Part shown: piece after piece, positions 1 to 64,000 of the stretch | How positions within the stretch are numbered: the first letter of the stretch is position 1 | Layout: each line of letters opens with the position of its first letter | Source of the DNA: FCB group bacterium | GTDB lineage: Bacteria; Zixibacteria; MSB-5A5; GN15; JAAZOE01 | Assembly: GCA_024231695.1 (NCBI GenBank) | Contig: JAAEQF010000118.1 | Coordinates: 1,086-65,085, forward strand | Direction: 5' to 3' | DNA: 64,000 nucleotides | Made by a program: the position numbers and the translations under genes | Notes under the pieces: generated by a model | The model's database searches: none | Told to the model about the DNA's origin: nothing | What the model saw: the letters and a program-made list of their open reading frames with translations, nothing else

Positions 1-90
1 CCCTATCGAGAACCGGCGTAAATTAAGCAATATCATTGCCGCCAATGGTATATTATGCAGCGCACAATATACCGCGACCGCATGGAGCCA

Positions 91-3000
91 TCAATTGGTA
101 ATCCAGAAGTCGCGGCCATAAAGTCGATAGACCGGCTGCGTGCCCTCGGTAGCCGTAATCATGTCCTCGACTTTTTCGAACTGTGCCTCAGGGCCGATGA
201 TGAAAAAGTTACCACCGGCACTCTCGGACAGTACACCACCATAACCGATCAAAACACTGCCATACACGCGGGGCATGCGTTGATGAAGCAAATCATAGAA
301 ACCTGCCTCGCTGCGCATATTGATGACGTTGCGGCGGAAGTTCCCCACCACTTCCGGAGAGTAGCCGTCGGCCAGATCGGAGGCCATCGATGCTGCCCGG
401 CGCGTGTAACTATTTGATCCGCGATTGCGGCTAAATGCTTGCGCCACGGCATAGTCGGCCAGCTTGGGATCATGCGGTGCCTTCTGCAATTCGCTGACCA
501 CGAAACGCATGGTGGTGGACAGGTCGGGGCAGCGCTCGGCATAATAAATGACCGTACCTCCGGTTTCGCTGTAACGCAAACCGTTTGAATAAGCCAGCCC
601 GGCGCTCCAGGTTTTCATGAACATTGAATGGGCTCCGCCCCCGCCGTACAGTCTGGCCGCCAGGAAATCAAGCAGTTTCTCACGGTCGGTATCATTGATG
701 TCCGCGCAGGCGGCGCTGTAAATAAATACGCCGTTACGCGTATTGGTATTGATCAGACCGACATAGGTGGGATCGCCGATTTCCGCATAACGACTTCGCG
801 CACGATTGAGGATAACCGGTGCATCATCATATACGGCCAGGGCCAGCTCTTTATCGCCCAAGGTGGCGACCAGATCACTGATAGAGTTCCATAGCTCGCC
901 ACGATCGACGGCATTGGAGACCATGTACATGCGGGCTGCCTGTTTATTGCGCAGCAGTCCCAGAATGGTTTCTAAATCACTGAGCACTTTCTCCGGTCGA
1001 AAGAGCAGATCGTTTTTCATCTGACCCAGCAGATAAACCCAATCTTCGGAGGCATTGGCTTCCGGGGCATCCGGCAGGATGGCACTCAGATCGGTCAGGG
1101 CTTCGCTGATCAGATCCTGCGACTCCACGGATACCAGGGTGTAGGCGGAAACAAAATCCTGATAAGCGCCGCTTTCAAAGCGGGTAGGGTCGCCGGTACC
1201 GAAAGAGGAAGCGAACTCCAGCAGGTCATCCCTAACCTGTTCCCGGCCGGCATTGGCCAGTAAGTCAAAGAGGACGCCGACTTCCCGGACAGTCTGTTCG
1301 CCGCCGGCATCGGTCAGGCGCCATTTCAAACGATGCATAAAATGATCCTGAGTCAAGAAGCAATACCCGGCCAGTAGCAGTTTGTCGGTTTGGTGTTTAT
1401 AGCCATTGGCTGGTCCGTTAACCCAGCCTTCTTCGGAACCTTTCATCCGATTGCGCAACCGGGCCAGGCGGCTATCCACCACGTCGCGTAAACGGGGCAG
1501 ATTGGCCTCATCCAGAAGCGGTGAAAACAGACCGGCCTTTAGCCATTCGATGGCCTCGCGGCTTTCGTCAACATTACTTCCGGCGGCAGTGATCAACAGT
1601 TCGACCCGGCCCGTAGTGGGATTGGTCGAGATGCTGCAGCGCAGCGAAAGAATTTCATTTTTCAATCGCCGGCTCAAGTCGGCATAATCTATCCTCTCCC
1701 CGTCCTTGACCACACCAATCTGGCGGATCAACTGCGACAGGAACGGCACATAGATCAATTTATCCTCGGGCACAACGCGCAAGTTCAAGGCCAGCCCGAT
1801 AGTCGATGTGGTCATGCTGTTGAAAGTCGAGGCAACCATCGGAACGGTTTCGGCCAAAGTATCCAGTTTGAAATCCAACTGGGGATCAAACGACATCGGC
1901 GGATTTTCGAGGAATTCCGGCATCTCGATTTTAGCCGCAATAGCATCCAGTTCGTCCGTAGTGCGATCGAAGTCTTCTTTATAACGAGCAATCGCATCGG
2001 CCTCTTCGGTGACACTGTATTTGGTTTTGAGTTCTTCGGCGAAAGCAGCCATGCGCTTATTTTTATTATCGACAGCCGAGGTCAGCATAGTCGGGTCAGC
2101 CGAGCAGCCGATGCCGTATGGTTTGGTGTCCAGCAGACGCCATTGGGCGATGTAGTCGGTCCAGATATTTGTGTTTTCCGCCAGCAGCTTCTGCACAAAG
2201 TTCATTTCTTCATTCTGTAAAACAGATTTGCGAAAACCCGGCTTCTTTTCCAGAATCTTGATCAGCGAATACCAAGCCCCGCCACCGCCACCGCGCAGAC
2301 CAAAACCGGGCGGCGAATTAAGATAATCTTCGTAATCCTTTTTCATTTCCGCCAGACGACTTCTGGCGCGGTTATTGAACTCTTCCAGTTCCGGCGAACC
2401 GGGGCCGTAGGCGGCGATGGTCTTAATTTCATCCTGAATCATGGCCGCCACCGAAACCATTTTTCTCTTGTTGAGATGCTCAACCGCGACATCGGAAAGG
2501 CCGACCCAAATGGCATGTCCGGGATTTTCCTCAACGCTGGTCCAGACGCCGCTGGCCCCGAGATCAATCAGGCGAGTATCGGAATTGATAAAAGCGTTGT
2601 ACAAATTTGAAGTCTGGCTACCGCCAAGGCAATACAGAAAAATATCCAGCAGCATTCTTTCATTGTTGTCATAATCCAGTTGCGGCGGCCAGGCATAAAC
2701 CAGATTGCCCGGTTCCTGCTCGTTTGATCCCGGATAATGTGTCAGTTTAATTTCGCCGGGGGTGGCTGAGGAATTGTACGAAGGGATAACCAATTTCACC
2801 CGTTCGGAGGGCTGGCCTTCCTGATACAACTCGGACAAAATACCGTCGGCTCGTTTCATAAACTCTAGCGGAGGCATATTGTCCGGCAAAGTTGCAATCA
2901 TCCCCATATTGTTGAGTCGGTAGCTGGATTTTTGAAATTTCCAGAGATCGGACGGTTTCATTTCGCGCAAGGCCGGAGGCGTGCCACCGGAATTATTGGA

Positions 3001-3660
3001 CAGGTAATGATCCTCGCCATAAAGCATCTTATCCATGCCGCCATAGAGCCAGTACCAGTGCTTTTCAAAAGTACTAACCATTTCAGTATAAACCGTACCT
3101 TTTTCGTCCAGCGTCAGTTCACCCGTCTCGTTATCCACGGTCACTCCGACATGACAGACTTCACGGCTGATTTCCTCATCGGAGAAATTGGGATACATCA
3201 TGGCATCGAGTTTGGCCTTAAAGAGATCATAAAAAATGTCGTTGCCGCCCTGGGAACTGAATGGATAAGCGGTATAGAGCTGAGAAGTATAGGCAGTACT
3301 CCTTCCCAGCGACATATCCTCCAGCGAGGCCACGTAGCGTCCTTTGTTGCCTTTGCCCAAAAGGAGATGTTCACAGGTGTGCGGTTCGCCCATATCCGAT
3401 TCCGGGGGCGAATTGACCCATAGGAATCCCTGCGGTACCGACTGTATTTCAAACAAATCAAGGGTGAATCCGGTCGGCAGGTGCAAGAAACGAGCTCCAA
3501 AAGCCTCATCCCGGCCATTCAGATAATGGTTCTCGACGACAAAATTATGCATCGAGCCACCTTGAGCAAATGTCTCATACGCTCCTTCAGCCATCGACGT
3601 CGCCGTCAATCCTCCAGCCATTATCATTGTAATGGCGCAAACAAGTCGCATCCTTTTCAT
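91..3660 (-). CDS. Large secreted M16 (pitrilysin/insulinase) family zinc peptidase
   Basis: 1189-aa ORF with an N-terminal signal-like segment (MKRMRLVCAITMIMAGGLTATSMA). Inverted zinc motif HxxEH present as EPHTCEHLLLGKG. Confidence 0.75.
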   Translation of the reverse strand: MKRMRLVCAITMIMAGGLTATSMAEGAYETFAQGGSMHNFVVENHYLNGRDEAFGARFLHLPTGFTLDLFEIQSVPQGFLWVNSPPESDMGEPHTCEHLLLGKGNKGRYVASLEDMSLGRSTAYTSQLYTAYPFSSQGGNDIFYDLFKAKLDAMMYPNFSDEEISREVCHVGVTVDNETGELTLDEKGTVYTEMVSTFEKHWYWLYGGMDKMLYGEDHYLSNNSGGTPPALREMKPSDLWKFQKSSYRLNNMGMIATLPDNMPPLEFMKRADGILSELYQEGQPSERVKLVIPSYNSSATPGEIKLTHYPGSNEQEPGNLVYAWPPQLDYDNNERMLLDIFLYCLGGSQTSNLYNAFINSDTRLIDLGASGVWTSVEENPGHAIWVGLSDVAVEHLNKRKMVSVAAMIQDEIKTIAAYGPGSPELEEFNNRARSRLAEMKKDYEDYLNSPPGFGLRGGGGGAWYSLIKILEKKPGFRKSVLQNEEMNFVQKLLAENTNIWTDYIAQWRLLDTKPYGIGCSADPTMLTSAVDNKNKRMAAFAEELKTKYSVTEEADAIARYKEDFDRTTDELDAIAAKIEMPEFLENPPMSFDPQLDFKLDTLAETVPMVASTFNSMTTSTIGLALNLRVVPEDKLIYVPFLSQLIRQIGVVKDGERIDYADLSRRLKNEILSLRCSISTNPTTGRVELLITAAGSNVDESREAIEWLKAGLFSPLLDEANLPRLRDVVDSRLARLRNRMKGSEEGWVNGPANGYKHQTDKLLLAGYCFLTQDHFMHRLKWRLTDAGGEQTVREVGVLFDLLANAGREQVRDDLLEFASSFGTGDPTRFESGAYQDFVSAYTLVSVESQDLISEALTDLSAILPDAPEANASEDWVYLLGQMKNDLLFRPEKVLSDLETILGLLRNKQAARMYMVSNAVDRGELWNSISDLVATLGDKELALAVYDDAPVILNRARSRYAEIGDPTYVGLINTNTRNGVFIYSAACADINDTDREKLLDFLAARLYGGGGAHSMFMKTWSAGLAYSNGLRYSETGGTVIYYAERCPDLSTTMRFVVSELQKAPHDPKLADYAVAQAFSRNRGSNSYTRRAASMASDLADGYSPEVVGNFRRNVINMRSEAGFYDLLHQRMPRVYGSVLIGYGGVLSESAGGNFFIIGPEAQFEKVEDMITATEGTQPVYRLYGRDFWITN

Positions 3661-3806
3661 GACCCGATGTTCTCCCTTCGGTGTTGTCTATTGCGTAAAT
3701 ATAATATTGGCCTGTTGGTGCGGGCATTTATACTCTTCCTCAGAAGTCGTTGACTCTGAAGATAGTGAGTTTTGCGCTGGAATTCAATTGAAATATTGCA
3801 GGGACT

Positions 3807-4760
3807 TTATTCGTCGTCGGCCGAGGATTTTTTCAGTGGCAGCGAATATACTGCGGTGAGCCGGAGATTATAAGCACTGCCCAACTGCTCTTCGTTGAAA
3901 TGCTGATAGATCGGCATTTCAAAATAGGTCTGCAGACGCAGTTTACCGGGGATGGCCTGATATTGGATTCCCGGCGTCAGCCATAATTGATGGCGGCCGG
4001 TCATGGCAACATCGACTCCGTTCTCAGTGTCCCGCCTCCGAATCATTCCGGAAAGACCGAGCGACAGATCAAGTTTTTCTTTTAAATGAATACTGGCCGA
4101 GGCCAAATAGGAAAACTGGTTGCCGAACTTATAATCGTCATAAGCGCTGGTCAGAATATAAGTTCCCGAGACAAAGAAATCGACGGTTTCGAAACCCTGA
4201 TAATAGGAAAGCGACCAATGATAATCCCATGATCCTGTTCCCGGCTGCAATTCCTGGGGCAAAAGCATGCCCTCATCGGTGGAGCCGGTAGGGATTTTGA
4301 CACCGAGGCCGATTGATATCTCACGGAAGTTGACAAAACTTCGTTTCAGGGGACTGTATCGAACGATGCAGACCATATCTCCGAGTCCTGAGCTTGTCCA
4401 TTCAAAGGGCGTAGGTGATCCCAGATTGTCTTTTGATTTTGCCTTTTGTAAATAAGGCAAAATCAGACTGCCGCTGAATCCGGGCATAAAGCCGTAAGAG
4501 GCGGTTAGAGTCGTTCTTTTCCAATCGGCTTCGGTATTGACCGGATCATCGATTTTGTCCGAGCCGCAATACTTTTCGCGCGCGCATAAGTATTCATAAT
4601 GAAGACCGATTTCCAGCACATGAGGCAGGGCCGTGGTTTCGCCGGCTATACCCTGTTGAGGCACCGCCGGGGCGCAGCAGTTTTGTCCCATAGCGTATTC
4701 GGCAGTACAAATTAAAAGTAGAGCTATGGCAATAAATCTATTTATCATTTCGACTCGCAT
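3807..4760 (-). CDS. Putative outer-membrane beta-barrel protein (MetA/phenol-degradation-like transporter family?)
   Basis: Signal peptide, alternating hydrophobic beta-strand-like pattern, Gly/Tyr/Ser-rich. Family assignment is tentative. Confidence 0.45.
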   Translation of the reverse strand: MRVEMINRFIAIALLLICTAEYAMGQNCCAPAVPQQGIAGETTALPHVLEIGLHYEYLCAREKYCGSDKIDDPVNTEADWKRTTLTASYGFMPGFSGSLILPYLQKAKSKDNLGSPTPFEWTSSGLGDMVCIVRYSPLKRSFVNFREISIGLGVKIPTGSTDEGMLLPQELQPGTGSWDYHWSLSYYQGFETVDFFVSGTYILTSAYDDYKFGNQFSYLASASIHLKEKLDLSLGLSGMIRRRDTENGVDVAMTGRHQLWLTPGIQYQAIPGKLRLQTYFEMPIYQHFNEEQLGSAYNLRLTAVYSLPLKKSSADDE

Positions 4761-5147
4761 TTATGGAGTAACCCAGACTTTGATGCTGTCACGGGCTTCG
4801 CCGCCGCGATTATCGCTGACGATAGCATGCACCCAAGTCGACTTCGGAATATGTACAATACAACAATTAGTCAGCGTCAGTGTGTTGCCGCTGGGTGTAC
4901 CGGCAAAGCCCGATGAATCCGTAACCCAATTATATTGCAGGTTATCGCCATCGGGATCGCTGGCTGTAACGGTAATAAGCGAACTGTAATCAGCCACAAA
5001 AGTATCCGGCTCGGCGGTTAGTGATTCGATGATCGGCGCCTGATTGTTGGGATCAACGATATTATCGTCATCATCACCGCAACCGATCCAGACAATCAAG
5101 CCGATGAATAAAAGTAATATATATGGCAATTTTAGGGACGGTATCAT
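4761..5147 (-). CDS. Lipoprotein with Ig-like/PKD-like domain
   Basis: Start moved to the internal Met (MIPSLKLPYILLLFIGLIVWIGCG, lipobox IGC). TASDPDGDNLQYNW resembles PKD/cadherin-like folds. Abuts the barrel gene. Confidence 0.5.
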   Translation of the reverse strand: MIPSLKLPYILLLFIGLIVWIGCGDDDDNIVDPNNQAPIIESLTAEPDTFVADYSSLITVTASDPDGDNLQYNWVTDSSGFAGTPSGNTLTLTNCCIVHIPKSTWVHAIVSDNRGGEARDSIKVWVTP

Positions 5148-5172
5148 CAGCACCTTCTTTTCATAGGCTAGC

Positions 5173-5892
5173 CTATTTTTCCAGTTCAATCGGGACGGTC
5201 ACGATGGTCGTATCCGCTCCGATAAATCCAAAAGTGATTGATCCCCCCTTGAAATCTTTATCCACCGGCAAAGCAGTAGCATTGATAAGTAATTCTTCTT
5301 TCGCATCATGAACAATATCCCGAGGCAAATCGATACTTTGTACCAGTTCTCCCGAAGAATGAAGGACGACAACCTTCAGCGTATCCGGCCCGGAATTGAA
5401 AAATTCCAGTGTTGTAGAAGAATCGGATATTTTGCCGTCTTTTACTTCCCACTGCAACTTCTGAGGTGTAATCGATATGTTTTCAGGAGATTCTTTCTTT
5501 TTATAAACGTAGGCCTTGAGCCAGATGCTGTATATCTGCTGTTGTGATTCGCTAATGAAAATCTGTGTAGCTTTTTTGGTGCGTTTATGGTATCGGCCCG
5601 ATTTGAAGAGGATATCAATCGCCGCGCTGTCACCGGGAGCGATAGGATGATTAATCTGAGATACGCTGGTGCAAGAACACCCGGCTTTGATTCGATCCAC
5701 CGGCAGAGAATCCGAACCGGTATTTATCAAATAGAACCGTTGGCCGACCTCCGACTTCTGAGGTAAAAAGCCGAAATCCCATGATCGCGGCCGGATGGTG
5801 ACATTGTCGTCCTGAGCCGACGCCGGAGATAACAAACCGGCCAAGACCAAAGCAACTATCATCGAGATTGGAATTCTTTTTATTGAAGCCAT
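5173..5892 (-). CDS. DUF1573-like exported protein (Cys form, CxC motif)
   Basis: Start at the internal Met, preceded by GGAGAA. Signal peptide MASIKRIPISMIVALVLAGLLSPASA. Module WDFGFLPQKSEVGQRFYLINTGSDSLPVDRIKAGCSCTSV...PGDSAAIDILF matches my recollection of DUF1573. Confidence 0.7.
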   Translation of the reverse strand: MASIKRIPISMIVALVLAGLLSPASAQDDNVTIRPRSWDFGFLPQKSEVGQRFYLINTGSDSLPVDRIKAGCSCTSVSQINHPIAPGDSAAIDILFKSGRYHKRTKKATQIFISESQQQIYSIWLKAYVYKKKESPENISITPQKLQWEVKDGKISDSSTTLEFFNSGPDTLKVVVLHSSGELVQSIDLPRDIVHDAKEELLINATALPVDKDFKGGSITFGFIGADTTIVTVPIELEK

Positions 5893-6095
5893 CGCTTCTC
5901 CGGGCTGAGATATTCGGGCAATCCGAGTACTTTCGGAAATATATTGGACAAATTGAGCCACGGCAAGGGAATTGTTGAGGTGTTAATTCCGATTGACAAA
6001 AGTGGGAAAACAGCTACTTTATAATTATAAGTGCTTATTCCAACATTCGACGGACTTCGTTATTGGCTAATTCATTTATCAATTCAGGCGGAGTT

Positions 6096-6935
6096 ATGCA
6101 TTTGAAGATATTATTACTGGTAGCGGCCCTCTGTTTTTTCGGCGGTTTAGTTGCGGCCGAAAACGGCCTGGACCTCAAAGTCAGAATTGGCGATGAACTC
6201 GATGTTGATACTATCTGGGTCGGTTCCGAAGCCAGTTTCGATTTTTATTTCGAGAACAGCCTTGAACTGGTTGGGTTCGTAACCTATTTCCGGATTTATT
6301 CCCCGGACGAACTGGTCACCTGGACTTGGAAAGAAGGCCCTTACCGTATAGATTCGCCGGCCGACACGATCTGGAGTTACGCCACGGTGGAAGAGGGATC
6401 GCGCATGGATCTTCCCGATGTGATTTGGGACTATTATGGTCTGGGGTTAACGCAATTAAGTTTTGACGGCCTCTCACCCGATACCATTATCCTGGCCGGA
6501 GCGTCCGCCGAGACGCCACATATGAACACCGGTCCAATGGAACATAATATAACAATGCGCTTTCAGGCCTCCGGGCTATCACCGGGCGAGGTCGGCACAA
6601 TATGTGTCGATACTACGCGCAGTGGCTGAGGCTGTAACGGCCTGGTCGCCGTGGGCGACTTAACAATTGTACCGGAAGCATGGGAAATCGGCGCTAAATG
6701 CTGGCCGGTGAAAGTTTATCCGATAATGTGCGGAGATGCCAACGGCGATGGTTCAATCAATGTCGGCGATGCCGTCTTTGTCATTAATTATGTTTTTAAG
6801 AGTGGACCACCATCGGCACCGCTCTGTAGCGCCAATACTAATGGCGACAGCTCGGTCAATGTCGGCGATGCGGTATATCTGATCAATTACGTTTTCAAAA
6901 ACGGTCCACCGGCAGTTATACCCTGCTGTCCCTGA
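6096..6935 (+). CDS. Secreted protein with C-terminal dockerin-like repeats, read through an in-frame TGA at 6627-6629 (candidate selenoprotein)
   Basis: ORFs 6063..6629 and 6651..6935 share a frame and are separated only by TGA plus sense codons. ATG at 6096 follows AGGCGGAG. Signal peptide MHLKILLLVAALCFFGGLVAAE. Two NGDGSINVGDAVxxINYVFKxGPP repeats. Context is ..TTRSG-TGA-GCNG. Confidence 0.5.
6645..6659 (+). promoter_or_regulatory. Candidate bacterial SECIS-like hairpin
   Basis: GTCGCC-GTG-GGCGAC gives 6 Watson-Crick bp, extendable by G6644-U6660. It starts 16 nt after the TGA, and the loop G lies 24 nt from the U of UGA. Confidence 0.35.
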
Positions 6936-6950
6936 GGTGGGCGGTAACGC

Positions 6951-8162
6951 TTATTGCCGGAAAATGATCGACTCGCGTTCGAACCACGTTTTGCAGAAAA
7001 ACAGCGACAACACGGCCAGAACGGCATTGGCCAAGACCGCGACAAATACAAAATTCCAGGCAATCGACCCGGCGATGGCATCCTTGAGAATCAGGGTGGC
7101 GTTGACCACCGGGATTAAAGCCATCTGATAATTAATCTCCACTCCCGGTAAAAACGAAATAATGGCCGGCAGGATAATTACCATATTAAGCGCAGTAACG
7201 TAACTCTGGGCTTCTTTGAAAGTCCGGGCAAAAATCGATACGGACAGGAGAACGCCGGCAAAAATCCCGCCCAGCGGAATGATTATCAGAAGAATCAAGA
7301 TAATCGTCGGTAAATCGAAGGAGATGGCCATCATCTGACCCAATTCGCGGACGAATTCCCCGACCATATAACTGACCGAAAAAGCCATACTGACCAGCGA
7401 AAGCAAAGCGGCCACGATTCCGGTGACCAGAATGACAAGATATTTGCCGACCACGAATTCGCCGCGCGTAGCCGGTGAAACCAGCAGAGTTTCCAGTGTC
7501 CCTCGTTCCTTTTCTCCGGCAGCCAGATCAATAGCCGGGTACATGGCGCCCATGAAGCACATGATGATTATCACGTAAGGCAGCATCGGCCCCATTGTTT
7601 TACCGATCATTTTTTCCGGAGGGCTGACATTTTGACTATTAACTTCAAAGGGGGAAATATAATCGGGCGTGAGTCCCAGCTCGTTTAAGCGGGCTTCAAC
7701 TAGCAGACCGTCATAGGCGGCAAGCATTTCCTCGACTTTTTCAAAACCGATTTCCGATTTCATTTCCGCTTTATCATAGAATACATCCAGTACGGCCGAA
7801 CTTTTTTCCTCCAGAGCGGCGGCAAAGCCTTCAGGGACAGTGACCAGCACCTGATAGTCGCCTCGTTTGAGCGCCTCGGTCAGGGTCGTATCGAAATCAG
7901 CCGCTGTTTTCAGATTCAGCGCCGGAGCGCGTTCGAACATACCGCGCAAATCCTCGGGCAGGTTATCCATGCCGGTGACTACCACGGCCGATTTTTCCTC
8001 ATACAGTTTGCTGATCTGGCTGGCCATGAGCGAGGACATGCCCATCATCAATAGTGGGATAGCGGCCATGGGAATAAGCAGCATAAAAACAAGGGTGCGC
8101 CGATCACGGAGGGTATCGATCATTTCTTTCTTAAATACTGTATTGATATTGCGAAATCGCAC
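6951..8162 (-). CDS. ABC-2 type transporter permease (NatB-like)
   Basis: 403 aa. One N-terminal TM, a large extracytoplasmic loop, then a cluster of C-terminal TM helices. Immediately downstream of an ABC ATPase. Confidence 0.75.
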   Translation of the reverse strand: MRFRNINTVFKKEMIDTLRDRRTLVFMLLIPMAAIPLLMMGMSSLMASQISKLYEEKSAVVVTGMDNLPEDLRGMFERAPALNLKTAADFDTTLTEALKRGDYQVLVTVPEGFAAALEEKSSAVLDVFYDKAEMKSEIGFEKVEEMLAAYDGLLVEARLNELGLTPDYISPFEVNSQNVSPPEKMIGKTMGPMLPYVIIIMCFMGAMYPAIDLAAGEKERGTLETLLVSPATRGEFVVGKYLVILVTGIVAALLSLVSMAFSVSYMVGEFVRELGQMMAISFDLPTIILILLIIIPLGGIFAGVLLSVSIFARTFKEAQSYVTALNMVIILPAIISFLPGVEINYQMALIPVVNATLILKDAIAGSIAWNFVFVAVLANAVLAVLSLFFCKTWFERESIIFRQ

Positions 8163-8164
8163 GA

Positions 8165-8896
8165 TTATTCCTCCACGATCTTGATGAAAGCGTCTTCAAG
8201 ATTATCGGTTCCAGCCTTGGCCAGTATTTCCGCCACTGTCCCTTCCGCATACATGCGGCCCTGATGAATGATTCCGATCCGGTCACACAACCGCCTTGCT
8301 TCGGACATGATATGGGTCGAGAATATAACCGTCTTTCCCTCTGCCCGGCAGGTTTTGATGAATTCGACAATCGTCCGCGAACTCATGACGTCGAGCCCGG
8401 TGGTCGGTTCGTCGAAAACCATGGCCTGCGGATCATGCACAACCGAGCGGGCGATGGAAACTTTTTGCTTCATTCCGGTGGAAAGGGTGTCATTGCGGGA
8501 ATCGGCGAACTTGCCCATATCAAGCATCTGGAAAAGTTTTTCGGTGCGCTCTTTCAAAACCTCCGGGGTCATACCATACAAACGCCCGAAATACCGAACC
8601 ATTTCACGCGGCGACAGTCGGCCATACAACCCGGTATTGCCGGAAAGAAAGCCGATCTGGGAGCGGATTTTTTGCGGATCGGCGGCCACTTCGATATCGT
8701 TGATAGTAGCCGTTCCTGAAGTCGGTTTAAGAGCAGTGGAGAGCATGCGCAAGGTCGTCGTTTTGCCCGCGCCATTAGGCCCCAAAAGGCCATAGACCTC
8801 CCCCGGCTGACAGGTAAACGAGACTTTATCGACGGCAATGATTTTACCCCGTTTTTTGTCTTTGAATATTTTGGTCAGTTCTTTGGCCTGTATCAT
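8165..8896 (-). CDS. ABC transporter ATP-binding protein (NatA-like)
   Basis: Walker [10 protein letters not shown], signature LSTGMKQK, Walker [12 protein letters not shown]. Confidence 0.9.
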
Positions 8897-9085
8897 CTTG
8901 CTTTGAATCTCCCTGCCAGTTCAATAGTAAGTGATTTAAATCGCTGTAAAAATACAAGTTGGAAATCCCGGTGACAAGTTTTTTTACAGTACGATCTCTC
9001 TGTTAAAAAGATTCGCCAATTTTATATATTAGGAAAGGGTTGCTGAACGTTATTATACAGGAGACACTCACGGGAGGAATATAAA

Positions 9086-9505
9086 TTGATCGCGGAAACC
9101 CATATGGGTCTATCCTCGCTTTTCCTGGCCGACCTGCTTCTGGCCATTCACTTTGTTTGGGCTGCCTGGATGATCGCCGGGATACTTCTGGCTTTACTTG
9201 GTTTTTTAAAACCAAGCCTTTGGCGCTGGAAAAAGTTCCGCATCACTCATCTGGCCGGTCTGATCGGTACGGCCAGCGTTCCTTTCTGGTCAGACGGCCT
9301 TTGCCCCCTGACGATCTGGGAATATAACCTGCGAGTCGCCGCCGGAACACCGGGCGTTCCGGCTCAACCGGCTTCGTTTATTATTCATTGGATGCGGGAG
9401 ATTTTGTTTGTCGATGTCGATCCGCTGATATTGTCGATAATTACCGGAGCATTGGCTCTGGCCACAGTGATAATCTTTATTCTTCGTCCGCCCTGGCGGG
9501 TGTGA
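9086..9505 (+). CDS. DUF2784-like membrane protein
   Basis: Four hydrophobic segments. The CPLTIWEYNLRVAAG motif recalls DUF2784. Confidence 0.55.
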   Translation: MIAETHMGLSSLFLADLLLAIHFVWAAWMIAGILLALLGFLKPSLWRWKKFRITHLAGLIGTASVPFWSDGLCPLTIWEYNLRVAAGTPGVPAQPASFIIHWMREILFVDVDPLILSIITGALALATVIIFILRPPWRV

Positions 9506-9585
9506 TAACGTCGGGTTTCTCACTCAGATCCTTACGGATCTTCGTTCGGAACGCCGACCTACAACAGATCATTTTACAGTAAAAA

Positions 9586-10116
9586 TCAGACCGTTTCGCT
9601 GTCGTAATCGACCAAGGCCATAATGTCGTAACCGGTCAGCCGGTCGCGGCCTTTGAGAAATGATAGTTCAATAAAGACGGCAATTCCGGCTACCTCTCCC
9701 CCCAGTTTTTCGATCAACCGACAAGTAGCTTTGAGGGTGCCGCCGGTAGCCAGCAGGTCGTCGAGAACGGCCACGCTGTCGCCTGAGGTTATGGCATCGG
9801 TATGAATTTCAAGGCTGTCGGTGCCGTATTCGAGAGCATACTCTTCACTGATCGTCGTAAAGGGCAGTTTCCCCTTCTTGCGTACCGGAATCAGAGGGAT
9901 ATTCAAACGATCAGCCAGCGCTCCACCCAAAAGAAAACCGCGCGAATCGATGGCGACAATTTTGTTGACTTTTTTTGTTCTCAAGTACTTTTCAATGGCG
10001 TCATAGGCCTCGCATAGAGCCTCGGGGTCGGCCAGCAAAGTGGTGATATCGCGAAAAATGATTCCCGGTTTGGGAAAATCGGGAAGGGAACGGATTACTG
10101 TTTTTAGATCTCTCAT
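9586..10116 (-). CDS. apt: Adenine phosphoribosyltransferase
   Basis: FPKPGIIFRDITTLL and the PRPP-binding VAVLDDLLATGGT motif. 176 aa. Ends with a TGA stop. Confidence 0.9.
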   Translation of the reverse strand: MRDLKTVIRSLPDFPKPGIIFRDITTLLADPEALCEAYDAIEKYLRTKKVNKIVAIDSRGFLLGGALADRLNIPLIPVRKKGKLPFTTISEEYALEYGTDSLEIHTDAITSGDSVAVLDDLLATGGTLKATCRLIEKLGGEVAGIAVFIELSFLKGRDRLTGYDIMALVDYDSETV

Positions 10117-10121
10117 GATGA

Positions 10122-10397
10122 TTACCGTATACTGAAATCTGTGAAGTTCTGAGGAGAGGGCATCTCTTCCAATTCGACGCCTGAAACTGAGGCGTAACTG
10201 GAACCAACGCGGATGATTTTAATCATGTCGTCGATGAGGCCTTTGGCACCGCAGGCTATTATTTCGACCTGCCCGGTGGGCAGGTTTTTGACGGACCCGG
10301 TCAGACCGAGTTTCTTCGCTTCTCGAAAAGTAAAGTAGCGGAAGCCAACGCCCTGCACCAATCCGCTGACTATTATACGAACTGCTTCATTTGCCAT
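10122..10397 (-). CDS. acyP: Acylphosphatase
   Basis: 91 aa with the VSGLVQGVGFRYF signature. Confidence 0.85.
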   Translation of the reverse strand: MANEAVRIIVSGLVQGVGFRYFTFREAKKLGLTGSVKNLPTGQVEIIACGAKGLIDDMIKIIRVGSSYASVSGVELEEMPSPQNFTDFSIR

Positions 10398-10905
10398 CGC
10401 GTACGAGTTCTATGGCCTTTTTAACTGCCTCCTCGGGATTGGAGGCGTGACAAACTTCGGGAAAAACATCCCATGTGACCAGTGAGACAACCGGTTTTTT
10501 CATTTTCAAGGCGAAAGCCATTTCGGAGATCGTTCCGAATTTGCCATGCAGTGAAATGAGAACATCGGCCGATTGAACGAGGATGACATTGCGGGCCTCG
10601 CCCACTCCGGTCGGAATTACGATATCGCAATAAGGGTTGGCCTTGGCGCGTTCGTTTCCGGGAATAATTCCTACGGTGCGTCCGCCGGCTTCGGAAGCTC
10701 CCTTGGCGGCCGCTTCCATAACGCCCTTCAGTCCGCCGCAAACCAACACCGCTTTTTCTTCGGCAATGGCCACGCCGACGGCATAGGCCTGATCCTTAAG
10801 TTTCTTGGCGCATTTTCCAGCCCCTATAACCCCAATATAAACGGTTTCTTTCGATCCCATGTTCCCCTCAAAACTCGCCCCTGGGTGATGTACAGCCATT
10901 GTCAT
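10387..10905 (-). CDS. TIGR00725/LOG-like (Rossmann, lysine-decarboxylase-like) family protein
   Basis: IGVIGAG...VLVCGGLKGVMEAAAKGASEAGGRTVGIIPG pattern. Confidence 0.7.
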   Translation of the reverse strand: MTMAVHHPGASFEGNMGSKETVYIGVIGAGKCAKKLKDQAYAVGVAIAEEKAVLVCGGLKGVMEAAAKGASEAGGRTVGIIPGNERAKANPYCDIVIPTGVGEARNVILVQSADVLISLHGKFGTISEMAFALKMKKPVVSLVTWDVFPEVCHASNPEEAVKKAIELVRDGK

Positions 10906-10917
10906 GAAGTCAATTAA

Positions 10918-10991
10918 TCGGGGCGACTGGATTTGAACCAGCGACTTCTTAGTCCCGAACCAAGCGCGCTACCAACCTGCGCTACGCCCCG
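10918..10991 (-). tRNA. tRNA-Pro (anticodon CGG)
   Basis: Hand-folded cloverleaf, 74 nt, no encoded CCA: CGGGGCG-TA-GCGC-AGGTTGGTA-GCGC-G-CTTGG-TTCGGGA-CTAAG-AAGTC-GCTGG-TTCAAAT-CCAGT-CGCCCCG-A. Confidence 0.9.
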
Positions 10992-11051
10992 ATTTAAGGC
11001 TAATAAAATATACCAATTGATAGATTTGTCAAGCATTCATTTTATCGGTTT

Positions 11052-11804
11052 TCAGCGGGGAAGCTTTATTTTTGCCGAGATCAGTCGATCTAGGACGCCG
11101 CCATCGGTGAAATGCAGATGGATCGGCGTAATCGATACCTTCCCGGAATGGATGGCATTGATATCCGATCCCTTCTTTTTTTCCCACACCGGGCTACCGG
11201 CAATCCAAAAATACTTCAATCCCCTCGGATCGGTTCTCTCGATAATTAGATCATCATATTTACGACTACCCAGAAAGGTAAAACTAAAATCTTTGAAGCC
11301 GTCTTTGACCTTGCCTGGAAAATTTATATTCAGGATTGTGGATGATGTCAAATTGAGATCGGGATAGATTTTGAGAAAACGGCTGACAAAGCGAGCCGCC
11401 CCTTTGAAATCGGCACCGTTGGAATCGGTCATAGATAGGGCAATTGAGGGGATTTCAAGCTGTGCCCCTTCAATCGCGGCCGCCACCGTACCGGAATAAA
11501 GAATGTCCTCGCCCATATTGGGGCCATGATTTATCCCCGAGATAATCATATCGGGTTTCTTGTTTTTCAGAAATTTCAGTACGGCCAAAAGAATCGAATC
11601 GGTTGGAGTGCCGTCGCAGGAATAGTAGTTAGGCTCATGCTTGAACAGGCGTAAGGGACGGGTCAGGGTCAACGAATGGCTGGTGGCCGATTGTTCCCGA
11701 TCCGGAGCGACCAACAGGACATCATGGTGACGGCTCAGTTCTTTGCGCAGAATATTTATGCCCTCGGCATGAATGCCGTCGTCATTGGTTATCAGAATTT
11801 TCAT
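11052..11804 (-). CDS. surE: 5'/3'-nucleotidase SurE
   Basis: MKILITNDDGIHAEGI N-terminus and GINHGPNMG motif. Confidence 0.9.
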   Translation of the reverse strand: MKILITNDDGIHAEGINILRKELSRHHDVLLVAPDREQSATSHSLTLTRPLRLFKHEPNYYSCDGTPTDSILLAVLKFLKNKKPDMIISGINHGPNMGEDILYSGTVAAAIEGAQLEIPSIALSMTDSNGADFKGAARFVSRFLKIYPDLNLTSSTILNINFPGKVKDGFKDFSFTFLGSRKYDDLIIERTDPRGLKYFWIAGSPVWEKKKGSDINAIHSGKVSITPIHLHFTDGGVLDRLISAKIKLPR

Positions 11805-11844
11805 ATCATTATATACTCATCAACGGGGTTAACGATTAATTTTT

Positions 11845-12513
11845 CTAATACCACAATCTTCTCCATATCTGGCGGATAAAACGGGTAGTGTCTTTGAATG
11901 GGTTAATAAACGAATGCGAACCCTCGTAAACAGTCGGAATGGCAACTTCCCCGGCGGTATGCCCAAGATAACCGGTTTGAAAAAGCATTTCGCTTTCGGT
12001 GTCGTAGCGGTCAGCAGTAAGCCGTAAATTGCGCAGGACGGATGTTTTTATCATCCGATAGCCGGATTGGGAATCGCGGATACGCATGGACCCGAATATG
12101 GAAATAATCAGCGAGGTCAAGTTGTTGGTCAATTGTCTTTCCAGCGGCATACGGCGGGTTTTTATATTACGAGTGCCGATGATCAGGTCGGCTGAGGTAA
12201 ATTGCTCTCGAAAGACATTCAAACGTTCGGGAATGTGTTGGAGATCGGCGTCGATGGTGATAACGGCATCGTATCCGTTTTGCAGGGCAACGGTGAAACC
12301 AACCTTAAGCGCGGCTCCTTTCCCCCGGTTTTCCGGGAAGGATATCTTGCGGCAATCCATACTCTGTATTATTTCCTCGGTATTGTCGGATGAGCCGTCA
12401 TTGATAATGAGGATATCTTCGATTGAAGCATATGGTGTAATCCGCTGAATCAATTCGACGAGATATTTGGCGGCGTTATAGGCCGGGATTATAATCAGAA
12501 TTTTCGGATTCAT
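11845..12513 (-). CDS. Glycosyltransferase family 2
   Basis: IIIPAYNAAKYL...INDGSSDNT...TIDADLQH (DxD-like) pattern. Confidence 0.8.
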   Translation of the reverse strand: MNPKILIIIPAYNAAKYLVELIQRITPYASIEDILIINDGSSDNTEEIIQSMDCRKISFPENRGKGAALKVGFTVALQNGYDAVITIDADLQHIPERLNVFREQFTSADLIIGTRNIKTRRMPLERQLTNNLTSLIISIFGSMRIRDSQSGYRMIKTSVLRNLRLTADRYDTESEMLFQTGYLGHTAGEVAIPTVYEGSHSFINPFKDTTRFIRQIWRRLWY

Positions 12514-12537
12514 TTATTCCCCGGAGGATAATTATGG

Positions 12538-12612
12538 TCGGGGCGAGCCGATTTGAACGGCCGACCTCTCGCACCCCAAGCGAGTGCGCTAACCTGGCTG
12601 CGCCACGCCCCG
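12538..12612 (-). tRNA. tRNA-Pro (anticodon GGG)
   Basis: Hand-folded cloverleaf, 75 nt: CGGGGCG-TG-GCGC-AGCCAGGTTA-GCGC-A-CTCGC-TTGGGGT-GCGAG-AGGTC-GGCCG-TTCAAAT-CGGCT-CGCCCCG-A. Confidence 0.9.
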
Positions 12613-12638
12613 ACAGATCAGACAAAATGGCGAAATAT

Positions 12639-13004
12639 TCAAAAAAGGCAAGGGAAAAGTTTGAGTATATCCTTTAATTCCTTCCTGATTTCACCCAAGA
12701 CAGTCTGAGAGCGGGCTTTGAGCACCAGTTTTTTCTTTTCCGGCGAGGATCCCAGTCGGCGCAGGATTTTGCGAGCTCCGGCAATAGTATAGTTTTCCTC
12801 ATAAAGCAATTGCTTTATCTGATTAATCAGTTCGATATCGCGCTTCTGATAATGCCGGTTTCCGCCCTTATTCTTTTTGGGGCGGAGCATGGGGAATTCC
12901 TTTTCCCAAAAACGCAGGACATACGCTTCCAGGTCGGTTATTCGGGCCACCTCGCTGATAGAATAATATAGTTTTTCATCGGTACGCACCTTAGCCTTTG
13001 CCAT
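12639..13004 (-). CDS. MerR family transcriptional regulator
   Basis: N-terminal HTH YSISEVARITDLEAYVLRFWEKEF. Confidence 0.8.
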   Translation of the reverse strand: MAKAKVRTDEKLYYSISEVARITDLEAYVLRFWEKEFPMLRPKKNKGGNRHYQKRDIELINQIKQLLYEENYTIAGARKILRRLGSSPEKKKLVLKARSQTVLGEIRKELKDILKLFPCLF

Positions 13005-13041
13005 CTACGCCTCCATGAATAAAATATATAATCATTGCCCG

Positions 13042-14049
13042 TTATTGCCTTGCTTCGGCCTTTAGCGGCCGGGTCATCAGTTTGTTCACTGCCTCGCGGG
13101 CCGGAAGATTCTCAAAAAGAACCCTGCAAACCGCGCGAGTTATCGGCATATCCACTTTGTGTCGATCGGCCAGCTCGCGCGCCGACCGGCAGGTGGTCAC
13201 TCCCTCGGCCACCATAACCATCCCGGCCAAAACCTGGTCCAGTGTTTGTCCCTGCCCGATGTGATATCCGACATATTGGTTACGGGAATGGCGAGAAATA
13301 CAAGTGGCGATCAAATCACCCACGCCCGAGAGACCGACCAGAGTCTCCGGATCGGCCCCCATGACCTGAGCCAAACGACTGATTTCCACTAACCCCCGGG
13401 TGATCAAAGCACCCTGAGTATTATCGCCGAAACCCAACCCCTGAGCTATACCGGCGGCGATGGCGATAACGTTTTTCAAAGCCCCGGCCAGTTCCACGCC
13501 GATCAGGTCGGTACTGCGATAGACCCGGAAAACAGGGTTGCTGTATATTTCCTGGGCCTTGCGTGATTTGGTCTCAGCTCCGGCGACCACAACCGTAGTC
13601 GGCAGGTGACGAGCCACCTCTTCGGCATGAGACGGTCCTGATAAAGTGACAATTGATTCACTATCAATACCGGCCCAGTCGTCGGCGATTATTTGCGAGA
13701 CACGCCTAAGTGTTCCCTGTTCGATACCCTTACTCAGATTGACAATCAAATCGGGCCGGCCGCCGGAATTTGCCAGTTGGCGGCAGACACCAGATGTTTT
13801 TTGTGTCGGCACGGCAAAAATGACAATATCCGCGCCCGCGACCGCTTCGGCCAGATCACCGGTCAACGAAATGGATTCGTTGATCGGTATCTCCGGAAGC
13901 TTGTCCGGATGTTCACGTTTTTCTTTTATCAGGGCCAGTTCGTCGGGATCGAATTCCCACATGAGTATATCGGCACCGTTTTCCGCCAGCAGGTTGGCGT
14001 TGGCAATCCCCCATGATCCGGCGCCCAATATTGTAATTCTATCGCTCAC
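13042..14049 (-). CDS. gpsA: NAD(P)H-dependent glycerol-3-phosphate dehydrogenase
   Basis: ILGAGSWG dinucleotide fold, GLKNVIAIAAG, overall GpsA layout. Overlaps plsY by 4 nt. Confidence 0.9.
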   Translation of the reverse strand: MSDRITILGAGSWGIANANLLAENGADILMWEFDPDELALIKEKREHPDKLPEIPINESISLTGDLAEAVAGADIVIFAVPTQKTSGVCRQLANSGGRPDLIVNLSKGIEQGTLRRVSQIIADDWAGIDSESIVTLSGPSHAEEVARHLPTTVVVAGAETKSRKAQEIYSNPVFRVYRSTDLIGVELAGALKNVIAIAAGIAQGLGFGDNTQGALITRGLVEISRLAQVMGADPETLVGLSGVGDLIATCISRHSRNQYVGYHIGQGQTLDQVLAGMVMVAEGVTTCRSARELADRHKVDMPITRAVCRVLFENLPAREAVNKLMTRPLKAEARQ

Positions 14050-14681
14050 TGTGAAGCTTTCCTCAGTTGGAATCGGTTTTCGGTGCCGGAGGCAAGCCTT
14101 TTGATGTTCTGGCGATGTGTGTATAAAATGAAAGCCGCAATAATTGCCGAGACGACCAGAAACGAGCTTTCTATCGGCCAGCCCAGAACCAGCTTCTCGA
14201 CCCAGATTATCACCGCCAGAGTTACTGCGCCGACCATCGAACCGAGAGATATATAGCGAAACGCAAAAACTACAATCATGGAAACGCCAACGGCAATCAA
14301 GGTTTCAATAGGCATCAGGCTGATAAACACGCCCACGGCCGTATTGACCCCTTTGCCGCCGCGAAAGCCCAGATAAGGCGAATATGTATGTCCCAAAACG
14401 GCCAGAATTCCAGCTATCAGGGCAGCATTGGAAAGCGATACCGGCCATCCGGCCTGATAAAAAGATGAGGTTATAAGAACCGCCGCCGCCCCTTTGCCGA
14501 TATCTCCGACAAAGACGAACATCGCCGGTATCGGCCCGGCCAACCGCCAGACATTGGTGGCTCCGACATTGCCCGATCCTTTCCTGCGGATATCTCCCTG
14601 CCCGGCCAGATAGCCAACAATCAGGGCAAAAGGGACACCGCCCATGAGGTAGGCGATGAAAAGGTAAAGATAGAAACTCAT
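14046..14681 (-). CDS. plsY: Glycerol-3-phosphate acyltransferase PlsY
   Basis: GSGNVGATN motif in a polytopic membrane protein of 211 aa. Confidence 0.9.
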   Translation of the reverse strand: MSFYLYLFIAYLMGGVPFALIVGYLAGQGDIRRKGSGNVGATNVWRLAGPIPAMFVFVGDIGKGAAAVLITSSFYQAGWPVSLSNAALIAGILAVLGHTYSPYLGFRGGKGVNTAVGVFISLMPIETLIAVGVSMIVVFAFRYISLGSMVGAVTLAVIIWVEKLVLGWPIESSFLVVSAIIAAFILYTHRQNIKRLASGTENRFQLRKASQ

Positions 14682-14703
14682 GCGTTCTTACCCGGTATGA
14701 CGG

Positions 14704-15003
14704 TCACTTAATTCGGGAATGCAAAATCCACTTGCCACCGGACATCGTCAGCCCCCGATCATGATACATTTCATATACGGCGCCGTCGGATGTTTCCACT
14801 CGAAAACAATTACGGTGACGGCGCATTCGCCAGGTCTTCCTTTTTGGCGCTCCGGCCGGAAAACCCCAATCCGGCCAAACCGCTATTATTTCACGTATGG
14901 CCAGATCGCGGCCGTTCCATCGGAACGACACCGGATCGCCATTATCTTCGCTTCGGACAACAGCAATCTCTTCAGATATAAACTGTGCCGTTTGGCTGCT
15001 CAT
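14704..15003 (-). CDS. Small basic hypothetical protein
   Basis: 99-aa ORF in an operon position upstream of plsY. No motif confidently recognised. Confidence 0.4.
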   Translation of the reverse strand: MSSQTAQFISEEIAVVRSEDNGDPVSFRWNGRDLAIREIIAVWPDWGFPAGAPKRKTWRMRRHRNCFRVETSDGAVYEMYHDRGLTMSGGKWILHSRIK

Positions 15004-15425
15004 TAGATACTATCGGGAACTGCCTGCAATGAGTCAGGAATATCCTCGACTTCGGGAAGGATCGGTTCCTGCCCGAGAGCTTCCTGAATCAATACCAGAA
15101 TATCAGCCCCTTCCTCCTTGTCGATTGTTTTATCGGCCATAGCATTCTGGAATGTCTGGGCCATCTCCTGGATATCCGGAGCGGCTACTTCTTTATTTTT
15201 GATGGCCGCCTTGAGATCACTCATTATCGTGCGAACGTTGTCTTCGGTGTATCCTTCGGGAAGATTGGCGACTATTTCGGTTTCGGTGTTGTCGATCAGA
15301 AAGTCAGTACCCGCTTCCAGAATTTTGTCCTTGTTAACCCAGAGTAAAACGCCGCCAATAATTATCAGCAAAACGACAACCCCGGCAATAATCAAGCCGA
15401 TAGTACATCCTTTGGACAAAGCCAT
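15003..15425 (-). CDS. Membrane-anchored acidic hypothetical protein
   Basis: Single N-terminal TM (GLIIAGVVVLLIIIGGVLLWV) followed by an acidic helical tail. Confidence 0.4.
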   Translation of the reverse strand: MALSKGCTIGLIIAGVVVLLIIIGGVLLWVNKDKILEAGTDFLIDNTETEIVANLPEGYTEDNVRTIMSDLKAAIKNKEVAAPDIQEMAQTFQNAMADKTIDKEEGADILVLIQEALGQEPILPEVEDIPDSLQAVPDSI

Positions 15426-15713
15426 AACGCCTCCATGCCTTTAAATATTAATTTAAATGCAGAACCCCTCTATTCCGTAACCCACGGCAGGCTTGCGCGT
15501 TCGCGCAACATATTGATGGGCTTCTTTAGACAAGATAATAAACGATCGGAAATATGGCAAATGTTTTTTTGAGCGGATGTGTGATTACATTGCCGGATCG
15601 GAATTTTCTGAGTGCGAATTACCCGACTTCACCGATTCTACTTTGGGGATAAAAAGGGTTGTTTGACCAATACCACGGGCATATATTTATATAGACTTAG
15701 GATTACCAAATAT

Positions 15714-16733
15714 ATGGCTCATATGAATCGCCTTTGCAAAATATCAATCATTATAGTCATCTTTCTATCGATATCCGGTTGCGGTACCGCTCATTACTTC
15801 ATTCCACCAGAACCTCTTGAAAAAGGCCAGTGGCAAATATCAGTGGTATGGCATTATGATCTGGCTCGCCTACAAGTACCAAGATCTATGCTTTTTCCAG
15901 ATATCAATGCCTGGGTTGGTGCCGGGCAGGAAACAAATTTCGGCTTTGGCAGCTCCTTCTTAGGACCAAGCCACATCTCAGCGGCTCGCTATTATTCCGA
16001 TGATTCAAATCGAAATTGGATCGCTTATGGCAATCTTCAACCATTTAGTCTGAATAATAACCCGCTTATTGAGGTCGGCGCGGCATATTCTTTTGGACGT
16101 TCCTCGACTAAGCATATGCTTTTCATCGGGGCTGGAATAGGATCGAAAATGGCCTGGCCGGGCTTTTCAAACGCCTATGAATCTCGCTTTGGCCCATCAG
16201 AATATACGCCATTTTATATTCTTCGGTATTCGATTACCGGCAGAACAATCGGGTTCTCTTGGGTTCATTACCATGGCTTAACAAAGAAACTTGTTCGGAA
16301 CTCATTTCCCGGAATCGATGCTCCATCGGATACTGTATACACCTCTACAAATGTGGACTCTGTTACTATTTCCAATTGGGGTCAGTCAAGATTTCCAAAA
16401 AATATATTACTCGCAATTTGGGTAAAACCCCCGGGAGCAATAAACTTCTGCGCAAACCCGTATACCGATGCATTCTATGATCCTAATATTGAAATGTCAT
16501 CATGGTTTGACGGTAGATTCGCCTTTGCCAGAGAATGCGGCTACACCACTTGGGACACCTATTGGGCGAGTTCATTCGTAATTGACATGAAAGAACTTGC
16601 TGATACTCAAAATAGACATGGAGGCGTCACAATACTCAGATATCCAAAGGCTCTTAAGGAAATGATTGATAAAATAAGCTGGTTGAAAAATGACCATGCA
16701 TTTGGATTTGCCATTTTTTCGCATCCCAGATAA
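15714..16733 (+). CDS. Hypothetical lipoprotein
   Basis: Start at the internal ATG. MAHMNRLCKISIIIVIFLSISGCG has a lipobox. The rest is aromatic/Gly-rich with no family recognised. Confidence 0.5.
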   Translation: MAHMNRLCKISIIIVIFLSISGCGTAHYFIPPEPLEKGQWQISVVWHYDLARLQVPRSMLFPDINAWVGAGQETNFGFGSSFLGPSHISAARYYSDDSNRNWIAYGNLQPFSLNNNPLIEVGAAYSFGRSSTKHMLFIGAGIGSKMAWPGFSNAYESRFGPSEYTPFYILRYSITGRTIGFSWVHYHGLTKKLVRNSFPGIDAPSDTVYTSTNVDSVTISNWGQSRFPKNILLAIWVKPPGAINFCANPYTDAFYDPNIEMSSWFDGRFAFARECGYTTWDTYWASSFVIDMKELADTQNRHGGVTILRYPKALKEMIDKISWLKNDHAFGFAIFSHPR

Positions 16734-16771
16734 GCCCGACCCAACAAGCCAGGTTTAGCATCGTCTGGTCC

Positions 16772-16807
16772 AAAAATGTGATGGCGTATCGGCTCACAAA
16801 TCACTTT
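16772..16807 (+). repeat. 36-nt imperfect direct repeat, copy A
   Basis: AAAAATGTGATGGCGTATCGGCTCACAAATCACTTT matches copy B at 32 of 36 positions. Lies 39 nt after the stop at 16733. Confidence 0.7.
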
Positions 16808-16915
16808 TATAGATATATAACCAATTTGGCAGCAAAAGGTCATCGTCGAGTGTACATTGCATTAAACGTCGTCTTTTCGCTTGACAATGGCGATTATTCT
16901 GAATAGGTATTATAT

Positions 16916-17716
16916 ATGAACTGGATGCAGATTGTGGCCTTTGTGATAATAGTGCTGGCCTTGGTCTCCCATGGTTTCTCTCCTAACATATTCATGCTGG
17001 ACAAATACTCTATATGCCTCCTATTTCTTTTAGCAATCCCGCTTCTTACTCCATATCTGAAAAAAGCAAAATGGTTTGGTGCAGAGTTTGAGTTTCGAGA
17101 TGAAATAGAAAAGACGGCCAGTCTAATTGAAAAATCGGAAGAGGTGACAAAAGAATCGCGCCCCCTCCCATTCAGTACATTTTCCACCGAATCTGCCCGA
17201 CAAACACTGGATATTGATCCAAATCTTTCATTGGCTGCACTCAGAATTGATATTGAGCGAATTCTCTCACATGCAGTTTTGAGTTTTCTTGATATTACAA
17301 ATATTAGAACCCGATCACTTCGGGGATATATGCAATCATTAACGGCGGCCAAACTTATTAATCCCGATCAGGCTGGGGCGTTGTTGCATATTTCTCACAT
17401 GTGTAATAAGGCCGTTCATGGGCATGATGTAACCAGGAGTGAAGCCATAGAGATCATAGAGCTTACAGAAAGACTAAACCAAAGTTTCTCAATTGGCTAT
17501 TCTATTAATGTTGATAAGAACGACCAATATGCAGATCATGGATTAATCTGTGAATGGGAACACTGTATTGAGCACTTCCCTTTATTAGAGGAAGATGATA
17601 AAAATATTTCTTGCCAGATTTTCGGACATAATTGTCCGGGCGGTTCTGAGGTACGGATCCAGTGTATTCTAACAATGGCTGATTTTCCTCCCGACAGACA
17701 TATTTCTGAAGAATGA
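16916..17716 (+). CDS. Hypothetical membrane protein with DUF4145-like helical domain and Cys/His-rich C-terminus
   Basis: Two N-terminal TM helices. The segment ALRIDIERIL...LLHISHMCNKAVHG resembles DUF4145. C-terminal CEWEHC...CQIFGHNC...C. Confidence 0.45.
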   Translation: MNWMQIVAFVIIVLALVSHGFSPNIFMLDKYSICLLFLLAIPLLTPYLKKAKWFGAEFEFRDEIEKTASLIEKSEEVTKESRPLPFSTFSTESARQTLDIDPNLSLAALRIDIERILSHAVLSFLDITNIRTRSLRGYMQSLTAAKLINPDQAGALLHISHMCNKAVHGHDVTRSEAIEIIELTERLNQSFSIGYSINVDKNDQYADHGLICEWEHCIEHFPLLEEDDKNISCQIFGHNCPGGSEVRIQCILTMADFPPDRHISEE

Positions 17717-17742
17717 ACAATATACTAGTGCATCCGCTGTAA

Positions 17743-17778
17743 AAAAATGTGATGGCGTTTCGGTCCACAAATCGCTTT
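17743..17778 (+). repeat. 36-nt imperfect direct repeat, copy B
   Basis: AAAAATGTGATGGCGTTTCGGTCCACAAATCGCTTT. Lies 27 nt after the stop at 17716 and upstream of the RBS of the next gene. Confidence 0.7.
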
Positions 17779-17829
17779 ATTTGGTTATCAGAGTCATCCC
17801 AAAACGTCAAATCTCTGTCGGAGGGGAAA

Positions 17830-18531
17830 ATGTTCGTCGATAAAGTCATCAGAGAATTCAAGAAAGTCGATAAGCCCGAAAATAAAATGAATATTCAGCG
17901 CTTCTTCAAAGAAAAACTGGACGATCCTTATATGCTCAAGTCAGCCGTATTCAAAAAGGTCTGTAAAGAGTGTTATAAAGAAATCAAGGACGAACCGCCC
18001 AAGAATATCCTCGATATCTGCAATCAACTGGTCGAAACCGGTGATAGATACCCGCGCGGAGCCGCAATGGTATGGTCCGGTAATCTCAAGGGCCAGTACC
18101 TGAAGTCGCATTTCAAGATGTTCGAATCATGGCTGACGGGAGTAACCAACTGGGGCGCCTGCGATGTGCTTTGCTGTGGTCCTTTGGGGAACATAATCGC
18201 TCAATACCCCGAGCTGGCACCCAAGACCAAGAAATGGATCAAATCGAAAAATCGCTGGTACCGCCGAGCTGCCGCGGTCAGTTTGATCAATGTCGTTAAA
18301 AGCCGTCAACTTCTCGATGAGGTTTTCGACGCGGCCGACCGTCTGCTAACCGATGAGGATGACATGGTTCAAAAAGGTTATGGCTGGATGCTCAAGGTCG
18401 CCAGCAACGAATACCCTGAGGAAGTTTTCAAATACGTGATGAAAAATAAAGTAAAAATGCCGCGCACTGCTCTGCGTTATGCCATAGAAAAACTCCCACA
18501 GGCCAAACGCAAGGAGGCGATGAAGAAATAA
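17830..18531 (+). CDS. DNA alkylation repair protein (AlkC/AlkD-like HEAT-repeat family)
   Basis: ATG at 17830 preceded by GGAGGGG. NIQRFFKEK..., WGACDVLC, KNRWYRRAAAVSLI are typical of the family as I recall it. Confidence 0.7.
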   Translation: MFVDKVIREFKKVDKPENKMNIQRFFKEKLDDPYMLKSAVFKKVCKECYKEIKDEPPKNILDICNQLVETGDRYPRGAAMVWSGNLKGQYLKSHFKMFESWLTGVTNWGACDVLCCGPLGNIIAQYPELAPKTKKWIKSKNRWYRRAAAVSLINVVKSRQLLDEVFDAADRLLTDEDDMVQKGYGWMLKVASNEYPEEVFKYVMKNKVKMPRTALRYAIEKLPQAKRKEAMKK

Positions 18532-18600
18532 AAGCGTTGATCTCCGGTGGAAATATCTTTAGCTTGGATTAAACCGGCATCTGATGTACAGGGGATCATT

Positions 18601-19752
18601 ATGAATAGCTTCTTCGCCACCACGACCAAATCATTTGTTGCGCAACTGTTTCTCATAATCTTTTTCGTATCATCAATCGTTTTGGCAGGGAATCCGGCTA
18701 AAACAGATAATTCCGAGGCCATCGAAATATCTTTTGACGACGGCCCTCATGTCTATTGGCAGAATGACACCACGGCCATAATAGTCTATATGTGCAATGA
18801 TCAGATTGAGAAGAAAATCCTGTCCGGTAAAGACACGCTTCGCTTTAATGGTTTATGCCTTGATTCGGAAATCGAATACAAAATTCCGACCCTCCCCCCG
18901 GTTGCCGGTCCCGATATTGTCAATGACGGTTCCAGAATATTCGTGGTCAGTGATTTACATGGAGAATATCAGCATTTTCTCAATATTTTGAAAAATGGCG
19001 GTGTCATCGACGAGAACTATCATTGGATCTGGGGCGACGGACATCTGGTCATCGACGGCGACGTCACTGACCGGGGCGCCCATGTCACCGAATGTCTCTG
19101 GCTGATTTATCGTTTGGAACAGGAAGCCGCAGCTGCTGGCGGCGCGGTCCATTTTGTCCTCGGCAACCACGAACTTATGGTTCTGCGTGGCGATAACCGC
19201 TATGTCAACGAGAGATATCTCAATGGCATTTGTCGCAAAACCAGGATTCGCAGTGAGGATTTTTATGGCCCCGATTTGGCTCTGGGACGCTGGTTGCGAA
19301 GCAAGAATGCGGTTATTAAAATCAACGGTATCCTGTTCGTCCACGGCGGCATTTCACCGGAAGTTATGACTGCATATCCCGAACTGAGCAGACTTAATAA
19401 GGCCGCCAGCAGATATCTCGATCTAAGATCGTCGCAATTGGCTTTCAATGATGAGGCTCGATTTTTATTCGGCAGTTTGGGACCATTTTGGTATCGTGGT
19501 CTATTCGAGGAAAGAGAAGGCAGATACACTCGCCTGACGCAGGTTGAAGTGGAAGCAATTTTGACCAATTACGACGCCTCCTCACTTGTTGTCGGGCACA
19601 CTCCGGTTGATACCATATCTACATTATATGATAAATGCGTCTATGCCCTTGATGTCGATGTTCCGGTCCTTGGCGGCCTTGAGGCTCTGTTGTGGAAAGA
19701 GGGTCTTTTTTATCGAGTCAAGACGGACGGAAATTTGATCCTGATTGAATAG
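18601..19752 (+). CDS. Metallophosphoesterase (PPP-type Ser/Thr phosphatase-like), exported
   Basis: ATG at 18601 preceded by AGGGGA. Motifs VVSDLHGE, GDVTDRG, GNHE, HGG. N-terminal hydrophobic signal or anchor. Confidence 0.8.
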   Translation: MNSFFATTTKSFVAQLFLIIFFVSSIVLAGNPAKTDNSEAIEISFDDGPHVYWQNDTTAIIVYMCNDQIEKKILSGKDTLRFNGLCLDSEIEYKIPTLPPVAGPDIVNDGSRIFVVSDLHGEYQHFLNILKNGGVIDENYHWIWGDGHLVIDGDVTDRGAHVTECLWLIYRLEQEAAAAGGAVHFVLGNHELMVLRGDNRYVNERYLNGICRKTRIRSEDFYGPDLALGRWLRSKNAVIKINGILFVHGGISPEVMTAYPELSRLNKAASRYLDLRSSQLAFNDEARFLFGSLGPFWYRGLFEEREGRYTRLTQVEVEAILTNYDASSLVVGHTPVDTISTLYDKCVYALDVDVPVLGGLEALLWKEGLFYRVKTDGNLILIE

Positions 19753-19890
19753 TCGTGAAGGTCAAGCAAGTTTTGAAAACACGGGGCTAAAAGCCATCAT
19801 GCCAATACTATATCGACTGGTGTAATGGGCCAGATACGACTCCAATGCAATATGTGGAAATTACCGGAAGACCTGGAATTTCTCTTTTTT

Positions 19891-19904
19891 TTGACTTGAG
19901 TCAA
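19891..19904 (+). promoter_or_regulatory. FNR/CRP-family-like palindrome TTGAC-N4-GTCAA
   Basis: TTGACTTGAGTCAA is a perfect inverted repeat. It matches the FNR consensus TTGAT-N4-ATCAA at 8 of 10 positions. Lies 76 nt upstream of the cytochrome start codon. Confidence 0.35.
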
Positions 19905-19979
19905 GTTATTGGGACGTATTTACTGTGTACTTATTACCGAATATTAGGGCAATTAACATCGATCAAGGAGGGTTGACCC

Positions 19980-21215
19980 ATGCTTAGAATTTGTATCATC
20001 GTTACGGCGATTTTGTTTTTACCGCTAATGGCCGTTGGTCAGGACTGTATCGAGTGTCATAAGGAGATGACACCGGGTATAGTAAGCGATTGGCAAATAA
20101 GTAAACACAGTGAAAACGACGTATCCTGCGAGACCTGTCATGGTGAGGGACATACGACTGCGGCCGATGTCGCCAACGTCGAAATCCCGACACCGGCTAC
20201 CTGCGCCACCTGTCACGACACACAGGTGGAGCAGTTTTCCAAAGGGAAACATGCGCTGGGCTGGGCTTCGTACCGGGCCATGCCGACGACTCATCAACTG
20301 CCGATGGCTTTGCGCGAAGGCATGAAAGGCTGTGGCGGCTGTCACAAAATAGGCCTTAAAAGCGAAGAGGAAATCAAGGAACTCAAGGAACAGGGTTCCG
20401 GTTTCGGACTCGCCTCCTGCGACGCCTGCCATACCCGCCATACTTTTTCTGTCCATGAAGCCCGTCAACCACAAGCCTGCCAGACTTGTCACATGGGCTT
20501 TGATCATCCGCAATGGGAAATGTATTCATCATCAAAGCACGGCGTGCGCTACTTGTTAAAACAGAATGGCACTTTACCGGAAACGGTTTCGGCTCCCACC
20601 TGCCAGACCTGCCATATGGTTGACGGTAATCATGAAGTACGTACGGCCTGGGGATTCCTGGCCGTTCGCCTGCCTTTATCGGAAGACCCGCAGTGGAAAG
20701 CGGATCAGATCACTATATTGCAGGCTCTGGGCGTTCTTGATCTGGAAGGCAATCCTACCGGACGTCTGGACGTAGTCAAGGCTGCCGATGTGGCCCGTCT
20801 CGATCAGGAATCATTCGATGCCGAGCGAAACAAGATGCTGGCCGTCTGCAGTGATTGTCATTCGGAGAATTTCGCCAAAGCGGAAATGGCCAAAGGCGAC
20901 GATATGATCAGGGAAATTGATCACCTGCTGGCCGAGGGCATTCGGATTATCGCCGGATTGTATCAAGACGGCATTCTGATTAAACCGGAGAGTTACGCCA
21001 CGCCTTTCCCCGATCTGCTGACTTTCCATGACGCTCCTACACCGATCGAGCAGACGCTGTTTGAAATGCATCTCAAGCACCGCATGCGGGCCTTTCAGGG
21101 TGTCTTCCATTCCAACCCGGACTATGCTCTCTGGTACGGTTGGAGCGCGATGGTTCGTGATCTGTCCGAGATTAAACATATGGCCGAAGATATGCGCATT
21201 CATAAAGGCATGTAA
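19980..21215 (+). CDS. Periplasmic octaheme c-type cytochrome, hydroxylamine-oxidoreductase (HAO)-like family
   Basis: Signal peptide plus eight CxxCH motifs: CIECH, CETCH, CATCH, CGGCH, CDACH, CQTCH, CQTCH, CSDCH. CHMGFDHPQWEMYSSSKHG resembles HAO-family proteins. Confidence 0.75.
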   Translation: MLRICIIVTAILFLPLMAVGQDCIECHKEMTPGIVSDWQISKHSENDVSCETCHGEGHTTAADVANVEIPTPATCATCHDTQVEQFSKGKHALGWASYRAMPTTHQLPMALREGMKGCGGCHKIGLKSEEEIKELKEQGSGFGLASCDACHTRHTFSVHEARQPQACQTCHMGFDHPQWEMYSSSKHGVRYLLKQNGTLPETVSAPTCQTCHMVDGNHEVRTAWGFLAVRLPLSEDPQWKADQITILQALGVLDLEGNPTGRLDVVKAADVARLDQESFDAERNKMLAVCSDCHSENFAKAEMAKGDDMIREIDHLLAEGIRIIAGLYQDGILIKPESYATPFPDLLTFHDAPTPIEQTLFEMHLKHRMRAFQGVFHSNPDYALWYGWSAMVRDLSEIKHMAEDMRIHKGM

Positions 21216-21246
21216 GCCTCCGGTCAGACGAACGTAAATCTGTACG

Positions 21247-21279
21247 GACCCCGTCGTTTTATTAAGGCGGGGTCTTTTT
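21247..21279 (+). terminator. Rho-independent terminator after the cytochrome gene
   Basis: GACCCCG...CGGGGTC 7-bp stem followed by TTTTT. The 14-nt loop is rather large. Confidence 0.55.
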
Positions 21280-21358
21280 ATTGTCTGGATCAATCGACTG
21301 TACCGACGTATAATCTGGAAATGATTTTTGCCTCGCCAATATAGATTGGCTGATAAGG

Positions 21359-21907
21359 ATGATGAACATGTTGAAAAGTAATAATTGCACTTTGGTGGTC
21401 ATCGACGTGCAGGGTAAGCTGGCCACATTGATGCATGAGAAAGAACTGTTTCTTGAAAATGTGGTCAGGATGATCAAAGGCGCGCAGGCGCTTGATATCC
21501 CCATTCTCTGGAATGAACAACTACCGGATAAACTGGGCCCGACTATTCCGGAGATAAAGGAAATCCTGACCGACAATTTACCAATGGTCAAAAAGGTCTT
21601 TAGCTGTGCCGGTAATGCCGACTTCATCGAACGGTTAAAATCATCAGGCCGCCGTCAGGTTCTTTTGACCGGTATGGAAACTCATGTTTGTGTTTATCAA
21701 ACAGCTTTGGATTTGTTGGGTGACGGTTTTGAAGTTTATCTAGTAGCCGATGCCGTATCCTCACGGACGCTTGATAACAAAAAAGTAGGGATCGCCGCCA
21801 TCACCGCCGCCGGAGCGAAAATCACCAGTGTCGAAATGGCTTTCTTTGAAATGCTGGGCGTGGCCGAAGGCGAACGGTTCAAGAAAATAATAAAAATCGT
21901 GAAATAG
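21359..21907 (+). CDS. Isochorismatase-family cysteine hydrolase
   Basis: LVVIDVQ N-terminal motif and LTGMETHVCV (catalytic Cys context). Confidence 0.8.
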   Translation: MMNMLKSNNCTLVVIDVQGKLATLMHEKELFLENVVRMIKGAQALDIPILWNEQLPDKLGPTIPEIKEILTDNLPMVKKVFSCAGNADFIERLKSSGRRQVLLTGMETHVCVYQTALDLLGDGFEVYLVADAVSSRTLDNKKVGIAAITAAGAKITSVEMAFFEMLGVAEGERFKKIIKIVK

Positions 21908-21924
21908 AGTAATAATCGGCAAGG

Positions 21925-23382
21925 CTATTCGTTGCGCAAAGCTTGCACCGGATCGACTCGGGCCGCCCGCGAAGCAGGATAATACCCCGCCCCCAGGCTG
22001 GCCAGTAGTCCGAAAAAGAAGGCAACCAGAATCAGCCATAACGGTAGAGTAAACAACTCCACCGGATCAACTCCCTGCCTTTCCATAATAATCACAGCCA
22101 CCATGGAAGCCACCCTGGTAATCAGCCAACCCAGAATTATCCCTGCCACCGATCCGATGGAACCGATCACGCCCGATTCAACCAGAAACAAAAACCTGAT
22201 TTCCCGTTCATCGGCGCCCAGCGATTTGAGTACCCCGATTTCCTTGATTCGCTCAATGATCGACATAATCATGGTATTGACGATACCCAGCGAGGCTGTG
22301 GTTAAAGCGATAAAGCCGACGATACCCAGGGCCAGATAGAAATAAAGAAACATTTGCCTGATTTCATCGAACTGCTCGGCATAGCTGAAGGTCCGGTAGC
22401 CCAGAGCCTGAATCGTATCCCGTATGGCCGTATGCGCAACCTGCGGTTCCAAATCGAGGGTTACTCGTGGATATTCCCCTTCGGCTGGGCTGTCCGACGT
22501 CCCCAGAAAATCCCCCGCACTGATGGCTGAGAAAAGTTCAATCGGGTCATTGGGTAGCCCCCCGGAAGTAAAACGTCTTGCCGTTGAAACGGGTAAGATG
22601 ACAGATCTGACACGCATTCTATGACCACTGCGACCCTTAAGCACACCGGTCACGGTCAGAGTATCGCTGATTTTTTGGGGAGAGTTCATCAGACCATCGG
22701 TAAACCTGCGGATGGCATCACTTAATTCGTATCGAATCAGTTTTTGGCGATATGTTCCAGAGCGGAGCGAATCGAGTTTGATCTCGCTCAACCGACTGCG
22801 CAAAGTGCCATCCTCGTCGCTAATCAGGTGGGCCATAGCGCTGTCGATTGAAGACAAACTGACGGTAATTATAATTGGTTGCCCGATTATCGAATCAGGA
22901 TCTTCTATCCCGGCCATCTCCAAAAATTGGTTGGTCACGACCACTTCCCGGGCGCTGTCGGAAGCGAAAGCGCGCCCGGCGCTGAACTGTGAGAACAACC
23001 GCGTGTCGGAAGCGGTTTTGGGCAGAGGTTGAGCCTCTGCTGTAAATTGAGTGTCGTTGATTGCGACCGTGACATTGAAATCATCAAACGGATAAGCCAG
23101 CTTCACACCGGGGATTTGCGATAGGGCCTCGACCGCCGCATCGTTTAGGGGCACCTGCTGATCCCCGCCATCCTCGTCCTCGGCCGGGTAAACCAGCATG
23201 GTCGTGAACAGCCCCAGATTTTCAAATTGCTTCTCAATCAGTTCCTGATTCCCGGCTCCGAATGAGAGCATGGAAACAAAAGCGCCAATGGCAATCACTA
23301 CTCCGGATATTGTTAAAAAGGCCCGCAATTTCATCAGCCATAGGTTACTTAAGGATATGGTAATCAAGTCGCGTAAAGTCAC
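21925..23382 (-). CDS. ABC transporter permease, FtsX/MacB-like
   Basis: N-terminal TM, large periplasmic domain, and a C-terminal FtsX-type 3-TM bundle ending ..YPASRAARVDPVQALRNE. Confidence 0.8.
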   Translation of the reverse strand: MTLRDLITISLSNLWLMKLRAFLTISGVVIAIGAFVSMLSFGAGNQELIEKQFENLGLFTTMLVYPAEDEDGGDQQVPLNDAAVEALSQIPGVKLAYPFDDFNVTVAINDTQFTAEAQPLPKTASDTRLFSQFSAGRAFASDSAREVVVTNQFLEMAGIEDPDSIIGQPIIITVSLSSIDSAMAHLISDEDGTLRSRLSEIKLDSLRSGTYRQKLIRYELSDAIRRFTDGLMNSPQKISDTLTVTGVLKGRSGHRMRVRSVILPVSTARRFTSGGLPNDPIELFSAISAGDFLGTSDSPAEGEYPRVTLDLEPQVAHTAIRDTIQALGYRTFSYAEQFDEIRQMFLYFYLALGIVGFIALTTASLGIVNTMIMSIIERIKEIGVLKSLGADEREIRFLFLVESGVIGSIGSVAGIILGWLITRVASMVAVIIMERQGVDPVELFTLPLWLILVAFFFGLLASLGAGYYPASRAARVDPVQALRNE

Positions 23383-24086
23383 CGGGAGTCCTCCCCGGTC
23401 GAAGCATGATCAGCTAAACGGCCGTAGTCCATCTGCACCGAACGATGAGCATATTTATTGGCCAGAGCGAGATCATGAGTAACCATGACCACGGTTAATC
23501 CTTTCCGGTTCAAATCGGTCAATAATTCGGCGATTTGCCGGGTGTTTTCGTGATCAAGGTTGCCGGTCGGTTCATCGGCAAAAAGAATCTCCGGTTTTTT
23601 TACCAGGGCACGGGCAATAGCCACGCGTTGAAGCTCGCCGCCGGAAAGATCACTCGGCAGGTGATCGAGGCGGTCAGCCAATCCCAGTCGCTCTAGGATT
23701 TCCTCGGCCATCCGGCAGCGATCCTGCCTCGGAGTGGAATCGAAATAGAGAGCTAATTCAACGTTTTTTAGAGCCGTGCGGTGAGAGATTAGATTAAATG
23801 ACTGAAAGACCATGCCCACCCGAGCAGCTCGGTAAGCAGCCAGTTCTCGACTGGATAGTGAATTCAGAATGCCGCCATCGACTTCAATTCGCCCTGACGT
23901 CGGCGTATCGAGTCCGGCCATCATTCCCAGTAGAGTCGATTTGCCCGATCCGGAAGCCCCAACGATTCCGAGAAATTCGCCTCGCCGGACACTCAGATCA
24001 ACCCCATCGACGGCCCGAACCACGTGCGGCCCGCGTCGGAAATGACGGCACAATTCATAGGTTTGCAGCCATACATCGCTTCTCAC
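23379..24086 (-). CDS. ABC transporter ATP-binding protein (LolD/MacB type)
   Basis: GASGSGKSTLL, LSGGELQRVAIARAL, ILFADEPTGNLD. Overlaps the permease gene by 4 nt. Confidence 0.9.
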   Translation of the reverse strand: MRSDVWLQTYELCRHFRRGPHVVRAVDGVDLSVRRGEFLGIVGASGSGKSTLLGMMAGLDTPTSGRIEVDGGILNSLSSRELAAYRAARVGMVFQSFNLISHRTALKNVELALYFDSTPRQDRCRMAEEILERLGLADRLDHLPSDLSGGELQRVAIARALVKKPEILFADEPTGNLDHENTRQIAELLTDLNRKGLTVVMVTHDLALANKYAHRSVQMDYGRLADHASTGEDSR

Positions 24087-24185
24087 AAACAGTCCCTGCC
24101 CCGGCCCATAGTTTTATTCATGTTAGTACCAATATACGAACGGCAAGCCGCAGGGATTCTAAAAACTGATCATTCAGCCTAAAAA

Positions 24186-24228
24186 GCCAAAAAAAAATAT
24201 GGCGGCGAAACCGGGAGGTTCCACCGCC
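24186..24228 (-). terminator. Rho-independent terminator after the TonB-like gene
   Basis: On the minus strand, an imperfect GC-rich hairpin GGCGGTGGAACC-TCCC-GGTTTCGCCGCC followed by ATATTTTTTTTT. Confidence 0.55.
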
Positions 24229-24303
24229 GATGAGATGAATTCGCCTGTGCAGTTGAATTGTCATCTCAAGATGTCAGATAGTCTGCACTTTCAAACTTTG
24301 ATT

Positions 24304-25053
24304 TTAGCCCGAGTCGCCTTTTGACGAAGATTTTTCCGCCAAAGTGAAATTGACCGAAAAGGCCACCCATATCGCAACCGGTTGCTCGTTTTGAAGGGCC
24401 GGTTTATAGCGATAGTTCATGGCCGCCTTTTGGGCCGCATCATCCAGCGATGCCGTACCGCTTGACTTGGCTACGATTGCTTTGACTGTATTGCCTTCTT
24501 TGTCAATCAGGGATTTAATAATCACTGTGCCTTCAATCCCCTGCTTTTTGGCCTTGGCCGGATATTCCGGCTCTACTTGATGAATCAATTCCGGCATTCT
24601 TTCAACGGCAACAAAATCATCCATTGCCGGGTACTTCGAATCGCCCTCGCCCGGACACGGTTCATCATCAAGGGCAAATTTGACGTCATAGACGACCCAA
24701 GTGGCCACCGGCTGGCCCTCCTGAATTGCCGGTTTATAATTGGTAGCCCATCCGGCCTTGATCGCCGCCTTATCCATGGCCTCAATTCCACTGGATGATT
24801 TAACTTTCAATTCAGTCACCTTACCCTTGGCATCCACCATAATCGCCAAAGTGACCACACCCTCCAGACCCTTCTTTTTGGCCTCGGCCGGATATTCTGG
24901 TTTTACTTTGGAAATAACCTCGGGCTTGATCATCGGTTTCGGCGGTTTAATCATTGCCGGATTACTTTTTTCGGCGGCAATGAAACCAAACGAAGACAGA
25001 ACTAACAGTACTGCCATAGTCGCAACCGCTGTGATTTTAGAATTTTTCCGCAT
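24304..25053 (-). CDS. TonB-family protein with two tandem TonB C-terminal domains
   Basis: N-terminal anchor and a short Pro/Lys linker. Two repeats follow: KPEYPAEAKKKGLEGVV...YKPAIQEGQPVATWVVYDVKF and EPEYPAKAKKQGIEGTV...YKPALQNEQPVAIWVAFSVNF. Confidence 0.75.
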   Translation of the reverse strand: MRKNSKITAVATMAVLLVLSSFGFIAAEKSNPAMIKPPKPMIKPEVISKVKPEYPAEAKKKGLEGVVTLAIMVDAKGKVTELKVKSSSGIEAMDKAAIKAGWATNYKPAIQEGQPVATWVVYDVKFALDDEPCPGEGDSKYPAMDDFVAVERMPELIHQVEPEYPAKAKKQGIEGTVIIKSLIDKEGNTVKAIVAKSSGTASLDDAAQKAAMNYRYKPALQNEQPVAIWVAFSVNFTLAEKSSSKGDSG

Positions 25054-25266
25054 ACTTCCTCCCGCTTAGGGTACTTTCCTTTTCGAGTCCTTATAAAGCG
25101 GTAATCATAAATACAGACGGGGCAATGCGGATATTGTTTACTTTTAACCGGTCAAGATCTTTTTTTTTGCATTCGGGAATCAAGCCCACCGGCAAACCAT
25201 TAAAGAGATTGCCAAATCAGACAATTGGAGTATATTGTTGCATCAATCATTGACCGAGGTTTTTAT

Positions 25267-26085
25267 ATGACTTCCAAATATTGTTTTTCAATTCTGGCGG
25301 CGCTGTCGATTCTGCTCCTATTTGCCATCGGTGGCTGCGGTAAGGACCCGGTATCGAGCCAGGACGATATTCAAACGATAAACGGCGACAGCCACGTTTT
25401 CTTCGGCGCGGAAGCAACCGATTCCATAGTCAGTTTCGACTTTGGGTACACTCCGCAAAGCTCAAAAATCAGTCATATCTACTGGCTTCATAACACCGGC
25501 GATGATTCTCTGAATATAGTCAATATCAACCCCGGCTGAGGCTGTACCAAGGCTCCGTTGGAAAGAACGGAGATTGCTGTCGGCGACAGCGTTAAGCTGG
25601 AAATATATTTTTCTACCTCAACGTATCGGGGAACGATAGTCAAACGACCGAAGATTTGTGTTGACCGCGATAGCCTGTGCCGCTATATAGAATTGAGGAC
25701 CAATGTAGTTGCCAAACCAGATTCGACCTATCCACTAGTCATTTCCCCTTACCGATTAATGCTAATGAAAACCGACAGTGTCGATATAACCTATATTGAG
25801 TTTCATATTTCCAACCGCTCCGACACGAGTATCTTTATCCGTCCTATTGACTATCCCAAAGACTACTTTGAGTTATTATTACCACCTGAAACAGTGCCGG
25901 ACTCATCGATTTCAGGTCACCTGACTCTGAATGGATTGGGGCTGCAAAATTCATTTAATAAATCGTTGACCTTTGAATGCGATGATGCTGTGCAATCGCG
26001 GTTCACCATTCCAATCGTCCGGCAAATTCTCGGTCAAGGCGAAGTCAATGCCGCCATCAATCTCGATCCGGAATGCCCTGAATAG
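25267..26085 (+). CDS. DUF1573-like lipoprotein read through an in-frame TGA at 25537-25539 (candidate selenoprotein, U-G-C in place of CxC)
   Basis: ORFs 25225..25539 and 25558..26085 share a frame. ATG at 25267 follows GAGG. Lipobox LLFAIGGC. The read-through gives one continuous module: SFDFGYTPQSSKISHIYWLHNTGDDSLNIVNINPG-TGA-GCTKAPLERTEIAVGDSVKLEIYF. Confidence 0.6.
25553..25572 (+). promoter_or_regulatory. Candidate bacterial SECIS-like hairpin
   Basis: CTCCGTT-GGAAAG-AACGGAG has a 7-bp perfect stem and a 6-nt loop. It starts 14 nt after the TGA, and the loop G residues lie 23-24 nt from the U of UGA. Confidence 0.4.
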
Positions 26086-26088
26086 GGT

Positions 26089-26604
26089 TTGGCAGAAACT
26101 ATCGCTATGCACGATGTATCCGACAATAACCCGGAAACACGTTTCATCTGCGATGATAATCTCGGAAAACTGGCCCGTTATCTTCGCGCCTGTGGATTCG
26201 ATACCTATTTCGATGACCATATCAGCGACAGTGATTTGATTACCATTGCCCTTGATGAAAACCGCCACATCCTTACTCGCGACCACAAATTGACCGAACG
26301 CACGCTGGTGCGGAAATATTTTCAGATTGAAGACGATAATTGGATGGATCAGCTGAGAGCCGTAATCAGCTATTATGAACTCAGAGTTTCTAAAAAGAAT
26401 ATATTTACCCGCTGTTTGGAAGATAACGTGTTAATCGAAACCGTATTAAAGCATAATATTAAAACTTTGGTGTATCCGTATATATACGAGAAGCATACTG
26501 GATTCAAACAATGTCCGCAATGCAAGCGAGTATTCTGGGCGGGCACTCATACCAGGGCGATTATCGAACGCCTAACCCTCGGTGGTATCAAGATATTAGA
26601 TTAA
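26089..26604 (+). CDS. Mut7-C RNase domain (DUF82) protein
   Basis: FICDDNLGKLARYLRACGFDT and C-terminal zinc-ribbon-like CPQCKRVFWAGTH. The true start may be the ATG at 26107. Confidence 0.7.
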   Translation: MAETIAMHDVSDNNPETRFICDDNLGKLARYLRACGFDTYFDDHISDSDLITIALDENRHILTRDHKLTERTLVRKYFQIEDDNWMDQLRAVISYYELRVSKKNIFTRCLEDNVLIETVLKHNIKTLVYPYIYEKHTGFKQCPQCKRVFWAGTHTRAIIERLTLGGIKILD

Positions 26605-26614
26605 TGTTCATGGC

Positions 26615-27466
26615 TCAGACCTCGGAACCAATATCCTTGACCGGTGGTTTGTATAAATATTCGAGAATCACTCGGCGGTCTTTCCCCTCGCCTTCGATCC
26701 GTTTGATATGAAGACTGACGCTATAGCCGTCCTCGGTTTCCATAATTATCCGAAGGTCAGATTTCAGCTTCAACCTTTCATAATGCGAGCCCACGGATTT
26801 ATATTTGTCCAGGCCATCTCCGACAATACCTGCAGCCACCATAAATATTTTCGATACCCTGTTGACCGGGCTCAGCCTCGAGGGCGAACATAGATAATCG
26901 ATCCCGTCTTTATGATAAAAATACAGGTCATTTTCCAGAGCATCGCTTTTGCAGTAATTGTCCTTAACGAAACTGAATCCGGCCTGATCGCCCGAGTAGG
27001 ATGTGGCCAGTTCGATCTCTCCCTGAGGATAGCAGACCAGTTCGATCTCGTTGGTCGGCAAAGAGAGACTTTTATCGTTGTAAACGGCCCGCATATGGAC
27101 ATAATAGCGGGTGGCGTTGGCAACGTTTTTGATCTCGAATGTTTCCCGACGAGCCGATCCTTCAGGATCACCGGGATAAACTTCGGGATTATGGGGCTGG
27201 ATTGACGAAGGTAAATCGCGGCCGGGATATTCTTTGGCCAACGGTCGCGGTGAAACATAAAAATTGAATCCGCGCATAATTCTGGTTCCGCTGCATCCCG
27301 GGTTATAGGCAACAATCGCCCGGCCGTTGCCGATGGTTTCTATTATCAGACCGCGCGGTTGACAGCGGACACTTTCGTCTCCACCACCGGTCGGCGGTCC
27401 ACAGGAGATTAAAAGGAAAATCGATGAAAATAGTAAAAGTCCGAGTCGCAGATAGTTCTTGGTCAT
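26615..27466 (-). CDS. Hypothetical lipoprotein
   Basis: MTKNYLRLGLLLFSSIFLLISCG lipobox. No domain recognised. Confidence 0.5.
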   Translation of the reverse strand: MTKNYLRLGLLLFSSIFLLISCGPPTGGGDESVRCQPRGLIIETIGNGRAIVAYNPGCSGTRIMRGFNFYVSPRPLAKEYPGRDLPSSIQPHNPEVYPGDPEGSARRETFEIKNVANATRYYVHMRAVYNDKSLSLPTNEIELVCYPQGEIELATSYSGDQAGFSFVKDNYCKSDALENDLYFYHKDGIDYLCSPSRLSPVNRVSKIFMVAAGIVGDGLDKYKSVGSHYERLKLKSDLRIIMETEDGYSVSLHIKRIEGEGKDRRVILEYLYKPPVKDIGSEV

Positions 27467-27558
27467 CCGTTCGAGTCCTTCAATGCCGATAATGATCGGG
27501 GCAAATTGTCTTTTATACTTTGTACGCGCGAAACTCCGCCGGGATCGTTACCGGAGAT

Positions 27559-28326
27559 TTAATCAATCGTTCGGGCTTCGGGACCGGTGTATTCGAAATT
27601 TCTATTTCCAAGTTGGCGCATCGGTCGCTGAGTGGTCATCTCTTCATAAGTATGAGCGATCAATCCCGGGACGCGGGAAATCATGAAGAAACCTTTGCCC
27701 AGCCGCCAGTCGAAGCCCATATCGGAAATAACGGCGGCAATAGCGCCGTCAACATTGATCGGTAATCTGCGGCCACTGGCTTTTTCCAGTTCCGCTTCGA
27801 TAGCCCGGGCCAACTCAGTATGGCGGCCCGAGTAATCGAGCGTGGCTGCAATTTCAAACAGCTTGACCGTACGCGGATCGGTTTTATGCAGGCGATGGCC
27901 GAAACCGGGCATTCGCTTTTTAGCCGCGCGCATATCGGCGACCAGCTGGGCGGCCAGGTCCTCGACCGAACCCTCCTTGAGGGCCAGTTCCTGAATTATC
28001 CGAGCCGATTGCTCAATCGCACCACCGTGCGTATCGCCGATCACCAGCACTCCGCCGGCGACGGCGGCATTGAGGGAATTCCCGCCAGACATGACCGTCC
28101 GCGCACCCAAAACCGATGGCGGTGTGGCCCCGTGATCGATAGAGGAAACCAGAATGGCCTCCATCATCCGAGCCTGTTTTTCATCGGGTAATTCTCCGCG
28201 CAAAATCAAAAAGATCGCCTGAGCGAAAGATAACTTATCCATCATTTCGACGATATCATATCCGCGAACCCGGATTTTTCCGGGACCGATTTCGGTTATA
28301 CTGGTTTGCCATTTTTCTTCACTCAT
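27559..28326 (-). CDS. Citryl-CoA lyase-like protein (short citrate-synthase-fold enzyme)
   Basis: 255 aa, which is only the catalytic C-terminal part of the citrate synthase fold. Signature GFGHRLHKTDPR. Size and layout resemble the Hydrogenobacter-type citryl-CoA lyase as I recall it. Confidence 0.65.
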   Translation of the reverse strand: MSEEKWQTSITEIGPGKIRVRGYDIVEMMDKLSFAQAIFLILRGELPDEKQARMMEAILVSSIDHGATPPSVLGARTVMSGGNSLNAAVAGGVLVIGDTHGGAIEQSARIIQELALKEGSVEDLAAQLVADMRAAKKRMPGFGHRLHKTDPRTVKLFEIAATLDYSGRHTELARAIEAELEKASGRRLPINVDGAIAAVISDMGFDWRLGKGFFMISRVPGLIAHTYEEMTTQRPMRQLGNRNFEYTGPEARTID

Positions 28327-29150
28327 TTTCTGATTACCCTCATGTCTTCTATTGTATCGTTTTCAACCGTCCCGTCCGGATCGGCGCATTGCCCACGGGC
28401 GAAATCGAGCCAGTTTGTTTCGAATTCATCTATCGGAAGCTGGAAAATAGTTTCAATCGACTTTTGCCAATCAACCGATGATTTCCATAACATGTACAGG
28501 CGCGGAGTGCCGTAATTGAACATGATAAAGCCACACAATGAGGCCGCCTCGGCCCGTCTGGTGGAAAAGTGCAGGGAGTCGAGTTTGACGTTATCACCCA
28601 GATCGAGCAGGCGGGTTAGCTGTCCGGAGTTATTTAGACGATTGGCCTTATCGTGGTAATTGAGGCCGGAGAAGTCTAGTAAATGAGGTACTCCCTCGTT
28701 CAGCACTTCGAAATCCCCCGGTTTGATACCGTTTTGTCCCAAGAGGAATTTAGTCAGCTGATAACCGTAGGGATAAAGGCCGCCCCAGTGAATCGAATTT
28801 TCTGTGGAAAAAGGTATTTTTTGATCACCCAGCATTTCAATTGTTTCCGGTCCGGGAGTGTAAACATACAGATCTATTGTCTCCTTAGGCATCGGAAATT
28901 CGAGTATGCTGCACAGTTCTTTCAGGAATCGATCATATCCCTGACCCAACTCGGCCTGACGTTCCAGCCAGGACGATTGCCGCGAGAAATGGAGATTGAA
29001 ATGAGTGGAACTATACGTTGCCCAATCGGCATATTTATCGGTATTGACCTGTGGTTCATCCGCGCCGCAGGATATCATCAGAAAACATAAAATCGCCAAC
29101 GCCACACTGGCCGGACCCGTTTTGCCCGAAAACCATTTGCCTGTCTTCAT
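28323..29150 (-). CDS. Hypothetical lipoprotein
   Basis: Internal Met start. MKTGKWFSGKTGPASVALAILCFLMISCG has a lipobox. Its stop overlaps the start of the citryl-CoA-lyase-like gene (ATGA). Confidence 0.5.
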   Translation of the reverse strand: MKTGKWFSGKTGPASVALAILCFLMISCGADEPQVNTDKYADWATYSSTHFNLHFSRQSSWLERQAELGQGYDRFLKELCSILEFPMPKETIDLYVYTPGPETIEMLGDQKIPFSTENSIHWGGLYPYGYQLTKFLLGQNGIKPGDFEVLNEGVPHLLDFSGLNYHDKANRLNNSGQLTRLLDLGDNVKLDSLHFSTRRAEAASLCGFIMFNYGTPRLYMLWKSSVDWQKSIETIFQLPIDEFETNWLDFARGQCADPDGTVENDTIEDMRVIRK

Positions 29151-29256
29151 TTGCAATTTCCTATCCTCCCTGGCAAAATCATTCAATAATTATTTAAACC
29201 GCTAATGTAATCGCTTTTGATCGCCGCGTCAACCCTCTCTCCAGTGGGCTCCGACC

Positions 29257-29293
29257 AAAAACAGCAGGCCGGTGGCGCTTGGCGCCACCGGCC
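29257..29293 (-). terminator. Rho-independent terminator ending the OFOR/NuoEF-like operon
   Basis: Perfect 12-bp stem GGCCGGTGGCGC-TTG-GCGCCACCGGCC (29267-29293). On the minus strand it is followed by TGCTGTTTTTGG. Confidence 0.7.
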
Positions 29294-29332
29294 TTTAATT
29301 TGCAGGACATTCAAGCAATAAAGATCATGCCT

Positions 29333-29740
29333 TTATGCAATTCTTTTATAAACCAATGCCTTAGTAGGACAAAACCGGGCGCATGCCGGACTACCGCCGC
29401 ACAGGTCACATTTGACTACCTCGTCATGAACCTCGTCGATCAGCGAACAACCGAACGGGCAGGCAGCCACGCAAGCTTCGCATTTGACACATCTTTCCGT
29501 ATCCAGATCGATCGCCCCGGTTTCTTCATTACGTTTGAGTGCGTCAAATTTACATGATCGGACGCAGGCCGCGTCATCGCATTGCAGACAGGCGATGGGA
29601 ACATATTTGTCCGGCGAATAGGCAATCGGGTAGATACGACTGCGGCCGGGCTTTTTATCTTTGGTATGAGTAAAGGCGCAGGCCAGTTCACAGGTCCGGC
29701 AACCGGTACAAAGCGAAGGAATAACTTCAAATCTAAACAT
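29333..29740 (-). CDS. 4Fe-4S polyferredoxin (CooF/HycB-like)
   Basis: Four Cys clusters: CTGCRTCELAC, CLQCDDAACVRSC, CVKCEACVAACP, CDLCGGSPACARFCP. Confidence 0.8.
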   Translation of the reverse strand: MFRFEVIPSLCTGCRTCELACAFTHTKDKKPGRSRIYPIAYSPDKYVPIACLQCDDAACVRSCKFDALKRNEETGAIDLDTERCVKCEACVAACPFGCSLIDEVHDEVVKCDLCGGSPACARFCPTKALVYKRIA

Positions 29741-30516
29741 TACAGTGCCACCTCCTTCGCCTGATCGACGATCCCGCCCATTTTACGGGCCAAATCGGCT
29801 CGCTTGCAGTCGTCGCAAACCTCGAAGTATTCCGCCGGTATATCCCGGTCGGCGATCAAGTAATCGGCAAACTCGCGGGCGATAGTTTTCTTGCCGCATT
29901 CTTTGCAGGATATCAGTTCGAACGTCCGGCCCCAGATATGCCGCGTACCGTTTTCGTCATGCCACTCAATGACATTGGTGGGACAGATTTTGGCGCAACT
30001 CAGGCAGCCGATACAATCGGGTGGAGCCTCGCCGAAAGGCCCGGAAATCTTCTTATCGCGGCCGCGATTGACCGCCGCTATGGCGCTCTTACCGAGCACC
30101 TCACAAGCCCTCGTGCAGGCATAGCACATGATACAGTTGTCGGCGTCGGGCAGAGCCTCGTAACTGGTTTTGACAATACCGTATTCTTCGGCCATTTGCT
30201 GAATGACCTCCGATTGCGGACATCGAGCCAGATACAAATCGAGGATGGTTTTACGCACCTCCAGGACATCGCCCGAGTGCGTCGAGACAATCAGTCCTTC
30301 TTCCACCGGATAGAGGCAAGAGGTTACCAGCTTTTTCCAGCCGTCCCAATCCTCACGGGTAATTTCCACCATACAGAGCCGGCAGGAACCGCTCGGTTCG
30401 AGGGCTTCGTGGTCGCACAAGGCAGGTATATCGATCTGCTGACGGCGTATCGCCTTGATCAGCATCTCGCCCTTATGAGCCTTGACCACTTTTCCGTTTA
30501 TCGTAATATGTACCAT
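29740..30516 (-). CDS. 2Fe-2S/4Fe-4S subunit resembling the N-terminal FeS part of HydA/NuoG, with no catalytic domain
   Basis: N-terminal plant-type ferredoxin-like ITINGK...CDHEALEPSGSCRLCMVE. Then CIMCYACTRAC and CIGCLSCAKICP. Then a C-terminal CKECGK...CDDCKR Cys4. Only 258 aa. Confidence 0.75.
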   Translation of the reverse strand: MVHITINGKVVKAHKGEMLIKAIRRQQIDIPALCDHEALEPSGSCRLCMVEITREDWDGWKKLVTSCLYPVEEGLIVSTHSGDVLEVRKTILDLYLARCPQSEVIQQMAEEYGIVKTSYEALPDADNCIMCYACTRACEVLGKSAIAAVNRGRDKKISGPFGEAPPDCIGCLSCAKICPTNVIEWHDENGTRHIWGRTFELISCKECGKKTIAREFADYLIADRDIPAEYFEVCDDCKRADLARKMGGIVDQAKEVAL

Positions 30517-30527
30517 TATCCACCTAC

Positions 30528-32381
30528 TCAGCTAATCTCAATGGCGTCAAAAGTGCACACGGTATAACAGGAACCGCATTGCGTGCATTTATCCTGATCC
30601 AACACATGTATCTTTTTCTTCTCGCCGGTAATGGCCTCGGTCGGACAAGCTTTGATACAAGCCAGACAACCGGTGCATTCGTCGGTGATTTCGAATTTTA
30701 TTAAATTGCGACAAACCCCGCCCGGACATTTTTTGTCGCGCACGTGGGCCAGATATTCCTCACGGAAATATTGCAGCGTACTCAGGAAAGGATTCGGGCC
30801 CGATTGTCCCAGCCCGCAAAGCGATCCGACCTGAATCGATTTGGACAGTTTTTCCATCAAATCCAGATCGTCCTCGGTGGCCTCACCCTCGCAAACTTTG
30901 GAGCATAATTTATGAAGTTGATAAAGCCCTTCGCGACAGGGAACGCATTTGCCACAGGATTCCATTACCAGAAATTCGAGGAAATAGCGGGCCACGTCAA
31001 CCATGCAGGTATGATCGTCCATAATAACCATGCCGCCCGAACCCATCATCGAACCGGCTTCGGTCAAGGAATCGAAATCGCAGGCCAAATCCAGCTTATC
31101 GGCCGGCAGGCAACCGCCGGAGGGACCGCCGGTCTGTACCGCTTTAAATTCGCGTCCGCCGGGGATACCGCCGCCGATATCGAAAATGATTTCCCGGAGA
31201 GTAATCCCCATGGGGACTTCGACCAGCCCGGAATTTTTAATCTTCCCCGCTAATGAGAACACTTTGGTTCCCGAGCTTTTGGCTGTACCTATCGAGGAGA
31301 ACCAGTCGGCTCCCTTTTCGATGATCATTGGAACCGTGGCGAATGATTCGACATTGTTAAGAACGGTCGGTTTGTCGTGCAAGCCCTGGACAACAGAATG
31401 AATATATTTGGCTCGTGGTTCGCCGACTTCTCCGGCCACCGATTTCATCAGGGCCGATGATTCGCCGCAAACGAACGCTCCGCCGCCGCGATTGACCTGA
31501 ATATCGAAGCAGAAATCGGTACCGAGAATGTTATCACCCAACAGACCGTTTTCACGAGCATCTTCGATGGCCTTCTGCAGGTTGATTACGGCCATGGGGT
31601 ATTCTTCGCGAACGTATATGTAGCCTTTGGTCGAGCCAACAGCATAAGCACAGGTGATCATCCCTTCTAAAACCGAATGTGGATCGCTGCCCATCAGCGT
31701 TCGGTCCATAAAGGCCCCGGGATCGCCTTCGTCGCCGTTGCAGATGACATAACGAATATCGGCGTCGATTTTGGCACAGGTGGCCCATTTGCGTCCGGTC
31801 GGAAATCCGCCGCCGCCTCGACCGCGCAGGCCGGATTTGGAAACCTCGTCGATTACCTGCTGAGGAGTCATTTCGATTAACGCTTTGGCCAGACCCTGAT
31901 AGCCGCCCCGGGCGACATATTCGTTGATTTTGTTGGGGTCGATCAATCCGGCGTTGCGCAAAGCAATCCGCTGTTGCCGGGCGTAGAACGGAATCTGATT
32001 ATAATCGGCAATCCGCTTTTTGGTGTTGGCGTCTTTGTAGAGCAGACGCTCGATAATCTCGCCGTTTTCGATAGTTTTTTCAACGATATCGGGAATGTGA
32101 ATCTTTTTGACCTTGGTGTAAAAAGTGCCTTCCGGCTCCAATATCACCAGCGGCCCCAAAGCGCAGTATCCGTGACAGCCGGTTTTGGTAACCGTTTCAA
32201 CGGACACGTCGGTGATGTTTTTATCGGCCAGGACTTTCTTGAATTCCTCGTATACCTCGACCGCGCCATTGGCTCGGCAGGCCGTCCCGACACAGATCAA
32301 AATCCGGCGTTGACGGGCTTCAAATTCGGTTTTGCATTCCGTGCGCCACTTATTCAGTTGATCTATATTTTCAATACGCAT
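30528..32381 (-). CDS. NuoF-like NAD(P)H-binding flavoprotein subunit (HydB/HndC type)
   Basis: GLRGRGGGGFPTGRKW (FMN/NADH site) and ESCGKCVPCREG (N3 cluster). N-terminal thioredoxin-like 2Fe-2S (CVGTAC...GCHGYCALGP). Two C-terminal 4Fe-4S motifs (CTGCLACIKACP, CTQCGSCYTVC). Confidence 0.9.
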   Translation of the reverse strand: MRIENIDQLNKWRTECKTEFEARQRRILICVGTACRANGAVEVYEEFKKVLADKNITDVSVETVTKTGCHGYCALGPLVILEPEGTFYTKVKKIHIPDIVEKTIENGEIIERLLYKDANTKKRIADYNQIPFYARQQRIALRNAGLIDPNKINEYVARGGYQGLAKALIEMTPQQVIDEVSKSGLRGRGGGGFPTGRKWATCAKIDADIRYVICNGDEGDPGAFMDRTLMGSDPHSVLEGMITCAYAVGSTKGYIYVREEYPMAVINLQKAIEDARENGLLGDNILGTDFCFDIQVNRGGGAFVCGESSALMKSVAGEVGEPRAKYIHSVVQGLHDKPTVLNNVESFATVPMIIEKGADWFSSIGTAKSSGTKVFSLAGKIKNSGLVEVPMGITLREIIFDIGGGIPGGREFKAVQTGGPSGGCLPADKLDLACDFDSLTEAGSMMGSGGMVIMDDHTCMVDVARYFLEFLVMESCGKCVPCREGLYQLHKLCSKVCEGEATEDDLDLMEKLSKSIQVGSLCGLGQSGPNPFLSTLQYFREEYLAHVRDKKCPGGVCRNLIKFEITDECTGCLACIKACPTEAITGEKKKIHVLDQDKCTQCGSCYTVCTFDAIEIS

Positions 32382-32382
32382 A

Positions 32383-32838
32383 TCAATCCTTTTTCACCAG
32401 ACGCATGGCCTGATCGACGCGGACATTGCCATGATATTTTTCGTTGACCGTTATCACCGGAGCCATGGCGCAAACACCAACGCAGTTGACTACCTCGATG
32501 GTGAATTTCATATCCTCCGAGGTCTCCCCCGCTCGAATATTGAGTCCGGCTTCCAATTGCTCAAGAAGCAGACCGGCGCCCTTGATATGACAGGCTGTGC
32601 CTTTGCAGATGCGGATGATTTTCTCGCCTCGGGGGGTCAAGCTGAAAGCGTTGTAGAAGGTCGTAACATTGAAGACCTTGCTTAAGGGGACATTCAAAGC
32701 TTTGGCCGTTTCCACCAAAGCCTCGCACGGCAGATAGTGAAACTCGCGTTGAATATCCTGAAGGACGCTAATCAGCGCATCCGGTGTCTGAGGATTGCGT
32801 TCGATAACTTCGCGTATCCTGCTTAAATCATGATCCAT
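32383..32838 (-). CDS. NuoE-like 2Fe-2S subunit (HydC/HndA type)
   Basis: CKGTACHIKG...VNCVGVCAMAP thioredoxin-like 2Fe-2S motif. 151 aa. Confidence 0.9.
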   Translation of the reverse strand: MDHDLSRIREVIERNPQTPDALISVLQDIQREFHYLPCEALVETAKALNVPLSKVFNVTTFYNAFSLTPRGEKIIRICKGTACHIKGAGLLLEQLEAGLNIRAGETSEDMKFTIEVVNCVGVCAMAPVITVNEKYHGNVRVDQAMRLVKKD

Positions 32839-32848
32839 TCATTTACCT

Positions 32849-33400
32849 CTATGCGCTGACTTTTTCGATCAGCTTGCGGCCTTCCTCGAAAGCCCTGAAA
32901 TTTATATCCAGAAATTCTTTTTTCTTACCCATTTTCTCTTTGAGCATAATGCCCAGCGTTTCGAAAGAAACGATCCCGGTGGCCGCCACATAGGCCGCCA
33001 GCATGACCATGTTGGCCGCTTTGGGACTGCCGCACTCACGAGCGATATCGTTGGCCGGTACCAGAAACTCGGTGATGTCGCTGCGTTCAGATTTGATATC
33101 GATCAGGCTGCTGTTGATCAGAAGCAAGCCGTCTTTCCTGATCATGGCGCCGAACTTGTCCAGCGAAGGCCGGTTGAAAACGCAGGCCGCCAAGGGCATA
33201 TTGATAATCGGCGAACCGATCCGTTCGTCGGATATGACTACCGTGCAATTGGCCGTACCTCCACGCATTTCGGGGCCGTAGGACGGAATCCAGCAAACCT
33301 GTTTACCCTCTTCCATAGCCGTATAGGCCAGAAGCTGACCGGCCGTCATTACGCCTTGACCGCCGAATCCGGCAAATACTACTTCTCTCTGTCCCCCCAT
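32849..33400 (-). CDS. 2-oxoacid:ferredoxin oxidoreductase gamma subunit
   Basis: FAGFGGQGVMTAGQLLA...SYGPEMRGG pattern. Confidence 0.85.
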   Translation of the reverse strand: MGGQREVVFAGFGGQGVMTAGQLLAYTAMEEGKQVCWIPSYGPEMRGGTANCTVVISDERIGSPIINMPLAACVFNRPSLDKFGAMIRKDGLLLINSSLIDIKSERSDITEFLVPANDIARECGSPKAANMVMLAAYVAATGIVSFETLGIMLKEKMGKKKEFLDINFRAFEEGRKLIEKVSA

Positions 33401-33401
33401 C

Positions 33402-34157
33402 TCAGACCTCCTCCGCTTCCGGGTCTTTATAAATTCCCAGCGGATAATACGGTTCCATATCGCTGGCCACCCAGTCGGTCGAATCGGCCGGCGATATACC
33501 CCAGTTGGTCGGACAGGTGGAAAGCACCTCGATCATGGTAAAACAGCGGTTTTCCTTCTGCAACCGGAAGGCCTTCTTGATAATCTTTTTGGCGTTGACG
33601 ATATGCATCGGAGTATGCACTGCGACCCGGGCGATAAAACTGGGCGTTTTCAAAGTTGACAAAAGTTCGGCCATCCGAATCGGATGTCCGGCCAGGTTCA
33701 CATCGCGGCCGGCCGGGCTTGTGGTGGTTCGTTGCTGAGGCATGGTCGTCGGAGCCATCTGTCCGCCGGTCATGCCGTAAATGGCATTATTAACGAAGAT
33801 GGTCGTGAACTTCTCACCCCGGTTGGCGGCATGGACAATTTCACCCATGCCGATCGAGGCCAGGTCGCCGTCGCCTTGATAGGTAAAAACGATCATATCC
33901 GGCCGGGTCCGCTTGAAACCGGTGGCCAGAGCCGGAGCCCGCCCATGAGCGGCCTCCATGAAATCGCAATTAAAATAGTTATAAGCCAACACCGAACAGC
34001 CCACCGGAGCCACACCGACGGTACGATCGCGAATTCCCAATTCATCCAGCGATTCGGCCACCAGCCGATGGATTACGCCGTGCGTACATCCCGGACAATA
34101 ATGGGTGATATTGTCACTCATGGCCGTGGGCCGTGAGAAAATTGTCGTGGTATCCAT
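33402..34157 (-). CDS. 2-oxoacid:ferredoxin oxidoreductase beta (TPP-binding) subunit
   Basis: YCPGCTHG and TPP motif GDGDLASIGMGEIVHAANRGEKFTTIFVNNAIYGMTGGQ. Ends with a TGA stop. Confidence 0.9.
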   Translation of the reverse strand: MDTTTIFSRPTAMSDNITHYCPGCTHGVIHRLVAESLDELGIRDRTVGVAPVGCSVLAYNYFNCDFMEAAHGRAPALATGFKRTRPDMIVFTYQGDGDLASIGMGEIVHAANRGEKFTTIFVNNAIYGMTGGQMAPTTMPQQRTTTSPAGRDVNLAGHPIRMAELLSTLKTPSFIARVAVHTPMHIVNAKKIIKKAFRLQKENRCFTMIEVLSTCPTNWGISPADSTDWVASDMEPYYPLGIYKDPEAEEV

Positions 34158-34181
34158 CTTATCCTCGTTTTCTTTCGAAGA

Positions 34182-35255
34182 TCACTTTTTGGTTCCCAGA
34201 AGAGAACGCACTTTCTCCTTGACTTCGTCGGGCGTGGGCACGATGCCGCCGGTATGACCGAAAAACTCGATCGGCTTGATACTTTTGGTGCAACGTTCAA
34301 TATCCTCGACCATCTGCCCGGTGCTCATCTCGATAGTCAAAACTTTTTTGATATTACTTTTGGCCGCTTCGGTATAAATCTCTTTTTCCGGGAAAGGAAA
34401 CAGGGTAATCGGCCGGAATAGTCCGACGCTGATTCCCTCTTCCTCCAATTCGTCGATAGCCGTCTGGCAAATACGCGACATGGTGCCGTAAGAAGCGATC
34501 AGGATTTCGTTTCTATCAGAAACCTTGTACAGTTCGTAGCGGACTTCTTCGGCTCGTGCCTTTTTGTATTTTGCTTCCATAACCAGGCAATTGTCTTCCA
34601 GTTGCTGGGGATCGAGAAAAAGCGATTTGATCAAACGCGCTTTGCGGTCCTTCGCGCCGGTCAGGGCCCAATCCGATTTATCCGGATCGTTCTCGGCCCG
34701 ATATTCCTTAGGAAATTCGACCGACTCCATCATCTGCCCGATCATGCCGTCGCCGATGATCATCACCGGATTGAGGTATTTTTCGGCCAGATCAAAAGCG
34801 AGGATGGTCAGATCGACAGCCTCCTGCACCGAGGCCGGAGCCAGAACGAGTAAACGATAATCGCCGTGACCGCCACCCTTGACCGATTGGAAATAATCGG
34901 ACTGCGCCGGCAGAATACCACCCAGACCGGGGCCGCCGCGCATTATATTGAGCAAAACCACCGGCAAGTGAGCGCCGGCCATGTAAGATATCGCCTCCTG
35001 CATCAGACTTACGCCGGGGCTGGATGAAGTCGTAAAGACCCGCTTGCCGGTCGAGGCTGCTCCGAAAAGCATGTTGCCCACGGCCACTTCCGACTCGGCC
35101 TGGACAAAAACGCCATCGATCTCGGGAAGCCGCCAGCATAAATATTCGGCCACTTCACTCTGCGGGGTGATCGGGTAGGCAAAGTAATGTCGCGACCCGG
35201 CGGCTATTGCCGCTTCGCCAATCGCTTCGTTGCCTTTCATCAATTTTTTGGCCAT
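34182..35255 (-). CDS. 2-oxoacid:ferredoxin oxidoreductase alpha subunit
   Basis: MKGNEAIGEAAIAAG...FAYPITPQSE N-terminus is typical of Kor/Vor/Por alpha. 357 aa. Confidence 0.9.
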   Translation of the reverse strand: MAKKLMKGNEAIGEAAIAAGSRHYFAYPITPQSEVAEYLCWRLPEIDGVFVQAESEVAVGNMLFGAASTGKRVFTTSSSPGVSLMQEAISYMAGAHLPVVLLNIMRGGPGLGGILPAQSDYFQSVKGGGHGDYRLLVLAPASVQEAVDLTILAFDLAEKYLNPVMIIGDGMIGQMMESVEFPKEYRAENDPDKSDWALTGAKDRKARLIKSLFLDPQQLEDNCLVMEAKYKKARAEEVRYELYKVSDRNEILIASYGTMSRICQTAIDELEEEGISVGLFRPITLFPFPEKEIYTEAAKSNIKKVLTIEMSTGQMVEDIERCTKSIKPIEFFGHTGGIVPTPDEVKEKVRSLLGTKK

Positions 35256-35270
35256 TGCAGCTTTCCCTAA

Positions 35271-35507
35271 TTAATATTCGAACAGGGCATACCCTGTCCC
35301 ATGCGTATGTACTTCAATCGCCACATCCGGGCAGACAATAGCGCATATCCGGCAACCGATACATTTGGTCGGTTCCGCAAGCTGCGCCACTAAATATCCC
35401 TTGAGATTAATCTCTTTCGACATTTCCAAAATCTGCATCGGACAGGCCCTGACACAAAGTTCACAACCTTTGCAGTACGTCTTATTTATTTTAACACCGG
35501 GCATCAA
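35271..35507 (-). CDS. 2-oxoacid:ferredoxin oxidoreductase delta subunit (2x 4Fe-4S)
   Basis: CKGCELCVRACP and CIGCRICAIVCP. 78 aa. Confidence 0.85.
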   Translation of the reverse strand: MMPGVKINKTYCKGCELCVRACPMQILEMSKEINLKGYLVAQLAEPTKCIGCRICAIVCPDVAIEVHTHGTGYALFEY

Positions 35508-35527
35508 CTTGTCCTTTTCTTTCCTGA

Positions 35528-36259
35528 CTATTTTTCAGCCTGGTTTTCTTTTCTTTCCCATGGCTTGAGCATTGACCGCGACAACGGTAGAATCGGGCAG
35601 TCAAAACCGTCCGACTCAATCTGCTCAAGCAGACTATTCCTGACGCTGACAAAAGCCAGCGGCAATCCCGTCTCTTTGCTTATCTGACAGGCCAATTCAT
35701 AACCCTCGACAACCACAGCCATGTCGGTTTCATCAATCATGTGGCTGTTGGCCACCAATCCGGTGAAGCGTAATTTGGACGTTGCCTCAATCCGAGCCAT
35801 CGTCTGACGACACCCGGCCGCATCGGCGGTCTGAGGCCGGCGACTGTTTAGCACGGCCAGCATTTCATAACCACCGGCGCCGTCCAAAACCGCCGCCAGC
35901 GATCCCAGTGATTTGGCTCCCTGGGAATCACCACCGACATCAAGAATCAAACGCCCCTGCGGATGTTCGATAGCGCCTTTCACTTCCGGAAGTAAAATAG
36001 GCAAATCAGCATAAGTCTGCCCTCCCTGCGGAGCTACCACGCGAATACCGAGGGCTTCCATCTCCAAAATCGCCTCACGTGTACGAAAATACGGATTTAC
36101 GAGATCAAGATCAACTATTGTGAGTGGAGTTTCCTTGTCAGAAACCAGAAACTTGGCCAGATTGACCGATACTTCAGTTTTGCCACTGCCGAAACCGCCC
36201 ACTAAAATAATAATCTTTTGGGGAAATGTGGGGTAACGAATTTCGGCCTTCTCCATCAT
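35528..36259 (-). CDS. P-loop NTPase of unknown function, first gene of the operon
   Basis: Walker A-like GGFGSGKTE near the N-terminus and hydrophobic-strand-Asp VDLDLVNP. Family not recognised. Confidence 0.5.
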   Translation of the reverse strand: MMEKAEIRYPTFPQKIIILVGGFGSGKTEVSVNLAKFLVSDKETPLTIVDLDLVNPYFRTREAILEMEALGIRVVAPQGGQTYADLPILLPEVKGAIEHPQGRLILDVGGDSQGAKSLGSLAAVLDGAGGYEMLAVLNSRRPQTADAAGCRQTMARIEATSKLRFTGLVANSHMIDETDMAVVVEGYELACQISKETGLPLAFVSVRNSLLEQIESDGFDCPILPLSRSMLKPWERKENQAEK

Positions 36260-36603
36260 TTATCTCAACCAATCGTTGCTCAGCTCAGAACACGCCTGCC
36301 TTGCGCCAAAGCAATGATCCATCGGCACTTAGGCAGTCTTTTCCATCTCTGACAATATCCTAAAATCGACGCTCAAAGTCAAGCCGCATTGTGAAAAATA
36401 TCACTAATCTTCTCCTTTTCCGGCCACTCTCAATGGCTTATGGGATGAGGCTAATGCCTACTTTAAGTCATCTCTCGTAGTTATTGCACTACAACAACAT
36501 ACATGCGTCGCTCGCACAATAATACAGACTCTGTTCCGCATCTTGCCGATTATTGAGAGGGATTAGCCGGGATAATAAATAGATGTAATTAAAACCGAAG
36601 TTT

Positions 36604-37521
36604 TCAGCGATCGCGTGCCGGAAGCAGGTCTGGATTCGATTCTGCGAGTCGTTCCAGATGGGAAATTCCCATCGGGCCGATATAGGTTTCGGTTAGTGAA
36701 TAAACCGGGTCGGCCAGGGCTTGGTCGAGGTCAATGAAACTGTAACCGAGGGTTTGGATTTCTGTCAGCAGTTCGGTCAGAAAGTCGCCATTGATGCGAT
36801 TTGCATGTAAAAGGAGAATATGCTTGACCGAGTGGCCCAGGATTTCATCGGCCAGTTTTTCGGCTTCTTCCAATTGATCGACGATATGGTCCAGATATTC
36901 ATTGCCGATCTGGTCAAAGCGGACTGAATCATCGGACTGGTAAATTTTCTCATACTGCAGATTGAAAGCATAATCGTCGGTATCAACTGAGACATGAGCT
37001 ACACGATATTGCATTTCATTCAGGTATTCAGCAACTGCCTCTTTGGTTTTCAAGCTGTTACCGTAATGCAGATATGGATAACGGAAATACATTCTTTTCT
37101 GACCGGCCTTGACCAGCATATCCTCGATGGTCTTTACTCCGGCAATGATATCCTGAATATATAGCGACGGAGGAACCGTGTTGAGATCGGGATGTGAATT
37201 AGTATGGTATCCGATTATATGCCCTTTGGCCAGCCACGATTCGATCAAGTCAGGATCACCCTCGATATTGTTACCGATGACAAATCCGGCTGCCGGAGCG
37301 TTGAACTCCTCCAGCGCCCCCAGAATCCGATCGGTGATCATCAGCCGCTGAATGCGGTCATGGACTCGTACTACCGGCAGATCGTCGAAGGTGATGCAGA
37401 TTTGTTTGTTGGACTTTTTGGTTTTCTTTTTGGCCGGTTGATCCTGAGACCAGACGACTCCAACCAGAAGAAACAAGGCCAAAAGCAAGAAGGGTATTAT
37501 CGTTATCCGTTTCATATTCAA
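36604..37521 (-). CDS. Polysaccharide deacetylase (NodB homology) family protein
   Basis: Signal peptide, CITFDDLP (TFDD motif), HTNSHPD. Confidence 0.75.
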   Translation of the reverse strand: MNMKRITIIPFLLLALFLLVGVVWSQDQPAKKKTKKSNKQICITFDDLPVVRVHDRIQRLMITDRILGALEEFNAPAAGFVIGNNIEGDPDLIESWLAKGHIIGYHTNSHPDLNTVPPSLYIQDIIAGVKTIEDMLVKAGQKRMYFRYPYLHYGNSLKTKEAVAEYLNEMQYRVAHVSVDTDDYAFNLQYEKIYQSDDSVRFDQIGNEYLDHIVDQLEEAEKLADEILGHSVKHILLLHANRINGDFLTELLTEIQTLGYSFIDLDQALADPVYSLTETYIGPMGISHLERLAESNPDLLPARDR

Positions 37522-37647
37522 TTGTTAAGTCGTAGGGGCATGTTTGTCAATTAAAACAATATCCGGCTAATTAATTGGTTGAATTCTACCCAACTCTTAT
37601 CGTATAATTGTGCAATAAAGAGATTGTCCAGATGAGGTTAAATTGAA

Positions 37648-38487
37648 GTGCGGAGTATAGCGACGCGAATGTTTGTGAATATTTTAATAGCGGTAGCCCT
37701 GATCTATATCGTTATCCTCATTCTCGTCTATGCCCTGCAATCGAACATGGTTTTCTTCCCCTCCCGGAAACTCTATGCCACGCCGCAGGCGGCCGGTCTG
37801 GCTTTCGATAATGTCACTATTCAGACCGAAGACGGCGTTTCGATACACGGCTGGTTTGTCCCGGCCGATTCGGCCCGGGGCACGCTTTTATTTTGCCACG
37901 GCAATGCCGGGAATATTTCCAATCGGATCGAATCGATCGCCCAGTTCAATCGGTTGGGATTGAATGTTTTCATTTTTGATTATCGCGGGTATGGTCAAAG
38001 CGAAGGTAAAACGACAGAAGACGGCACCTATCTGGATGCTGACGCGGCCTGGCAGTATCTGACCTTAACGCGAGGAATTGAACCGCAACAGATTATCGTT
38101 TTCGGCCGATCTTTGGGTGGAGCCATCGCGGCTCAGCTGGCAACGCAAACAAATCCAAAAATCCTAATTGTGGAATCGGCTTTTACTTCCCTACCTGACG
38201 CCGGAGCCAAACATTATCCATTCCTGCCGGTCAGGTTGATGGCTCGATTTAAATTTAACACGAAAGAATATCTCACCCGGATCAATGTTCCGGTTTTGAT
38301 CATCCACAGCTCGGTCGATGACATCATCCCATTTGAATTCGGCCAAAGGCTATTTGAGGCAGCTCACGAACCGAAGCAGTTTCTGGAAATCAACGGCTCG
38401 CACAACGACGGTTACATGGTCTCGGCTGATCAGTATGAAGCCGGTGTAACCGCTTTTCTCGACACCTACCTTAAGCAGAAAAAATAA
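37648..38487 (+). CDS. Alpha/beta hydrolase
   Basis: N-terminal TM, HGNAGN, nucleophile elbow GRSLGG. C-terminal D and H candidates (SVDD, GSHND). Confidence 0.8.
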   Translation: MRSIATRMFVNILIAVALIYIVILILVYALQSNMVFFPSRKLYATPQAAGLAFDNVTIQTEDGVSIHGWFVPADSARGTLLFCHGNAGNISNRIESIAQFNRLGLNVFIFDYRGYGQSEGKTTEDGTYLDADAAWQYLTLTRGIEPQQIIVFGRSLGGAIAAQLATQTNPKILIVESAFTSLPDAGAKHYPFLPVRLMARFKFNTKEYLTRINVPVLIIHSSVDDIIPFEFGQRLFEAAHEPKQFLEINGSHNDGYMVSADQYEAGVTAFLDTYLKQKK

Positions 38488-38494
38488 TATTAAA

Positions 38495-40012
38495 TCAGGG
38501 CTGGGTCCTCGGGCGATAGAGGCGTGGTTCGAATTTCTGATAATGTTTCGCATTTAATGAGTGCATCATTTTATCGTATAACGATGATTCATAACTGCGC
38601 AATGGCTCCAACTGCCCATAACGGCTTTGAAGCGAGTCCAGATATAATTCCAGATCGCCGTCTTTTTGTGGATAAAGCACAAACAGATCAAAAGCGCCTG
38701 CCGCTTGATAGCGAGGCGGCAGACTATTATAAGTAGGCCAATCGCGAATATATAATCTCGTCGGCGGTTTAAATCCTGAGTAGCTTATCGGTATCCAGCG
38801 CCTCATGTCCGGCTGCACAAACATCACCCGTGGTTTGATCTCCATTCGTTCAATCCAAATCAACGGTTCAATCAGACCTTTATGGCCATAGGCCGTAGTG
38901 AAAGGTATTATAAGCAGAAGATTTATTATCAGGGAGATTCCGGCCAGCGAGAGGAAAAGTTTCCGGTTTTTCAGAATATACCCCTTTTCCTGGTAACGAT
39001 GCCATAAAGCCAGAGCCGTCAGTATAAACAGCGCCGGTATGATCGGGAGCATGAATCGTTCCTGCTGATTACTGTGCAGCATATGAAAGACGATGAAAGC
39101 CAGCGTACTGATTACCAGCAGGCGATGCCTTCGCCAAAAAGAGGGCAAAATGGACAAATAACCCAGGACCAACGAAAAAGGCGGAATGAAAAAGCCAAGA
39201 ATCACCAACATATAGACAAACGGCACGGTCACGTAGCGAGCGCCCAGACCGGTGTTAATCATTAGATTATTGATTGTCGAAGAAGCAAATCGGCCGACCA
39301 GAAAATAATCAATTATGCCGGAAAATAGAAGCATGCCCGCCACCGCGGCGGAATAATGAATTGCCGGTCTAATCGAGCGGTATTCATACCAGAGTATAAA
39401 CGGAATCGGTAAAGCCGCGAAAGCCAACTGAAAGCGGATCATCCAAGCCAGTCCGGTCAGCAGACCGGCCAGATAAAGCCGGGAGATTTGAGGTTCGTCG
39501 CGGTAACGATAGAAGAAATATAAGGCTCCAATCCAGATATTGCCTCCAACCATTTCGATCAGATTGCGCACGCCCAGAAACGGCATTCCGAAATGCAGGG
39601 CAACCATCAGACCGCCCAAAACGGCCCACCTGACTCTGCCGGTTTGCCTGCGCAGAATCTGATAAACAACCCATACCGGCAGAAGCGAAATCAGGGCATG
39701 TAGAAAACGGATAGTGTACATCATCTTATCAAGCGCGGTGATTCCAACCAGGGTATGGAGTTTCATCACCCCAAACAGAAACATGGTATAGAGAGGAAAG
39801 CGGCCGATGGTCGAGGCCGGATACTCTTTCCAGCTTAGCCCTCCATCGATGTTCCACAGGCCGTTTTGCAGCCAGAAATAGGCCACGTCCACGCTGTCAT
39901 AATGATCGTCGGAATGGATAAAGCCCTGGGAGAAAATTGCCGCCGTCAGGCGTAAAAGCAGGGCAACAATAATTACTGCGGCCAGAGGATGAGATTTTAT
40001 GTACCTGATCAT
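38495..40012 (-). CDS. GT-C fold membrane glycosyltransferase (GT22/PMT-like)
   Basis: 505 aa with more than 10 TM segments. Acidic loop motif after the first TM (IHSDDHYD). Confidence 0.65.
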   Translation of the reverse strand: MIRYIKSHPLAAVIIVALLLRLTAAIFSQGFIHSDDHYDSVDVAYFWLQNGLWNIDGGLSWKEYPASTIGRFPLYTMFLFGVMKLHTLVGITALDKMMYTIRFLHALISLLPVWVVYQILRRQTGRVRWAVLGGLMVALHFGMPFLGVRNLIEMVGGNIWIGALYFFYRYRDEPQISRLYLAGLLTGLAWMIRFQLAFAALPIPFILWYEYRSIRPAIHYSAAVAGMLLFSGIIDYFLVGRFASSTINNLMINTGLGARYVTVPFVYMLVILGFFIPPFSLVLGYLSILPSFWRRHRLLVISTLAFIVFHMLHSNQQERFMLPIIPALFILTALALWHRYQEKGYILKNRKLFLSLAGISLIINLLLIIPFTTAYGHKGLIEPLIWIERMEIKPRVMFVQPDMRRWIPISYSGFKPPTRLYIRDWPTYNSLPPRYQAAGAFDLFVLYPQKDGDLELYLDSLQSRYGQLEPLRSYESSLYDKMMHSLNAKHYQKFEPRLYRPRTQP

Positions 40013-40170
40013 TTGTTTGCTTTTCCCGGTATCATTAATCCAAGCTGGTCTGCCGACTGTCGATTGTCAAGGAAAAATAAATTTCTGGTAAGGTCTCTCA
40101 CTTTTTGAACTTGTCTTGAGCAAAAATCGTCTTATAATACGTATGGAAAATTGAAACGAAAGATTAGGCC

Positions 40171-40554
40171 ATGAAACGATATACTTCTTTTTTGCTGTTG
40201 ATTGTTTTCTTTGGCGCCGGATGCGACAAAGACGACCCTCTTCCACCTGCACCTCCAACTGCGGATGAGACTCCTCCGACGGTGGAGATTACTACTCCCA
40301 TGGACGGTTATTCATATACTCAGGGCGATATAATTAATATTAAGGCCTCGGCCGATGATAATGTGGCCGTAGTGCGGGTTATCTTTTATCGCGACGGGAT
40401 TTTTATGTTCTCAGATCCTTCAGAGCCATATGAGACCGAGTGGAGCACTAACAAAATTACCAGCACCGGTTCACATATTATTACCGCTCGGGCCTATGAC
40501 CAGGCCGACAACGAAGCGGAATCGGCCGAAGTAAGCATCAACATCTATGAATAG
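40171..40554 (+). CDS. Ig-like domain lipoprotein
   Basis: Lipobox FFGAGC. TVEITTPMDG...ASADDNVAVVRVIFY...TARAYDQADNEAES is typical of Ig-like (chitinase-N/He_PIG-like) domains. Confidence 0.55.
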   Translation: MKRYTSFLLLIVFFGAGCDKDDPLPPAPPTADETPPTVEITTPMDGYSYTQGDIINIKASADDNVAVVRVIFYRDGIFMFSDPSEPYETEWSTNKITSTGSHIITARAYDQADNEAESAEVSINIYE

Positions 40555-40592
40555 CCGGCGCTTGTCGATTTGGGGGATTCTATCTAAAAACG

Positions 40593-40630
40593 GGCCGGGC
40601 CCAATCCGGCCGGGCCACATAGATTTTTTT
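40593..40630 (+). terminator. Possible terminator after the Ig-like gene
   Basis: GC-rich hairpin (GGCCGG / CCGGCC) with a T7 run at 40624-40630. The spacing is loose. Confidence 0.35.
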
Positions 40631-40865
40631 GGACTTCGTGGCCTATTAAATCTGACCGCTGGGCCGGCCCTAATATTAATATCGGCAAATTGCCAGCCGT
40701 TTTTAACCTGCCCGTGAGTCTCACAGACAGCTCATCCGCGTTTTAGACAAGCCTAAACCGACCGTTTTAGTCAGATCAACATTGCCCTTACGACTGGATA
40801 ATAAATAGCGATATTTACAGCGGGTTATTCGGTTTGGGAATTATTTTTGAGTTATGGTATGGATA

Positions 40866-40892
40866 TTAAAAAGGCCGGCTAAAAAGCCGGCC
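40866..40892. terminator. Bidirectional rho-independent terminator (ends the pilin-like gene)
   Basis: GGCCGGCT-AAAA-AGCCGGCC 8-bp stem, with an A-run upstream and a T-rich run downstream. Confidence 0.65.
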
Positions 40893-40925
40893 TTTCTGAT
40901 TTTCGCTGTGGAATATACGTCCGAA

Positions 40926-41414
40926 TTACCAGCTATAGGCGTAGGTTGGAGTAGTGGTCAACTTAAGACCGACCGTATCAGTTCCATCAATAACCGCCTG
41001 GACCTGATAAATAATGAATTGCTCGCCGCCTGAGGTCCAGCCACCGGTTATGGACGCCGTCGGATTGTACATAATCCAACCGCCGGATGGACGCCAGGAC
41101 CAGGTTCCGTCCGGAGTGTTTGCCGGATTGATCGGGTCGAGAGTCCCGTTATAATTGCTCGGGCTATTGGATAAATCATCGAACGGATTATGAGGCGCAA
41201 TCTGCTGGCCATTCATGAACTGTTTGGCCACATGGATGGCCAGAGATGATTCAAGAGTTGATCTCATGTTGTCCACCGCCGCCTTTTCGGCTTCCTCGGT
41301 GATCATAAATAGCCTGGGTAATGCGACTGCCGCCAAAATACCCAAAACTACAATGATGATGACCAATTCAATAAGTGTAAAACCCGGATTTTCTAATTTG
41401 TTCCTCAAACCCAT
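40926..41414 (-). CDS. Type IV pilin / type II secretion pseudopilin-like protein
   Basis: Prepilin N-terminus: G|FTLIELVIIIVVLGILAAVALP. Confidence 0.8.
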   Translation of the reverse strand: MGLRNKLENPGFTLIELVIIIVVLGILAAVALPRLFMITEEAEKAAVDNMRSTLESSLAIHVAKQFMNGQQIAPHNPFDDLSNSPSNYNGTLDPINPANTPDGTWSWRPSGGWIMYNPTASITGGWTSGGEQFIIYQVQAVIDGTDTVGLKLTTTPTYAYSW

Positions 41415-41553
41415 TGCCAGCCTCCTCTTATATAAGGACTAACGCTTGTATTGTCACTATATCGGAACTTATTCCGGTATCTTAACCACTATCGACATTT
41501 ATATAATTCAGCCGGACAACAGCTTACTTAGTCCAACAGAATTGAATCAGACT

Positions 41554-42756
41554 CTAAACTGCCGCGGTACAGAAGTTCCGCAAATCCTCCAATTGATCCT
41601 TAAGATTCAGTTGGTCCAAATACTCCAGATCAACCGCCGAAAGCTTATCATCCCTAACATTATTGATCTGGTCGTAATCAAGGGCATACGCCAGATGAAC
41701 TGTGGTCAATGTGTTGATGATCGGGCTGGGAGTTTGATTGGGATCATAATGCAGAGCTACAGCCTCAAGAATCGAATCCGGCAAACCCCACAGAGACAGT
41801 AGATAGGCTCCCATCTGAGCGTCGCTGACTCCAAGAACCTCTTTCTCCGCAGCATGCAAAGTTATTTTTTTCTCCTGCGATATTTTTGCCGCTTCCATCA
41901 GTTCGTCCGGGAAATAGCCGAGCATGACCAACTTACCAACGTCGTGAAGCATTCCGGCCATGAGCGCTGAATCGCTTTCTCGTCTGTCCAACCCAAAAGC
42001 AGTAGCCGTCAATCTGGCGCCGGCTCCGACCGCCATACTGCGATCATAAATCGCTTCGCAGGAGAAACCGGGCAGATTGTCGGCTTTCAACTGGTTGAAA
42101 GTCCCTGCGGCCATAACTACACTTTTAACCGTATCCAGGCCCAACAGATTGACCGCGTGCATCGGACTTTCCACATGAGTTTGCAGACCAAAATAGGCTG
42201 AGTTGACAATCTGTAGAAGCTTGGCCGTAATACCGACGTCCTGCTTGATAATATCAGATATTTTCTGAATGGTCACATTTTCCGACTGAAATTCTCCGAC
42301 CAGTTTTTTATAAATTTCTGGCGGACTGGGCAACGAATCAATGGCCGAAATCCGGTCGAGCAGATTCTTGTCTGATAGTATTTTTCTTATCCCGAGGGAA
42401 TTATCAATCAATTTGGCGAATTTATCTACTGGAATTGACCGAGGTACACATTGATGAGCGTAGGCCATAGCTCTCGTAATGGCCTCACGATTATCGCTAT
42501 CCGACACAATATAGCGTGTCGTTCCCGGGTAAAGCTCCCGAATAGTTTTGAGCATGTCAATGCCGTCTATTCCCGGTCCTTCCATTTCACTGATCACAAC
42601 GTCAAAAGGGCCGTCTTCGGCCAGTATGGCCAGCGCCTGTTCACAATCGGCGGCAGAGTTCGATACCCATTCTTCCGTAGAATTAATAAGCAAGTCGGTC
42701 AATTTCGAATGGGCAGTGTTCTCTCTGTTTACAAACAAAATTCGCCTTTGGGGCAT
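41554..42756 (-). CDS. Response-regulator receiver plus HDOD domain protein
   Basis: Start at the Met preceded by AGGGAGGA. Receiver-like N-terminus (ILFVNREN...DVVISEMEGPGIDG). HDOD-like LLHDVGKLVM. Confidence 0.8.
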   Translation of the reverse strand: MPQRRILFVNRENTAHSKLTDLLINSTEEWVSNSAADCEQALAILAEDGPFDVVISEMEGPGIDGIDMLKTIRELYPGTTRYIVSDSDNREAITRAMAYAHQCVPRSIPVDKFAKLIDNSLGIRKILSDKNLLDRISAIDSLPSPPEIYKKLVGEFQSENVTIQKISDIIKQDVGITAKLLQIVNSAYFGLQTHVESPMHAVNLLGLDTVKSVVMAAGTFNQLKADNLPGFSCEAIYDRSMAVGAGARLTATAFGLDRRESDSALMAGMLHDVGKLVMLGYFPDELMEAAKISQEKKITLHAAEKEVLGVSDAQMGAYLLSLWGLPDSILEAVALHYDPNQTPSPIINTLTTVHLAYALDYDQINNVRDDKLSAVDLEYLDQLNLKDQLEDLRNFCTAAV

Positions 42757-42999
42757 TGGATCCTCCCTATACAATTCTTTTAAAATAACATAGCCATGCC
42801 ATCTTCAGAGTTGCAATATTACGTTATATGGTCGATACGAAAATGGCGGCGGGAGAAGCGATGATCGCTGAAACAGTCCGGCGCGACTGCTTCACCCGGC
42901 CATGTTTACTCTATCGGAAGGATCGCCGGATTATTAATCTATCATTCGATAATCGGCGAAAAAGAAGATGTTTTTTGTCGTATAAGCGCCAACTGCTTC

Positions 43000-44562
43000 C
43001 TAGATCAGTATCAACTTGTCCCGATCGAGCATATACAACCGGTCGGCGATGTTTTCGACAAAGGCACGATCATGGCTGATGATCAAATATCCTCCACTAA
43101 AATCACGCAATATCCTCTCCAGTATCTCAATCGATTCGATATCAAGATGCGAGGTTGGTTCATCAAGGAAAAGAAACTCTGCTTTTAGAAGCAAACACTT
43201 GACAATCGCCGCGCGCATCAGCTCCCCATAGGAAAAATTGCCAACCGACTCGCGGACTTTGTCTTTCCGGATCAGCGCCGCTCCGAGGTATTGACGAATA
43301 GTAGTTTCATCAACGCCGCAATCACTGAAATTACCAAGAAGAGAGCTCTGGTTGAAAAAGCCGGCCAAACCCTGGGGGATAACAGCAGACGGCACACTGT
43401 CGTTTAGAATTGCCTGCCCATGAAGTGGCTGCAATTGTTTTCGGATTAGCCTGACCAGTGTTGATTTGCCGGAGCCGTTGGCTCCCATCAGGCAGATTTT
43501 ATCCCGTGTTGATCCCGCCAATGAGATATCTTTAAGCAGGTAATTCCTCGGTAAGCCGGAAGCGAATTCTGTGTCGGAGGAATAAGCATACGCCAGATCC
43601 TCCAGACTGAAAACCTGCCGGTTGGCAATTGGATAGGAAGGCAGGCTGAGATTCAGTTTGCGCGGTAACCGAGGTTTTGCTTCTTCCAGTTTTCCCAAAG
43701 CCTGCTCTGCGCGCTTCTGCGCGGCTTTGGCCCGTTTGGCCATTTTCTTGGACAATTTGGCAAAATAAGGTTTAGCAGCACCGCCACCGATTTTACGCTT
43801 TTCACTTTTGGCCGACCAACCTGCTTTTTGGCGCATATCATCCTGCAATTGCCGAATCTTGCGGCCGATATCTTTGACTTGTCGTGAGCGTGAATCCAGA
43901 TCGTTCCGCCGAACTGAAAAAACAGCCGTTGCTCCTCCGACCGAATGATATATCCCATGCGTGGTCAACAACACTGTTTTGTCGGCCAGGTTGTCGGTCA
44001 TGGTTCGATCATGAGTAATCAGGATTATCCCTTTGCCCTGTTTTTTCAATCTTTCGATATGAGCTTCGAAAGCGGTAATTCCGGCAATATCAAGATAATT
44101 GGTCGGTTCATCAAACAGATAAAGATCATAATCGCTGGCAATGGCTCGGACGATAGCCAGTTTCTGCCGTTCACCTTCGGAAAGCCGGCTGACTTTTTCC
44201 GCCTCAATTTTAAAATCAAAATCGCGGCCAAGCCGTTCAATATCTCCGGCCCGTATAGACTGGTTTTTATCATTCAGGATGGAAGCGACATCATCTATAT
44301 ATTGCGGCAGATAACCGATTAATAATCCCGAGGAAGCCGCAAAGCCACCCGTCACGTCCATAATGCCGGCATCGGCTTTATGACGTTCGCCGCCAATACG
44401 GGCCAAAATCTCCTGTAGAAGGCTCGATTTACCGCAACCATTGGCCCCTACCAGGGCAATTAGCTCACCTCGTTCAACCGATAGTGATAATCCTTCAAAT
44501 AGAGTTTTGTCTAGAGTGGAAATGGAAACGTTCTTTAGATTGATCAGCATCTCCGATGACAT
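43000..44562 (-). CDS. ABC-F family ATPase (two ABC domains, no TM)
   Basis: Two Walker A motifs (GANGCGKSS, GANGSGKST), two signature/Walker B sets, and a basic coiled linker. Start at the Met after GGAGG. Confidence 0.85.
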   Translation of the reverse strand: MSSEMLINLKNVSISTLDKTLFEGLSLSVERGELIALVGANGCGKSSLLQEILARIGGERHKADAGIMDVTGGFAASSGLLIGYLPQYIDDVASILNDKNQSIRAGDIERLGRDFDFKIEAEKVSRLSEGERQKLAIVRAIASDYDLYLFDEPTNYLDIAGITAFEAHIERLKKQGKGIILITHDRTMTDNLADKTVLLTTHGIYHSVGGATAVFSVRRNDLDSRSRQVKDIGRKIRQLQDDMRQKAGWSAKSEKRKIGGGAAKPYFAKLSKKMAKRAKAAQKRAEQALGKLEEAKPRLPRKLNLSLPSYPIANRQVFSLEDLAYAYSSDTEFASGLPRNYLLKDISLAGSTRDKICLMGANGSGKSTLVRLIRKQLQPLHGQAILNDSVPSAVIPQGLAGFFNQSSLLGNFSDCGVDETTIRQYLGAALIRKDKVRESVGNFSYGELMRAAIVKCLLLKAEFLFLDEPTSHLDIESIEILERILRDFSGGYLIISHDRAFVENIADRLYMLDRDKLILI

Positions 44563-44746
44563 ACCGACACCTCCGCATGGAATAGTTTTCCCGCCTGAAA
44601 TATCCGGCGGTTTTTCGATTCGGATGAGCCATTGGACTAATCTCCGAATCGTCATCATTTGTCGGGATGTAGATGCTGGTTACATCAGGGCTGCTCCTTT
44701 AGAGGTCAATTACAAGATAAGCAATAATTGGTCTTTGTAAATCGAT

Positions 44747-45826
44747 TTATTCGCCCGCTTTATCGTTTTGTTCCTTTTCCCGCCTTTCGATAATTTCGGC
44801 CAGTCTCTTCTTTCGTGTTTCCAGTTTTGCGATCTCATCATCGAGTTCGCTTTCGACTCGGTTGTTCCCGGATTTATCGCGACGCTCCTTGAGTGACCCA
44901 ATCTGAGACCCCAAATCCTCGGAGTACTCCCTAAGCTTTTCCATTGATTCCGCTTGCTCGGCCTTGTCGAAAACCATATCCTCTGGGATCGTCTGTTCTT
45001 CATCATCTGTTTTCAGCGCCGGCGATTTCGGCACAAATCGCCGCCCGTCGGGTATCGCCCGTGTATTCATGAATGTCGGCGAGACAATTTCAACGCCGTT
45101 TTTATGCAAGATATCAAGCATCGATTCGCGCAGACGGGAACGGGCGCTGATAATATGTCGTACCTTGGTCAAAAGACCGGAGACGCGGTAATTGACTGAA
45201 AAATCACCCAGGTCCATGACGCGCACAAACGGTTCCTCTAATTCAGCCCCTTCGGCCGCTTCATGCAAAAGTCGTTCGACAATGCTCCGATGAATATCAT
45301 AACCCAGCGACACATCGGCCGAGATTATCGTTCCCGATGAACGGATCACTTTTACCGGATTAGTCACCAAATATAGATTGGGCAGAGTAGTCAAGTTCCG
45401 ATCCTCGCCCTGTATCTCTACATGAAATAGTCCCTGGTCCGAAACCCGCCCGAAATAATCCCCGACCCGGATAAAATTTCCCGGTCGAAAATTGCGCAAA
45501 GCCCTAATCATCAACCCGGCCATAATGTTGCCCAGGAATGTTGTCGAGGACAAGGCGATGGCGGCACTGAGAATCAGGCCAATCAGGGATAATAATTGCC
45601 CGCGCGGCTGATGCTCTATCGGCAGGATCATGATGACTATCAGCAAACCGGCAAAGGACAATAACAGCGTGATGACCTGCCGCCGAAAGTGTTGACCGGT
45701 GGCTCCGCTGTATTTTTTCTCTAAAAAGAGACGGGCTCCAAAAATAAACATTAAAATCACAAACAGTGCCACGCCGGATGGTATCCACTCGCGAATATTA
45801 TCGTAAAATTGCTGTACTATTTCCAT
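44747..45826 (-). CDS. Mechanosensitive ion channel (MscS family) with a coiled C-terminal extension
   Basis: Three TM helices, then the MscS beta-domain pattern (FRPGNFIRVGDYFGRVSDQGLFHVEI). Confidence 0.8.
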   Translation of the reverse strand: MEIVQQFYDNIREWIPSGVALFVILMFIFGARLFLEKKYSGATGQHFRRQVITLLLSFAGLLIVIMILPIEHQPRGQLLSLIGLILSAAIALSSTTFLGNIMAGLMIRALRNFRPGNFIRVGDYFGRVSDQGLFHVEIQGEDRNLTTLPNLYLVTNPVKVIRSSGTIISADVSLGYDIHRSIVERLLHEAAEGAELEEPFVRVMDLGDFSVNYRVSGLLTKVRHIISARSRLRESMLDILHKNGVEIVSPTFMNTRAIPDGRRFVPKSPALKTDDEEQTIPEDMVFDKAEQAESMEKLREYSEDLGSQIGSLKERRDKSGNNRVESELDDEIAKLETRKKRLAEIIERREKEQNDKAGE

Positions 45827-45909
45827 TGGTCACTTCTCCCCTGCTGTTTGCTCCAAGAAAGGCAGGCACATCCTCCGAGTCAACTTAAACAACGGATTTG
45901 ACCAGTCAC

Positions 45910-45938
45910 AAAAAAGACCCCGACGGAATGTCGGGGTC
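45910..45938 (-). terminator. Rho-independent terminator after the GYD gene
   Basis: GACCCCGAC-GGAAT-GTCGGGGTC 9-bp stem, followed by T6 on the minus strand. Confidence 0.7.
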
Positions 45939-46137
45939 AGTGTGTTATTGAAGCAACTCAGGAGAATCATCGAACATCACTGTGATGCCCAATGATATTT
46001 TTATAGAATCTATTGGTGACCGTCAAAGATTACATATTTATAATCGGCCACTATTCATTACGCTTTAGCGTTTTAATCATTTTTACCATACTCCGCTGAC
46101 TGCTTATATTAGACGTATATGGTCGCTATACATCTAT

Positions 46138-46434
46138 TTACAACTCCTCGGTCAGTTCGATAAACCGTTTGTATTCAATGGCCGTCCAGCTTTGGGCCTG
46201 AAAGGCTCCGTTGGCCAGACTGATCATTGATACTTTGGCGGCCACCTCTGGGTTGGGCGCCTGATAAACGCTAAGAAAATCGAAAGATCCCAGAAGGGCA
46301 TAGTGAGCGACAAATTTGACTTCCGGGCAGGATTCCCGTACCTGATTCATCCATGTCTGCCCTTGTTTGGCGCGATCTTTTACCTGGCTACCTGCTTCCG
46401 AAGCCAGTTTGGTCATCAAGATAAATGTTTGCAT
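46138..46434 (-). CDS. GYD-domain protein
   Basis: Start at MQTFILMTK after AGGAGA. About 98 aa with GSFDFLSVYQAPN (a GYD-like core). Confidence 0.6.
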   Translation of the reverse strand: MQTFILMTKLASEAGSQVKDRAKQGQTWMNQVRESCPEVKFVAHYALLGSFDFLSVYQAPNPEVAAKVSMISLANGAFQAQSWTAIEYKRFIELTEEL

Positions 46435-46739
46435 GATATATGTCTCCTGTATTGAATTGCCCGAACGAAAACTGAGTCCTATAAACAATACGGCAAAAAA
46501 AGTCAATTATAGAACGATTTCGCAATAATTGCGCCACATATTCTGCGCTCCGACTAGTTGAAACTGCGGAAAATTGTCGGCTTGTCATCATCATCCCCGT
46601 CTTTCCTCACCATATTAGTTAGACAGTCTTTATTCTTGACATATATAACCGGTCTCCTATATTCAGATTGTGAATCAAGCATCCGACTGATCGACATCCG
46701 AAGCAATAAAAGGCGAAATATCATTAAGAGGGAGGCAAT

Positions 46740-47078
46740 ATGAAATTTTTAATTTTGGCAATGATTTTCATTTTGCTGTTTCCGGCATTCACCGAAGCTG
46801 GAGTGATTTACGGCAAAATTACCAAATCGGGAAGATCGATAGGCGCGAATGTGAAGGTGGAGATCTATCACATCAGAACTGAAACGACATACCCTGGAAA
46901 GACTAACAATTTGGGCGTTTACCGGATTAATGTACCACACGCTGGTGATTGCAAATTAACAATTAAGGGTGGGTCATTCGACCGGTCCATGGACGTTACA
47001 TCCTTCAGAGACTCAAACAAAGTCGATGTCGTAATCTATCGTGACAAAAAGGGAGTTTACCAAATAAAAAGGAAATAG
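46740..47078 (+). CDS. Small secreted beta-sandwich-like protein (carboxypeptidase-regulatory-like?)
   Basis: Signal peptide MKFLILAMIFILLFPAFTEA, then GVIYGKITK...ANVKVEIY. Confidence 0.45.
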   Translation: MKFLILAMIFILLFPAFTEAGVIYGKITKSGRSIGANVKVEIYHIRTETTYPGKTNNLGVYRINVPHAGDCKLTIKGGSFDRSMDVTSFRDSNKVDVVIYRDKKGVYQIKRK

Positions 47079-47079
47079 T

Positions 47080-48237
47080 TTGCCAAAAAAACCTCGTGAC
47101 AAATGGGACAAGCTGGATATACTCCTGAAGCCGGCCGGAGGAATCATGGCCGCCGTTCTCATCGCTGGAATCGGCTTTTTTGGTTCCGGTTATCTGGAAA
47201 AGCGCCAGGACAAAGAGATGCGCACTCGGCTTTATACGGAGCTAATCAGCAAACGCGAACAGTCCGAGTCGGTTTTGCGCAAGGATATGTTCACCAAAAT
47301 CATCGATAAGTTTCTGTCCTCGGATACGTCCGGGTTAGAGGGGAAAGTCCTTAATCTCGAACTCCTGGTTTACAATTTTCACGAATCGCTTAACCTCAAA
47401 CCCCTTTTTAACCACGTGATCCGCGAGCTTCCTGAATCTCTGGATCCGAAGTCCAATGATTTTTTGAAGCGACTGCGCCGGGTGGCCGGGGAAATCAAGA
47501 ATAAACAGGCGGCAGTACTTGGTGACCATGGTATCTTTCAGGATATCGAGTTTAAATGCCCTAATGCATTTATGAGTCTGCCCGATTCCGTGGAAGTATT
47601 GCCTCCCATATTCCGTAAGGGATTTTGCCTTGAACTCGATTCGATTGTAAGATATTTCATAGTTGAAATTCTGGAGATTGATTCTGGAAGCCGGGAAATT
47701 GAAATCAATCTTGAAATAATCACTCCAATCGGTGAAAGGGCAATACTTTGGATTACAGATACTGTTTGTTCCGATACTTCAGAAAATATCTTCGACCTGG
47801 ATTATAAGGCTCTTTCCGGACTTTTGGAGGACAGTCTTCACAGTAATGATCTCGTAAGTATAATCATGGAGGAGTATATTACCTCGATGACCGAGTTCGT
47901 GGATCCTTTTGCCGATCCGATCGAAGCAAGTCCATTAGCAAGCAAGCCCCCTCCTGAAAAACAAAAACCAGACCCGAAAGATGCACTGGACATGGAGGAC
48001 AATCATTTCGGCGTCGATTTCTTTGACTTCCCAATGATCGACAACACCCGCCTGGGGCAAAAGGATCATCGTCTGGCAATCGTCTTGACTCGATGGCAGC
48101 CTGATCCTGAAAATGAGGATTCTATAACCGCAATAGAAATGAAAGCAATATGTTTTCCCGGCTCGTATGCCAGTCTAAAAGACCGGCCGTTTTACGATGA
48201 CATCGTCAACAAACTAATGCCGGAAAAGGATGATTGA
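47080..48237 (+). CDS. Hypothetical membrane-anchored protein
   Basis: A single TM (GGIMAAVLIAGIGFFGSGYL), then about 340 aa with no recognisable motif. The start codon is uncertain (TTG abutting the previous stop). Confidence 0.45.
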   Translation: MPKKPRDKWDKLDILLKPAGGIMAAVLIAGIGFFGSGYLEKRQDKEMRTRLYTELISKREQSESVLRKDMFTKIIDKFLSSDTSGLEGKVLNLELLVYNFHESLNLKPLFNHVIRELPESLDPKSNDFLKRLRRVAGEIKNKQAAVLGDHGIFQDIEFKCPNAFMSLPDSVEVLPPIFRKGFCLELDSIVRYFIVEILEIDSGSREIEINLEIITPIGERAILWITDTVCSDTSENIFDLDYKALSGLLEDSLHSNDLVSIIMEEYITSMTEFVDPFADPIEASPLASKPPPEKQKPDPKDALDMEDNHFGVDFFDFPMIDNTRLGQKDHRLAIVLTRWQPDPENEDSITAIEMKAICFPGSYASLKDRPFYDDIVNKLMPEKDD

Positions 48238-48297
48238 CGGATATCCTCCCGTTTGCATTTTCCGCCCTGTTAATTCGGAAAAGTATTTTCGAGGCAT

Positions 48298-48338
48298 AAA
48301 AAAAGCCAGTGAGTCTTAGTTGACTCACGGGCTTTTTT
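48298..48338. terminator. Bidirectional rho-independent terminator
   Basis: GCCAGTGAGTC-TTAGTT-GACTCACGGGC stem with one mismatch, flanked by A7 upstream and T6 downstream. Serves both the 47080..48237 gene and the secG/tRNA-Leu transcript. Confidence 0.7.
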
Positions 48339-48346
48339 AATCTTTA

Positions 48347-48430
48347 TGCGGAAGGCGGGACTTGAACCCGCACAGGCGTTAGCCCGCCACCCCCTCAAGA
48401 TGGTGTGTCTACCGGTTCCACCACTTCCGC
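48347..48430 (-). tRNA. tRNA-Leu (anticodon GAG), long variable arm
   Basis: Hand-folded: acceptor GCGGAAG/CTTCCGC, anticodon arm CCATC-TTGAGGG-GGTGG, extra arm, T-arm GCGGG-TTCAAGT-CCCGC. Confidence 0.9.
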
Positions 48431-48443
48431 ATTATAAAAGTCT

Positions 48444-48857
48444 TTACTGCGAATCGGAAGGCGGCGGAGTATTGAAAATATCTTCCGCTGTAGCCGCATC
48501 ATCGGTGGCGCCTTCAACCGGCAAAGTCTGCTGCTGGGCCGCCTGTTGTTGCGCTTCCGCGTCTCGCTGAGCCGCTTCGCTAACGGCCGACGATGAACCG
48601 GTCACAGCCGATTGGTTGGCGCTGGATGACATGAGCGACAATCCCAGACAGGATACCATAAAGGCAATGGCCAAAATCGTTGTGGCGCGGGAAAGGAACG
48701 ACGCGGCTCCCCGGCCGCCAAAAACGGCGCCACTTACACCGCCGCCGCCTCCAAAAGCGCCGGCCAGCCCTTCACCTTTGGACGATTGCATAAGTACCAC
48801 CACTACCAGGGCGATACAAATCAGAACATGAATAATAAGAAATACAGTGAAAAACAA
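48444..48857 (-). CDS. secG: Preprotein translocase subunit SecG
   Basis: MFFTVFLIIHVLICIALVVVVLMQSSKGEGL N-terminus, a second TM, and a Gln/Ala-rich tail. Confidence 0.85.
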   Translation of the reverse strand: MFFTVFLIIHVLICIALVVVVLMQSSKGEGLAGAFGGGGGVSGAVFGGRGAASFLSRATTILAIAFMVSCLGLSLMSSSANQSAVTGSSSAVSEAAQRDAEAQQQAAQQQTLPVEGATDDAATAEDIFNTPPPSDSQ

Positions 48858-48871
48858 TTTCTACCTCCAGC

Positions 48872-49627
48872 TTAAACCATCGCGTTCACAATCGCCGCGA
48901 AATCGTCGGCTTTAAGGCTGGCTCCTCCAACCAATGCACCGTCGATATTTTCCTTCGCAAACAGTCCGGCCGCGTTCGATCCCTTGACCGAACCACCGTA
49001 TAATATCGTTACCTCTTCGGCAATCTTGCTGCCATATTTGTCGGCCAAAAGTTTTCGAATAAATCCGTGTACTTCCTCGGCCTGTTCCGGTGTCGCTGTC
49101 TTGCCAGTCCCAATAGCCCAGACCGGTTCATAAGCGATAACCGTTTTCTTCATATCCGATTCAGACAAAGAATCGAGTGAGCCGCCAAGCTGCCCCTCGA
49201 TTACCTTCTCGGTGTTTCCGGTTTCGCGCTCTTCAAGCGTTTCGCCGACACAGACGATCGGCACCAGACCGGCGCTCAAGGCCTTTTTAGCCTTGATGTT
49301 AACCGCTTCATCGGTCTCTGAAAAGAGGGCTCTCCTTTCAGAGTGACCCAATATAACATGGCTACAACCGCTTGTCAACAGCATTTCGGCGGCGATTTCG
49401 CCGGTAAAAGCACCGGAATCGGCCTCGTGCATATGTTGCCCGCCTATACGTATTTCGCTGTCTTTCAGGGACATAGCAATTTCGGTCAGGGCCGTGAAAG
49501 GCGGACAAACCAAAACCACTGGATCAGTGACTTTGCCCACCAGATCTTTCAGTCCCTCGATCAGGACCCGACCCTCGACCACGGTCTTGTTCATTTTCCA
49601 ATTGCCGGCTACGATTTTTTGTCTCAC
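48872..49627 (-). CDS. tpiA: Triosephosphate isomerase
   Basis: AGNWKMN, GHSERR, AYEPVWAIGTG. Confidence 0.95.
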   Translation of the reverse strand: MRQKIVAGNWKMNKTVVEGRVLIEGLKDLVGKVTDPVVLVCPPFTALTEIAMSLKDSEIRIGGQHMHEADSGAFTGEIAAEMLLTSGCSHVILGHSERRALFSETDEAVNIKAKKALSAGLVPIVCVGETLEERETGNTEKVIEGQLGGSLDSLSESDMKKTVIAYEPVWAIGTGKTATPEQAEEVHGFIRKLLADKYGSKIAEEVTILYGGSVKGSNAAGLFAKENIDGALVGGASLKADDFAAIVNAMV

Positions 49628-49636
49628 CTGATTCTC

Positions 49637-50845
49637 CTATACCTCAATGATGGCATCGGTTAAGGCAGCGATACCGGGTAAGCTTTTACCTTCGAGGAAT
49701 TCGAGCGAAGCTCCTCCCCCAGTTGAAATATGAGTGATGCGATCTTTGACTCCGGCTTTAATCGCGGCTGCAGCAGAATCACCACCGCCGATAATCGACA
49801 CTGCACCGTTGTCAGTTGCCAGTGCCATCTGCCCCGCCATGGCAACCGTACCCAGAGAAAACTGGGCATATTCGAAAACACCCATCGGGCCGTTCCAGAC
49901 TATCGTTTTGGAGTCGGCCAGGATACCAGAAAACAGTTTCAATGTATCCGGACCTATATCCAGACCTTTCATATCGGCCGGGATATCATTGATGCCGACA
50001 ATTTTCAAATCAGCATCCTCGTCGAGTTCAGCCGCAATGACGCAATCGACCGGTAGAAGAAATTTCACAGAGTGCGATTTGGCCTTATCCAAGATTTCAC
50101 GGGCCAGTTCGATCTTATCCTCTTCCAACAGCGAAGTACCGATTTCCATGCCCATCGCCTTGAAAAATGTAAAGGCCATGCCGCCGCCAATGAGGATATT
50201 GTCAACCTTCTCGAAGAGATTATTGATGACATCGATTTTACCCGAAATCTTGGCTCCCCCTAAAATGGCCGTAAACGGGCGAGCCGGATTAGCCAGCGCT
50301 CGACCAAGATATTCTATTTCTTTTTCAATCAGGAATCCGGCAACAGATCGGTCGAAATGTTTGGTCACGCCCTCAGTTGAGGCATGAGCCCGGTGGGCCG
50401 TCCCGAAGGCATCGTTGACATATAAATCGGCCAGAGAAGCCAGCTTTCCGGCAAAGTCCGGATCGTTATCGGTTTCCTCATTGTGGAAGCGAAGGTTTTC
50501 CAGAAGCAGGCATTGTCCATCGGCCAGAGCATTTGCCTTCTGCTCGGCCTCTTCTCCGATACAATCGGCGGCGAACTTGACCGGTGCCCCCAGAAGATCG
50601 GCCAGATGTTCGGCCACTGGCCGCAGACTCATTTCCGGGACAACCCGGCCCTTGGGGCGGCCCAGATGCGAGCAGAGAATCGCCCGCCCGCCGCCGTCCA
50701 GAATTGTGCGAATGGTGGGCAATGAGGCTGTGATGCGGCTATCATCGGTAATCCGGCCGGAACCATCGAGCGGAACGTTGAAATCGACCCGAACCAGAAC
50801 CTTCTTTCCGGAAACAGCGATGTCCTTAACGGTCAGCTTGTTCAT
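49637..50845 (-). CDS. pgk: Phosphoglycerate kinase
   Basis: [11 protein letters not shown] and GGGDSAAA. Start at the Met after GGGAGA. Confidence 0.95.
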
Positions 50846-50920
50846 ATTCTCTCCCAAGACCCTGTCCGATTAAAAACAGGGCGTAATGAGTAGATTGATT
50901 TCAAAATAAAAGGCCGGTTA

Positions 50921-51916
50921 TCAGCCCATCATTCGGCAAACCATATCAACCATCCGATTGGAGAAGCCCCATTCATTGTCGTACCAGCTGAACACCTTGG
51001 CCATTTTGCCCGAAGCCATAGTCATGGCCGGATCAAAAACAGACGAATGCGGGTTGCCGGTGACGTCAATGGAGACTATCGGATCTTCGCAGTATTCAAA
51101 GATACCTTTCATCGGACCTTCAGCCGCCTTTTTCATGGCTCCGTTGATAGCTTCTACGGTGGCCTCTTTTTCCAGGAGGACAACCAGATCGACGATGGAG
51201 GACACCGGTGTGGGGACACGAATGGCACAGCCGTCCATGCGGCCTTTTAACTGCGGTACAACCTCGGCAATGGCCTTGGCCGCGCCGGTTGTGGTCGGAA
51301 TCATTGACAATGCCGCCGAACGAGCCCGACGCAAATCCTTGTGTGGAGCATCCAGCAGACGCTGGTCGCCGGTGTAAGCATGAATGGTGGTCATGTAGCC
51401 TTTTTCAATACCGAAAGTATCGACTAAGACTTTACAAACCGGAGCCAGACAGTTGGTCGTACAGGAACCGATGGAGATGATGTTATGCTTGGCCGCATCA
51501 TAATTTCCGTCATTAACACCGAGCACATAAGTGCCGTCGATGTCCTTGCCGGGAGCAGAGACCAAAACCTTTTTCGCGCCGGCAGAGATATGTTTGCCAG
51601 CCGTGTCTTTGGTACGGAACAGGCCGGTCGATTCGACGATGATATCAGCGCCCAGTTTGGCCCAGGGTAGATTACCAGGATCGCGTTCGGCCATAACCGG
51701 TACTTTTTTGCCGTCCACGACCAGCCCGGCATCATCGTATCCGACAGAACCGGGATATTTGCCCTGCGTCGAATCATATTTTAAAAGATAAGCCAGTGTT
51801 TTGGCGTCGGTGATATCGTTAATCCCGACTATTTCGATTCCGCCTTGCTTTGCGGCGGCCCTGAATACCAAGCGGCCGATGCGTCCAAAACCATTGATTC
51901 CCACCTTGACAGCCAT
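50921..51916 (-). CDS. gap: Type I glyceraldehyde-3-phosphate dehydrogenase
   Basis: INGFGRIGR, SCTTNCLAP, WYDNEWG. Confidence 0.95.
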   Translation of the reverse strand: MAVKVGINGFGRIGRLVFRAAAKQGGIEIVGINDITDAKTLAYLLKYDSTQGKYPGSVGYDDAGLVVDGKKVPVMAERDPGNLPWAKLGADIIVESTGLFRTKDTAGKHISAGAKKVLVSAPGKDIDGTYVLGVNDGNYDAAKHNIISIGSCTTNCLAPVCKVLVDTFGIEKGYMTTIHAYTGDQRLLDAPHKDLRRARSAALSMIPTTTGAAKAIAEVVPQLKGRMDGCAIRVPTPVSSIVDLVVLLEKEATVEAINGAMKKAAEGPMKGIFEYCEDPIVSIDVTGNPHSSVFDPAMTMASGKMAKVFSWYDNEWGFSNRMVDMVCRMMG

Positions 51917-51939
51917 AGTGCCCTCCGTGAATTCAACTC

Positions 51940-52620
51940 TTATTTTTTATGAAGAAAGTAAGCCACTCCAACCGATATAGCCATCCCGGAATAATCGGTG
52001 AGACCGGCCAAATTGTCGCCAAAATCGATCCAGTGGTACTTACCGTTAATATTCAAGCCCAACTGCTCGGACAGAGGTATGTCGATGCCCCCGCCTAAAA
52101 CAACCAGTAAATCGGTTTGCGATTCCTCGTTAAAATATAAAGGAAGCGATGGACCGATTACAATATCCGTGCTCTGTTTACCAACTACCACGCCGCCGCC
52201 GCCAATCAGATAGGGTCGAAAACGCGATTCCCCCCCGGCCAGAGGCGTAACTTTCAACTGCAACAGCATTGGATACAAATTGATCGTGCCGACATATTTA
52301 TTGTCGCCATCCAAATATGTAGCGTCGCCGCGAGTTGAAACACCCAGCGAAAGTTCCCCGATAAGTGCCGGAGTAAAACGGTGGTCGTAATATATTTCGG
52401 TATAGAAGCTGGCATCGGGGAAATCGGCGGTAACATTGGATTCGTTGACGTCTCCTCCCTGACCAACCCAGGCTCCGATCCTTAGACCAACCATCGAAAA
52501 TCGAGCTGGACTGAGCCGGTTGATCTCCGGCTTGTCCGCCGCATGTGCTGATCCGGAGAAAAACGGCAGAGCGCATATTAACAGGCCAATGACAATCGCT
52601 TTGTTTAGGGTCAACATCAT
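51940..52620 (-). CDS. Outer-membrane beta-barrel protein (OmpW/OmpA-barrel-like)
   Basis: Signal peptide ending SAHA, alternating strand pattern, C-terminal aromatic-rich VGVAYFLHKK. Confidence 0.55.
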   Translation of the reverse strand: MMLTLNKAIVIGLLICALPFFSGSAHAADKPEINRLSPARFSMVGLRIGAWVGQGGDVNESNVTADFPDASFYTEIYYDHRFTPALIGELSLGVSTRGDATYLDGDNKYVGTINLYPMLLQLKVTPLAGGESRFRPYLIGGGGVVVGKQSTDIVIGPSLPLYFNEESQTDLLVVLGGGIDIPLSEQLGLNINGKYHWIDFGDNLAGLTDYSGMAISVGVAYFLHKK

Positions 52621-52882
52621 CCTCCGTGGTTTCTAAATCCTGCGTCGCAATTTACATTCTACGTATCATAAATATATTGGCCCAATGATTTATTTCAGGT
52701 AATCCAAAAATCGTCTCTTTCACCCATATACCAGCGTTCAGATTTTCGTATATTATATGGCAACGCGAAACGTCTGAGTCAAGGCTAAAGACCTAATATT
52801 TCCGTTGAACCCCTCTTTTGCCCTCGACACTTCCCGCTCCCGAGCCGTTAACAGCATTAGAGCCAATAGAGAATATTTGCCG

Positions 52883-54085
52883 CTACGATGAGATCTCCTC
52901 GGCGTCCCGATTTACATTTTCCTTGGCCGCTGAGGCGGCAAGTTCTTCGAGTCTTTCGGCGGACACCCCGAGGGAAATACCTAGTGACTGGGCGATTGCG
53001 ATATAGGGCGAATTCAGCGGAACCGTGCGGACTTTGCCTGCTGCGTCAGCCATCGGAATCGATTTGACATCGGCTCCCTTAAGAACCACCAGCCGCCCAA
53101 ATTGATTATCGGCCGCCAGACGCACCGCCTCACTACCGAAACGCGTTCCCAGCAGGCGATCATAGGCCGTCGGCGAACCACCGCGAACCAGATGGCCCAG
53201 AATCGTCACCCTTGTTTCCAGTCGGGTCAGGCCCTCGATCTGCGCCGCCAGTTGATGGGAAATGCCGCCCAGACGGATGGCATCGGGCGAGGTTTCGATG
53301 CGACGCTTGACAACCATATCGCCGCCCTCTGGTTTGGCTCCCTCGCCGATTATGATAATTGAGAAGTTCTTGCCCTGCCGATTGCGTTCTTTGATCTTGT
53401 CACAAACTTCGGCCACATCATAAGGGATTTCCGGAATCAGAATAATATCGCCGCCGCCGGCCAGACCGGAAGTCAAAGCCAGCCATCCGGCATACCGGCC
53501 CATGACTTCAATAATCATCACGCGATGATGCGATTGAGCCGTGGTATGAATTTTGTCCACCGCCTCGGTGGCCGTCACCAGAGCCGAATCAAATCCAAAT
53601 GTCTGGTCGGTGCCGAAAAGATCGTTGTCGATAGTCTTGGGAACGCCGACAATATTGATCCCCAGTTCACAGAGTCTGGCTGAAGCGGCCATGGTACCAT
53701 CGCCGCCGATGGCGATCAGGCCGTCGAGACCAAGACGTTCATAATTGGCCACCAGTTCCGACGATCGATCCAGATAAATATATTCTTCCTTCTGAAGAAT
53801 AGGAAAATTAAACGGGTCGGCCTGATTGGAAGTACCCAGAATCGTCCCCCCGAGGGTCAGGATACCGGAAACCGCGCGTTTGTCCAGGGAAATGTAATTA
53901 TTGAGAATCATCCCCTCGTAACCGTCACGAAAGCCGATTATCGACATATCAAAATCGTTGATCGCTGTTTTGACCACCGCTCGCAGGACCGCATTCAATC
54001 CCGGGCAATCGCCTCCTCCGGTGAGAACTCCTAATTTCAAACTTTCCTCCCGAGGTTTGTCCACTTTATTTACTTGTCGGGCCAC
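52883..54085 (-). CDS. pfk: 6-phosphofructokinase (ATP- or PPi-dependent)
   Basis: GVLTGGGDCPGLNAV, IGGDGT, PKTIDNDL, MGRYAG. Confidence 0.9.
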   Translation of the reverse strand: MARQVNKVDKPREESLKLGVLTGGGDCPGLNAVLRAVVKTAINDFDMSIIGFRDGYEGMILNNYISLDKRAVSGILTLGGTILGTSNQADPFNFPILQKEEYIYLDRSSELVANYERLGLDGLIAIGGDGTMAASARLCELGINIVGVPKTIDNDLFGTDQTFGFDSALVTATEAVDKIHTTAQSHHRVMIIEVMGRYAGWLALTSGLAGGGDIILIPEIPYDVAEVCDKIKERNRQGKNFSIIIIGEGAKPEGGDMVVKRRIETSPDAIRLGGISHQLAAQIEGLTRLETRVTILGHLVRGGSPTAYDRLLGTRFGSEAVRLAADNQFGRLVVLKGADVKSIPMADAAGKVRTVPLNSPYIAIAQSLGISLGVSAERLEELAASAAKENVNRDAEEISS

Positions 54086-54139
54086 AACTTAGGCATCCTT
54101 TTTATATAACATCGGCCCTTTATTCGGATAATTCAACCC

Positions 54140-55705
54140 TTATGACTGCCGTTCAAAACAAATCCGGCCGTGTGGATAATCGATCAGCAATCTGAAATCG
54201 CGCATAATGCCCACACCCAAGAGGCCCTCGATATAATCCGGCAATGGCAGCCCCGAAAAGTCCTCCGATATCAACACCGATTGCTTCTCCAAAATTATTC
54301 GGCCGAGGCGAAGGGAATCGATTATGGCTGAGGCCATTGACTGACTACCGCCGATTCCGCCCATATTAACTCTTCCCAAACTATCGCCGATCTGCTCCTT
54401 CAACATCGGATAGAGCCGGGCGTTCCCTCTGATGACCATAGTCGGTTGCGCACCCAAATCGACTCCCAGGCGAATCGGCTGTCCATTGATAAATCCTTCC
54501 ATAACCGGTATTTGGGCGAAGATGTCAATCGGTACTATCTCGCCGTTGGCTGGAAGGTTTTCATATTCAGGATGATAGACCGTCATTTTTTCAGCAACAA
54601 AATCTATTTTCATCGGAAACCGGGCAAAAAAATCATAACCAAGTACTCCATCCAAATCGGCCAAAAGTCCTCCGGCGATGGTTTCCAAATCAAGGATGGT
54701 AATACGATCCAGATAAAGCGACAGCCCGCCGAAATTGAGCGAATCAATCTCACCGAAACCGATGCGACTGTATCCTCCGACACCCCTCGCCGGCACTTCG
54801 CCAACAACTTTGATCCCCAGCTCATCGGCCAGACTTGCGGCCACGAATGTCATCCCCGCCCCGCTGTCCAGAAGAAACATAAACGGCCCCCGGCCGTTGA
54901 TCATCGTTTCCAACTGAATGTGATTATTCTCGAAATGAAACGGAAGGACCACCGAATCGGCCCCATCGGCAAAAAGGAAATCATCACCGGATTTGCCGGG
55001 GATCGCAAACAGCGAATCGGGCAAGTTTTCATTGATCCGAAGGGAATCCATCCACCCCTTTACTTCGTAGGGCGCGCCGACAGTTTTACTGACCATGACA
55101 AAGGGAATATAAACCCCTTCTATTTGGCGGAAATCGCTGTAAGAGGTCATCATCAACAATCCGGTAATAACCTCACGTCGAAAATCAACCTGGCCGGTGG
55201 AGGTATTGATATAAATCGACAGCGAATCACCGCCTTCGGGAAAAAGAGCCAGCTTGTGATATTTCCCGCCATCGATCAGGGTATCGCCGCGATAAACCGT
55301 CCGCCCCGGATTGCCACCCGGCAACGCGTATGAGTAACTTTGATAATACATTTCATTGATCATCGGTTTGAGCGTTTCGGCGATATCCCGCTTGACTATT
55401 CCATTGGGATCGATCGACCAGCCGGTCAATCCATTAAAGCCCATCACTTGAGACATGACACCCATATCAATTTCGGCCCGGTACTGGAACGGATATTTGA
55501 CCCAGCCGATCTGAGTGCCGCTCATACCCATGCCTTCTACAGTGGCATAGGAAATTACTGATTTGATGCGGGATAATGCCTCCCGCCCGCCCAAAGCTTT
55601 GATATTTTTATCCAGCACGGTTTCCAGAGTTTCGGCCGCACCGGTCGAAATCAAACCGCCGCATATTAGCATAGCGGTAAATATCAAAATCACCATTCGT
55701 CGCAT
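54140..55705 (-). CDS. Secreted protein with two retropepsin-like aspartyl protease domains
   Basis: Signal peptide. FLLDSGAGMTF (DSG) and a second degenerate VDLGAQPTMV site. Confidence 0.55.
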   Translation of the reverse strand: MRRMVILIFTAMLICGGLISTGAAETLETVLDKNIKALGGREALSRIKSVISYATVEGMGMSGTQIGWVKYPFQYRAEIDMGVMSQVMGFNGLTGWSIDPNGIVKRDIAETLKPMINEMYYQSYSYALPGGNPGRTVYRGDTLIDGGKYHKLALFPEGGDSLSIYINTSTGQVDFRREVITGLLMMTSYSDFRQIEGVYIPFVMVSKTVGAPYEVKGWMDSLRINENLPDSLFAIPGKSGDDFLFADGADSVVLPFHFENNHIQLETMINGRGPFMFLLDSGAGMTFVAASLADELGIKVVGEVPARGVGGYSRIGFGEIDSLNFGGLSLYLDRITILDLETIAGGLLADLDGVLGYDFFARFPMKIDFVAEKMTVYHPEYENLPANGEIVPIDIFAQIPVMEGFINGQPIRLGVDLGAQPTMVIRGNARLYPMLKEQIGDSLGRVNMGGIGGSQSMASAIIDSLRLGRIILEKQSVLISEDFSGLPLPDYIEGLLGVGIMRDFRLLIDYPHGRICFERQS

Positions 55706-55765
55706 GGTTATGCAAACCTCCCTTAATTCAAACAACTATACGCAAATAATCGAAACGAAAAGGCC

Positions 55766-57001
55766 TCAATATTCCTGCCAGCGATAATCGGCCAGAACCA
55801 ACATGCCGATCAGCACCCAGAAAAAAACAAGCGAAGTACCGCCATAGCTGACAAACGGCAACGGCAGACCGGTCACCGGCATTAACCCCAGAGTCATGCC
55901 GATGTTGACCATCATCTGGAAAAAAATAATCGTCACCGCTCCCCAGGCAATTGTCCCCATAAAGGTCGAACGGCATTTGGCGGCTATTTTCATTCCTCGA
56001 ATCAGAATAAAAGCGAATAGACCGATGACTACGGCACAGCCGACAAAGCCAAGTTCTTCGCCCAGCACAGAGAAGACAAAATCGGTATGGCGAACCGGCA
56101 AATATTCCAGTCGTGATTGTGAACCATCCAAAAAACCTTTGCCGAATAGTCCGCCCGATCCGATGGAGATGATGGATTGAATAATCTGGTAACCGGCCCG
56201 TTGAGGATCACGACCGGGATCGAGAAAAATCAGGATTCTCATTTTTTGATAATCAGCCAGCCGGTTCCAAACCATCGGCGTCATCATCCCGAAAGCAAGA
56301 TTGACAATGGTGGCCGACACTCCAATCAGGACTCCGGGGCGGCCGATAAATAGCATGATCAGAAAGAGGACCAGATAAATAACCCAGGCCAGCCAGTGAA
56401 AGGCAGTAATCATGGAAATAATCGGCGAAACGATCAGGATCAAGTACAACGGCGACAGTCCGGAGAAAAACCAGAGGGAAAAGAGAATCACGAAATAAAC
56501 CAGCGAGGTTCCCAAATCGGGTTGTTTAAGAATCAACATTACCGGGATAATGGTCAAAATAAGCGATAACACCAGCCGTCGGATCGATTCCGGGGGTAGT
56601 TTGGTATAGGCGAAAAAGCGAGCCAGAGCCATCAGCACCGCCAGCTTGGCGAACTCAGATGGTTGGAAATTAACCGGGCCGAGTGAAAACCAGCGAGCCG
56701 CGCCCATTTTCTGGGCACCGACGATAACAACGGCAGCCAACATTACCAGCATCAACAAATAGAACAGATAAGCGACAAAATCGTAGAAACGAGGTGGCAT
56801 GGCGACGGTGACGCTGAAGGCAACCAAGGCGATAACCAGCCAGATCGATTGCTTGACATAATGTTTCTGATCTGTAGTATTATCGCTGTAATACTGGGCC
56901 GAAAATATCAGCAAGATACCGATTACCGAAAGCAAAAGCGCGGCCGTGATCAGCTTCCAGTCCAGATTCGGCAGAGCCAATGGATTTAGGCGTCCCATCA
57001 C
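55766..57001 (-). CDS. rodA: Rod shape-determining protein RodA (SEDS family)
   Basis: 10-TM FtsW/RodA/SpoVE pattern, ...TDFVFSVLGEELGF..., LPFVSYGGTS. Overlaps mrdA by 4 nt. Confidence 0.9.
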   Translation of the reverse strand: MMGRLNPLALPNLDWKLITAALLLSVIGILLIFSAQYYSDNTTDQKHYVKQSIWLVIALVAFSVTVAMPPRFYDFVAYLFYLLMLVMLAAVVIVGAQKMGAARWFSLGPVNFQPSEFAKLAVLMALARFFAYTKLPPESIRRLVLSLILTIIPVMLILKQPDLGTSLVYFVILFSLWFFSGLSPLYLILIVSPIISMITAFHWLAWVIYLVLFLIMLFIGRPGVLIGVSATIVNLAFGMMTPMVWNRLADYQKMRILIFLDPGRDPQRAGYQIIQSIISIGSGGLFGKGFLDGSQSRLEYLPVRHTDFVFSVLGEELGFVGCAVVIGLFAFILIRGMKIAAKCRSTFMGTIAWGAVTIIFFQMMVNIGMTLGLMPVTGLPLPFVSYGGTSLVFFWVLIGMLVLADYRWQEY

Positions 57002-58806
57002 CGGCCCTCCCCGGCCAACGGCAGCCGGTCACCAATCAGGTTATGTTTTTCCAGATAGGTCTTGATAATTTTGCGCACCGCCGGAGCGGCCCAATCCGAG
57101 CCATGCCCGGCATTCTCCATAATCACACAGGCAACAATCTCCGGATTATCGGCGGGAGCAAAGCCGACGAAAAGTGAATGTTCCAAACCGTGCGGATTTT
57201 GCGCAGTACCGGTTTTGCCGGCCATCAGCACGCCGTCGATTTTTGATCCCCGCGCCGTGCCCTGCTCGCCATGCATAACCGCAACCAGCCCTTCCTTTAG
57301 GATTTGAAGGGTCGCTTCAGAAAAAGGCAGGCTAAACGCCAACTCACCACCCTTGGAGGTTTCTCGACCGTCGGGACCGACAATCGATTTCAACAGGTGC
57401 GGCTTGAAGACCTGACCATGATTAGCCAGTCCACAGTAGAACTGTGTCAGTTGAAGTGGCGTGGACAGCACTTCTCCCTGCCCTATGCCGAGATTTAAAA
57501 GTACTGCCAGAGTCCATTGGCGGAGACCGATATGGCGATCATACCAGTCCTTGTCGGGCACGTTCCCCAAAGCCTCCTGCGGCAAATCAACTCCTGTTTT
57601 ATGTCCGAAACCACAGGCGGTGGAAAAACGGTGATAATCGGCCAGGCCCATTTTATACGCCAGTTGGTAAAAATAGACGTCACAGGACCTCTCGATCGAC
57701 GGTATCAGAGGCAGGCGACCGTGTCCCCCCAAATCCCAGCAGTGAAATGCCCGGATGCCGAATTGATAAGCTCCGGTACACCCGGAAAACATAGTGTGTC
57801 GGTCGATCAATCCCAGTTCCAATCCTGCTCCCGCCACCAGAAGTTTATAAGTTGATGCAGGCGGATACTGGCCGTCGAGGGGACGGTTGAGCAAGGGGTT
57901 GTTGGTATCGGCCAAAATGGATCGCCACAGGCTGTCGGGTATTACACCTGAGAATATGTTGGCATCATTGGCTGGTGACGAGGCCATGGCCAGAATTTCC
58001 CCGTTGCGGGGATCCATGACCACTGCCGCGCCACAGAAATCGCCGAGCGCTTCGGTGGCGACTTTCTGAATATCCCGATCAATGGTCAGAATCAGATCAC
58101 TGCCTGTTTCGGCGGCTACGCCCGGCTGATCGGCCAATACGCCCAACAGCTGACCCGAGGCGGCGATTTCGATATACTCGGTACCCTCCAGTCCGCGCAG
58201 TTCCCGGTCGTAAAATTTCTCAATACCCGATTTGCCGATCATGGTTCCGGCCCGGTAAATTGAGATATCCAATTTTTTCATTTCCTCAGATGATATCTCG
58301 CCCACATAACCGGTAAAACACTCGCCCCCCAACTCCTCGGTATATTTGCGCACTTCATCCTTACTGTACACGGCTCCGGGATAAAGCTCGTTCTGCTCTT
58401 CCAAAACGGCGACTTTATCGAAACCGACATCCCGCTTAATCACCGCCGGTTGAAAGCGACCGGTCAGATTTCGGCGAATACGGCGATTAAGGCTTTCTTC
58501 ACTTATTTCCAATAGGGCCGACAATCGCTCCAGAGTCGGCGTCCGAGAGACTTCGGCCGGAACCACGGCCAATGAATAGGCGGCCCGGTTGTCAATCAAC
58601 AACCGTCCTTCGCGATCAAAGACAAGTCCTCTTTTGGGAACAACCGGTTGGATGCGAATGCGATTGTTTTCAGACTGGGTATAGAGGTTTTGATGACGAA
58701 ACGTCTGCAGATAAAACATGCGCCCCAATAGTAGAGCCAGAAAAAGAGAGCAAAAAATGCTTCCGATAAGAAATCTTTGCGGCAGACTTAGACGACGACT
58801 TGACAT
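56998..58806 (-). CDS. mrdA: Penicillin-binding protein 2
   Basis: SxxK (ASTYK) and KTGTA motifs, an N-terminal anchor, and its position between mreD and rodA. Confidence 0.9.
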   Translation of the reverse strand: MSSRRLSLPQRFLIGSIFCSLFLALLLGRMFYLQTFRHQNLYTQSENNRIRIQPVVPKRGLVFDREGRLLIDNRAAYSLAVVPAEVSRTPTLERLSALLEISEESLNRRIRRNLTGRFQPAVIKRDVGFDKVAVLEEQNELYPGAVYSKDEVRKYTEELGGECFTGYVGEISSEEMKKLDISIYRAGTMIGKSGIEKFYDRELRGLEGTEYIEIAASGQLLGVLADQPGVAAETGSDLILTIDRDIQKVATEALGDFCGAAVVMDPRNGEILAMASSPANDANIFSGVIPDSLWRSILADTNNPLLNRPLDGQYPPASTYKLLVAGAGLELGLIDRHTMFSGCTGAYQFGIRAFHCWDLGGHGRLPLIPSIERSCDVYFYQLAYKMGLADYHRFSTACGFGHKTGVDLPQEALGNVPDKDWYDRHIGLRQWTLAVLLNLGIGQGEVLSTPLQLTQFYCGLANHGQVFKPHLLKSIVGPDGRETSKGGELAFSLPFSEATLQILKEGLVAVMHGEQGTARGSKIDGVLMAGKTGTAQNPHGLEHSLFVGFAPADNPEIVACVIMENAGHGSDWAAPAVRKIIKTYLEKHNLIGDRLPLAGEGR

Positions 58807-58808
58807 AA

Positions 58809-59306
58809 TTAGAAAATCGACTTGAGTTTTTGATAGGATAGTCGTCCCGACTGAAACATGAAAAACAACCAGGCGACAAAACTGCTATAGATTATGCTCA
58901 GCAGAGCGCTTTGACCCATGGAGCGAATAAACTCGCCCGCTCCGGTACTGACGTAAATTACCGTGTATGGTACGGAATAAACAAACAATCCACCGATCAC
59001 CAGAAAGACCAGGCTTTTCATAGAGTCAAGATTGAAGCGCTGTTTCAGGATCGACGTGGCCAGGCCTATCATCGCCAAAAGCAGCATATGCACGCCCAGG
59101 TATTCGGGATTAGGCGCGTCATAGATCAGCCCGGCAGCGAAACCGAACCATAGCGAAGTCAGATCATCCTTGTTGAGAGCCACCAGGATGACCAATAAAG
59201 CCGTCAGATAAATCCGGGCGGGACCGATTGAAAAAAGTTCCATCAGGTTAGTACGGTAAAAGGTGATTAACAGCAAATAGAGAGCATAAGGGATAAAGCG
59301 CATCAT
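58809..59306 (-). CDS. mreD: Rod shape-determining protein MreD
   Basis: 165-aa polytopic membrane protein between mreC and mrdA. Confidence 0.75.
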   Translation of the reverse strand: MMRFIPYALYLLLITFYRTNLMELFSIGPARIYLTALLVILVALNKDDLTSLWFGFAAGLIYDAPNPEYLGVHMLLLAMIGLATSILKQRFNLDSMKSLVFLVIGGLFVYSVPYTVIYVSTGAGEFIRSMGQSALLSIIYSSFVAWLFFMFQSGRLSYQKLKSIF

Positions 59307-60094
59307 TCCCCTTTCACCAGCACATACAGTTCGTCCAGACCGTTAAAATTGACGGCCGGAGAAATGGAAATGGAATAGAAGAATTCGCGTTCCGGAAGAT
59401 CCACGCTTTTAACTTCGCCAATGATCAATCCTTCGGGAAAAATCCCTCCCAGACCGGAAGTGATAATTGTGTCGCCGACAACGACGTCCTCCAGACGGGG
59501 GAGGTTGTCGAGGATCATGCCCAAATTCATATTGTAACGGATTATTCCCTGTTCGCGACTGCGTTTGACTCTGGCCGCCACCCGACAACGCGGTTCGGTC
59601 AGCAAGTAGACGACGCTGTAGTCGGGCATAACCTGGGCCACCCGACCGGCCAGACCGTTGCGATTAACGACTGTCTGATTAACGCGGATAGAATCACGTT
59701 CACCCATATTTATCAAAACCGTGCTGGGCATTCCCGAACCGTGGACGCCGATGATCTCGGTCGGTACGATCAAAAATTCGGAAGGTGGAATAAAGCCTAA
59801 AAGAGACCTCAGCCGGCGGTTCTCTTCCAGCGTTTCAAAGTAGAACTGCAACCGGCTCGATGTTTCCACCAGATTGGCTCTTAAAATAGCATTCTCCTCG
59901 GCCGTATGAGAAACGGTGGAGAGCGTACTTTTCAATTTGTGAAAGGGGTAATAAAAAACGGTTGTCGTTAGATTACCCACCAACCCGGAAACCGGCCGGC
60001 CGGCGATCAGAAAGACAAACGAGATCACCAAAACCAGAACGGTATGCAGCAGTATCCTTCTCTCTCCCGAGAACCAGGAAGATCGCCATTCCAT
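59303..60094 (-). CDS. mreC: Rod shape-determining protein MreC
   Basis: N-terminal anchor, coiled region with ENRRLRSLL, and beta-barrel repeats (..VVNRNGLAGRV.., TSGLGGIFPEGLIIGEV). Confidence 0.85.
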   Translation of the reverse strand: MEWRSSWFSGERRILLHTVLVLVISFVFLIAGRPVSGLVGNLTTTVFYYPFHKLKSTLSTVSHTAEENAILRANLVETSSRLQFYFETLEENRRLRSLLGFIPPSEFLIVPTEIIGVHGSGMPSTVLINMGERDSIRVNQTVVNRNGLAGRVAQVMPDYSVVYLLTEPRCRVAARVKRSREQGIIRYNMNLGMILDNLPRLEDVVVGDTIITSGLGGIFPEGLIIGEVKSVDLPEREFFYSISISPAVNFNGLDELYVLVKGE

Positions 60095-60123
60095 TGGCAG
60101 TTTCCTCTGTTATGACGAGATGA

Positions 60124-60576
60124 TTATTCGACCGAATCCAATATGGAAAGCAGTTCTCCGGGAGAACTGACCGTCAACAGGCTTTCGCGATTCTCCGCAG
60201 ATTTCATAATGTACGACAGCCGGGCCATCACGTTTAGATGGGCGCCGATTGCATCTTCTGGTGCGGCGATCATGAAGAAGACATGTACCGGTTTTTTATC
60301 CATGGCATCGAAATCCAAACCTGCTTCACTTCGTCCAAAGGCAATAACAATGCCCTTGGTCGCCTTGGTCTTGGCATGCGGGAAAGCTACCCCGTAGCCG
60401 ATACCAGTCGTGACCATGTCTTCGCGATGAATAATATCCTGCAGAAGTTCATCACGATTTTTAACCAGCGGCGATGCGGCCGCCAGATTAACCAATTCCT
60501 CAATCACGTCCGCTTTACTCGTGGCCTTGAGATCAAACTTGATAAGACTCTCGTCACAAAACTTTGATAGTTTCAT
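60124..60576 (-). CDS. ptsN: PTS EIIA type-2 (nitrogen-regulatory PtsN-like) protein
   Basis: Start after GGAGAG. GIGYGVAFPHAK (phospho-His context). Confidence 0.8.
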   Translation of the reverse strand: MKLSKFCDESLIKFDLKATSKADVIEELVNLAAASPLVKNRDELLQDIIHREDMVTTGIGYGVAFPHAKTKATKGIVIAFGRSEAGLDFDAMDKKPVHVFFMIAAPEDAIGAHLNVMARLSYIMKSAENRESLLTVSSPGELLSILDSVE

Positions 60577-60672
60577 GTGCTCTCCAAAATATCTATAAAT
60601 GGTGACCGGGAACAATGCGGAAATTCTTTCCGTTGTCGCCCGAGTACCCGGTTAACTACACCAAGACTTCGC

Positions 60673-61632
60673 TTATTGTTCAAATACCCCCATGCGGCGA
60701 TACTTTGCGATTCTCTGCATGATCAATTCATCCGGTGACAACCGGTCGAGTTCGCCCAGTGCCTTCACTACCGTTTCTTTCAGATTGGCCGCCGCGACAT
60801 TCATATCGCGATGGGCCCCGCCCTCTGGCTCGGGAATGATGCCGTCGATCAAATCCAATTTTTCCACGTCCGTTGCCATCAATTTCAACGCTTCGGCCGC
60901 CTCGGGCGCCTTGGCCGCGTCGCGCCACAGAATGGCCGCACAACCCTCAGGTGAAATCACCGAATACCAGGAATTTTCCATCATGTAAACCCGATCGCCA
61001 AGTCCTATCCCTAAGGCTCCCCCGGAGGCGCCTTCACCGATAATTGTAATCACGATGGGTACTTCCAACATGGACATTTCGCGCAGGTTGTGGGCGATCG
61101 ATTCGGCTTGTCCCCGCTCTTCGGCGCCTATTCCCGGAAAAGCTCCGATCGTATCAATAAAGATAACGATGGCACGATTAAACTTGGCCGCCATTCGCAT
61201 CAAACGTAAAGCCTTGCGGTACCCTTCCGGATTGGCCATGCCGAAATTCCGAAACAAATTGCTTTTAGTGTCCCTACCCTTTTGCTGTCCAATAACCATG
61301 ATCGGCCGGCCGTCAAGGCGGGCAAAACCGCCGACCATTGCTTTGTCGTCGGCGAAATAACGGTCCCCGTGAAGTTCCACGAAATCGGTGGTCAGTAATT
61401 TAATATAGTCCAGCGTGTACGGCCTTTTGGGATGGCGCGCCAGTTGTACTTTCTGCCAGCGGGTCAGATTGGAGAAAATATTATCCTGCAACTTCTTGAG
61501 CTTGTTCTGCAGAGATTGTATTTCTCCATCAAGCTCAATATTCTCGACCCGACTGAACTCTTCCATGTCGGAAATCTTTTTTTCAAGTTCCAGAATCGGC
61601 TTTTCAAATTCCAGGTACGGCCCCTCAATCAT
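60673..61632 (-). CDS. accA: Acetyl-CoA carboxylase carboxyltransferase alpha subunit
   Basis: [34 protein letters not shown] and [10 protein letters not shown]. Confidence 0.95.
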
Positions 61633-62693
61633 CGATACAACTCTTTCCCATTCTTTTCGGCTTTAGCGAGCCTAAATCTAAACAATATCCCGAAAATTAC
61701 AACCATAAAAACGACCAAAATGGTGAACACAGCCCGCTTATCAAATATAAACATCGCCCCCGAAAATACAGCAAATATGGCCGACAAAAGATAGAACAAC
61801 CAAACCACCTGCGATTTCGACAGGCCGGAAGTGGCCAGAAAATGAAACAGGTGCCGATTGTCCGCCACATAAAATTTCTTCCCGGTTACCGTCCTTCGGA
61901 CAAATGATACTACCGTTTCGATGATCGGCACCCCCAGAGCCACCAACGGTACAAATACGGCCGCCGTCGTGTAGGATTTGAGGGGAAATAAAATCGATAT
62001 AACGGCAAAAAGATAACCCAGAAAAAGCGAACCGCTGTCGCCCAGGAAAACTCGGGCCGGATAATGATTGAAATAGAGAAAAACCAGACAGGTTCCGATT
62101 ATTGCCGCGGTGAAAACCATAACTGTACTCAGGTGAAAAAAGATGCCGACAAAAAGCAGGGCCAAAGCGGCGATAGCCGAAACCCCGGCGGCCAGGCCAT
62201 CCAGACCATCAATCAAGTTAATGCTATTGATCAAGCCTACCAGCCAGATCAAAGTAATCGGCAAAGACAAATATCCAAGCTCCACCGGTCCGTATAGCGG
62301 AATAAACAGTATTGTGATTCCCAGCCCGCCGTAATACAGAATCAACCCAACAATAATCTGGGCCATCAGTTTAACCAGCGCGGAAATTTCGGCCAGGTCG
62401 TCAATCAGCCCGGTCAGAAAAACGATGACGCCGCCGGCAATGACAAAATAGAGAAACGGATCGAGCTCCAAAGCAATTTCCGGATATAATTGATAGGATA
62501 GGGCCACCGCCGCCCAAAAGCCGGAAAAGATGCAAATCCCGCCGAGATTAGGAGTTGGAAATCGATGTCTCTTATGTTCGCCGGGCATATCCAAAATTCC
62601 AGCCCGGAAACAGAGACGGCAGACCATAGGAATCATCACCCCGGTGACGATACCGCCGATGGCGAATATTTTTAGTAAATCAATCCAGCTCAC
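61629..62693 (-). CDS. MraY/WecA-family polyprenyl-phosphate sugar-1-phosphate transferase (GT4)
   Basis: About 10 TM segments, with [18 protein letters not shown] and FLGDSGS motifs. Confidence 0.85.
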
Positions 62694-63550
62694 GACTTGA
62701 AAGTAAACAATTCATAAGTTAAAGACAAGAAACAGTTGACGCCCAAAAGCGGCCCCAGAAGACTCAAAACAGCAATTGATGAATGATGTTTGACGAAATA
62801 CCGCCAAACTGAACGGTGATGCCAGATGATTCGCCGGAATCGATAGCGGCCGGTGGAATGCCCCCATAAATGGATGCCTCCGGCCTCCGGCACGTAAATC
62901 GTCAATCGCCCCAGTACGCCCATCCGGCGGCAAAGATCGGTATCTTCCATATAAAGGAAAAACGATTCATCAAAGCCGCCCACCTGCTCGAAATCAGCTT
63001 TGGCCATCATCATCATGGCTGCAGCAGCCGCTTCGACTATTGTTGACTCCTCATAATCGGGCAGAGTATACTCGCGCCTTGTTTTTCCGCCGAGATGGGA
63101 CAGAAACGAACCGCGCGAAAAGAACAGATTTTTAAGCGACGGAAAACGCCGGCAGGACGGCTGAAACATGCCGTCGCCGTCGGTGAGACGACCGGATACT
63201 ATCCCGACCTTCGGGTTATTTTGCATTGCTTCAAACAGACGGGCAATTGCCTCTTCACTCACTTGCACGTCGGGATTGAGAAAGAGCAGAAAATCACCGC
63301 TGGAGTTTGTCGCTCCCAGATTACAGGCCGCTCCGAAACCGAGGCGACCTGAGGAGATGCGCTTTACCGGAATATTGACCTCGGCCAGATCGGTCCCGGT
63401 CGTGGGACCGGCCGGATTGTCCACAATGATAATTTCTAATGAAAATGAGTGTCGGCTTGAGACGATTGCCCGAAGGCAGTCCCCCAGGACATCTTCACTG
63501 TGATGGTTGACGATGATAATTGAAAGTTGGGCTGTGTCGTTCACAATCAA
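62690..63550 (-). CDS. Glycosyltransferase family 2
   Basis: LSIIIVNHHSEDVL... and FLNPDV (DxD-like) motif. Confidence 0.8.
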   Translation of the reverse strand: MIVNDTAQLSIIIVNHHSEDVLGDCLRAIVSSRHSFSLEIIIVDNPAGPTTGTDLAEVNIPVKRISSGRLGFGAACNLGATNSSGDFLLFLNPDVQVSEEAIARLFEAMQNNPKVGIVSGRLTDGDGMFQPSCRRFPSLKNLFFSRGSFLSHLGGKTRREYTLPDYEESTIVEAAAAAMMMMAKADFEQVGGFDESFFLYMEDTDLCRRMGVLGRLTIYVPEAGGIHLWGHSTGRYRFRRIIWHHRSVWRYFVKHHSSIAVLSLLGPLLGVNCFLSLTYELFTFKS

Positions 63551-63562
63551 GTCGGCGGAATT

Positions 63563-64000
63563 TTAAAGTTTTCCAGTCATGGCCGCCCAGCGCAGCCACC
63601 AGACCATCCACACCGCCTCGCGAGCAATCGCCTTGGACATCTTGGAGTCGCCCAGCTGACGGTCGGAAAAGACAATGGGAATTTCCTTGATCCGGAATTT
63701 GCGCACCCAGGCCCGCATGCTCATTTCGATCTGAAAGGTATAACCGTTTGATCTGACCGCATCGAGATCAATGGCTTCCAGAACTTCCCGGCGAAAGCAT
63801 TTGAACCCCCCGGTAGCATCGTTGACCGGTATCCAGGTTATCATTCGCGCATAGATATTGCCGAAACGGGACAAGAAGCGCCGATCCCAGGGCCAGTCCA
63901 CCACTCCCCCGCCCGGGATATAGCGAGACCCTAAAACCAGATCATGATCCTTGATCGCTTCCAGAAATCCGGGAATATAGTTGGGATCATGCGAAAAATC
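63563..64000 (-). CDS. Polyprenol-phosphate mannose synthase-like GT2, partial (N-terminus beyond the window)
   Basis: I translated 63905-64000 by hand. The frame stays open: ..DFSHDPNYIPGFLEAIKDHDLVLGSRYIPGGGVVDWPWDRRFLSRFGNIYAR.., typical of Dpm1/Ppm1-like enzymes. Confidence 0.8.
   Translation of the reverse strand, partial: DFSHDPNYIPGFLEAIKDHDLVLGSRYIPGGGVVDWPWDRRFLSRFGNIYARMITWIPVNDATGGFKCFRREVLEAIDLDAVRSNGYTFQIEMSMRAWVRKFRIKEIPIVFSDRQLGDSKMSKAIAREAVWMVWWLRWAAMTGKL

Follow-up and report, generated by a model that had tools for sequence, protein, structure and literature searches.

Described UGC selenoproteins and the DUF1573 gene of this lineage

The bacterial selenoproteins catalogued so far are mostly redox enzymes that carry selenocysteine (Sec, U) in place of a catalytic Cys. 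Cys homologues exist for nearly all selenoproteins (PMC13188914). One family with the motif U-G-C, the DUF1573 / OS_HP2 'UGC' selenoproteins (PF07610, NF041425), has already been listed (PMC9312934, PMC13188914), and the motif is also that of catalogued TlpA-like selenoproteins (PMC13188914). In Escherichia coli genes of the fdhF type, an in-frame UGA is followed directly by a hairpin in the coding region that acts with SelB. The Zhang and Gladyshev consensus for bacterial SECIS elements (the bSECIS model), taken from PMC13188914, describes such hairpins by an apical loop of 3-9 nt with a G in its first two positions, a stem of 4-16 bp, a distance of 16-37 nt from the UGA and an energy of -7.5 kcal/mol or lower.

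We analysed 64,000 nucleotides of DNA (the window) from a Zixibacteria-lineage bacterium, a member of an uncultured phylum with an essentially undescribed selenoproteome. The window holds a DUF1573 'UGC' selenoprotein gene on the forward strand (25267..26085; hereafter the sister gene). Pfam DUF1573 spans its in-frame TGA (UGA 25537-25539), and the NCBIfam OS_HP2 (seleno)protein model matches with E 1.3e-13. The U of the sister gene aligns to Cys in its orthologues and in a paralogue on the reverse strand (5173..5961; Pfam DUF1573 E 2.1e-14), a Cys-type protein with the motif G-C-S-C-T that matches the sister gene by BLASTP with E 2e-18. Downstream of the UGA, on the same strand as the sister gene, lies a two-helix SECIS (about 25552-25574 and 25575-25591) that scores 66.8 bits against its covariance model. 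At least 120 species-level genomes carry a Sec-type DUF1573 gene whose TGA lies within an open frame; about half of them are labelled Zixibacteria, and most of the rest are MAGs that bear an Ignavibacteria label and have the same gene sets. Synonymous sites in the hairpin region of these genes are frozen, the two-helix structure is 87.6% paired compared with 32-64% when slid, and its covariation score was reached by none of 500 shuffles. The conserved TGA and the covarying two-helix SECIS in at least 120 genomes thus indicate that the lineage maintains a working UGA-recoding signal.

A predicted secreted cohesin-like and dockerin protein encoded across a TGA

A second gene in the window, transcribed divergently from the Cys-type paralogue, also contains an in-frame TGA (6627..6629, forward strand). 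This candidate selenoprotein gene is complete (6096..6935, forward strand) and comprises 279 codons, including UGA-178, followed by a true TGA stop at 6933-6935. ORFs 6063..6629 and 6651..6935 share one frame and join through the TGA at 6627-6629, the only interruption, as the initial annotation had described. The preferred start is ATG 6096, which has GGCGGAG upstream and is also used by the database gene call (177 aa). A predicted Sec-type signal peptide (6096..6158, forward strand), read from the sequence, comprises MHLKILLLVAALCFFGGLVAA and is followed by ENG, with a putative cleavage site between the two. In the AF2 model this region is a hydrophobic helix (residues 2-17), and V-A-A follows it.

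Residues 24-206 (6165..6713, forward strand) were modelled as a beta-sandwich with a mean pLDDT of 85.9. When this module was compared with the PDB using Foldseek, cohesin modules made up the top 14 matches and most of the top 50; the best was 5lxv_C (E 5e-7, probability 1.00), and target-normalised TM values to PDB cohesins were 0.55-0.71. The fold is that of cellulosome cohesins (PDB 5lxv, 4dh2, 2ccl), but sequence identity is about 10%, the module has no Pfam match by sequence, and the profile search returned no cohesin family at E <= 0.1. On the model, the N-terminal module is cohesin-like by fold and not by sequence profile, and its binding of dockerins is only putative. The C terminus is, as in cellulosome proteins, a type I dockerin with two Ca-binding repeats, DANGDGSINVGD and NTNGDSSVNVGD (6732..6893, forward strand); it matches Pfam PF00404 over residues 213-266 (38 bits against a cutoff of 22.9, E 1.9e-9), and its helices fall at residues 223-235 and 256-268 of the AF2 model. 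Cellulosomes belong to cellulolytic Firmicutes, whereas the host here is of the Zixibacteria lineage. Of the 'unknown domain' and dockerin repeats annotated initially, the repeats hold and the domain proves to have a cohesin-like fold.

UGA-178 lies in the motif S-G-U-G-C-N-G, within a predicted peptide SG-U-GCNGLVAVGDLTIVPEAWEIGAK, and the AF2 model places it in the loop after strand 166-172. An orthologue (L001) from an independent Logan assembly, ERR10503137, 88% identical to the focal gene in nucleotides, retains both the TGA and the open frame. Over the 37 codons downstream of the TGA, 29 are identical, 7 differ synonymously and 1 differs non-synonymously. Under neutrality, roughly three in four random changes would be expected to be non-synonymous (our estimate), and the L001 comparison points clearly to purifying selection downstream of the TGA. 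A recent nonsense mutation, in a pseudogene or as an assembly or sequencing error, could produce a single stop in an otherwise intact gene, at a position that is not Cys in relatives. However, the TGA recurs in an independent assembly that has diverged by 12% in nucleotides, the downstream changes run 7 to 1 in favour of synonymous ones, neither further stops nor frameshifts are present in L001, and the dockerin is intact; we rejected this explanation as very improbable.

The possibility that the code itself has changed was refuted. Nothing beyond the in-frame TGAs themselves suggests that TGA encodes an amino acid throughout the genome (translation table 4 or 25). Of 46 long ORFs in the window, 19 stop at TGA, more than at any other stop codon; the focal gene, with its stop at 6933-6935, is one of them. 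Only two TGAs fall within genuine coding frames. The code is therefore not reassigned, and we give this alternative almost no weight.

Homologues of the focal protein bear on whether the TGA terminates translation. A total of 544 representatives belong to the family at E<=1e-30, and its cohesin-like module is also found in multi-copy, scaffoldin-like proteins. More than 20 full-length homologues (270-310 aa) align through the TGA position, and all run on into the dockerin; in the aligned homologues the N-terminal part is fused to a dockerin, the point raised as a check in the initial annotation, and none ends at this site. A genuine stop would yield a 177-residue secreted cohesin-like protein, with the dockerin ORF (6651..6935) translated separately from GTG 6651 or left untranslated. 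Standard gene callers agree with such a stop (P0001 and P0002, both 177 aa), and separate translation of the second ORF could also account for the purifying selection downstream. Yet GTG 6651 coincides with the apical loop of the hairpin described below and has no Shine-Dalgarno-like sequence upstream, in line with the initial reading of this start, and a dockerin lacking a signal peptide would remain cytoplasmic. Besides the absence of any aligned homologue that terminates here, in the AF2 model the beta-sandwich includes both the strand after the TGA (LVAVGD) and a conserved C-W-P-V strand, so truncation would strip the module of its last strands. A genuine stop is accordingly unlikely, and we read translation as continuing past the TGA at 6627-6629, as judged from the sequence.

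A hairpin at SECIS distance from UGA-178

The proposed SECIS hairpin, GGUCGCC-GUG-GGCGACU (6644..6660, forward strand), has a 7-bp stem, a triloop and a C-G closing pair. Its core, GTCGCC-GTG-GGCGAC at 6645-6659, had been annotated before with the loop G 24 nt from the U of UGA; both the hairpin and this distance were confirmed, and a G.U pair (6644.6660) extends the stem to 7 bp. The hairpin is the local minimum-free-energy structure (-9.9 kcal/mol). The GUG loop begins 21 nt after the focal UGA, and the loop at the sister locus 20 nt after the UGA there; counted from the U of UGA to the loop G, the distances are 24 and 23 nt, which bears out the near-equal spacing first noted. Hairpins at both loci satisfy every criterion of the bSECIS model. 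Among 2,351 TGA trinucleotides in the window, 3.8% satisfy these criteria, and about 2% do so at -9 kcal/mol or better; only at the focal and sister TGAs does a bSECIS-type hairpin accompany a frame that is genuinely coding both before and after the TGA. Fold z-scores at the focal site are modest (-1.2 to -1.5). A proximal mini-hairpin, AGGCUG-UAA-CGGCCU (6629..6643, forward strand), overlaps the A of UGA, forms part of the minimum-free-energy fold and is identical in L001; we regard it as a putative element.

The longest mismatch-free run between the focal gene and L001, 50 nt (-12..+37), spans the TGA and the hairpin. The focal gene and L001 are the only TGA-bearing sequences found; no further TGA-bearing orthologue was found in GTDB representatives or two metagenome scans, and the focal hairpin therefore has no covariation support of its own. 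At the equivalent site, all five of the TGA-free homologues lack a bSECIS hairpin (best -5.1 kcal/mol). By these comparisons, TGA and hairpin are conserved in the lineage of the focal gene and specific to it.

Besides fitting the bSECIS model, the focal hairpin is similar to helix 2 in the lineage's own DUF1573 SECIS. In a search with the covariance model of that SECIS, no site outside DUF1573 genes scored above the focal one (7.9 bits, E about 0.9 window-wide, partly owing to the shared UGAGGCUG); the match begins with the UGA, and helix 2 falls on the focal hairpin with 7 of its 7 pairs formed. In DUF1573 genes the UGA is followed by adjacent hairpins, the second of which has a 6-7 bp stem, a C-G closing pair and a G-initial triloop, like the focal one. 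The focal SECIS differs in having no counterpart of the 23-nt helix 1, which brings its triloop to 21 nt from the UGA, against 42 nt in DUF1573 genes. Compared with E. coli SECIS elements, the arrangement is the same but there is no sequence similarity; no Rfam family matched the focal hairpin at gathering or permissive thresholds, and binding of SelB is putative here.

Both loci share the 13-mer GGCTGAGGCTGTA, which is found at 6624 and 25534 and nowhere else in the window. Given the shared peptide, the chance of identical codons is about 1%. Of 120 Sec-type DUF1573 genes in related genomes, no more than 6 contain the 13-mer, and on these counts we rejected it both as a recoding signal and as a common genomic word; it is one codon spelling of G-U-G-C-(T/N) and not a nucleotide signal. 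The identity noted in the initial annotation is thus real, but the signalling role attached to it is not upheld. At the protein level, the focal motif S-G-U-G-C-N shares U-G-C with the DUF1573 family, although sharing alone does not confer membership. The C-x-C pattern is so rare elsewhere in the window (once in 16,245 other residues) that TGA-Gly-Cys is not a random nonsense context.

In the homologues the column of U is occupied by P, T, A or N and belongs to a variable loop with the family consensus IPPxG. No conserved Cys aligned to the UGA was found in the alignments or among 93 modules, and Cys within two residues on either side was seen in only two of the 93 (P0028, P0190), in an ambiguous register. 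The Cys that had been suggested as a check at this position is therefore not found. Such an absence is unusual among selenoproteins, almost all of which have Cys homologues (PMC13188914); Cys forms are abundant in DUF1573 and not in the focal family. Remote homology to DUF1573, which would supply a Cys counterpart, was not found: the focal protein has no Pfam or NCBIfam match to DUF1573, and the hhalign probability is 0.7%. This agrees with the earlier statement that the two TGA-containing genes are otherwise unrelated. What they have in common, beyond genome and phylum, is a secreted Ig-like or beta-sandwich protein and an identical G-U-G-C motif.

Probable decoding of UGA-178 and a possible origin of the site

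Selenium-independent read-through by a near-cognate tRNA such as that for Trp or Cys, at low efficiency and perhaps stimulated by the hairpin, would also produce the full-length protein. UGA is the leakiest bacterial stop codon, and the position lacks a Cys homologue that would mark it as catalytic. Against this, the residue is part of a U-G-C motif, as in known selenoproteins, the downstream hairpin has SECIS geometry with a 21-nt loop spacing that matches helix 1 of the lineage's DUF1573 SECIS, and the same genome encodes a bona fide selenoprotein family member. Low leakage would, moreover, leave mostly truncated and probably unfolded domain. We consider such read-through improbable.

We searched for the Sec machinery and found no selA, selB, selD or tRNA-Sec within the 64-kb window. 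Neither tRNA-Sec (ARAGORN) nor SelA, SelB or SelD (tblastn, E. coli queries) was found in 1.24 Mb of related loci, a search that is uninformative because the sample amounts to well under 1% of each genome. Among 80 related loci, only 26 of which reached an upstream stop, there were no other Sec-type dockerin genes.

We favour, with a probability of roughly 0.78, the reading that UGA-178 is decoded as selenocysteine by means of the hairpin at 6644-6660, yielding one secreted protein of 279 residues. The programmed recoding proposed in the initial annotation gains support from the continuous architecture, L001, the hairpin, the use of TGA as a normal stop and the sister family. By the standard bacterial route, the mRNA hairpin would recruit a SelB.GTP.Sec-tRNA(Sec) complex through its G-initial triloop 21 nt past the UGA, and UGA-178 would then be read as Sec. 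The product would consist of a signal peptide, a cohesin-like sandwich whose eighth strand is followed by an exposed Sec-Gly-Cys loop, and the C-terminal type I dockerin. The residue inserted at 178 is, we infer, Sec, and the gene probably represents a new selenoprotein family that uses a known recoding mechanism. The family is absent from previous selenoprotein listings; a literature search and selenoprotein review tables yielded no selenocysteine in known cohesin or dockerin proteins, and no paper linking Zixibacteria, cohesin or dockerin to selenoproteins.

The protein is likely to be exported and to take part in a surface assembly of the cohesin-dockerin type. By analogy with other UxC and UGC selenoproteins, U-G-C may be a redox-active selenenylsulfide or a soft-metal-binding site. 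UGC TlpA-like disulfide reductases and other UxC selenoproteins (PMC13188914) share the Sec-x-Cys spacing, export and presumed redox or metal-binding roles, but in those proteins, which are thioredoxin-fold enzymes or transporters, Sec stands in for a catalytic Cys, whereas the candidate Sec lies in a variable surface loop, lacking a conserved Cys counterpart, of a structural binding module in a secreted cohesin-like and dockerin scaffold. It is speculation that the exposed Sec-Gly-Cys loop forms a covalent selenenylsulfide link within such an assembly. If the reading is confirmed, Sec use reaches extracellular assembly modules, and genes of this kind are overlooked by searches for Cys/Sec pairs and cut in two by standard gene callers.

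A more far-reaching and doubtful proposal is that a structural, non-enzymatic module without a Cys ancestor gained its Sec site de novo, by acquiring a minimal 'UGA-GGC-UGU + helix-2 hairpin' cassette that is related to the one in the lineage's DUF1573 selenoprotein. Such a cassette could have come by a small recombination patch or by tight convergence on what the SelB of this lineage recognises, and a portable Sec cassette, if true, would be a new birth route for selenoproteins. Focal DNA aligns to DUF1573 genes in two collinear in-frame blocks with a 21-nt deletion between them, and the DUF1573 SECIS model aligns to the focal site as 'helix 1 deleted'. In a test for a transplanted cassette the gapped alignment gave p of about 0.01, and single 12-mer matches were common by chance; the hairpin of Sec-type DUF1573 genes stands in a different codon register from the focal one. 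As a by-product, the covarying two-helix SECIS defined here for Zixibacteria-lineage DUF1573 selenoproteins could seed a lineage-specific selenoprotein search.

One gene across an in-frame TGA

The TGA at codon 178 of the focal gene (6096..6935, +) is probably read as selenocysteine (Sec, or U), at a probability that we put at roughly 0.8. Programmed recoding, as proposed in the initial annotation, is supported by continuous homologues, a conserved TGA, a TGA-specific hairpin, a normal genetic code and the DUF1573 lineage. ORFs 6063..6629 and 6651..6935 share one frame and are parted by this single TGA (6627-6629), just as first described. The likely start is the ATG at 6096, which has GGCGGAG upstream of it and is where the database gene call P0001 (177 aa) begins. 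The window's 46 long ORFs end in TGA more often than in either other stop codon (19 TGA, 16 TAA and 11 TAG), and TGA also terminates the focal gene itself (6933-6935); the genetic code is therefore not reassigned, and the 19 TGA-ending ORFs rule out a genome-wide reassignment.

Using the read-through product as query, we retrieved 294 homologues. Among them are more than 20 FCB-group and Zixibacteria MAG proteins, 270-310 aa long, that match 93-100% of the query in an unbroken alignment running from the N-terminal domain into the dockerin. A deep profile search returned 544 family representatives at E <= 1e-30, some of which carry the N-terminal module several times over. The orthologue P0002, 84% identical to the focal protein, likewise ends at 177 aa, and its DNA (L001, from an independent Logan assembly; 88% nucleotide identity) has the same TGA with an open frame beyond it. 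Past the TGA, 29 codons are identical, 7 synonymous and 1 non-synonymous; before it, these classes number 115, 34 and 28. No mismatch-free run in the whole alignment is longer than the one (50 nt, -12 to +37) spanning the TGA and both hairpins that follow it, and we estimate the chance of a mismatch-free stretch from TGA through hairpin at this divergence as ~0.01-0.02. This conservation of TGA, frame and hairpins, with a 7:1 synonymous excess downstream, rules out both a sequencing error and a pseudogene in decay.

GTDB representatives and two metagenome scans yielded only these two TGA-bearing family members. Two tandem paralogues of the focal cohesin-like/dockerin family on a JGI metagenome contig (L021, 1501-2310 and 2351-3160; 269 aa each) are TGA-free. 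Upstream of the focal gene lies an exported-protein cluster (3807-5961) comprising a Phenol_MetA_deg outer-membrane channel-like protein, a Big_9 Ig-domain protein and a Cys-type DUF1573 protein, in which ORFs 4761..5189 and 5173..5961 share 17 nt; an ABC-2 transporter pair (6951-8896) lies on the other side.

A hairpin that accompanies the TGA

The hairpin GTCGCC-GTG-GGCGAC (6645-6659), extended by a G.U pair to a 7-bp stem (6644-6660), is the predicted local minimum-free-energy structure and is preceded by a mini-hairpin (6629-6643). Its loop starts 21 nt past the UGA. At the sister gene (25267..26085, +; UGA at 25537-25539), which encodes a DUF1573 'UGC' selenoprotein, the hairpin CUCCGUU-GGAAAG-AACGGAG starts 20 nt past the UGA, and the near-equal spacing noticed initially (loops 21 versus 20 nt past the UGA) holds. 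Bacterial SECIS criteria comprise a loop of 3-9 nt, a stem of 4-16 bp, a G in the first two loop positions, a distance of 16-37 nt from the UGA and an energy of <= -7.5 kcal/mol (PMC13188914). When these were applied to all 2,351 TGA trinucleotides in the window, 3.8% qualified (~2% at -9 kcal/mol); the focal and sister hairpins have energies of -9.9 and -9.4. A qualifying hairpin coincides with genuine coding sequence to either side only at these two TGAs; the remaining eight are antisense to genes or are terminators after true stops.

The focal hairpin complies with the SECIS model and tracks the TGA. The -9.9 hairpin is present in both TGA-bearing sequences, the window and L001, but a qualifying hairpin is missing from the corresponding loop position in all five TGA-free family members compared at the DNA level (P0003, P0005, P0015, its tandem paralogue and P0018; best -5.1 kcal/mol, the rest -3.8 or weaker). 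As only two sequences bear the TGA, covariation lends the hairpin itself no support.

A lineage rich in DUF1573 selenoproteins

The motif at the focal UGA is S-G-U-G-C-N. 'UGC' is a catalogued motif of DUF1573 and TlpA-like selenoprotein families, and the DUF1573 'UGC' family (NCBIfam OS_HP2) is itself already catalogued (PMC9312934, PMC13188914). C-x-C is very rare in the window's other proteins, at once per 16,245 residues. The Pfam DUF1573 model extends across the sister gene's TGA, the OS_HP2 (seleno)protein model matches with E 1.3e-13 (below the curated cutoff), and the U aligns to Cys both in the paralogue 5173..5961 (-) (G-C-S-C-T) and in orthologues (P-G-C-G-C-T). Between the focal family and DUF1573 we found no domain homology. 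A DUF1573 orthologue on an 870-bp NCBI contig, P0127, has W in the Sec/Cys column (PG-W-GCT), where the annotator may have translated TGA under a different genetic code. E. coli SelD (L229 3966-5009, selD), with G-C-G-C-K near its N terminus (HGAGCGCKISP), shares the G-C/U-G-C tetrapeptide with both window genes, a likeness at the level of the motif only.

We searched a species-representative genome collection with the codon-degenerate pattern P-G-UGA-(G/S)-C-T-x-A-P-L and obtained at least 120 stretches (L108-L227), including five closed or near-closed chromosomes; 120 of 126 sites lie in open frames (>= 40 codons upstream and >= 100 downstream of the UGA). About half of the 80 matches listed are labelled Zixibacteria, the phylum of the closest catalogued genome by PBP2 (MAG AC1.147, 70% identity), and most of the others 'uncultured Ignavibacteria-class' MAGs, which also account for some of the PBP2 and dockerin matches closest to the window. 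The labels of these 'uncultured Ignavibacteria/Ignavibacteriales' MAGs (binchicken assemblies; L003, L026-L047 and others), with their close PBP2, dockerin and Sec-type DUF1573 matches, may be unreliable. The lineage is rich in a bona fide UGC selenoprotein, with Sec-type DUF1573 genes in at least 120 species-level genomes.

Two adjacent helices follow the UGA in these genes (window 25552-25591). The apical loop of helix 1 (positions 16-23/30-37) begins with G and lies ~21 nt from the UGA; helix 2 (39-45/49-55; GCUGUC-GGU-GACAGC) is nearly invariant, and its loop, 42 nt from the UGA, falls outside the 16-37 nt that the published bSECIS model allows. Across 81 sequences, 87.6% of cells are paired, against 32-64% with the partners slid; 56 cells changed on both sides (24 in shuffles), and the covariation score of 0.160 (0.091 in shuffles) was reached by 0 of 500 shuffles. 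Over helix 2, the synonymous sites of A-V-G-D-S are almost frozen (GCU 114/115, GUC 105/105, GGU 97/119, GAC 118/119, AGC 110/120), codons elsewhere vary freely, and in the Cys-type orthologue P0123 this peptide is spelled with codons that disrupt the hairpin. This lineage thus keeps a structured recoding signal behind a UGA that is conserved at a Cys position, and its upkeep speaks strongly, if indirectly, for a functioning Sec system; selA, selB, selD and tRNA-Sec were not found within the window or in 1.24 Mb of related loci. The Gly codon before the UGA is GGC in 71 genes, GGG in 40, GGT in 9 and never GGA, which suggests a 5' constraint against A; after the UGA, GGA is commonest (56/119). 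One 20-kb stretch (L024; NCBI GCA_008633255.1, SWCD01004834.1) holds DUF1573 genes at 9695-10468, 13513-14208 and 14272-15015: one Cys-type copy and two Sec-type (TGA at 9968 and 14473), each of the latter split in two by gene callers.

The window has exactly two copies of the 13-mer GGCTGAGGCTGTA, at 6624 and 25534, so the identity reported initially stands; its role as a nucleotide signal does not, because only 6 of the 120 Sec-type DUF1573 genes use this spelling (commonest, GGCTGAGGATGCA in 33 and GGCTGAGGCTGCA in 20). Under the window's codon usage, two genes encoding this same peptide would share all codons and the following base with a chance of ~1%, a mildly surprising match noticed post hoc. 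A covariance model built from the two-helix element was run, unfiltered, over the entire window. The sister gene scored 66.8 bits and the Cys paralogue 14.4 bits (sequence only, pairs broken). The best match outside DUF1573 genes was the focal site (6627-6665), whose 7.9 bits (E ~0.9) are not significant as a blind search and come in part from the shared UGAGGCUG. That alignment starts at the UGA, leaves out helix 1 and fits helix 2 to the focal hairpin with 7/7 pairs formed; the focal element thus resembles a pared-down form of the lineage's SECIS, with a 6-7 bp stem, a C-G closing pair and a G-initial triloop containing GU. Focal 6624-6659 also matches P0123 (L105:1001-1741) in two blocks, both collinear and in frame (GGC TGN GGC TGT A and AAC..CTG..GCC GTG GGC GAC, with a 21-nt gap between; in the second, focal AAC..CTG(+GTC)GCCGTGGGCGAC, P0123 AACCACCTGGCCGTGGGCGAC). 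The match, found post hoc, has p ~0.01 in a gapped-alignment test, but chance alone often produces single 12-mer matches, and Sec-type DUF1573 genes place their hairpin in a different codon register. It could reflect coincidence, convergence or a transplanted patch, and we regard a common origin of the two Sec loops as unproven.

Protein architecture and the proposed Sec loop

The initial annotation had described a signal peptide, an unknown domain and dockerin repeats. Pfam matches only a type I dockerin (residues 213-266, E 1.9e-9), and the N terminus, MHLKILLLVAALCFFGGLVAA/ENG, looks like a putative Sec-type signal peptide as read from sequence. The 'unknown' domain has a cohesin-like fold: a confident AlphaFold2 model (mean pLDDT 85.9, pTM 0.73), based on the family alignment, shows a beta-sandwich (residues 24-206) followed by the helical dockerin, and cohesin modules make up the top 14 and most of the top 50 Foldseek matches in the PDB (best 5lxv_C, E 5e-7, probability 1.00; target-normalised TM 0.55-0.71). 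The order is therefore predicted signal peptide, cohesin-like module, dockerin. Residue 178, the UGA codon, falls in the loop after strand 166-172 of the model, flanked by the conserved Cys of 'C-I-D-S' and the conserved 'C-W-P-V' strand.

The expected Cys at the Sec position did not materialize: we found no conserved Cys at the U column in homologues (consensus C-I-D-S-x-F-I-P-P-x-G-x-F-x-F-x-D). The nearest subclade varies there, P0003 has a deletion, and only 2 of 93 modules, P0028 and P0190 ('PP-C-G'), have Cys within +/-2 residues, in an ambiguous register because the window's loop is two residues longer. As nearly all selenoproteins have Cys homologues (PMC13188914), the family is atypical, and the candidate selenoprotein stands out as a structural, extracellular module for which there is no Cys-form counterpart. 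Most likely, it represents an uncatalogued cohesin-like plus dockerin selenoprotein family that uses the known bacterial recoding mechanism. SelB and Sec-tRNA(Sec) would bind the 6644-6660 hairpin and insert Sec at UGA-178, the precursor would be exported via the Sec pathway, and the mature protein would join cohesin-dockerin type surface assemblies. By analogy with other UxC selenoproteins, for which redox or soft-metal roles have been proposed, the exposed Sec-Gly-Cys loop might conceivably form a redox-active selenenylsulfide or bind soft metals.

Dockerin tails of the focal type are very numerous in related MAGs, with at least 539 confirmed loci. Type I tails of the Zixibacteria lineage (L025-L104; P0142-P0283) are hugely expanded and sit on many different N-terminal domains, and multi-copy proteins of 740-920 aa also carry the cohesin-like module; both findings point to a surface assembly system of cohesin-dockerin type in the phylum Zixibacteria.

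Follow-up and report, generated by a model that had tools for sequence, protein, structure and literature searches.

The DNA analysed here, which we call the window, is a stretch of 64 kb. On its forward strand, at 25267..26085, it contains a coding sequence of 272 codons that carries an in-frame TGA at 25537-25539 and ends in a TAG stop at 26083-26085. A GAGG sequence is found 10-13 nt before the ATG at 25267. An ORF list divides this region into two pieces, 25225..25539 and 25558..26085, which share one frame and are separated by the TGA and a further 18 nt, corresponding to six sense codons. The preliminary description had treated the two pieces as one gene split by the TGA, and the profile search agrees with it, as the DUF1573 domain (PF07610) of the read-through protein runs across the codon. 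The match covers residues 56-146 (25432..25704) and model positions 7-97 of 98, with a score of 56.2 bits against a gathering threshold of 26.1 and an E value of 3.7e-15. The TGA is the predicted selenocysteine (Sec) codon at residue 91, and opens a U-G-C-T motif (25537-25548). The corrected gene model would thus replace two fragments with a single exported selenoprotein of 272 residues.

The N-terminal region (25267..25338) reads in translation as a signal peptide with a lipobox-like I-G-G-C end at Cys24, while the signal peptides of the orthologues end in ..AAP. The product is probably an exported protein and, by the general lipobox consensus, a lipoprotein. Downstream of the DUF1573 domain, the C-terminal half (25705..26082) forms another Ig-like beta-sandwich domain, whose conservation holds past the TGA. 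This assignment is based on the orthologue alignment, in which PDSTYP, N183, SxT and RFTIP are conserved columns, and on a structural model of the Cys-containing orthologue P0008, which was modelled in place of the window protein itself. The AlphaFold model of P0008 shows two beta-sandwich domains with a pLDDT of 92.8. A Foldseek search with this model returned only generic Ig folds of the ASH/PapD-like type (Hydin, CEP192 SPD-2, 2qsv), so the fold provides no functional lead, and sequence searches of the PDB were empty or non-significant. The window also contains a distant paralogue on the reverse strand, at 5173..5961 or, in the preliminary description, 5173..5892, which lies outside the element and served as a comparator only. 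It is likewise a DUF1573 protein by profile and has C-S-C, within AG-C-S-C-T, at the position of the TGA, as had been proposed from the window alone.

A protein search recovered about 57 full-length orthologues of 235-250 residues, of which the named ones come from metagenome-assembled genomes (MAGs) of Zixibacteria. All of them have Cys at the TGA column, which is at least 90% conserved and lies within a nearly invariant PG-C-GCTKAPL motif. The window protein is divergent, with about 41% identity to its closest relatives, whether these are Sec or Cys forms. Three database entries, P0001, P0059 and P0060, are C-terminal fragments of 155-175 residues. Two of them (P0059 and P0060) were short matches without a Pfam domain, and the contigs from which they derive reveal a TGA at the same column upstream (position 2968 of L001 and position 516 of L002).

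We scanned metagenome contigs for a DNA pattern encoding [IV]xPG-TGA-xCTxAPL, which gave at least 120 matches. Among the matches listed, about 115 are genuine DUF1573 genes and about six are chance occurrences. The genuine TGA forms share FDFGYxPQ...H.FW upstream of the codon and 165-205 conserved codons downstream of it. The same pattern, with TGH in place of TGA, was searched in one genome per GTDB species and again gave at least 120 matches; among those listed, TGA occupies the column in 66 and a Cys codon in 39. Together, the two scans yielded at least 172 distinct sequences in which TGA occupies this very column, all on contigs other than that of the window, with coding sequence conserved on both sides. 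Among the matches listed, the hosts of TGA forms are MAGs that bear the labels Zixibacteria, Ignavibacteria/-ales/-ceae, GN15 or just 'bacterium', two complete chromosomes, CP070674.1 (L134) and CP070824.1 (L193), being among them. A TGA form is also present in assembly GCA_008633255.1 (contig SWCD01004834.1). Members of the clade are abundant in MAGs from sediment and groundwater, and Sec is the commoner state in the species-representative matches given above.

Tandem arrangements of Sec and Cys paralogues, or of two Sec paralogues, are common, and one locus (L140) has three consecutive TGA forms. In a neighbour-joining tree built from 97 Sec and 44 Cys forms, at least 18 switches between Sec and Cys are needed. 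On comparative grounds, the pattern at the TGA column is far beyond chance. The features by which selenoproteins are recognised are found together here: a Sec/Cys pair, conserved coding sequence before and after the TGA with independent TGA-containing homologues, and SECIS-like structure directly 3' of the codon that is much more stable in Sec forms than in Cys forms. A generic scan for further Sec/Cys pairs in all fetched loci gave no credible additional selenoprotein, its output being dominated by conserved genes shadowed in alternative frames.

The gene had been put forward as a candidate new selenoprotein family, on the understanding that no DUF1573 selenoprotein had been described. Neither part of this proposal holds. 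Two reviews (PMC9312934, 2022; PMC13188914, 2026) list a 'DUF1573 domain-containing protein, PF07610, motif UGC' among the prokaryotic selenoprotein families and credit it to Zhang & Gladyshev 2007 (PMC1976440), who worked on the Olavius symbiont metagenome. Going by where the entry stands in the table, this protein is OS_HP2 of Zhang & Gladyshev 2007. The corresponding NCBIfam model, NF041425.1 'OS_HP2 family (seleno)protein', matches the window protein at residues 56-128 with 51.1 bits and E = 1.3e-13. The window protein has the U-G-C motif, with Sec first, inside its DUF1573 domain.

A genuinely new family, independent of those described, would have several observations on its side: the window protein (51.1 bits) and nine diverse TGA forms (51-79 bits) all fall below the curated NF041425.1 cut-off of 100 bits, the clade carries a second Ig-like domain, and literature searches turned up no relevant work on selenoproteins of Zixibacteria or Ignavibacteria. 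The E values of the same matches nevertheless range from 1e-13 to 1e-22, and the Pfam family, the motif, the column, the residues aligned by NF041425 and the entry in the reviews all agree, so that the clade is better described as a subfamily and its independence is highly unlikely. The window gene is an unannotated new member, within a large sister clade, of the known DUF1573/OS_HP2 family. Because this clade lies outside the curated NF041425 subfamily, public records hold its members as fragments.

Directly 3' of the TGA lies a hairpin, H1 (25550..25575, forward strand), which spans positions 14-39 counted from the T of the TGA. Its 7-bp core stem pairs 25553-25559 with 25566-25572 around the loop GGAAAG (25560-25565). 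The hairpin had already been noticed in the preliminary description, and its stability (CTCCGTT/GGAAAG/AACGGAG, -10.7 kcal/mol, z = -3.85) was not equalled in any of 200 shuffled sequences (0/200). The bSECIS limits given in the Fig. 2 legend of PMC13188914 are an apical loop of 3-9 nt, an upper stem of 4-16 bp, a G in the first two loop positions, a distance of 16-37 nt between UGA and loop, and a minimum free energy (MFE) of -7.5 kcal/mol or lower. Compared with this model, as used in bSECISearch, H1 of the window fits throughout, with a 6-nt loop starting GG, a 7-bp stem, a spacing of 20 nt and the folding energy stated above. The bacterial SECIS geometry first suggested for this hairpin is therefore upheld.

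The conservation of H1 extends to the whole clade. The hairpin is present in 121/121 non-redundant TGA forms drawn from the matches listed; its loop starts 17-21 nt past the UGA in 120 of these 121 and 23 nt past it in the remaining one, and 95/121 have a G within the first two loop bases. The mean folding energy of the region is -10.3 kcal/mol in TGA forms versus -3.5 kcal/mol in Cys forms (p = 3e-20). In a fixed register, 81.5% of cells pair, compared with 36-56% when the partners are slid, although the register is off by one codon in some sequences. Pair 18/35 covaries (UA 57, AU 21, GU 10, GC 9), the wobble base of an Ala codon compensating for an amino-acid change six codons downstream. 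RNAalifold, applied to the 121-sequence alignment, returned trivial helices only and neither H1 nor H2 (see below) as a consensus, and the hairpins were judged instead by explicit pair counts and per-sequence folding. An Rfam search over 25400-25750, at the gathering threshold and at E <= 10, gave only three tRNAs; the element is not expected in Rfam.

A second hairpin, H2 (25576..25590, forward strand), directly adjoins H1. It does not appear in the preliminary description, and its sequence is far more strongly conserved than that of H1. H2 has the sequence GCTGTC-GGC-GACAGC, in which a GGN triloop caps a stem of 6 bp, and encodes A-V-G-D-S. It occupies positions 40-54 from the T of the TGA, starting 39 nt from the start of the UGA, with its loop beginning 42 nt past the UGA. 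For comparison of the two hairpins, 172 distinct TGA-form and 48 Cys-form sequences were codon-aligned from the TGA. The exact motif GCTGTC-GGN-GACAGC is found in 131/172 TGA forms (among the matches listed) versus 2/48 Cys forms, which mostly encode A-P-G-D-S at this site. The region folds far more stably in TGA than in Cys forms (p = 2e-19). Occurrence of the motif is closely tied to TGA: the 1.6 Mb of fetched DNA contains 144 copies, of which 142 are placed exactly 39 nt downstream of a TGA, two follow TGY and none occurs elsewhere, and the 64-kb window contains one copy against 0.02 expected.

Codon choice at this site is equally restricted. In the 138 TGA forms that encode A-V-G-D-S, the codons are GCT in 138, GTC in 136, GGT in 116, GAC in 138 and AGC in 133, compared with background shares in the same genes of 0.19 for GCT, 0.33 for GTC, 0.25 for GGT, 0.42 for GAC and 0.19 for AGC. 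The synonymous sites of H2 are frozen in TGA forms. With A-V-G-D-S in Sec forms and A-P-G-D-S in Cys forms, H2 offers a clean and testable example of how an RNA signal can dictate the sequence of a protein.

Taken alone, H2 of the window does not fit the bSECIS model of PMC13188914, since the distance between UGA and loop is 42 nt rather than 16-37 nt and its MFE is -6.8 kcal/mol. Nine TGA forms have no H2, and all of these have a tight, GG-containing H1 loop of 3-5 nt (GGT in four, GGA in three, TGGAT and GGAC in one each). In the TGA forms with H2, an H1 loop starting G(G)T is found in 7/163. Within the small sample of nine H2-less forms, this suggests that SelB contacts a hairpin with a GGN triloop, a role normally filled by H2. 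Rated against H1 alone as the SECIS, an arrangement in which the triloop of H2 would be the main SelB contact and H1 a positioning helix seems to us somewhat the less probable of the two. The broader proposal, that the clade uses a new two-part bacterial SECIS composed of a covarying spacer H1 and a near-invariant GCUGUC-GGU-GACAGC hairpin H2 as the true SelB site, is supported by the frozen synonymous sites of H2 and by the tight GG loops of H1 in H2-less forms, and we advance it tentatively, as possible but unlikely. If correct, it would place the SelB site beyond the canonical 16-37 nt range, and H2 may in that case extend the bacterial SECIS model. The clade would then represent a large, systematically mis-annotated group from sediment Zixibacteria and Ignavibacteria in which TGA forms outnumber Cys forms. 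The invariant H2 is the one feature of the locus that deserves follow-up.

Taking the protein and RNA evidence together, we consider it about 90% probable that the UGA at 25537-25539 is decoded as Sec in an exported protein of the DUF1573/OS_HP2 family, belonging to a clade that annotation splits in two. As far as sequence comparison can establish it, the evidence matches in kind and strength what is normally accepted for a selenoprotein prediction, and the selenoprotein reading of the preliminary description is sustained by the Sec/Cys pair, the TGA homologues with their conserved flanks and the covarying, TGA-specific H1. The product would consist of the Ig-like DUF1573 domain followed in tandem by another Ig-like domain, with U-G-C where most relatives have C-G-C. 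Recoding would be steered by RNA structure within the coding sequence directly 3' of the UGA, where the G-rich loop of H1 occupies the canonical bacterial SECIS position and H2 adjoins it. We infer that SelB carrying Sec-tRNA(Sec) would read H1/H2, as in ordinary bacterial Sec insertion. ARAGORN detected no tRNA-Sec in the 64-kb window or in any of the fetched loci. A tblastn search of the 1.6 Mb of loci with E. coli SelA, SelB and SelD gave nothing except a weak GTPase match in L161, and no sel genes are present among the ten largest candidate ORFs of the window.

Read-through of the UGA by a route other than Sec would involve hairpin-stimulated decoding by a near-cognate or suppressor tRNA (inserting Trp, Cys or Gly) or an altered code. 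Downstream structures do promote stop read-through in other systems, and H1 and H2 would be candidates for such a role. However, the codon occurs only at the redox-type Cys of a C-x-C motif, and its repeated switching between Sec and Cys forms is a signature of Sec; in addition, H1 fits the bSECIS model and DUF1573 is already catalogued as a selenoprotein family. We therefore regard non-Sec read-through as very improbable. An altered genetic code is ruled out by stop-codon usage in the window: TGA is the commonest ordinary stop, ending 23/55 likely genes, and the code is thus standard. These genes include apt (9586) and the OFOR beta gene (33402), the two ordinary TGA stops pointed out at the outset.

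Least likely of all is that the TGA is a true stop, in a pseudogene, through an assembly error or between two separate ORFs (25225..25539 and 25558..26085), for although gene callers and databases treat it as one, filing P0001, P0059 and P0060 as C-terminal fragments, and Sec machinery was not seen in the 64-kb window or the 1.6 Mb of fetched loci, the at least 172 distinct sequences have TGA here and never TAA or TAG while retaining the domain and 165-205 codons downstream, the second 'ORF' would start in the middle of a beta-sandwich domain, and the hairpins specific to TGA forms would be left without explanation.

With Sec decoding as the preferred reading, the U/C-G-C pair could form an extracytoplasmic redox centre (selenylsulfide/disulfide) or a centre that binds soft metals. 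The presence of Sec in the C-G-C motif of DUF1573 argues for a catalytic or redox-active motif rather than a structural one, and metal binding by U/C-G-C is as much a possibility as a redox role. We know of no activity for any DUF1573 protein. The genes around 185 TGA forms differ from locus to locus: a GWxTD-domain protein is encoded in 66/185, a TlpA/AhpC-TSA-like thioredoxin directly downstream in 21/185, and ArsR together with DUF2284 upstream in 12-13 of 185. Such neighbours would suit a protein with a role in thiol/selenol redox chemistry outside the cytoplasm or in the binding of metals or metalloids, and functional inference from them is weak because the neighbourhoods are not uniform.

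We compared the locus with known systems, using the NF041425 model and the descriptions in the reviews to represent OS_HP2. The window clade and the DUF1573/OS_HP2 family have PF07610 in common, together with a U-G-C motif in which Sec takes the place of the first Cys; both have homologues with Cys, and in both a stem-loop lies past the UGA. They differ in architecture, as the window clade has two Ig-like domains and about 250 residues whereas the NF041425 model comprises 98 positions. Their hosts also differ, the window clade occurring in MAGs labelled Zixibacteria, Ignavibacteria or GN15 and OS_HP2 in the deltaproteobacterial symbionts of Olavius. A tandem, sequence-invariant second hairpin is absent from the bSECIS model as quoted in PMC13188914. 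An insertion signal with two hairpins is unusual.

The SECIS of E. coli fdhF is a single in-frame hairpin, about 11 nt past the UGA, that contains a bulged U, and the G-G/U step in its apical loop is the presumed SelB contact. The likeness to the present signal lies in this step, as the loop of H2 is GGU in 116/138 of the A-V-G-D-S forms. There is no sequence similarity between the two elements; two hairpins are stacked here in place of one, and SelB binding is predicted. In the protein, the motif resembles the C-x-C/C-G-C redox motifs in placing two redox-capable residues one Gly apart in an exported protein, but here they are carried by an Ig-like beta-sandwich scaffold rather than by a thioredoxin fold.

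DUF1573 genes of this clade frequently occur in tandem arrays, in which forms carrying TGA at the Sec column (TGA or Sec forms) and forms with Cys there are mixed at a spacing of approximately 0.8–1 kb. Three TGA forms lie together at L140:1933-3940, and a Sec form adjoins a Cys form at L015, L025, L034, L039, L053, L095, L103, L115 and L118; further tandem loci are L016, L037, L059, L097 and L113. At L219, the Cys copy adjoining a Sec copy retains the complete H2, the second hairpin after the TGA, and this copy looks like a recent Sec-to-Cys conversion.

H2 is absent from a subgroup of TGA forms with the motif U-A-C-T-R-A-P-L-V-K-E (L027, L064, L071, L075 and L123), where (A/P/T)-P-G-E-C replaces the A-V-G-D-S encoded by H2. 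The first hairpin, H1, comprises 8 bp in this subgroup and is closed by a GGU triloop (GCUCCUUU-GGU-AAAGGAGC), the loop type borne by H2 in other TGA forms.

Recurrent neighbours were counted over the loci surrounding 185 TGA-form genes (examples: L223:5600-7057(-), L063:1086-1820(-), L024:4166-4756(+) and L089:3394-3795(+)). A GWxTD-domain protein (PF20094) is encoded downstream on the opposite strand at 66 of these loci, a TlpA/AhpC-TSA-like thioredoxin immediately downstream at 21, and a DUF2284 metal-binding protein with an ArsR regulator upstream at 12–13. The selenoprotein gene of the window is flanked differently, by TonB upstream and a Mut7-C RNase-domain gene downstream (26089-26604, +; PF01927, 136 bits). 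The latter starts 4 nt past the selenoprotein stop codon on the same strand and, given this short gap and shared strand, the two genes may be co-transcribed. Their pairing is absent among the 22 largest neighbour families of the other TGA-form loci. Convergent with the Mut7-C gene is a gene for a predicted 283-aa lipoprotein (LLISCG; 26615-27466, -) with no Pfam match. Upstream of the selenoprotein gene, at a distance of a few kb, lies a gene for a 411-aa multihaem cytochrome c (19980-21215, +; PF13447, PF13435).

Elsewhere in the window, a cell-wall gene cluster that includes a PBP transpeptidase (56998-58806) and a family-4 glycosyl transferase (61629-62693) also contains a 531-aa ORF (54140-55735, -), whose product has two retropepsin-like aspartyl protease domains (PF13650, PF13975).

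A 255-aa ORF (27559-28326, -) matches citrate synthase over the C-terminal part of the model only (positions 162-355). It is overlapped by 4 nt by an upstream 287-aa ORF without a Pfam match (28323-29186, -), and the vicinity also contains OFOR and NuoF-like genes (30528-35255). The 255-aa product might represent a citryl-CoA lyase-type enzyme or part of a split citrate synthase.

Follow-up and report, generated by a model that had tools for sequence, protein, structure and literature searches.

A nine-gene operon of a Zixibacteria genome that may couple a four-subunit 2-oxoacid:ferredoxin oxidoreductase to a HydABC-like Bfu module

Which catalytic partner could serve a HydBC/NuoEF-type electron-transfer module that is encoded alongside neither a hydrogenase nor a formate dehydrogenase? 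The question is raised by a gene cluster on contig JAAEQF010000118.1 of a Zixibacteria genome (GCA_024231695.1), lying within the 64,000-nucleotide stretch of DNA that was analysed here as a whole (the window). A preliminary description, made from the letters alone, had named a 2-oxoacid:ferredoxin oxidoreductase (OFOR) as this partner, and had argued from the view that known HydABC-type complexes need an H-cluster or a Mo/W domain. The latter view is outdated, for further classes, namely Wor-, Nfn-, Bam-, Codh- and Por-Bfu, have already been either identified or proposed (PMC9304861).

Gene order and transcription signals

All nine minus-strand open reading frames are present at exactly the coordinates first reported. 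The features of the locus are:

36354..36382, minus strand: promoter-like site (weak evidence), TTGACT, 17 nt, GATATT, about 95 nt upstream of the first gene
35528..36259, minus strand: SIMIBI-class P-loop NTPase, 243 aa, Walker A GGFGSGKT at residues 21-28
35271..35507, minus strand: OFOR delta, 78 aa, 2x[4Fe-4S], Pfam Fer4_7 and related models
34182..35255, minus strand: OFOR alpha, 357 aa, POR_N and PFOR_II, VorB family
33402..34157, minus strand: OFOR beta, 251 aa, TPP and proximal [4Fe-4S] cluster predicted, TPP_enzyme_C
32849..33400, minus strand: OFOR gamma, 183 aa, Pfam POR 141 bits
32383..32838, minus strand: BfuC, NuoE/HydC-like [2Fe-2S] subunit, 151 aa, Pfam 2Fe-2S_thioredx 155 bits
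30528..32381, minus strand: BfuB, NuoF/HydB-like, 617 aa, FMN and NAD(H) binding predicted
29740..30516, minus strand: BfuA, WorA-type, 258 aa, Fer2_4 domain and two 4Fe-4S motifs
29333..29740, minus strand: WorS/AorA/HycB-type polyferredoxin, 135 aa, 4x[4Fe-4S] predicted, Fer4_11 (CooF/HybA-type), 16 Cys
29266..29294, minus strand: intrinsic terminator, perfect 13-bp stem with 11 G-C pairs and a 3-nt loop, then the GCTGTTTTTG T-run

Ordered as NTPase, OFOR delta-alpha-beta-gamma, BfuC-B-A and polyferredoxin, and separated by gaps of 20, 15, 24, 1, 10, 1, 11 and -1 nt, the nine genes at 29333-36259 form a real operon. The terminator starts 39 nt past its last stop codon; the strong stem had been recognised before, with limits given as 29257-29293. 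Upstream, consensus promoter matches in the region number 16, against 10.3 expected from shuffles, and no Rfam element was found in the 344-nt leader. Past the terminator, a citryl-CoA lyase pair forms a separate transcription unit. Pfam scans of the cluster, its neighbours and 20 other larger ORFs of the window detected no hydrogenase or formate dehydrogenase catalytic domain, in agreement with the first reading.

The OFOR and its companion NTPase

Pfam and NCBIfam uphold the identities proposed for the four OFOR subunits. The alpha subunit, which carries a YPITP motif at residues 27-31, scores 517 bits with the NCBIfam VorB model NF005507 (cutoff 399) and remains far under the cutoffs of the Por, Ior and Oor models; among solved structures it comes closest to 1YD7, 8YS5 (2-oxoglutarate synthase alpha) and 6N2N (OGOR), PFOR 9BT4 being a weak match. 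Similarly, the beta subunit is closest to 8YS5_C and 6N2N_B (KOR/OGOR beta), with 33 bits for PFOR beta, and has GDGD at residues 95-98, NN at 123-124 and four cysteines (C21, C24, C54 and C215) that are 100% conserved. OFOR gamma reaches 84.8 with TIGR02175 PorC_KorC (cutoff 81.1), whereas OFOR delta scores under the cutoffs of the NCBIfam OorD/OGOR_delta-like models, with all eight of its cysteines 100% conserved (n=66 sequences). Enzymes that are VOR-like by sequence may favour aromatic 2-oxoacids (PMC13290082), and the family name does not reveal the substrate. The likeliest candidates are 2-oxoglutarate and 2-oxoacids derived from branched-chain or other amino acids, rather than pyruvate specifically.

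The NTPase encoded by the first gene has no family match in Pfam or NCBIfam, although 4074 homologues were found, some of them called 'CbiA' by name in some sources and a few matching PF01656 weakly. Its Walker A sequence and a DVGGD motif (residues 107-111) are both invariant, and its AF2 model (pLDDT 87.9) finds its best Foldseek matches in SRP54/FtsY G domains (TM ~0.5-0.57). In 77 of 79 evaluable loci, Bfu-less ones included, the gene precedes those of the OFOR, and by this gene neighbourhood it belongs evolutionarily to the OFOR and not to the Bfu module. The protein is probably an OFOR accessory factor for maturation or assembly rather than an electron carrier.

The Bfu subunits and the polyferredoxin

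The NuoE-like subunit and the NuoF-like subunit with extra N-terminal 2Fe-2S and C-terminal 2x4Fe-4S domains, both named in the preliminary description, stand after Pfam and NCBIfam scans. BfuC has four invariant cysteines (C78, C83, C119 and C123; 100%, n=56 sequences), and BfuB scores 731-751 bits against NiFe-HydB 7T2R_B, WorB 9MQX_B and HydB 7Q4V_B / 8A6T_B. Together they hold every sequence hallmark of the bifurcating Bfu enzymes, whose full signature was defined by Schut et al. (2022; PMC9304861). In BfuB this comprises the N-terminal thioredoxin-like 2Fe-2S domain (25-102; C30, C35, C69 and C73), B1 (C476, C479, C482 and C522), the His/Cys B2/Zn site (C459, C497, H546, C552 and C557, equivalent to A. 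mobile C438, C476, H525, C531 and C536), the C-terminal 2x[4Fe-4S] domain (563-616) with its eight cysteines, and the NADH and FMN motifs of the bifurcating type, GDEGDPGAFMDR (216-227) and GGGAFVCGE (299-307). These cluster ligands are 98-100% conserved across the family, those of B2-B5 at 100% in 53 members, except for the fifth B2 position, C497, which is conserved at 42% and varies across the whole Bfu family. The nearest outgroup BfuBs (L009-L011) are without hydrogenase linkage.

BfuA resembles the N-terminus of HydA, NuoG and HoxU, and neither Pfam and NCBIfam scans nor its PDB sequence match revealed a catalytic domain. It is predicted to hold a [2Fe-2S] and two [4Fe-4S] clusters, a zinc finger and a C-terminal alpha-helix. 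Its best PDB sequence match, over the full length, is WorA (9MQX_A, 175 bits), on which its AF2 model (pLDDT 89.8; helix 235-257) superposes with TM 0.86/0.89 and rmsd 2.1 A in Foldseek. The cluster cysteines (34/45/48/67, 128/131/134/138 and 168/171/174/178) are 100% conserved and the C-terminal tail is kept within the family, whereas the zinc-finger cysteines (204/207/234/237) are 66-82% conserved and are lost in about one third of its members. In the cryo-EM structure it is the zinc finger and C-terminal helix of WorA that dock WorS, and BfuA has both.

The polyferredoxin matches AorA (8C0Z_C) with 105.5 bits and WorS (9MQX_E) with 104 bits, its residues 6-131 aligning with 7-131 of the 152-residue WorS, and all 16 cysteines are 100% conserved (n=50 sequences). 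Of 51 evaluable loci, 50 have it after BfuA, and OFOR loci without Bfu genes do not have it; its occurrence is thus tied to the Bfu genes and not to the OFOR. As it is without the C-terminal helix of WorS, the comparison with a nanowire holds only in part. The earlier labels, a "CooF-like polyferredoxin" and a 258-aa protein like HydA/NuoG, fit the Pfam results, but can be narrowed to WorS-like and WorA-like proteins, a pair that suggests a defined docking mode and makes the polyferredoxin a putative adaptor between OFOR and BfuA.

In NCBIfam the polyferredoxin matches best (90 bits) to the N-terminal domain of PadI. PadI is the beta subunit of NADH-dependent phenylglyoxylate dehydrogenase, and its NCBIfam model has this domain placed N-terminally on an OFOR beta subunit. 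This brings to mind a non-bifurcating NAD(P)+-dependent 2-oxoacid dehydrogenase like PadEFGHI, in which NAD(P)+ would receive all electrons and the extra BfuB clusters would have a structural or regulatory role; moreover, the oxidation of a ~-500 mV donor by NAD+ is exergonic without bifurcation (Table 1, PMC9304861). Nevertheless, we regard such an enzyme as rather improbable: BfuB keeps all B2-B5 ligands, which non-bifurcating homologues lack according to Schut et al. (PMC9304861), and the PadH/GltD-like NAD subunit is absent from Pfam and NCBIfam scans.

Coupling, direction and distribution

The synteny, the Bfu hallmarks and a BfuA without catalytic domain support the earlier proposal of the OFOR as catalytic partner to the HydBC/NuoEF-type module. 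We infer, with somewhat more confidence than doubt, that the operon encodes one multi-subunit Bfu (HydABC-like) enzyme, of which the four-subunit VorB/Kor-like OFOR would be the third-substrate module, and that it oxidises 2-oxoacids with NAD+ and ferredoxin reduced together. In such a physical complex, the 2-oxoacid and CoA would be oxidised at the TPP site of OFOR alpha/beta, and electrons would travel along the three [4Fe-4S] clusters of OFOR beta and delta to the four clusters of the polyferredoxin, docked to BfuA via zinc finger and C-terminal helix in the manner of WorS on WorA in the solved WorABCSL structure. From there they may run through BfuA clusters A4, A2 and A1 to the FMN-FeS centre of BfuB/BfuC, where the four electrons of two turnovers would be split 2 + 2, two reducing NAD+ to NADH and two reaching ferredoxin via the C-terminal 2x[4Fe-4S] domain of BfuB. 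The net reaction would be:

2 R-CO-COO- + 2 CoA + NAD+ + 2 Fd(ox) -> 2 acyl-CoA + 2 CO2 + NADH + 2 Fd(red)

With half of the electrons going to NAD+ (~-300 mV), the near-equilibrium OFOR reaction would turn exergonic, so that the oxidative direction is likely the physiological one. There is a precedent in Wor-Bfu, which is reported by Feng et al. to oxidise a low-potential substrate only with NAD+ and Fd both present (PMC9304861, PMC12318220).

Reductive carboxylation appears thermodynamically to be the less likely direction. An anabolic, confurcating 2-oxoacid synthase, in which NADH and Fd(red) would drive the carboxylation of an acyl-CoA such as isobutyryl-CoA or succinyl-CoA and which would serve amino-acid synthesis or a reductive TCA cycle, seems to us very improbable. 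The VorB family, to which OFOR alpha is assigned, is named after an anabolic methanogen enzyme, a citryl-CoA-lyase-family gene adjoins the cluster in 24-25 loci, and Schut et al. proposed the same direction for Por-Bfu, namely pyruvate synthesis from NADH and Fd (PMC9304861). However, NADH electrons would lift the donor potential to ~-390 mV (calculated from Table 1, PMC9304861), making a couple near -500 mV more unfavourable by a calculated ~20 kJ/mol per oxoacid than with ferredoxin alone, and the citryl-CoA lyase pair here is transcribed separately.

The synteny check suggested for kor-like and nuoEF-like genes found the order kept across many phyla. Scans with BfuB or OFOR-alpha gave 85 unique loci, of which 50 have the nine-gene order, as do 22 of the 32 loci of a third scan (two repeating earlier contigs). 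Together these represent ~70 genomes at species level, every one a MAG, from Zixibacteria, Ignavibacteria, Calditrichota, Acidobacteriota, Myxococcota, Planctomycetota, Delongbacteria and deltaproteobacteria; no cultured organism with the full cluster was found among ~100 loci. Such an arrangement is far beyond chance. In 17 genomes, mostly of Desulfobacterales, OFOR and NTPase occur without Bfu genes; the OFOR thus functions without Bfu, presumably with free ferredoxin, and its link to Bfu could run through soluble ferredoxin. Two separate, co-transcribed enzymes would then be linked by this carrier only, a ferredoxin-dependent OFOR (with its NTPase) and a free BfuABC-polyferredoxin that would balance redox carriers as a ferredoxin:NAD+ oxidoreductase or in the manner of a transhydrogenase. 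The normal delta subunit, the usual ferredoxin-docking module, is consistent with this arrangement, and linkage of genes is by itself no proof of a complex. We consider it unlikely nonetheless, given that in the framework of Schut et al. (PMC9304861) the Bfu core needs a third substrate via BfuA, whose sole partner here is a wire-like polyferredoxin. In addition, the Bfu genes of this clade adjoin only this OFOR in the loci examined, no terminator lies in the 10 nt between OFOR gamma and bfuC, and in Dehalococcoidia-type loci a true Por, from another OFOR lineage, is directly fused in gene order to BfuCBA.

The idea of an OFOR-Bfu enzyme is not new, an uncharacterised "Por-Bfu" class having been predicted in 2022 (Schut et al., 2022; PMC9304861). 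Judged by its genes, the cluster described here would be a different and widespread build: its VorB/Kor-like OFOR is 24-32% identical to the Por of Dehalococcoides-type Por-Bfu, its WorA-like BfuA has the zinc finger and the C-terminal helix, a tail that BfuA of the Dehalococcoidia type lacks, it retains the WorS-like adaptor ferredoxin, and a SIMIBI-class NTPase accompanies the OFOR. Two OFOR lineages are thus each found beside Bfu genes, which suggests repeated selection for OFOR-Bfu coupling.

Gene content of the cluster

Nine open reading frames are found on the minus strand at exactly the coordinates that the preliminary description had named for them. Starting from the NTPase gene, the cluster consists of a 2-oxoacid:ferredoxin oxidoreductase (OFOR) followed by genes of the HydABC-type bifurcating NADH/ferredoxin module known as Bfu (Schut et al., 2022; PMC9304861):

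35528-36259, minus strand: P-loop NTPase, 243 aa; no Pfam or NCBIfam family match
35271-35507, minus strand: OFOR delta, 78 aa; 2x[4Fe-4S] (Pfam/NCBIfam)
34182-35255, minus strand: OFOR alpha, 357 aa; POR_N and PFOR_II, VorB NF005507 517 bits (cutoff 399)
33402-34157, minus strand: OFOR beta, 251 aa; TPP-binding
32849-33400, minus strand: OFOR gamma, 183 aa; gamma domain (Pfam/NCBIfam)
32383-32838, minus strand: BfuC, NuoE-like, 151 aa; Pfam 2Fe-2S_thioredx 155 bits
30528-32381, minus strand: BfuB, NuoF-like, 617 aa; Complex1_51K and NADH_4Fe-4S (Pfam)
29740-30516, minus strand: BfuA, 258 aa; Fer2_4 and two 4Fe-4S motifs
29333-29740, minus strand: polyferredoxin, 135 aa; Fer4_11
29266-29294, minus strand: terminator; perfect 13-bp stem with 11 G-C pairs, then a T-run, 39 nt past the last stop codon

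The gaps between neighbouring genes are, in the same order, 20, 15, 24, 1, 10, 1, 11 and -1 nt, and the OFOR genes adjoin bfuCBA without interruption, as they do in about 70 genomes. No riboswitch or leader RNA was detected in an Rfam scan of positions 26000-40000, the leader region being free of Rfam elements. Pfam searches covering the operon, the genes next to it and 20 of the remaining larger ORFs in the 64-kb window revealed neither a hydrogenase or formate dehydrogenase nor an AOR-family gene of the WorL (tungstopterin subunit) type, and the other scanned ORFs correspond to housekeeping genes.

Several other genes of the window deserve mention in their own right. Just past the operon terminator (27559-29186, minus strand), a citryl-CoA-lyase-family gene of 255 aa (NCBIfam NF004869; 326 bits against a cutoff of 212) shares 4 nt with a 287-aa family-less ORF that is lipoprotein-like by eye. 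Of about 55 loci, 24-25 have this pair beside the OFOR-Bfu cluster, in some on its downstream side in the same orientation and in others on the upstream side, transcribed divergently. Such proximity hints that the cluster is functionally connected with acyl-CoA or TCA metabolism. About 8 kb from the operon, a multi-haem cytochrome c of 411 aa (19980-21215, plus strand; Pfam Multi-haem_cyto and Cytochrome_C554) indicates a respiratory or extracellular electron-transfer capacity of the host, and a 1189-aa ORF (91-3660, minus strand) has no Pfam family at E <= 1e-5.

The NADH module, the polyferredoxin and the OFOR

With the B subunits of three bifurcating enzymes of solved structure, NiFe-HydABCSL (7T2R), WorABCSL (9MQX) and HydABC (7Q4V, 8A6T), BfuB reaches 731-751 bits; complex I NuoF and the beta subunits of non-bifurcating formate dehydrogenases give only about 290-385 bits and cover just its central part. 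The protein has two additions, a thioredoxin-like 2Fe-2S domain at the N-terminus and a 2x[4Fe-4S] domain at the C-terminus (Pfam/NCBIfam), and its ligands were mapped on the Acetomicrobium mobile numbering of Schut et al. (2022; PMC9304861). The B2 (or Zn) site, formed by C438, C476, H525, C531 and C536 in A. mobile, corresponds to C459, C497, H546, C552 and C557 of the window BfuB; the B1 ligands are C476, C479, C482 and C522, those of the N-terminal 2Fe-2S site are C30, C35, C69 and C73, and the C-terminal dicluster domain contains eight cysteines (C569/572/575/579 and C599/602/605/609). Among 53 family members these ligands are 98-100% conserved, and those of the N-terminal, B2 and C-terminal sites 100%, with the exception of C497 (42%), the fifth B2 position, which varies throughout the Bfu family (PMC9304861).

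The motifs of the NADH/FMN site, GDEGDPGAFMDR at 216-227 and GGGAFVCGE at 299-307, were compared with those compiled by Schut et al. (PMC9304861, Supplementary Figure 10) and are of the bifurcating type (DEGDPGAFMDR, G(A/G)GAFVCGE), not of the non-bifurcating one (DEGEPG(T/S)FKDR / GAGAY(I/V)CGE). According to the same authors, the B2-B5 clusters are missing in non-bifurcating homologues (PMC9304861); the sites for all of them are present in BfuB, and the C1 [2Fe-2S] ligands of BfuC (C78, C83, C119 and C123) are 100% conserved. Judged by these residues, the NADH module of the cluster is a bona fide Bfu core.

The small BfuA subunit finds its best PDB sequence match, over its full length, in WorA, the BfuA-type subunit of the Wor-Bfu enzyme WorABCSL from A. 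mobile (9MQX chain A; 175 bits, 39% identity). The ligands of its [2Fe-2S] site (C34/45/48/67) and both of its CxxCxxCxxxC motifs show 100% conservation, and no motif for a His-ligated cluster was found in it. Type 2 BfuA proteins are defined by the clusters A1, A2 and A4 and lack A3 and A5 (PMC9304861); the window BfuA, having one [2Fe-2S] and two [4Fe-4S] clusters but no His-ligated one, thus belongs to Type 2, as does WorA. An AlphaFold2 model built with 40 homologues (pLDDT 89.8) superimposes on WorA with TM scores of 0.86/0.89 and an rmsd of 2.1 A over 244 columns, the next structural matches being restricted to the N-terminal parts of HydA, NuoG and FdhA. In this model, a 23-residue C-terminal helix (residues 235-257) is predicted directly after the zinc finger C204/C207/C234/C237, and the C-terminal tail is conserved across the family. 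In WorABCSL, the polyferredoxin WorS is docked by the equivalent helix of WorA, which the zinc finger buttresses, and the C-terminal helix of WorS itself allows further WorS copies to stack into a nanowire (Feng et al., 2025; PMC12318220).

The polyferredoxin of the cluster scores 105.5 bits against AorA (8C0Z_C) and 104 bits against WorS (9MQX_E). Its residues 6-131 align to residues 7-131 of the 152-aa WorS, four [4Fe-4S] clusters are encoded, and all 16 of the 16 cysteines are invariant. The protein ends 4 residues past the last position aligned to WorS and does not have the C-terminal helix of about 20 residues; within the family, tails extend from about 0 to about 25 residues beyond the conserved FCPxxAL motif. 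As the WorS tail is missing, the window polyferredoxin more likely acts as a single (1:1) adaptor than as a nanowire.

The OFOR part is complete, with the YPITP motif in alpha, the GDG...NN motif and four cysteines for the proximal [4Fe-4S] cluster in beta, a gamma domain and a 2x[4Fe-4S] delta subunit. Among NCBIfam models, alpha exceeds the VorB cutoff and reaches 106 bits with PorA_Arch (cutoff 550), while beta obtains 73 bits with PorB (cutoff 405). The nearest solved structures of both alpha and beta are KOR/OGOR enzymes (8YS5, 6N2N), and both subunits are distant from PFOR. The available clues to the substrate are the agreement with the VorB family model, named after the 2-oxoisovalerate enzyme of Methanothermobacter, and the position of 2-oxoglutarate enzymes (KOR/OGOR) as the nearest structures. 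Sequence-based VOR assignments can mispredict specificity, and VOR-like enzymes can prefer aromatic 2-oxoacids (PMC13290082).

The NTPase that opens the cluster has 4074 database relatives, most of them unnamed, some annotated as 'cobalamin biosynthesis protein CbiA' and a few with a weak PF01656 match. Its AlphaFold2 model (pLDDT 87.9) matches the G domains of SRP54 and FtsY only moderately (TM 0.5-0.57), which assigns it to the SIMIBI class but to no close family. The Walker A and DxGGD motifs are invariant. A metallocluster role resembling that of NifH or CooC was considered and rejected, because no cysteine is invariant and only the generic SIMIBI fold is matched.

Conservation and distribution of the cluster

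One genome per GTDB species was scanned using BfuB as query, a reciprocal scan was performed with OFOR alpha, and all nine window proteins were scored by tblastn against every retrieved locus. The conservation set comprised 85 unique loci, all with 50% or higher identity of OFOR alpha to that of the window. At 55 of these, the OFOR genes are immediately succeeded by bfuC and bfuB; at another 17 the OFOR occurs on its own, with 2.5 kb or more of sequence available downstream, and the remaining 13 are truncated. The complete nine-gene set occurs in the same order at 50 loci (tblastn, first two scans), and a third scan seeded with a Holophagae BfuA yielded 22 complete clusters among 32 loci, most of them from Acidobacteriota and two repeating earlier contigs. 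The synteny between OFOR and NuoEF-like genes that the preliminary description proposed to examine is thereby borne out, the nine-gene order being kept in about 70 species-level genomes from at least seven phylum-level groups. All carriers of the full cluster are metagenome-assembled genomes (MAGs), and no cultured isolate with the full nine-gene cluster was seen among the retrieved loci. The nearest relatives of the window cluster belong to Zixibacteria MAGs (BfuB 86% identical in L001), so that the window very probably derives from a Zixibacterium; looking up BfuA by exact match gave no hit. Further carriers are, by depositors' labels, Ignavibacteria, Calditrichota, Delongbacteria, Holophagae, Thermoanaerobaculia, Myxococcales, Bradymonadales, Planctomycetia, Phycisphaerae and Deltaproteobacteria.

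The first and the last gene of the cluster follow different partners. In 50 of 51 evaluable loci bfuA is succeeded by the polyferredoxin gene, which is missing from OFOR loci without Bfu, whereas the NTPase gene lies upstream of the OFOR in 77 of 79 evaluable loci, Bfu-less ones included (among them those of Desulfobacter vibrioformis, D. latus and D. curvatus). Thus, the polyferredoxin co-travels with the Bfu genes and the NTPase with the OFOR. The strict linkage of the NTPase to this OFOR lineage, with or without Bfu, points to an OFOR-specific accessory function, and tentatively suggests that the protein takes part in OFOR maturation or assembly.

Since the OFOR stands alone in 17 genomes, it is plausible that the cluster encodes two co-transcribed but separate enzymes communicating through soluble ferredoxin; this alternative is nevertheless disfavoured, because BfuA has no catalytic domain and the window-type Bfu clade has no other partner anywhere. 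The coupling of the OFOR to the NADH module, as originally inferred from the bare sequence, is supported. A neighbour-joining (NJ) tree of OFOR alpha places the Bfu-less enzymes among Bfu-linked ones, 15 of them as a single Desulfobacterales clade and four as singletons. In the BfuB tree (196 sequences, BLOSUM distances, midpoint rooting), 50 of the 57 BfuBs linked to a VorB/Kor-like OFOR, that of the window included, constitute one pure clade, and the other 7, of myxobacterial or deltaproteobacterial origin, are nearer to the Dehalococcoidia-type Por-Bfu, a split that may be an artefact; both NJ trees carry no support values and are indicative only.

We also considered that a hydrogenase or formate dehydrogenase gene might simply have been lost or moved here, in which case relatives would always be linked to such a gene. 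This is not so: about 70 genomes keep the OFOR linkage, and the nearest outgroup BfuBs (L009-L011) are not hydrogenase-linked either. These outgroup loci have an arrangement of their own (L009:9455-16919, also L010 and L011), consisting of a 798-aa BfuC-BfuB fusion, a 1290-aa BfuA fused to FlpD/MvhD, pyridine-nucleotide-disulfide oxidoreductase and BFD-like 2Fe-2S domains, and, after the latter, a DAO-family FAD oxidoreductase. The third substrate of this arrangement might be an amine or an amino acid.

Additional genes accompany some loci. Upstream of the NTPase-OFOR genes of D. vibrioformis (L120:5784-8964), a 460-aa radical-SAM protein is encoded on the same strand, preceded by an ARMT1/DUF89-like protein (581 aa), and the radical-SAM gene recurs at this position in 6 Bfu-less Desulfobacterales loci. 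At two Desulfobacteraceae loci (L140 and L149), a Bfu-less NTPase-OFOR set is preceded at a distance of a few kb by distant NuoE-like (36-38% identical) and BfuA-like (24-25%) genes, which are located on the opposite strand and may belong to an unrelated NuoEF-type complex. Downstream of the cluster in L005 (13559-18702) and 7-9 other Zixibacteria or Ignavibacteria loci, there is a conserved gene set absent from the window: by eye, it comprises a STAS anti-anti-sigma factor, a HATPase anti-sigma kinase and a membrane PP2C/SpoIIE-type phosphatase of about 755 aa, followed by a NUDIX-like protein and a histidine kinase. The STAS/HATPase/PP2C genes look like a partner-switching module.

Relation to known systems and predicted mechanism

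The association of an OFOR with Bfu subunits is not categorically new and was already put forward in 2022. In a data set of 1,558 sequences and 57 clades, Schut et al. (2022; PMC9304861) recognized 12 'Por-Bfu' sequences from Chloroflexi and Proteobacteria (BfuB clades 35, 44 and 45), predicted to combine BfuABC with four Por subunits (PorDEFG), with Dehalococcoides mccartyi as prototype. Por-Bfu has never been purified and is uncharacterised, its sole support being uniform transcript levels in D. mccartyi (PMC9304861). Our comparison relied on two Dehalococcoidia-type loci among the matches listed (L163 and L166), where the order is porG-porD-porA-porB-bfuC-bfuB-bfuA, without NTPase and polyferredoxin genes. 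Similarly to these, the window cluster has a four-subunit OFOR directly upstream of bfuC-bfuB-bfuA, a small Type 2 BfuA (A1, A2, A4 and zinc finger only) and the same BfuB/BfuC core, and it shares the predicted logic in which a 2-oxoacid is the third substrate beside NAD(H) and ferredoxin.

The differences are nonetheless substantial. The OFOR of L163 is a true Por (NCBIfam PorB 422 bits, cutoff 405; Por gamma NF006321 228 bits, cutoff 225) in the order gamma-delta-alpha-beta, whereas that of the window is VorB/Kor-like in the order delta-alpha-beta-gamma, and the subunits of the two types are only 24-32% identical. The Dehalococcoidia-type BfuA is 38% identical to that of the window and stops, in L163, 3 residues past the second CxxC, in agreement with the description of Por-Bfu as having the zinc finger but neither the C-terminal helix of BfuA nor a WorS homologue (Feng et al., 2025; PMC12318220). 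Differently from L163, the window cluster has both this helix and a WorS-like polyferredoxin, and the window-type clusters possess a conserved NTPase gene and BfuBs that mostly form a clade of their own in the NJ tree. The window cluster therefore departs from the Dehalococcoides type in its OFOR family as well as in its coupling parts; it is a functional analogue of the Dehalococcoidia-type Por-Bfu with a different OFOR lineage and a Wor-type coupling device.

The closest characterised system on the Bfu side is WorABCSL, an experimentally bifurcating aldehyde oxidoreductase (PMC12318220). BfuA corresponds to WorA, BfuB to WorB (742 bits) and the polyferredoxin to WorS, and by analogy the window complex would also feed a third substrate of about -500 mV or lower through the polyferredoxin into cluster A4 of BfuA. 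The catalytic part, however, is a TPP-dependent OFOR heterotetramer in the window and the tungstopterin subunit WorL in Wor-Bfu; furthermore, the C-terminal helix that permits a 3:1 nanowire of WorS is lacking in the window polyferredoxin. The window cluster hence combines a WorA-type BfuA and a WorS-type subunit with neither WorL nor the WorS helix. HydABC and HydABCSL (7P5H, 7Q4V, 8A6T, 7T2R) share the BfuB/BfuC core (664-751 bits) with all cluster ligands, but they differ by an H-cluster or NiFe subunit that the window cluster does not encode and by the His-ligated A3, the window BfuA ending after its second [4Fe-4S] cluster. The window OFOR resembles the described enzymes of the VorB family and KOR/OGOR by an alpha subunit that exceeds the VorB cutoff, by the YPITP and TPP motifs and by the cluster ligands, and differs from them in being linked to Bfu genes and a dedicated NTPase.

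A CooF-like module with four clusters also connects an OFOR to a pyridine-nucleotide site in PadEFGHI (NCBIfam NF045762-NF045766), the NADH-dependent phenylglyoxylate dehydrogenase of Azoarcus evansii. The window polyferredoxin aligns to residues 10-137 of the PadI model (90 bits), and the cluster could accordingly be imagined to encode a non-bifurcating, NAD+-only dehydrogenase of this kind, which the strict conservation of the B2-B5 ligands argues against. Moreover, the Pad module is fused to the beta subunit of an OFOR of the Por/Vor class, whereas the window polyferredoxin is a separate gene; the Pad models score far below their NCBIfam cutoffs (PadG 75 bits, cutoff 700; PadI 41-90, cutoff 700; PadE 56, cutoff 300), and no PadH-like protein was found in the cluster with Pfam or NCBIfam. 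The Pad NAD subunit is a GltD/NfnB-like flavoprotein and not a NuoEF-like one.

By analogy with WorABCSL, a bifurcating complex would oxidise the 2-oxoacid by TPP-dependent decarboxylation and pass the electrons to the OFOR beta and delta clusters, then to the polyferredoxin, and further through A4-A2-A1 of BfuA to B1 and the FMN of BfuB, where four electrons would be shared between NAD+ and, via the C-terminal clusters, ferredoxin. With potentials of about -500 mV for the 2-oxoacid, -280 to -320 mV for NAD and -420 to -500 mV for ferredoxin (PMC9304861), the mixed NAD/ferredoxin acceptor is calculated to lie near -390 mV. Oxidation would consequently gain about 20 kJ per oxoacid relative to the near-equilibrium reaction with ferredoxin only, and the reverse direction would lose the same amount, which counts against a confurcating synthase with an anabolic role, as was suggested for Por-Bfu. 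These energetics favour a catabolic, pulling role, for example in sustaining 2-oxoacid oxidation at low substrate or high product levels, with NADH being formed without Rnf.

Searches of the literature did not retrieve the window-type build; only the Por-Bfu prediction and the WorABCSL paper turned up, and the genome papers on Ignavibacterium and MBNT15 name VOR and NuoEF each on its own, drawing no link. What appears undescribed is the combination of a VorB/Kor-type OFOR with the WorA helix, a WorS-like adaptor and a dedicated SIMIBI NTPase in about 70 uncultured genomes. We tentatively entertain the possibility that these clusters encode a distinct class of electron-bifurcating 2-oxoacid oxidoreductases, probably assembled independently of the Dehalococcoides Por-Bfu, in which a VorB/Kor-type OFOR is joined to a WorABC-like core by a single WorS-like adaptor and is matured or assembled by a dedicated, previously unrecognised SIMIBI NTPase. 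Such a class could provide uncultured Zixibacteria, Ignavibacteria, Calditrichota, Acidobacteriota, Myxococcota and others with a major route from amino-acid- or TCA-derived 2-oxoacids to NADH and reduced ferredoxin in one step.

The window-type build is a well-conserved and compact eight-subunit redox target from an OFOR-Bfu class that has never been purified in any form, and its NTPase is a candidate for the first dedicated accessory factor of OFORs. As far as sequence and models indicate, the WorA helix/WorS docking device would here be reused with a non-tungsten partner, and, next to Wor-Bfu, the system would be the second one in nature on which the puzzling notion of Bfu bifurcation with very low-potential donors could be tested. 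In anaerobic amino-acid, pyruvate and TCA-cycle metabolism, OFORs serve as gateway enzymes, and they are normally regarded as passing electrons to ferredoxin only. If the OFOR is indeed hard-wired to a bifurcating module, the modelling of redox balance would change for several abundant, uncultured groups of sediments and groundwater, as each oxoacid would yield NADH and reduced ferredoxin in another ratio, Rnf would be needed to a different extent and the step would differ in its reversibility.
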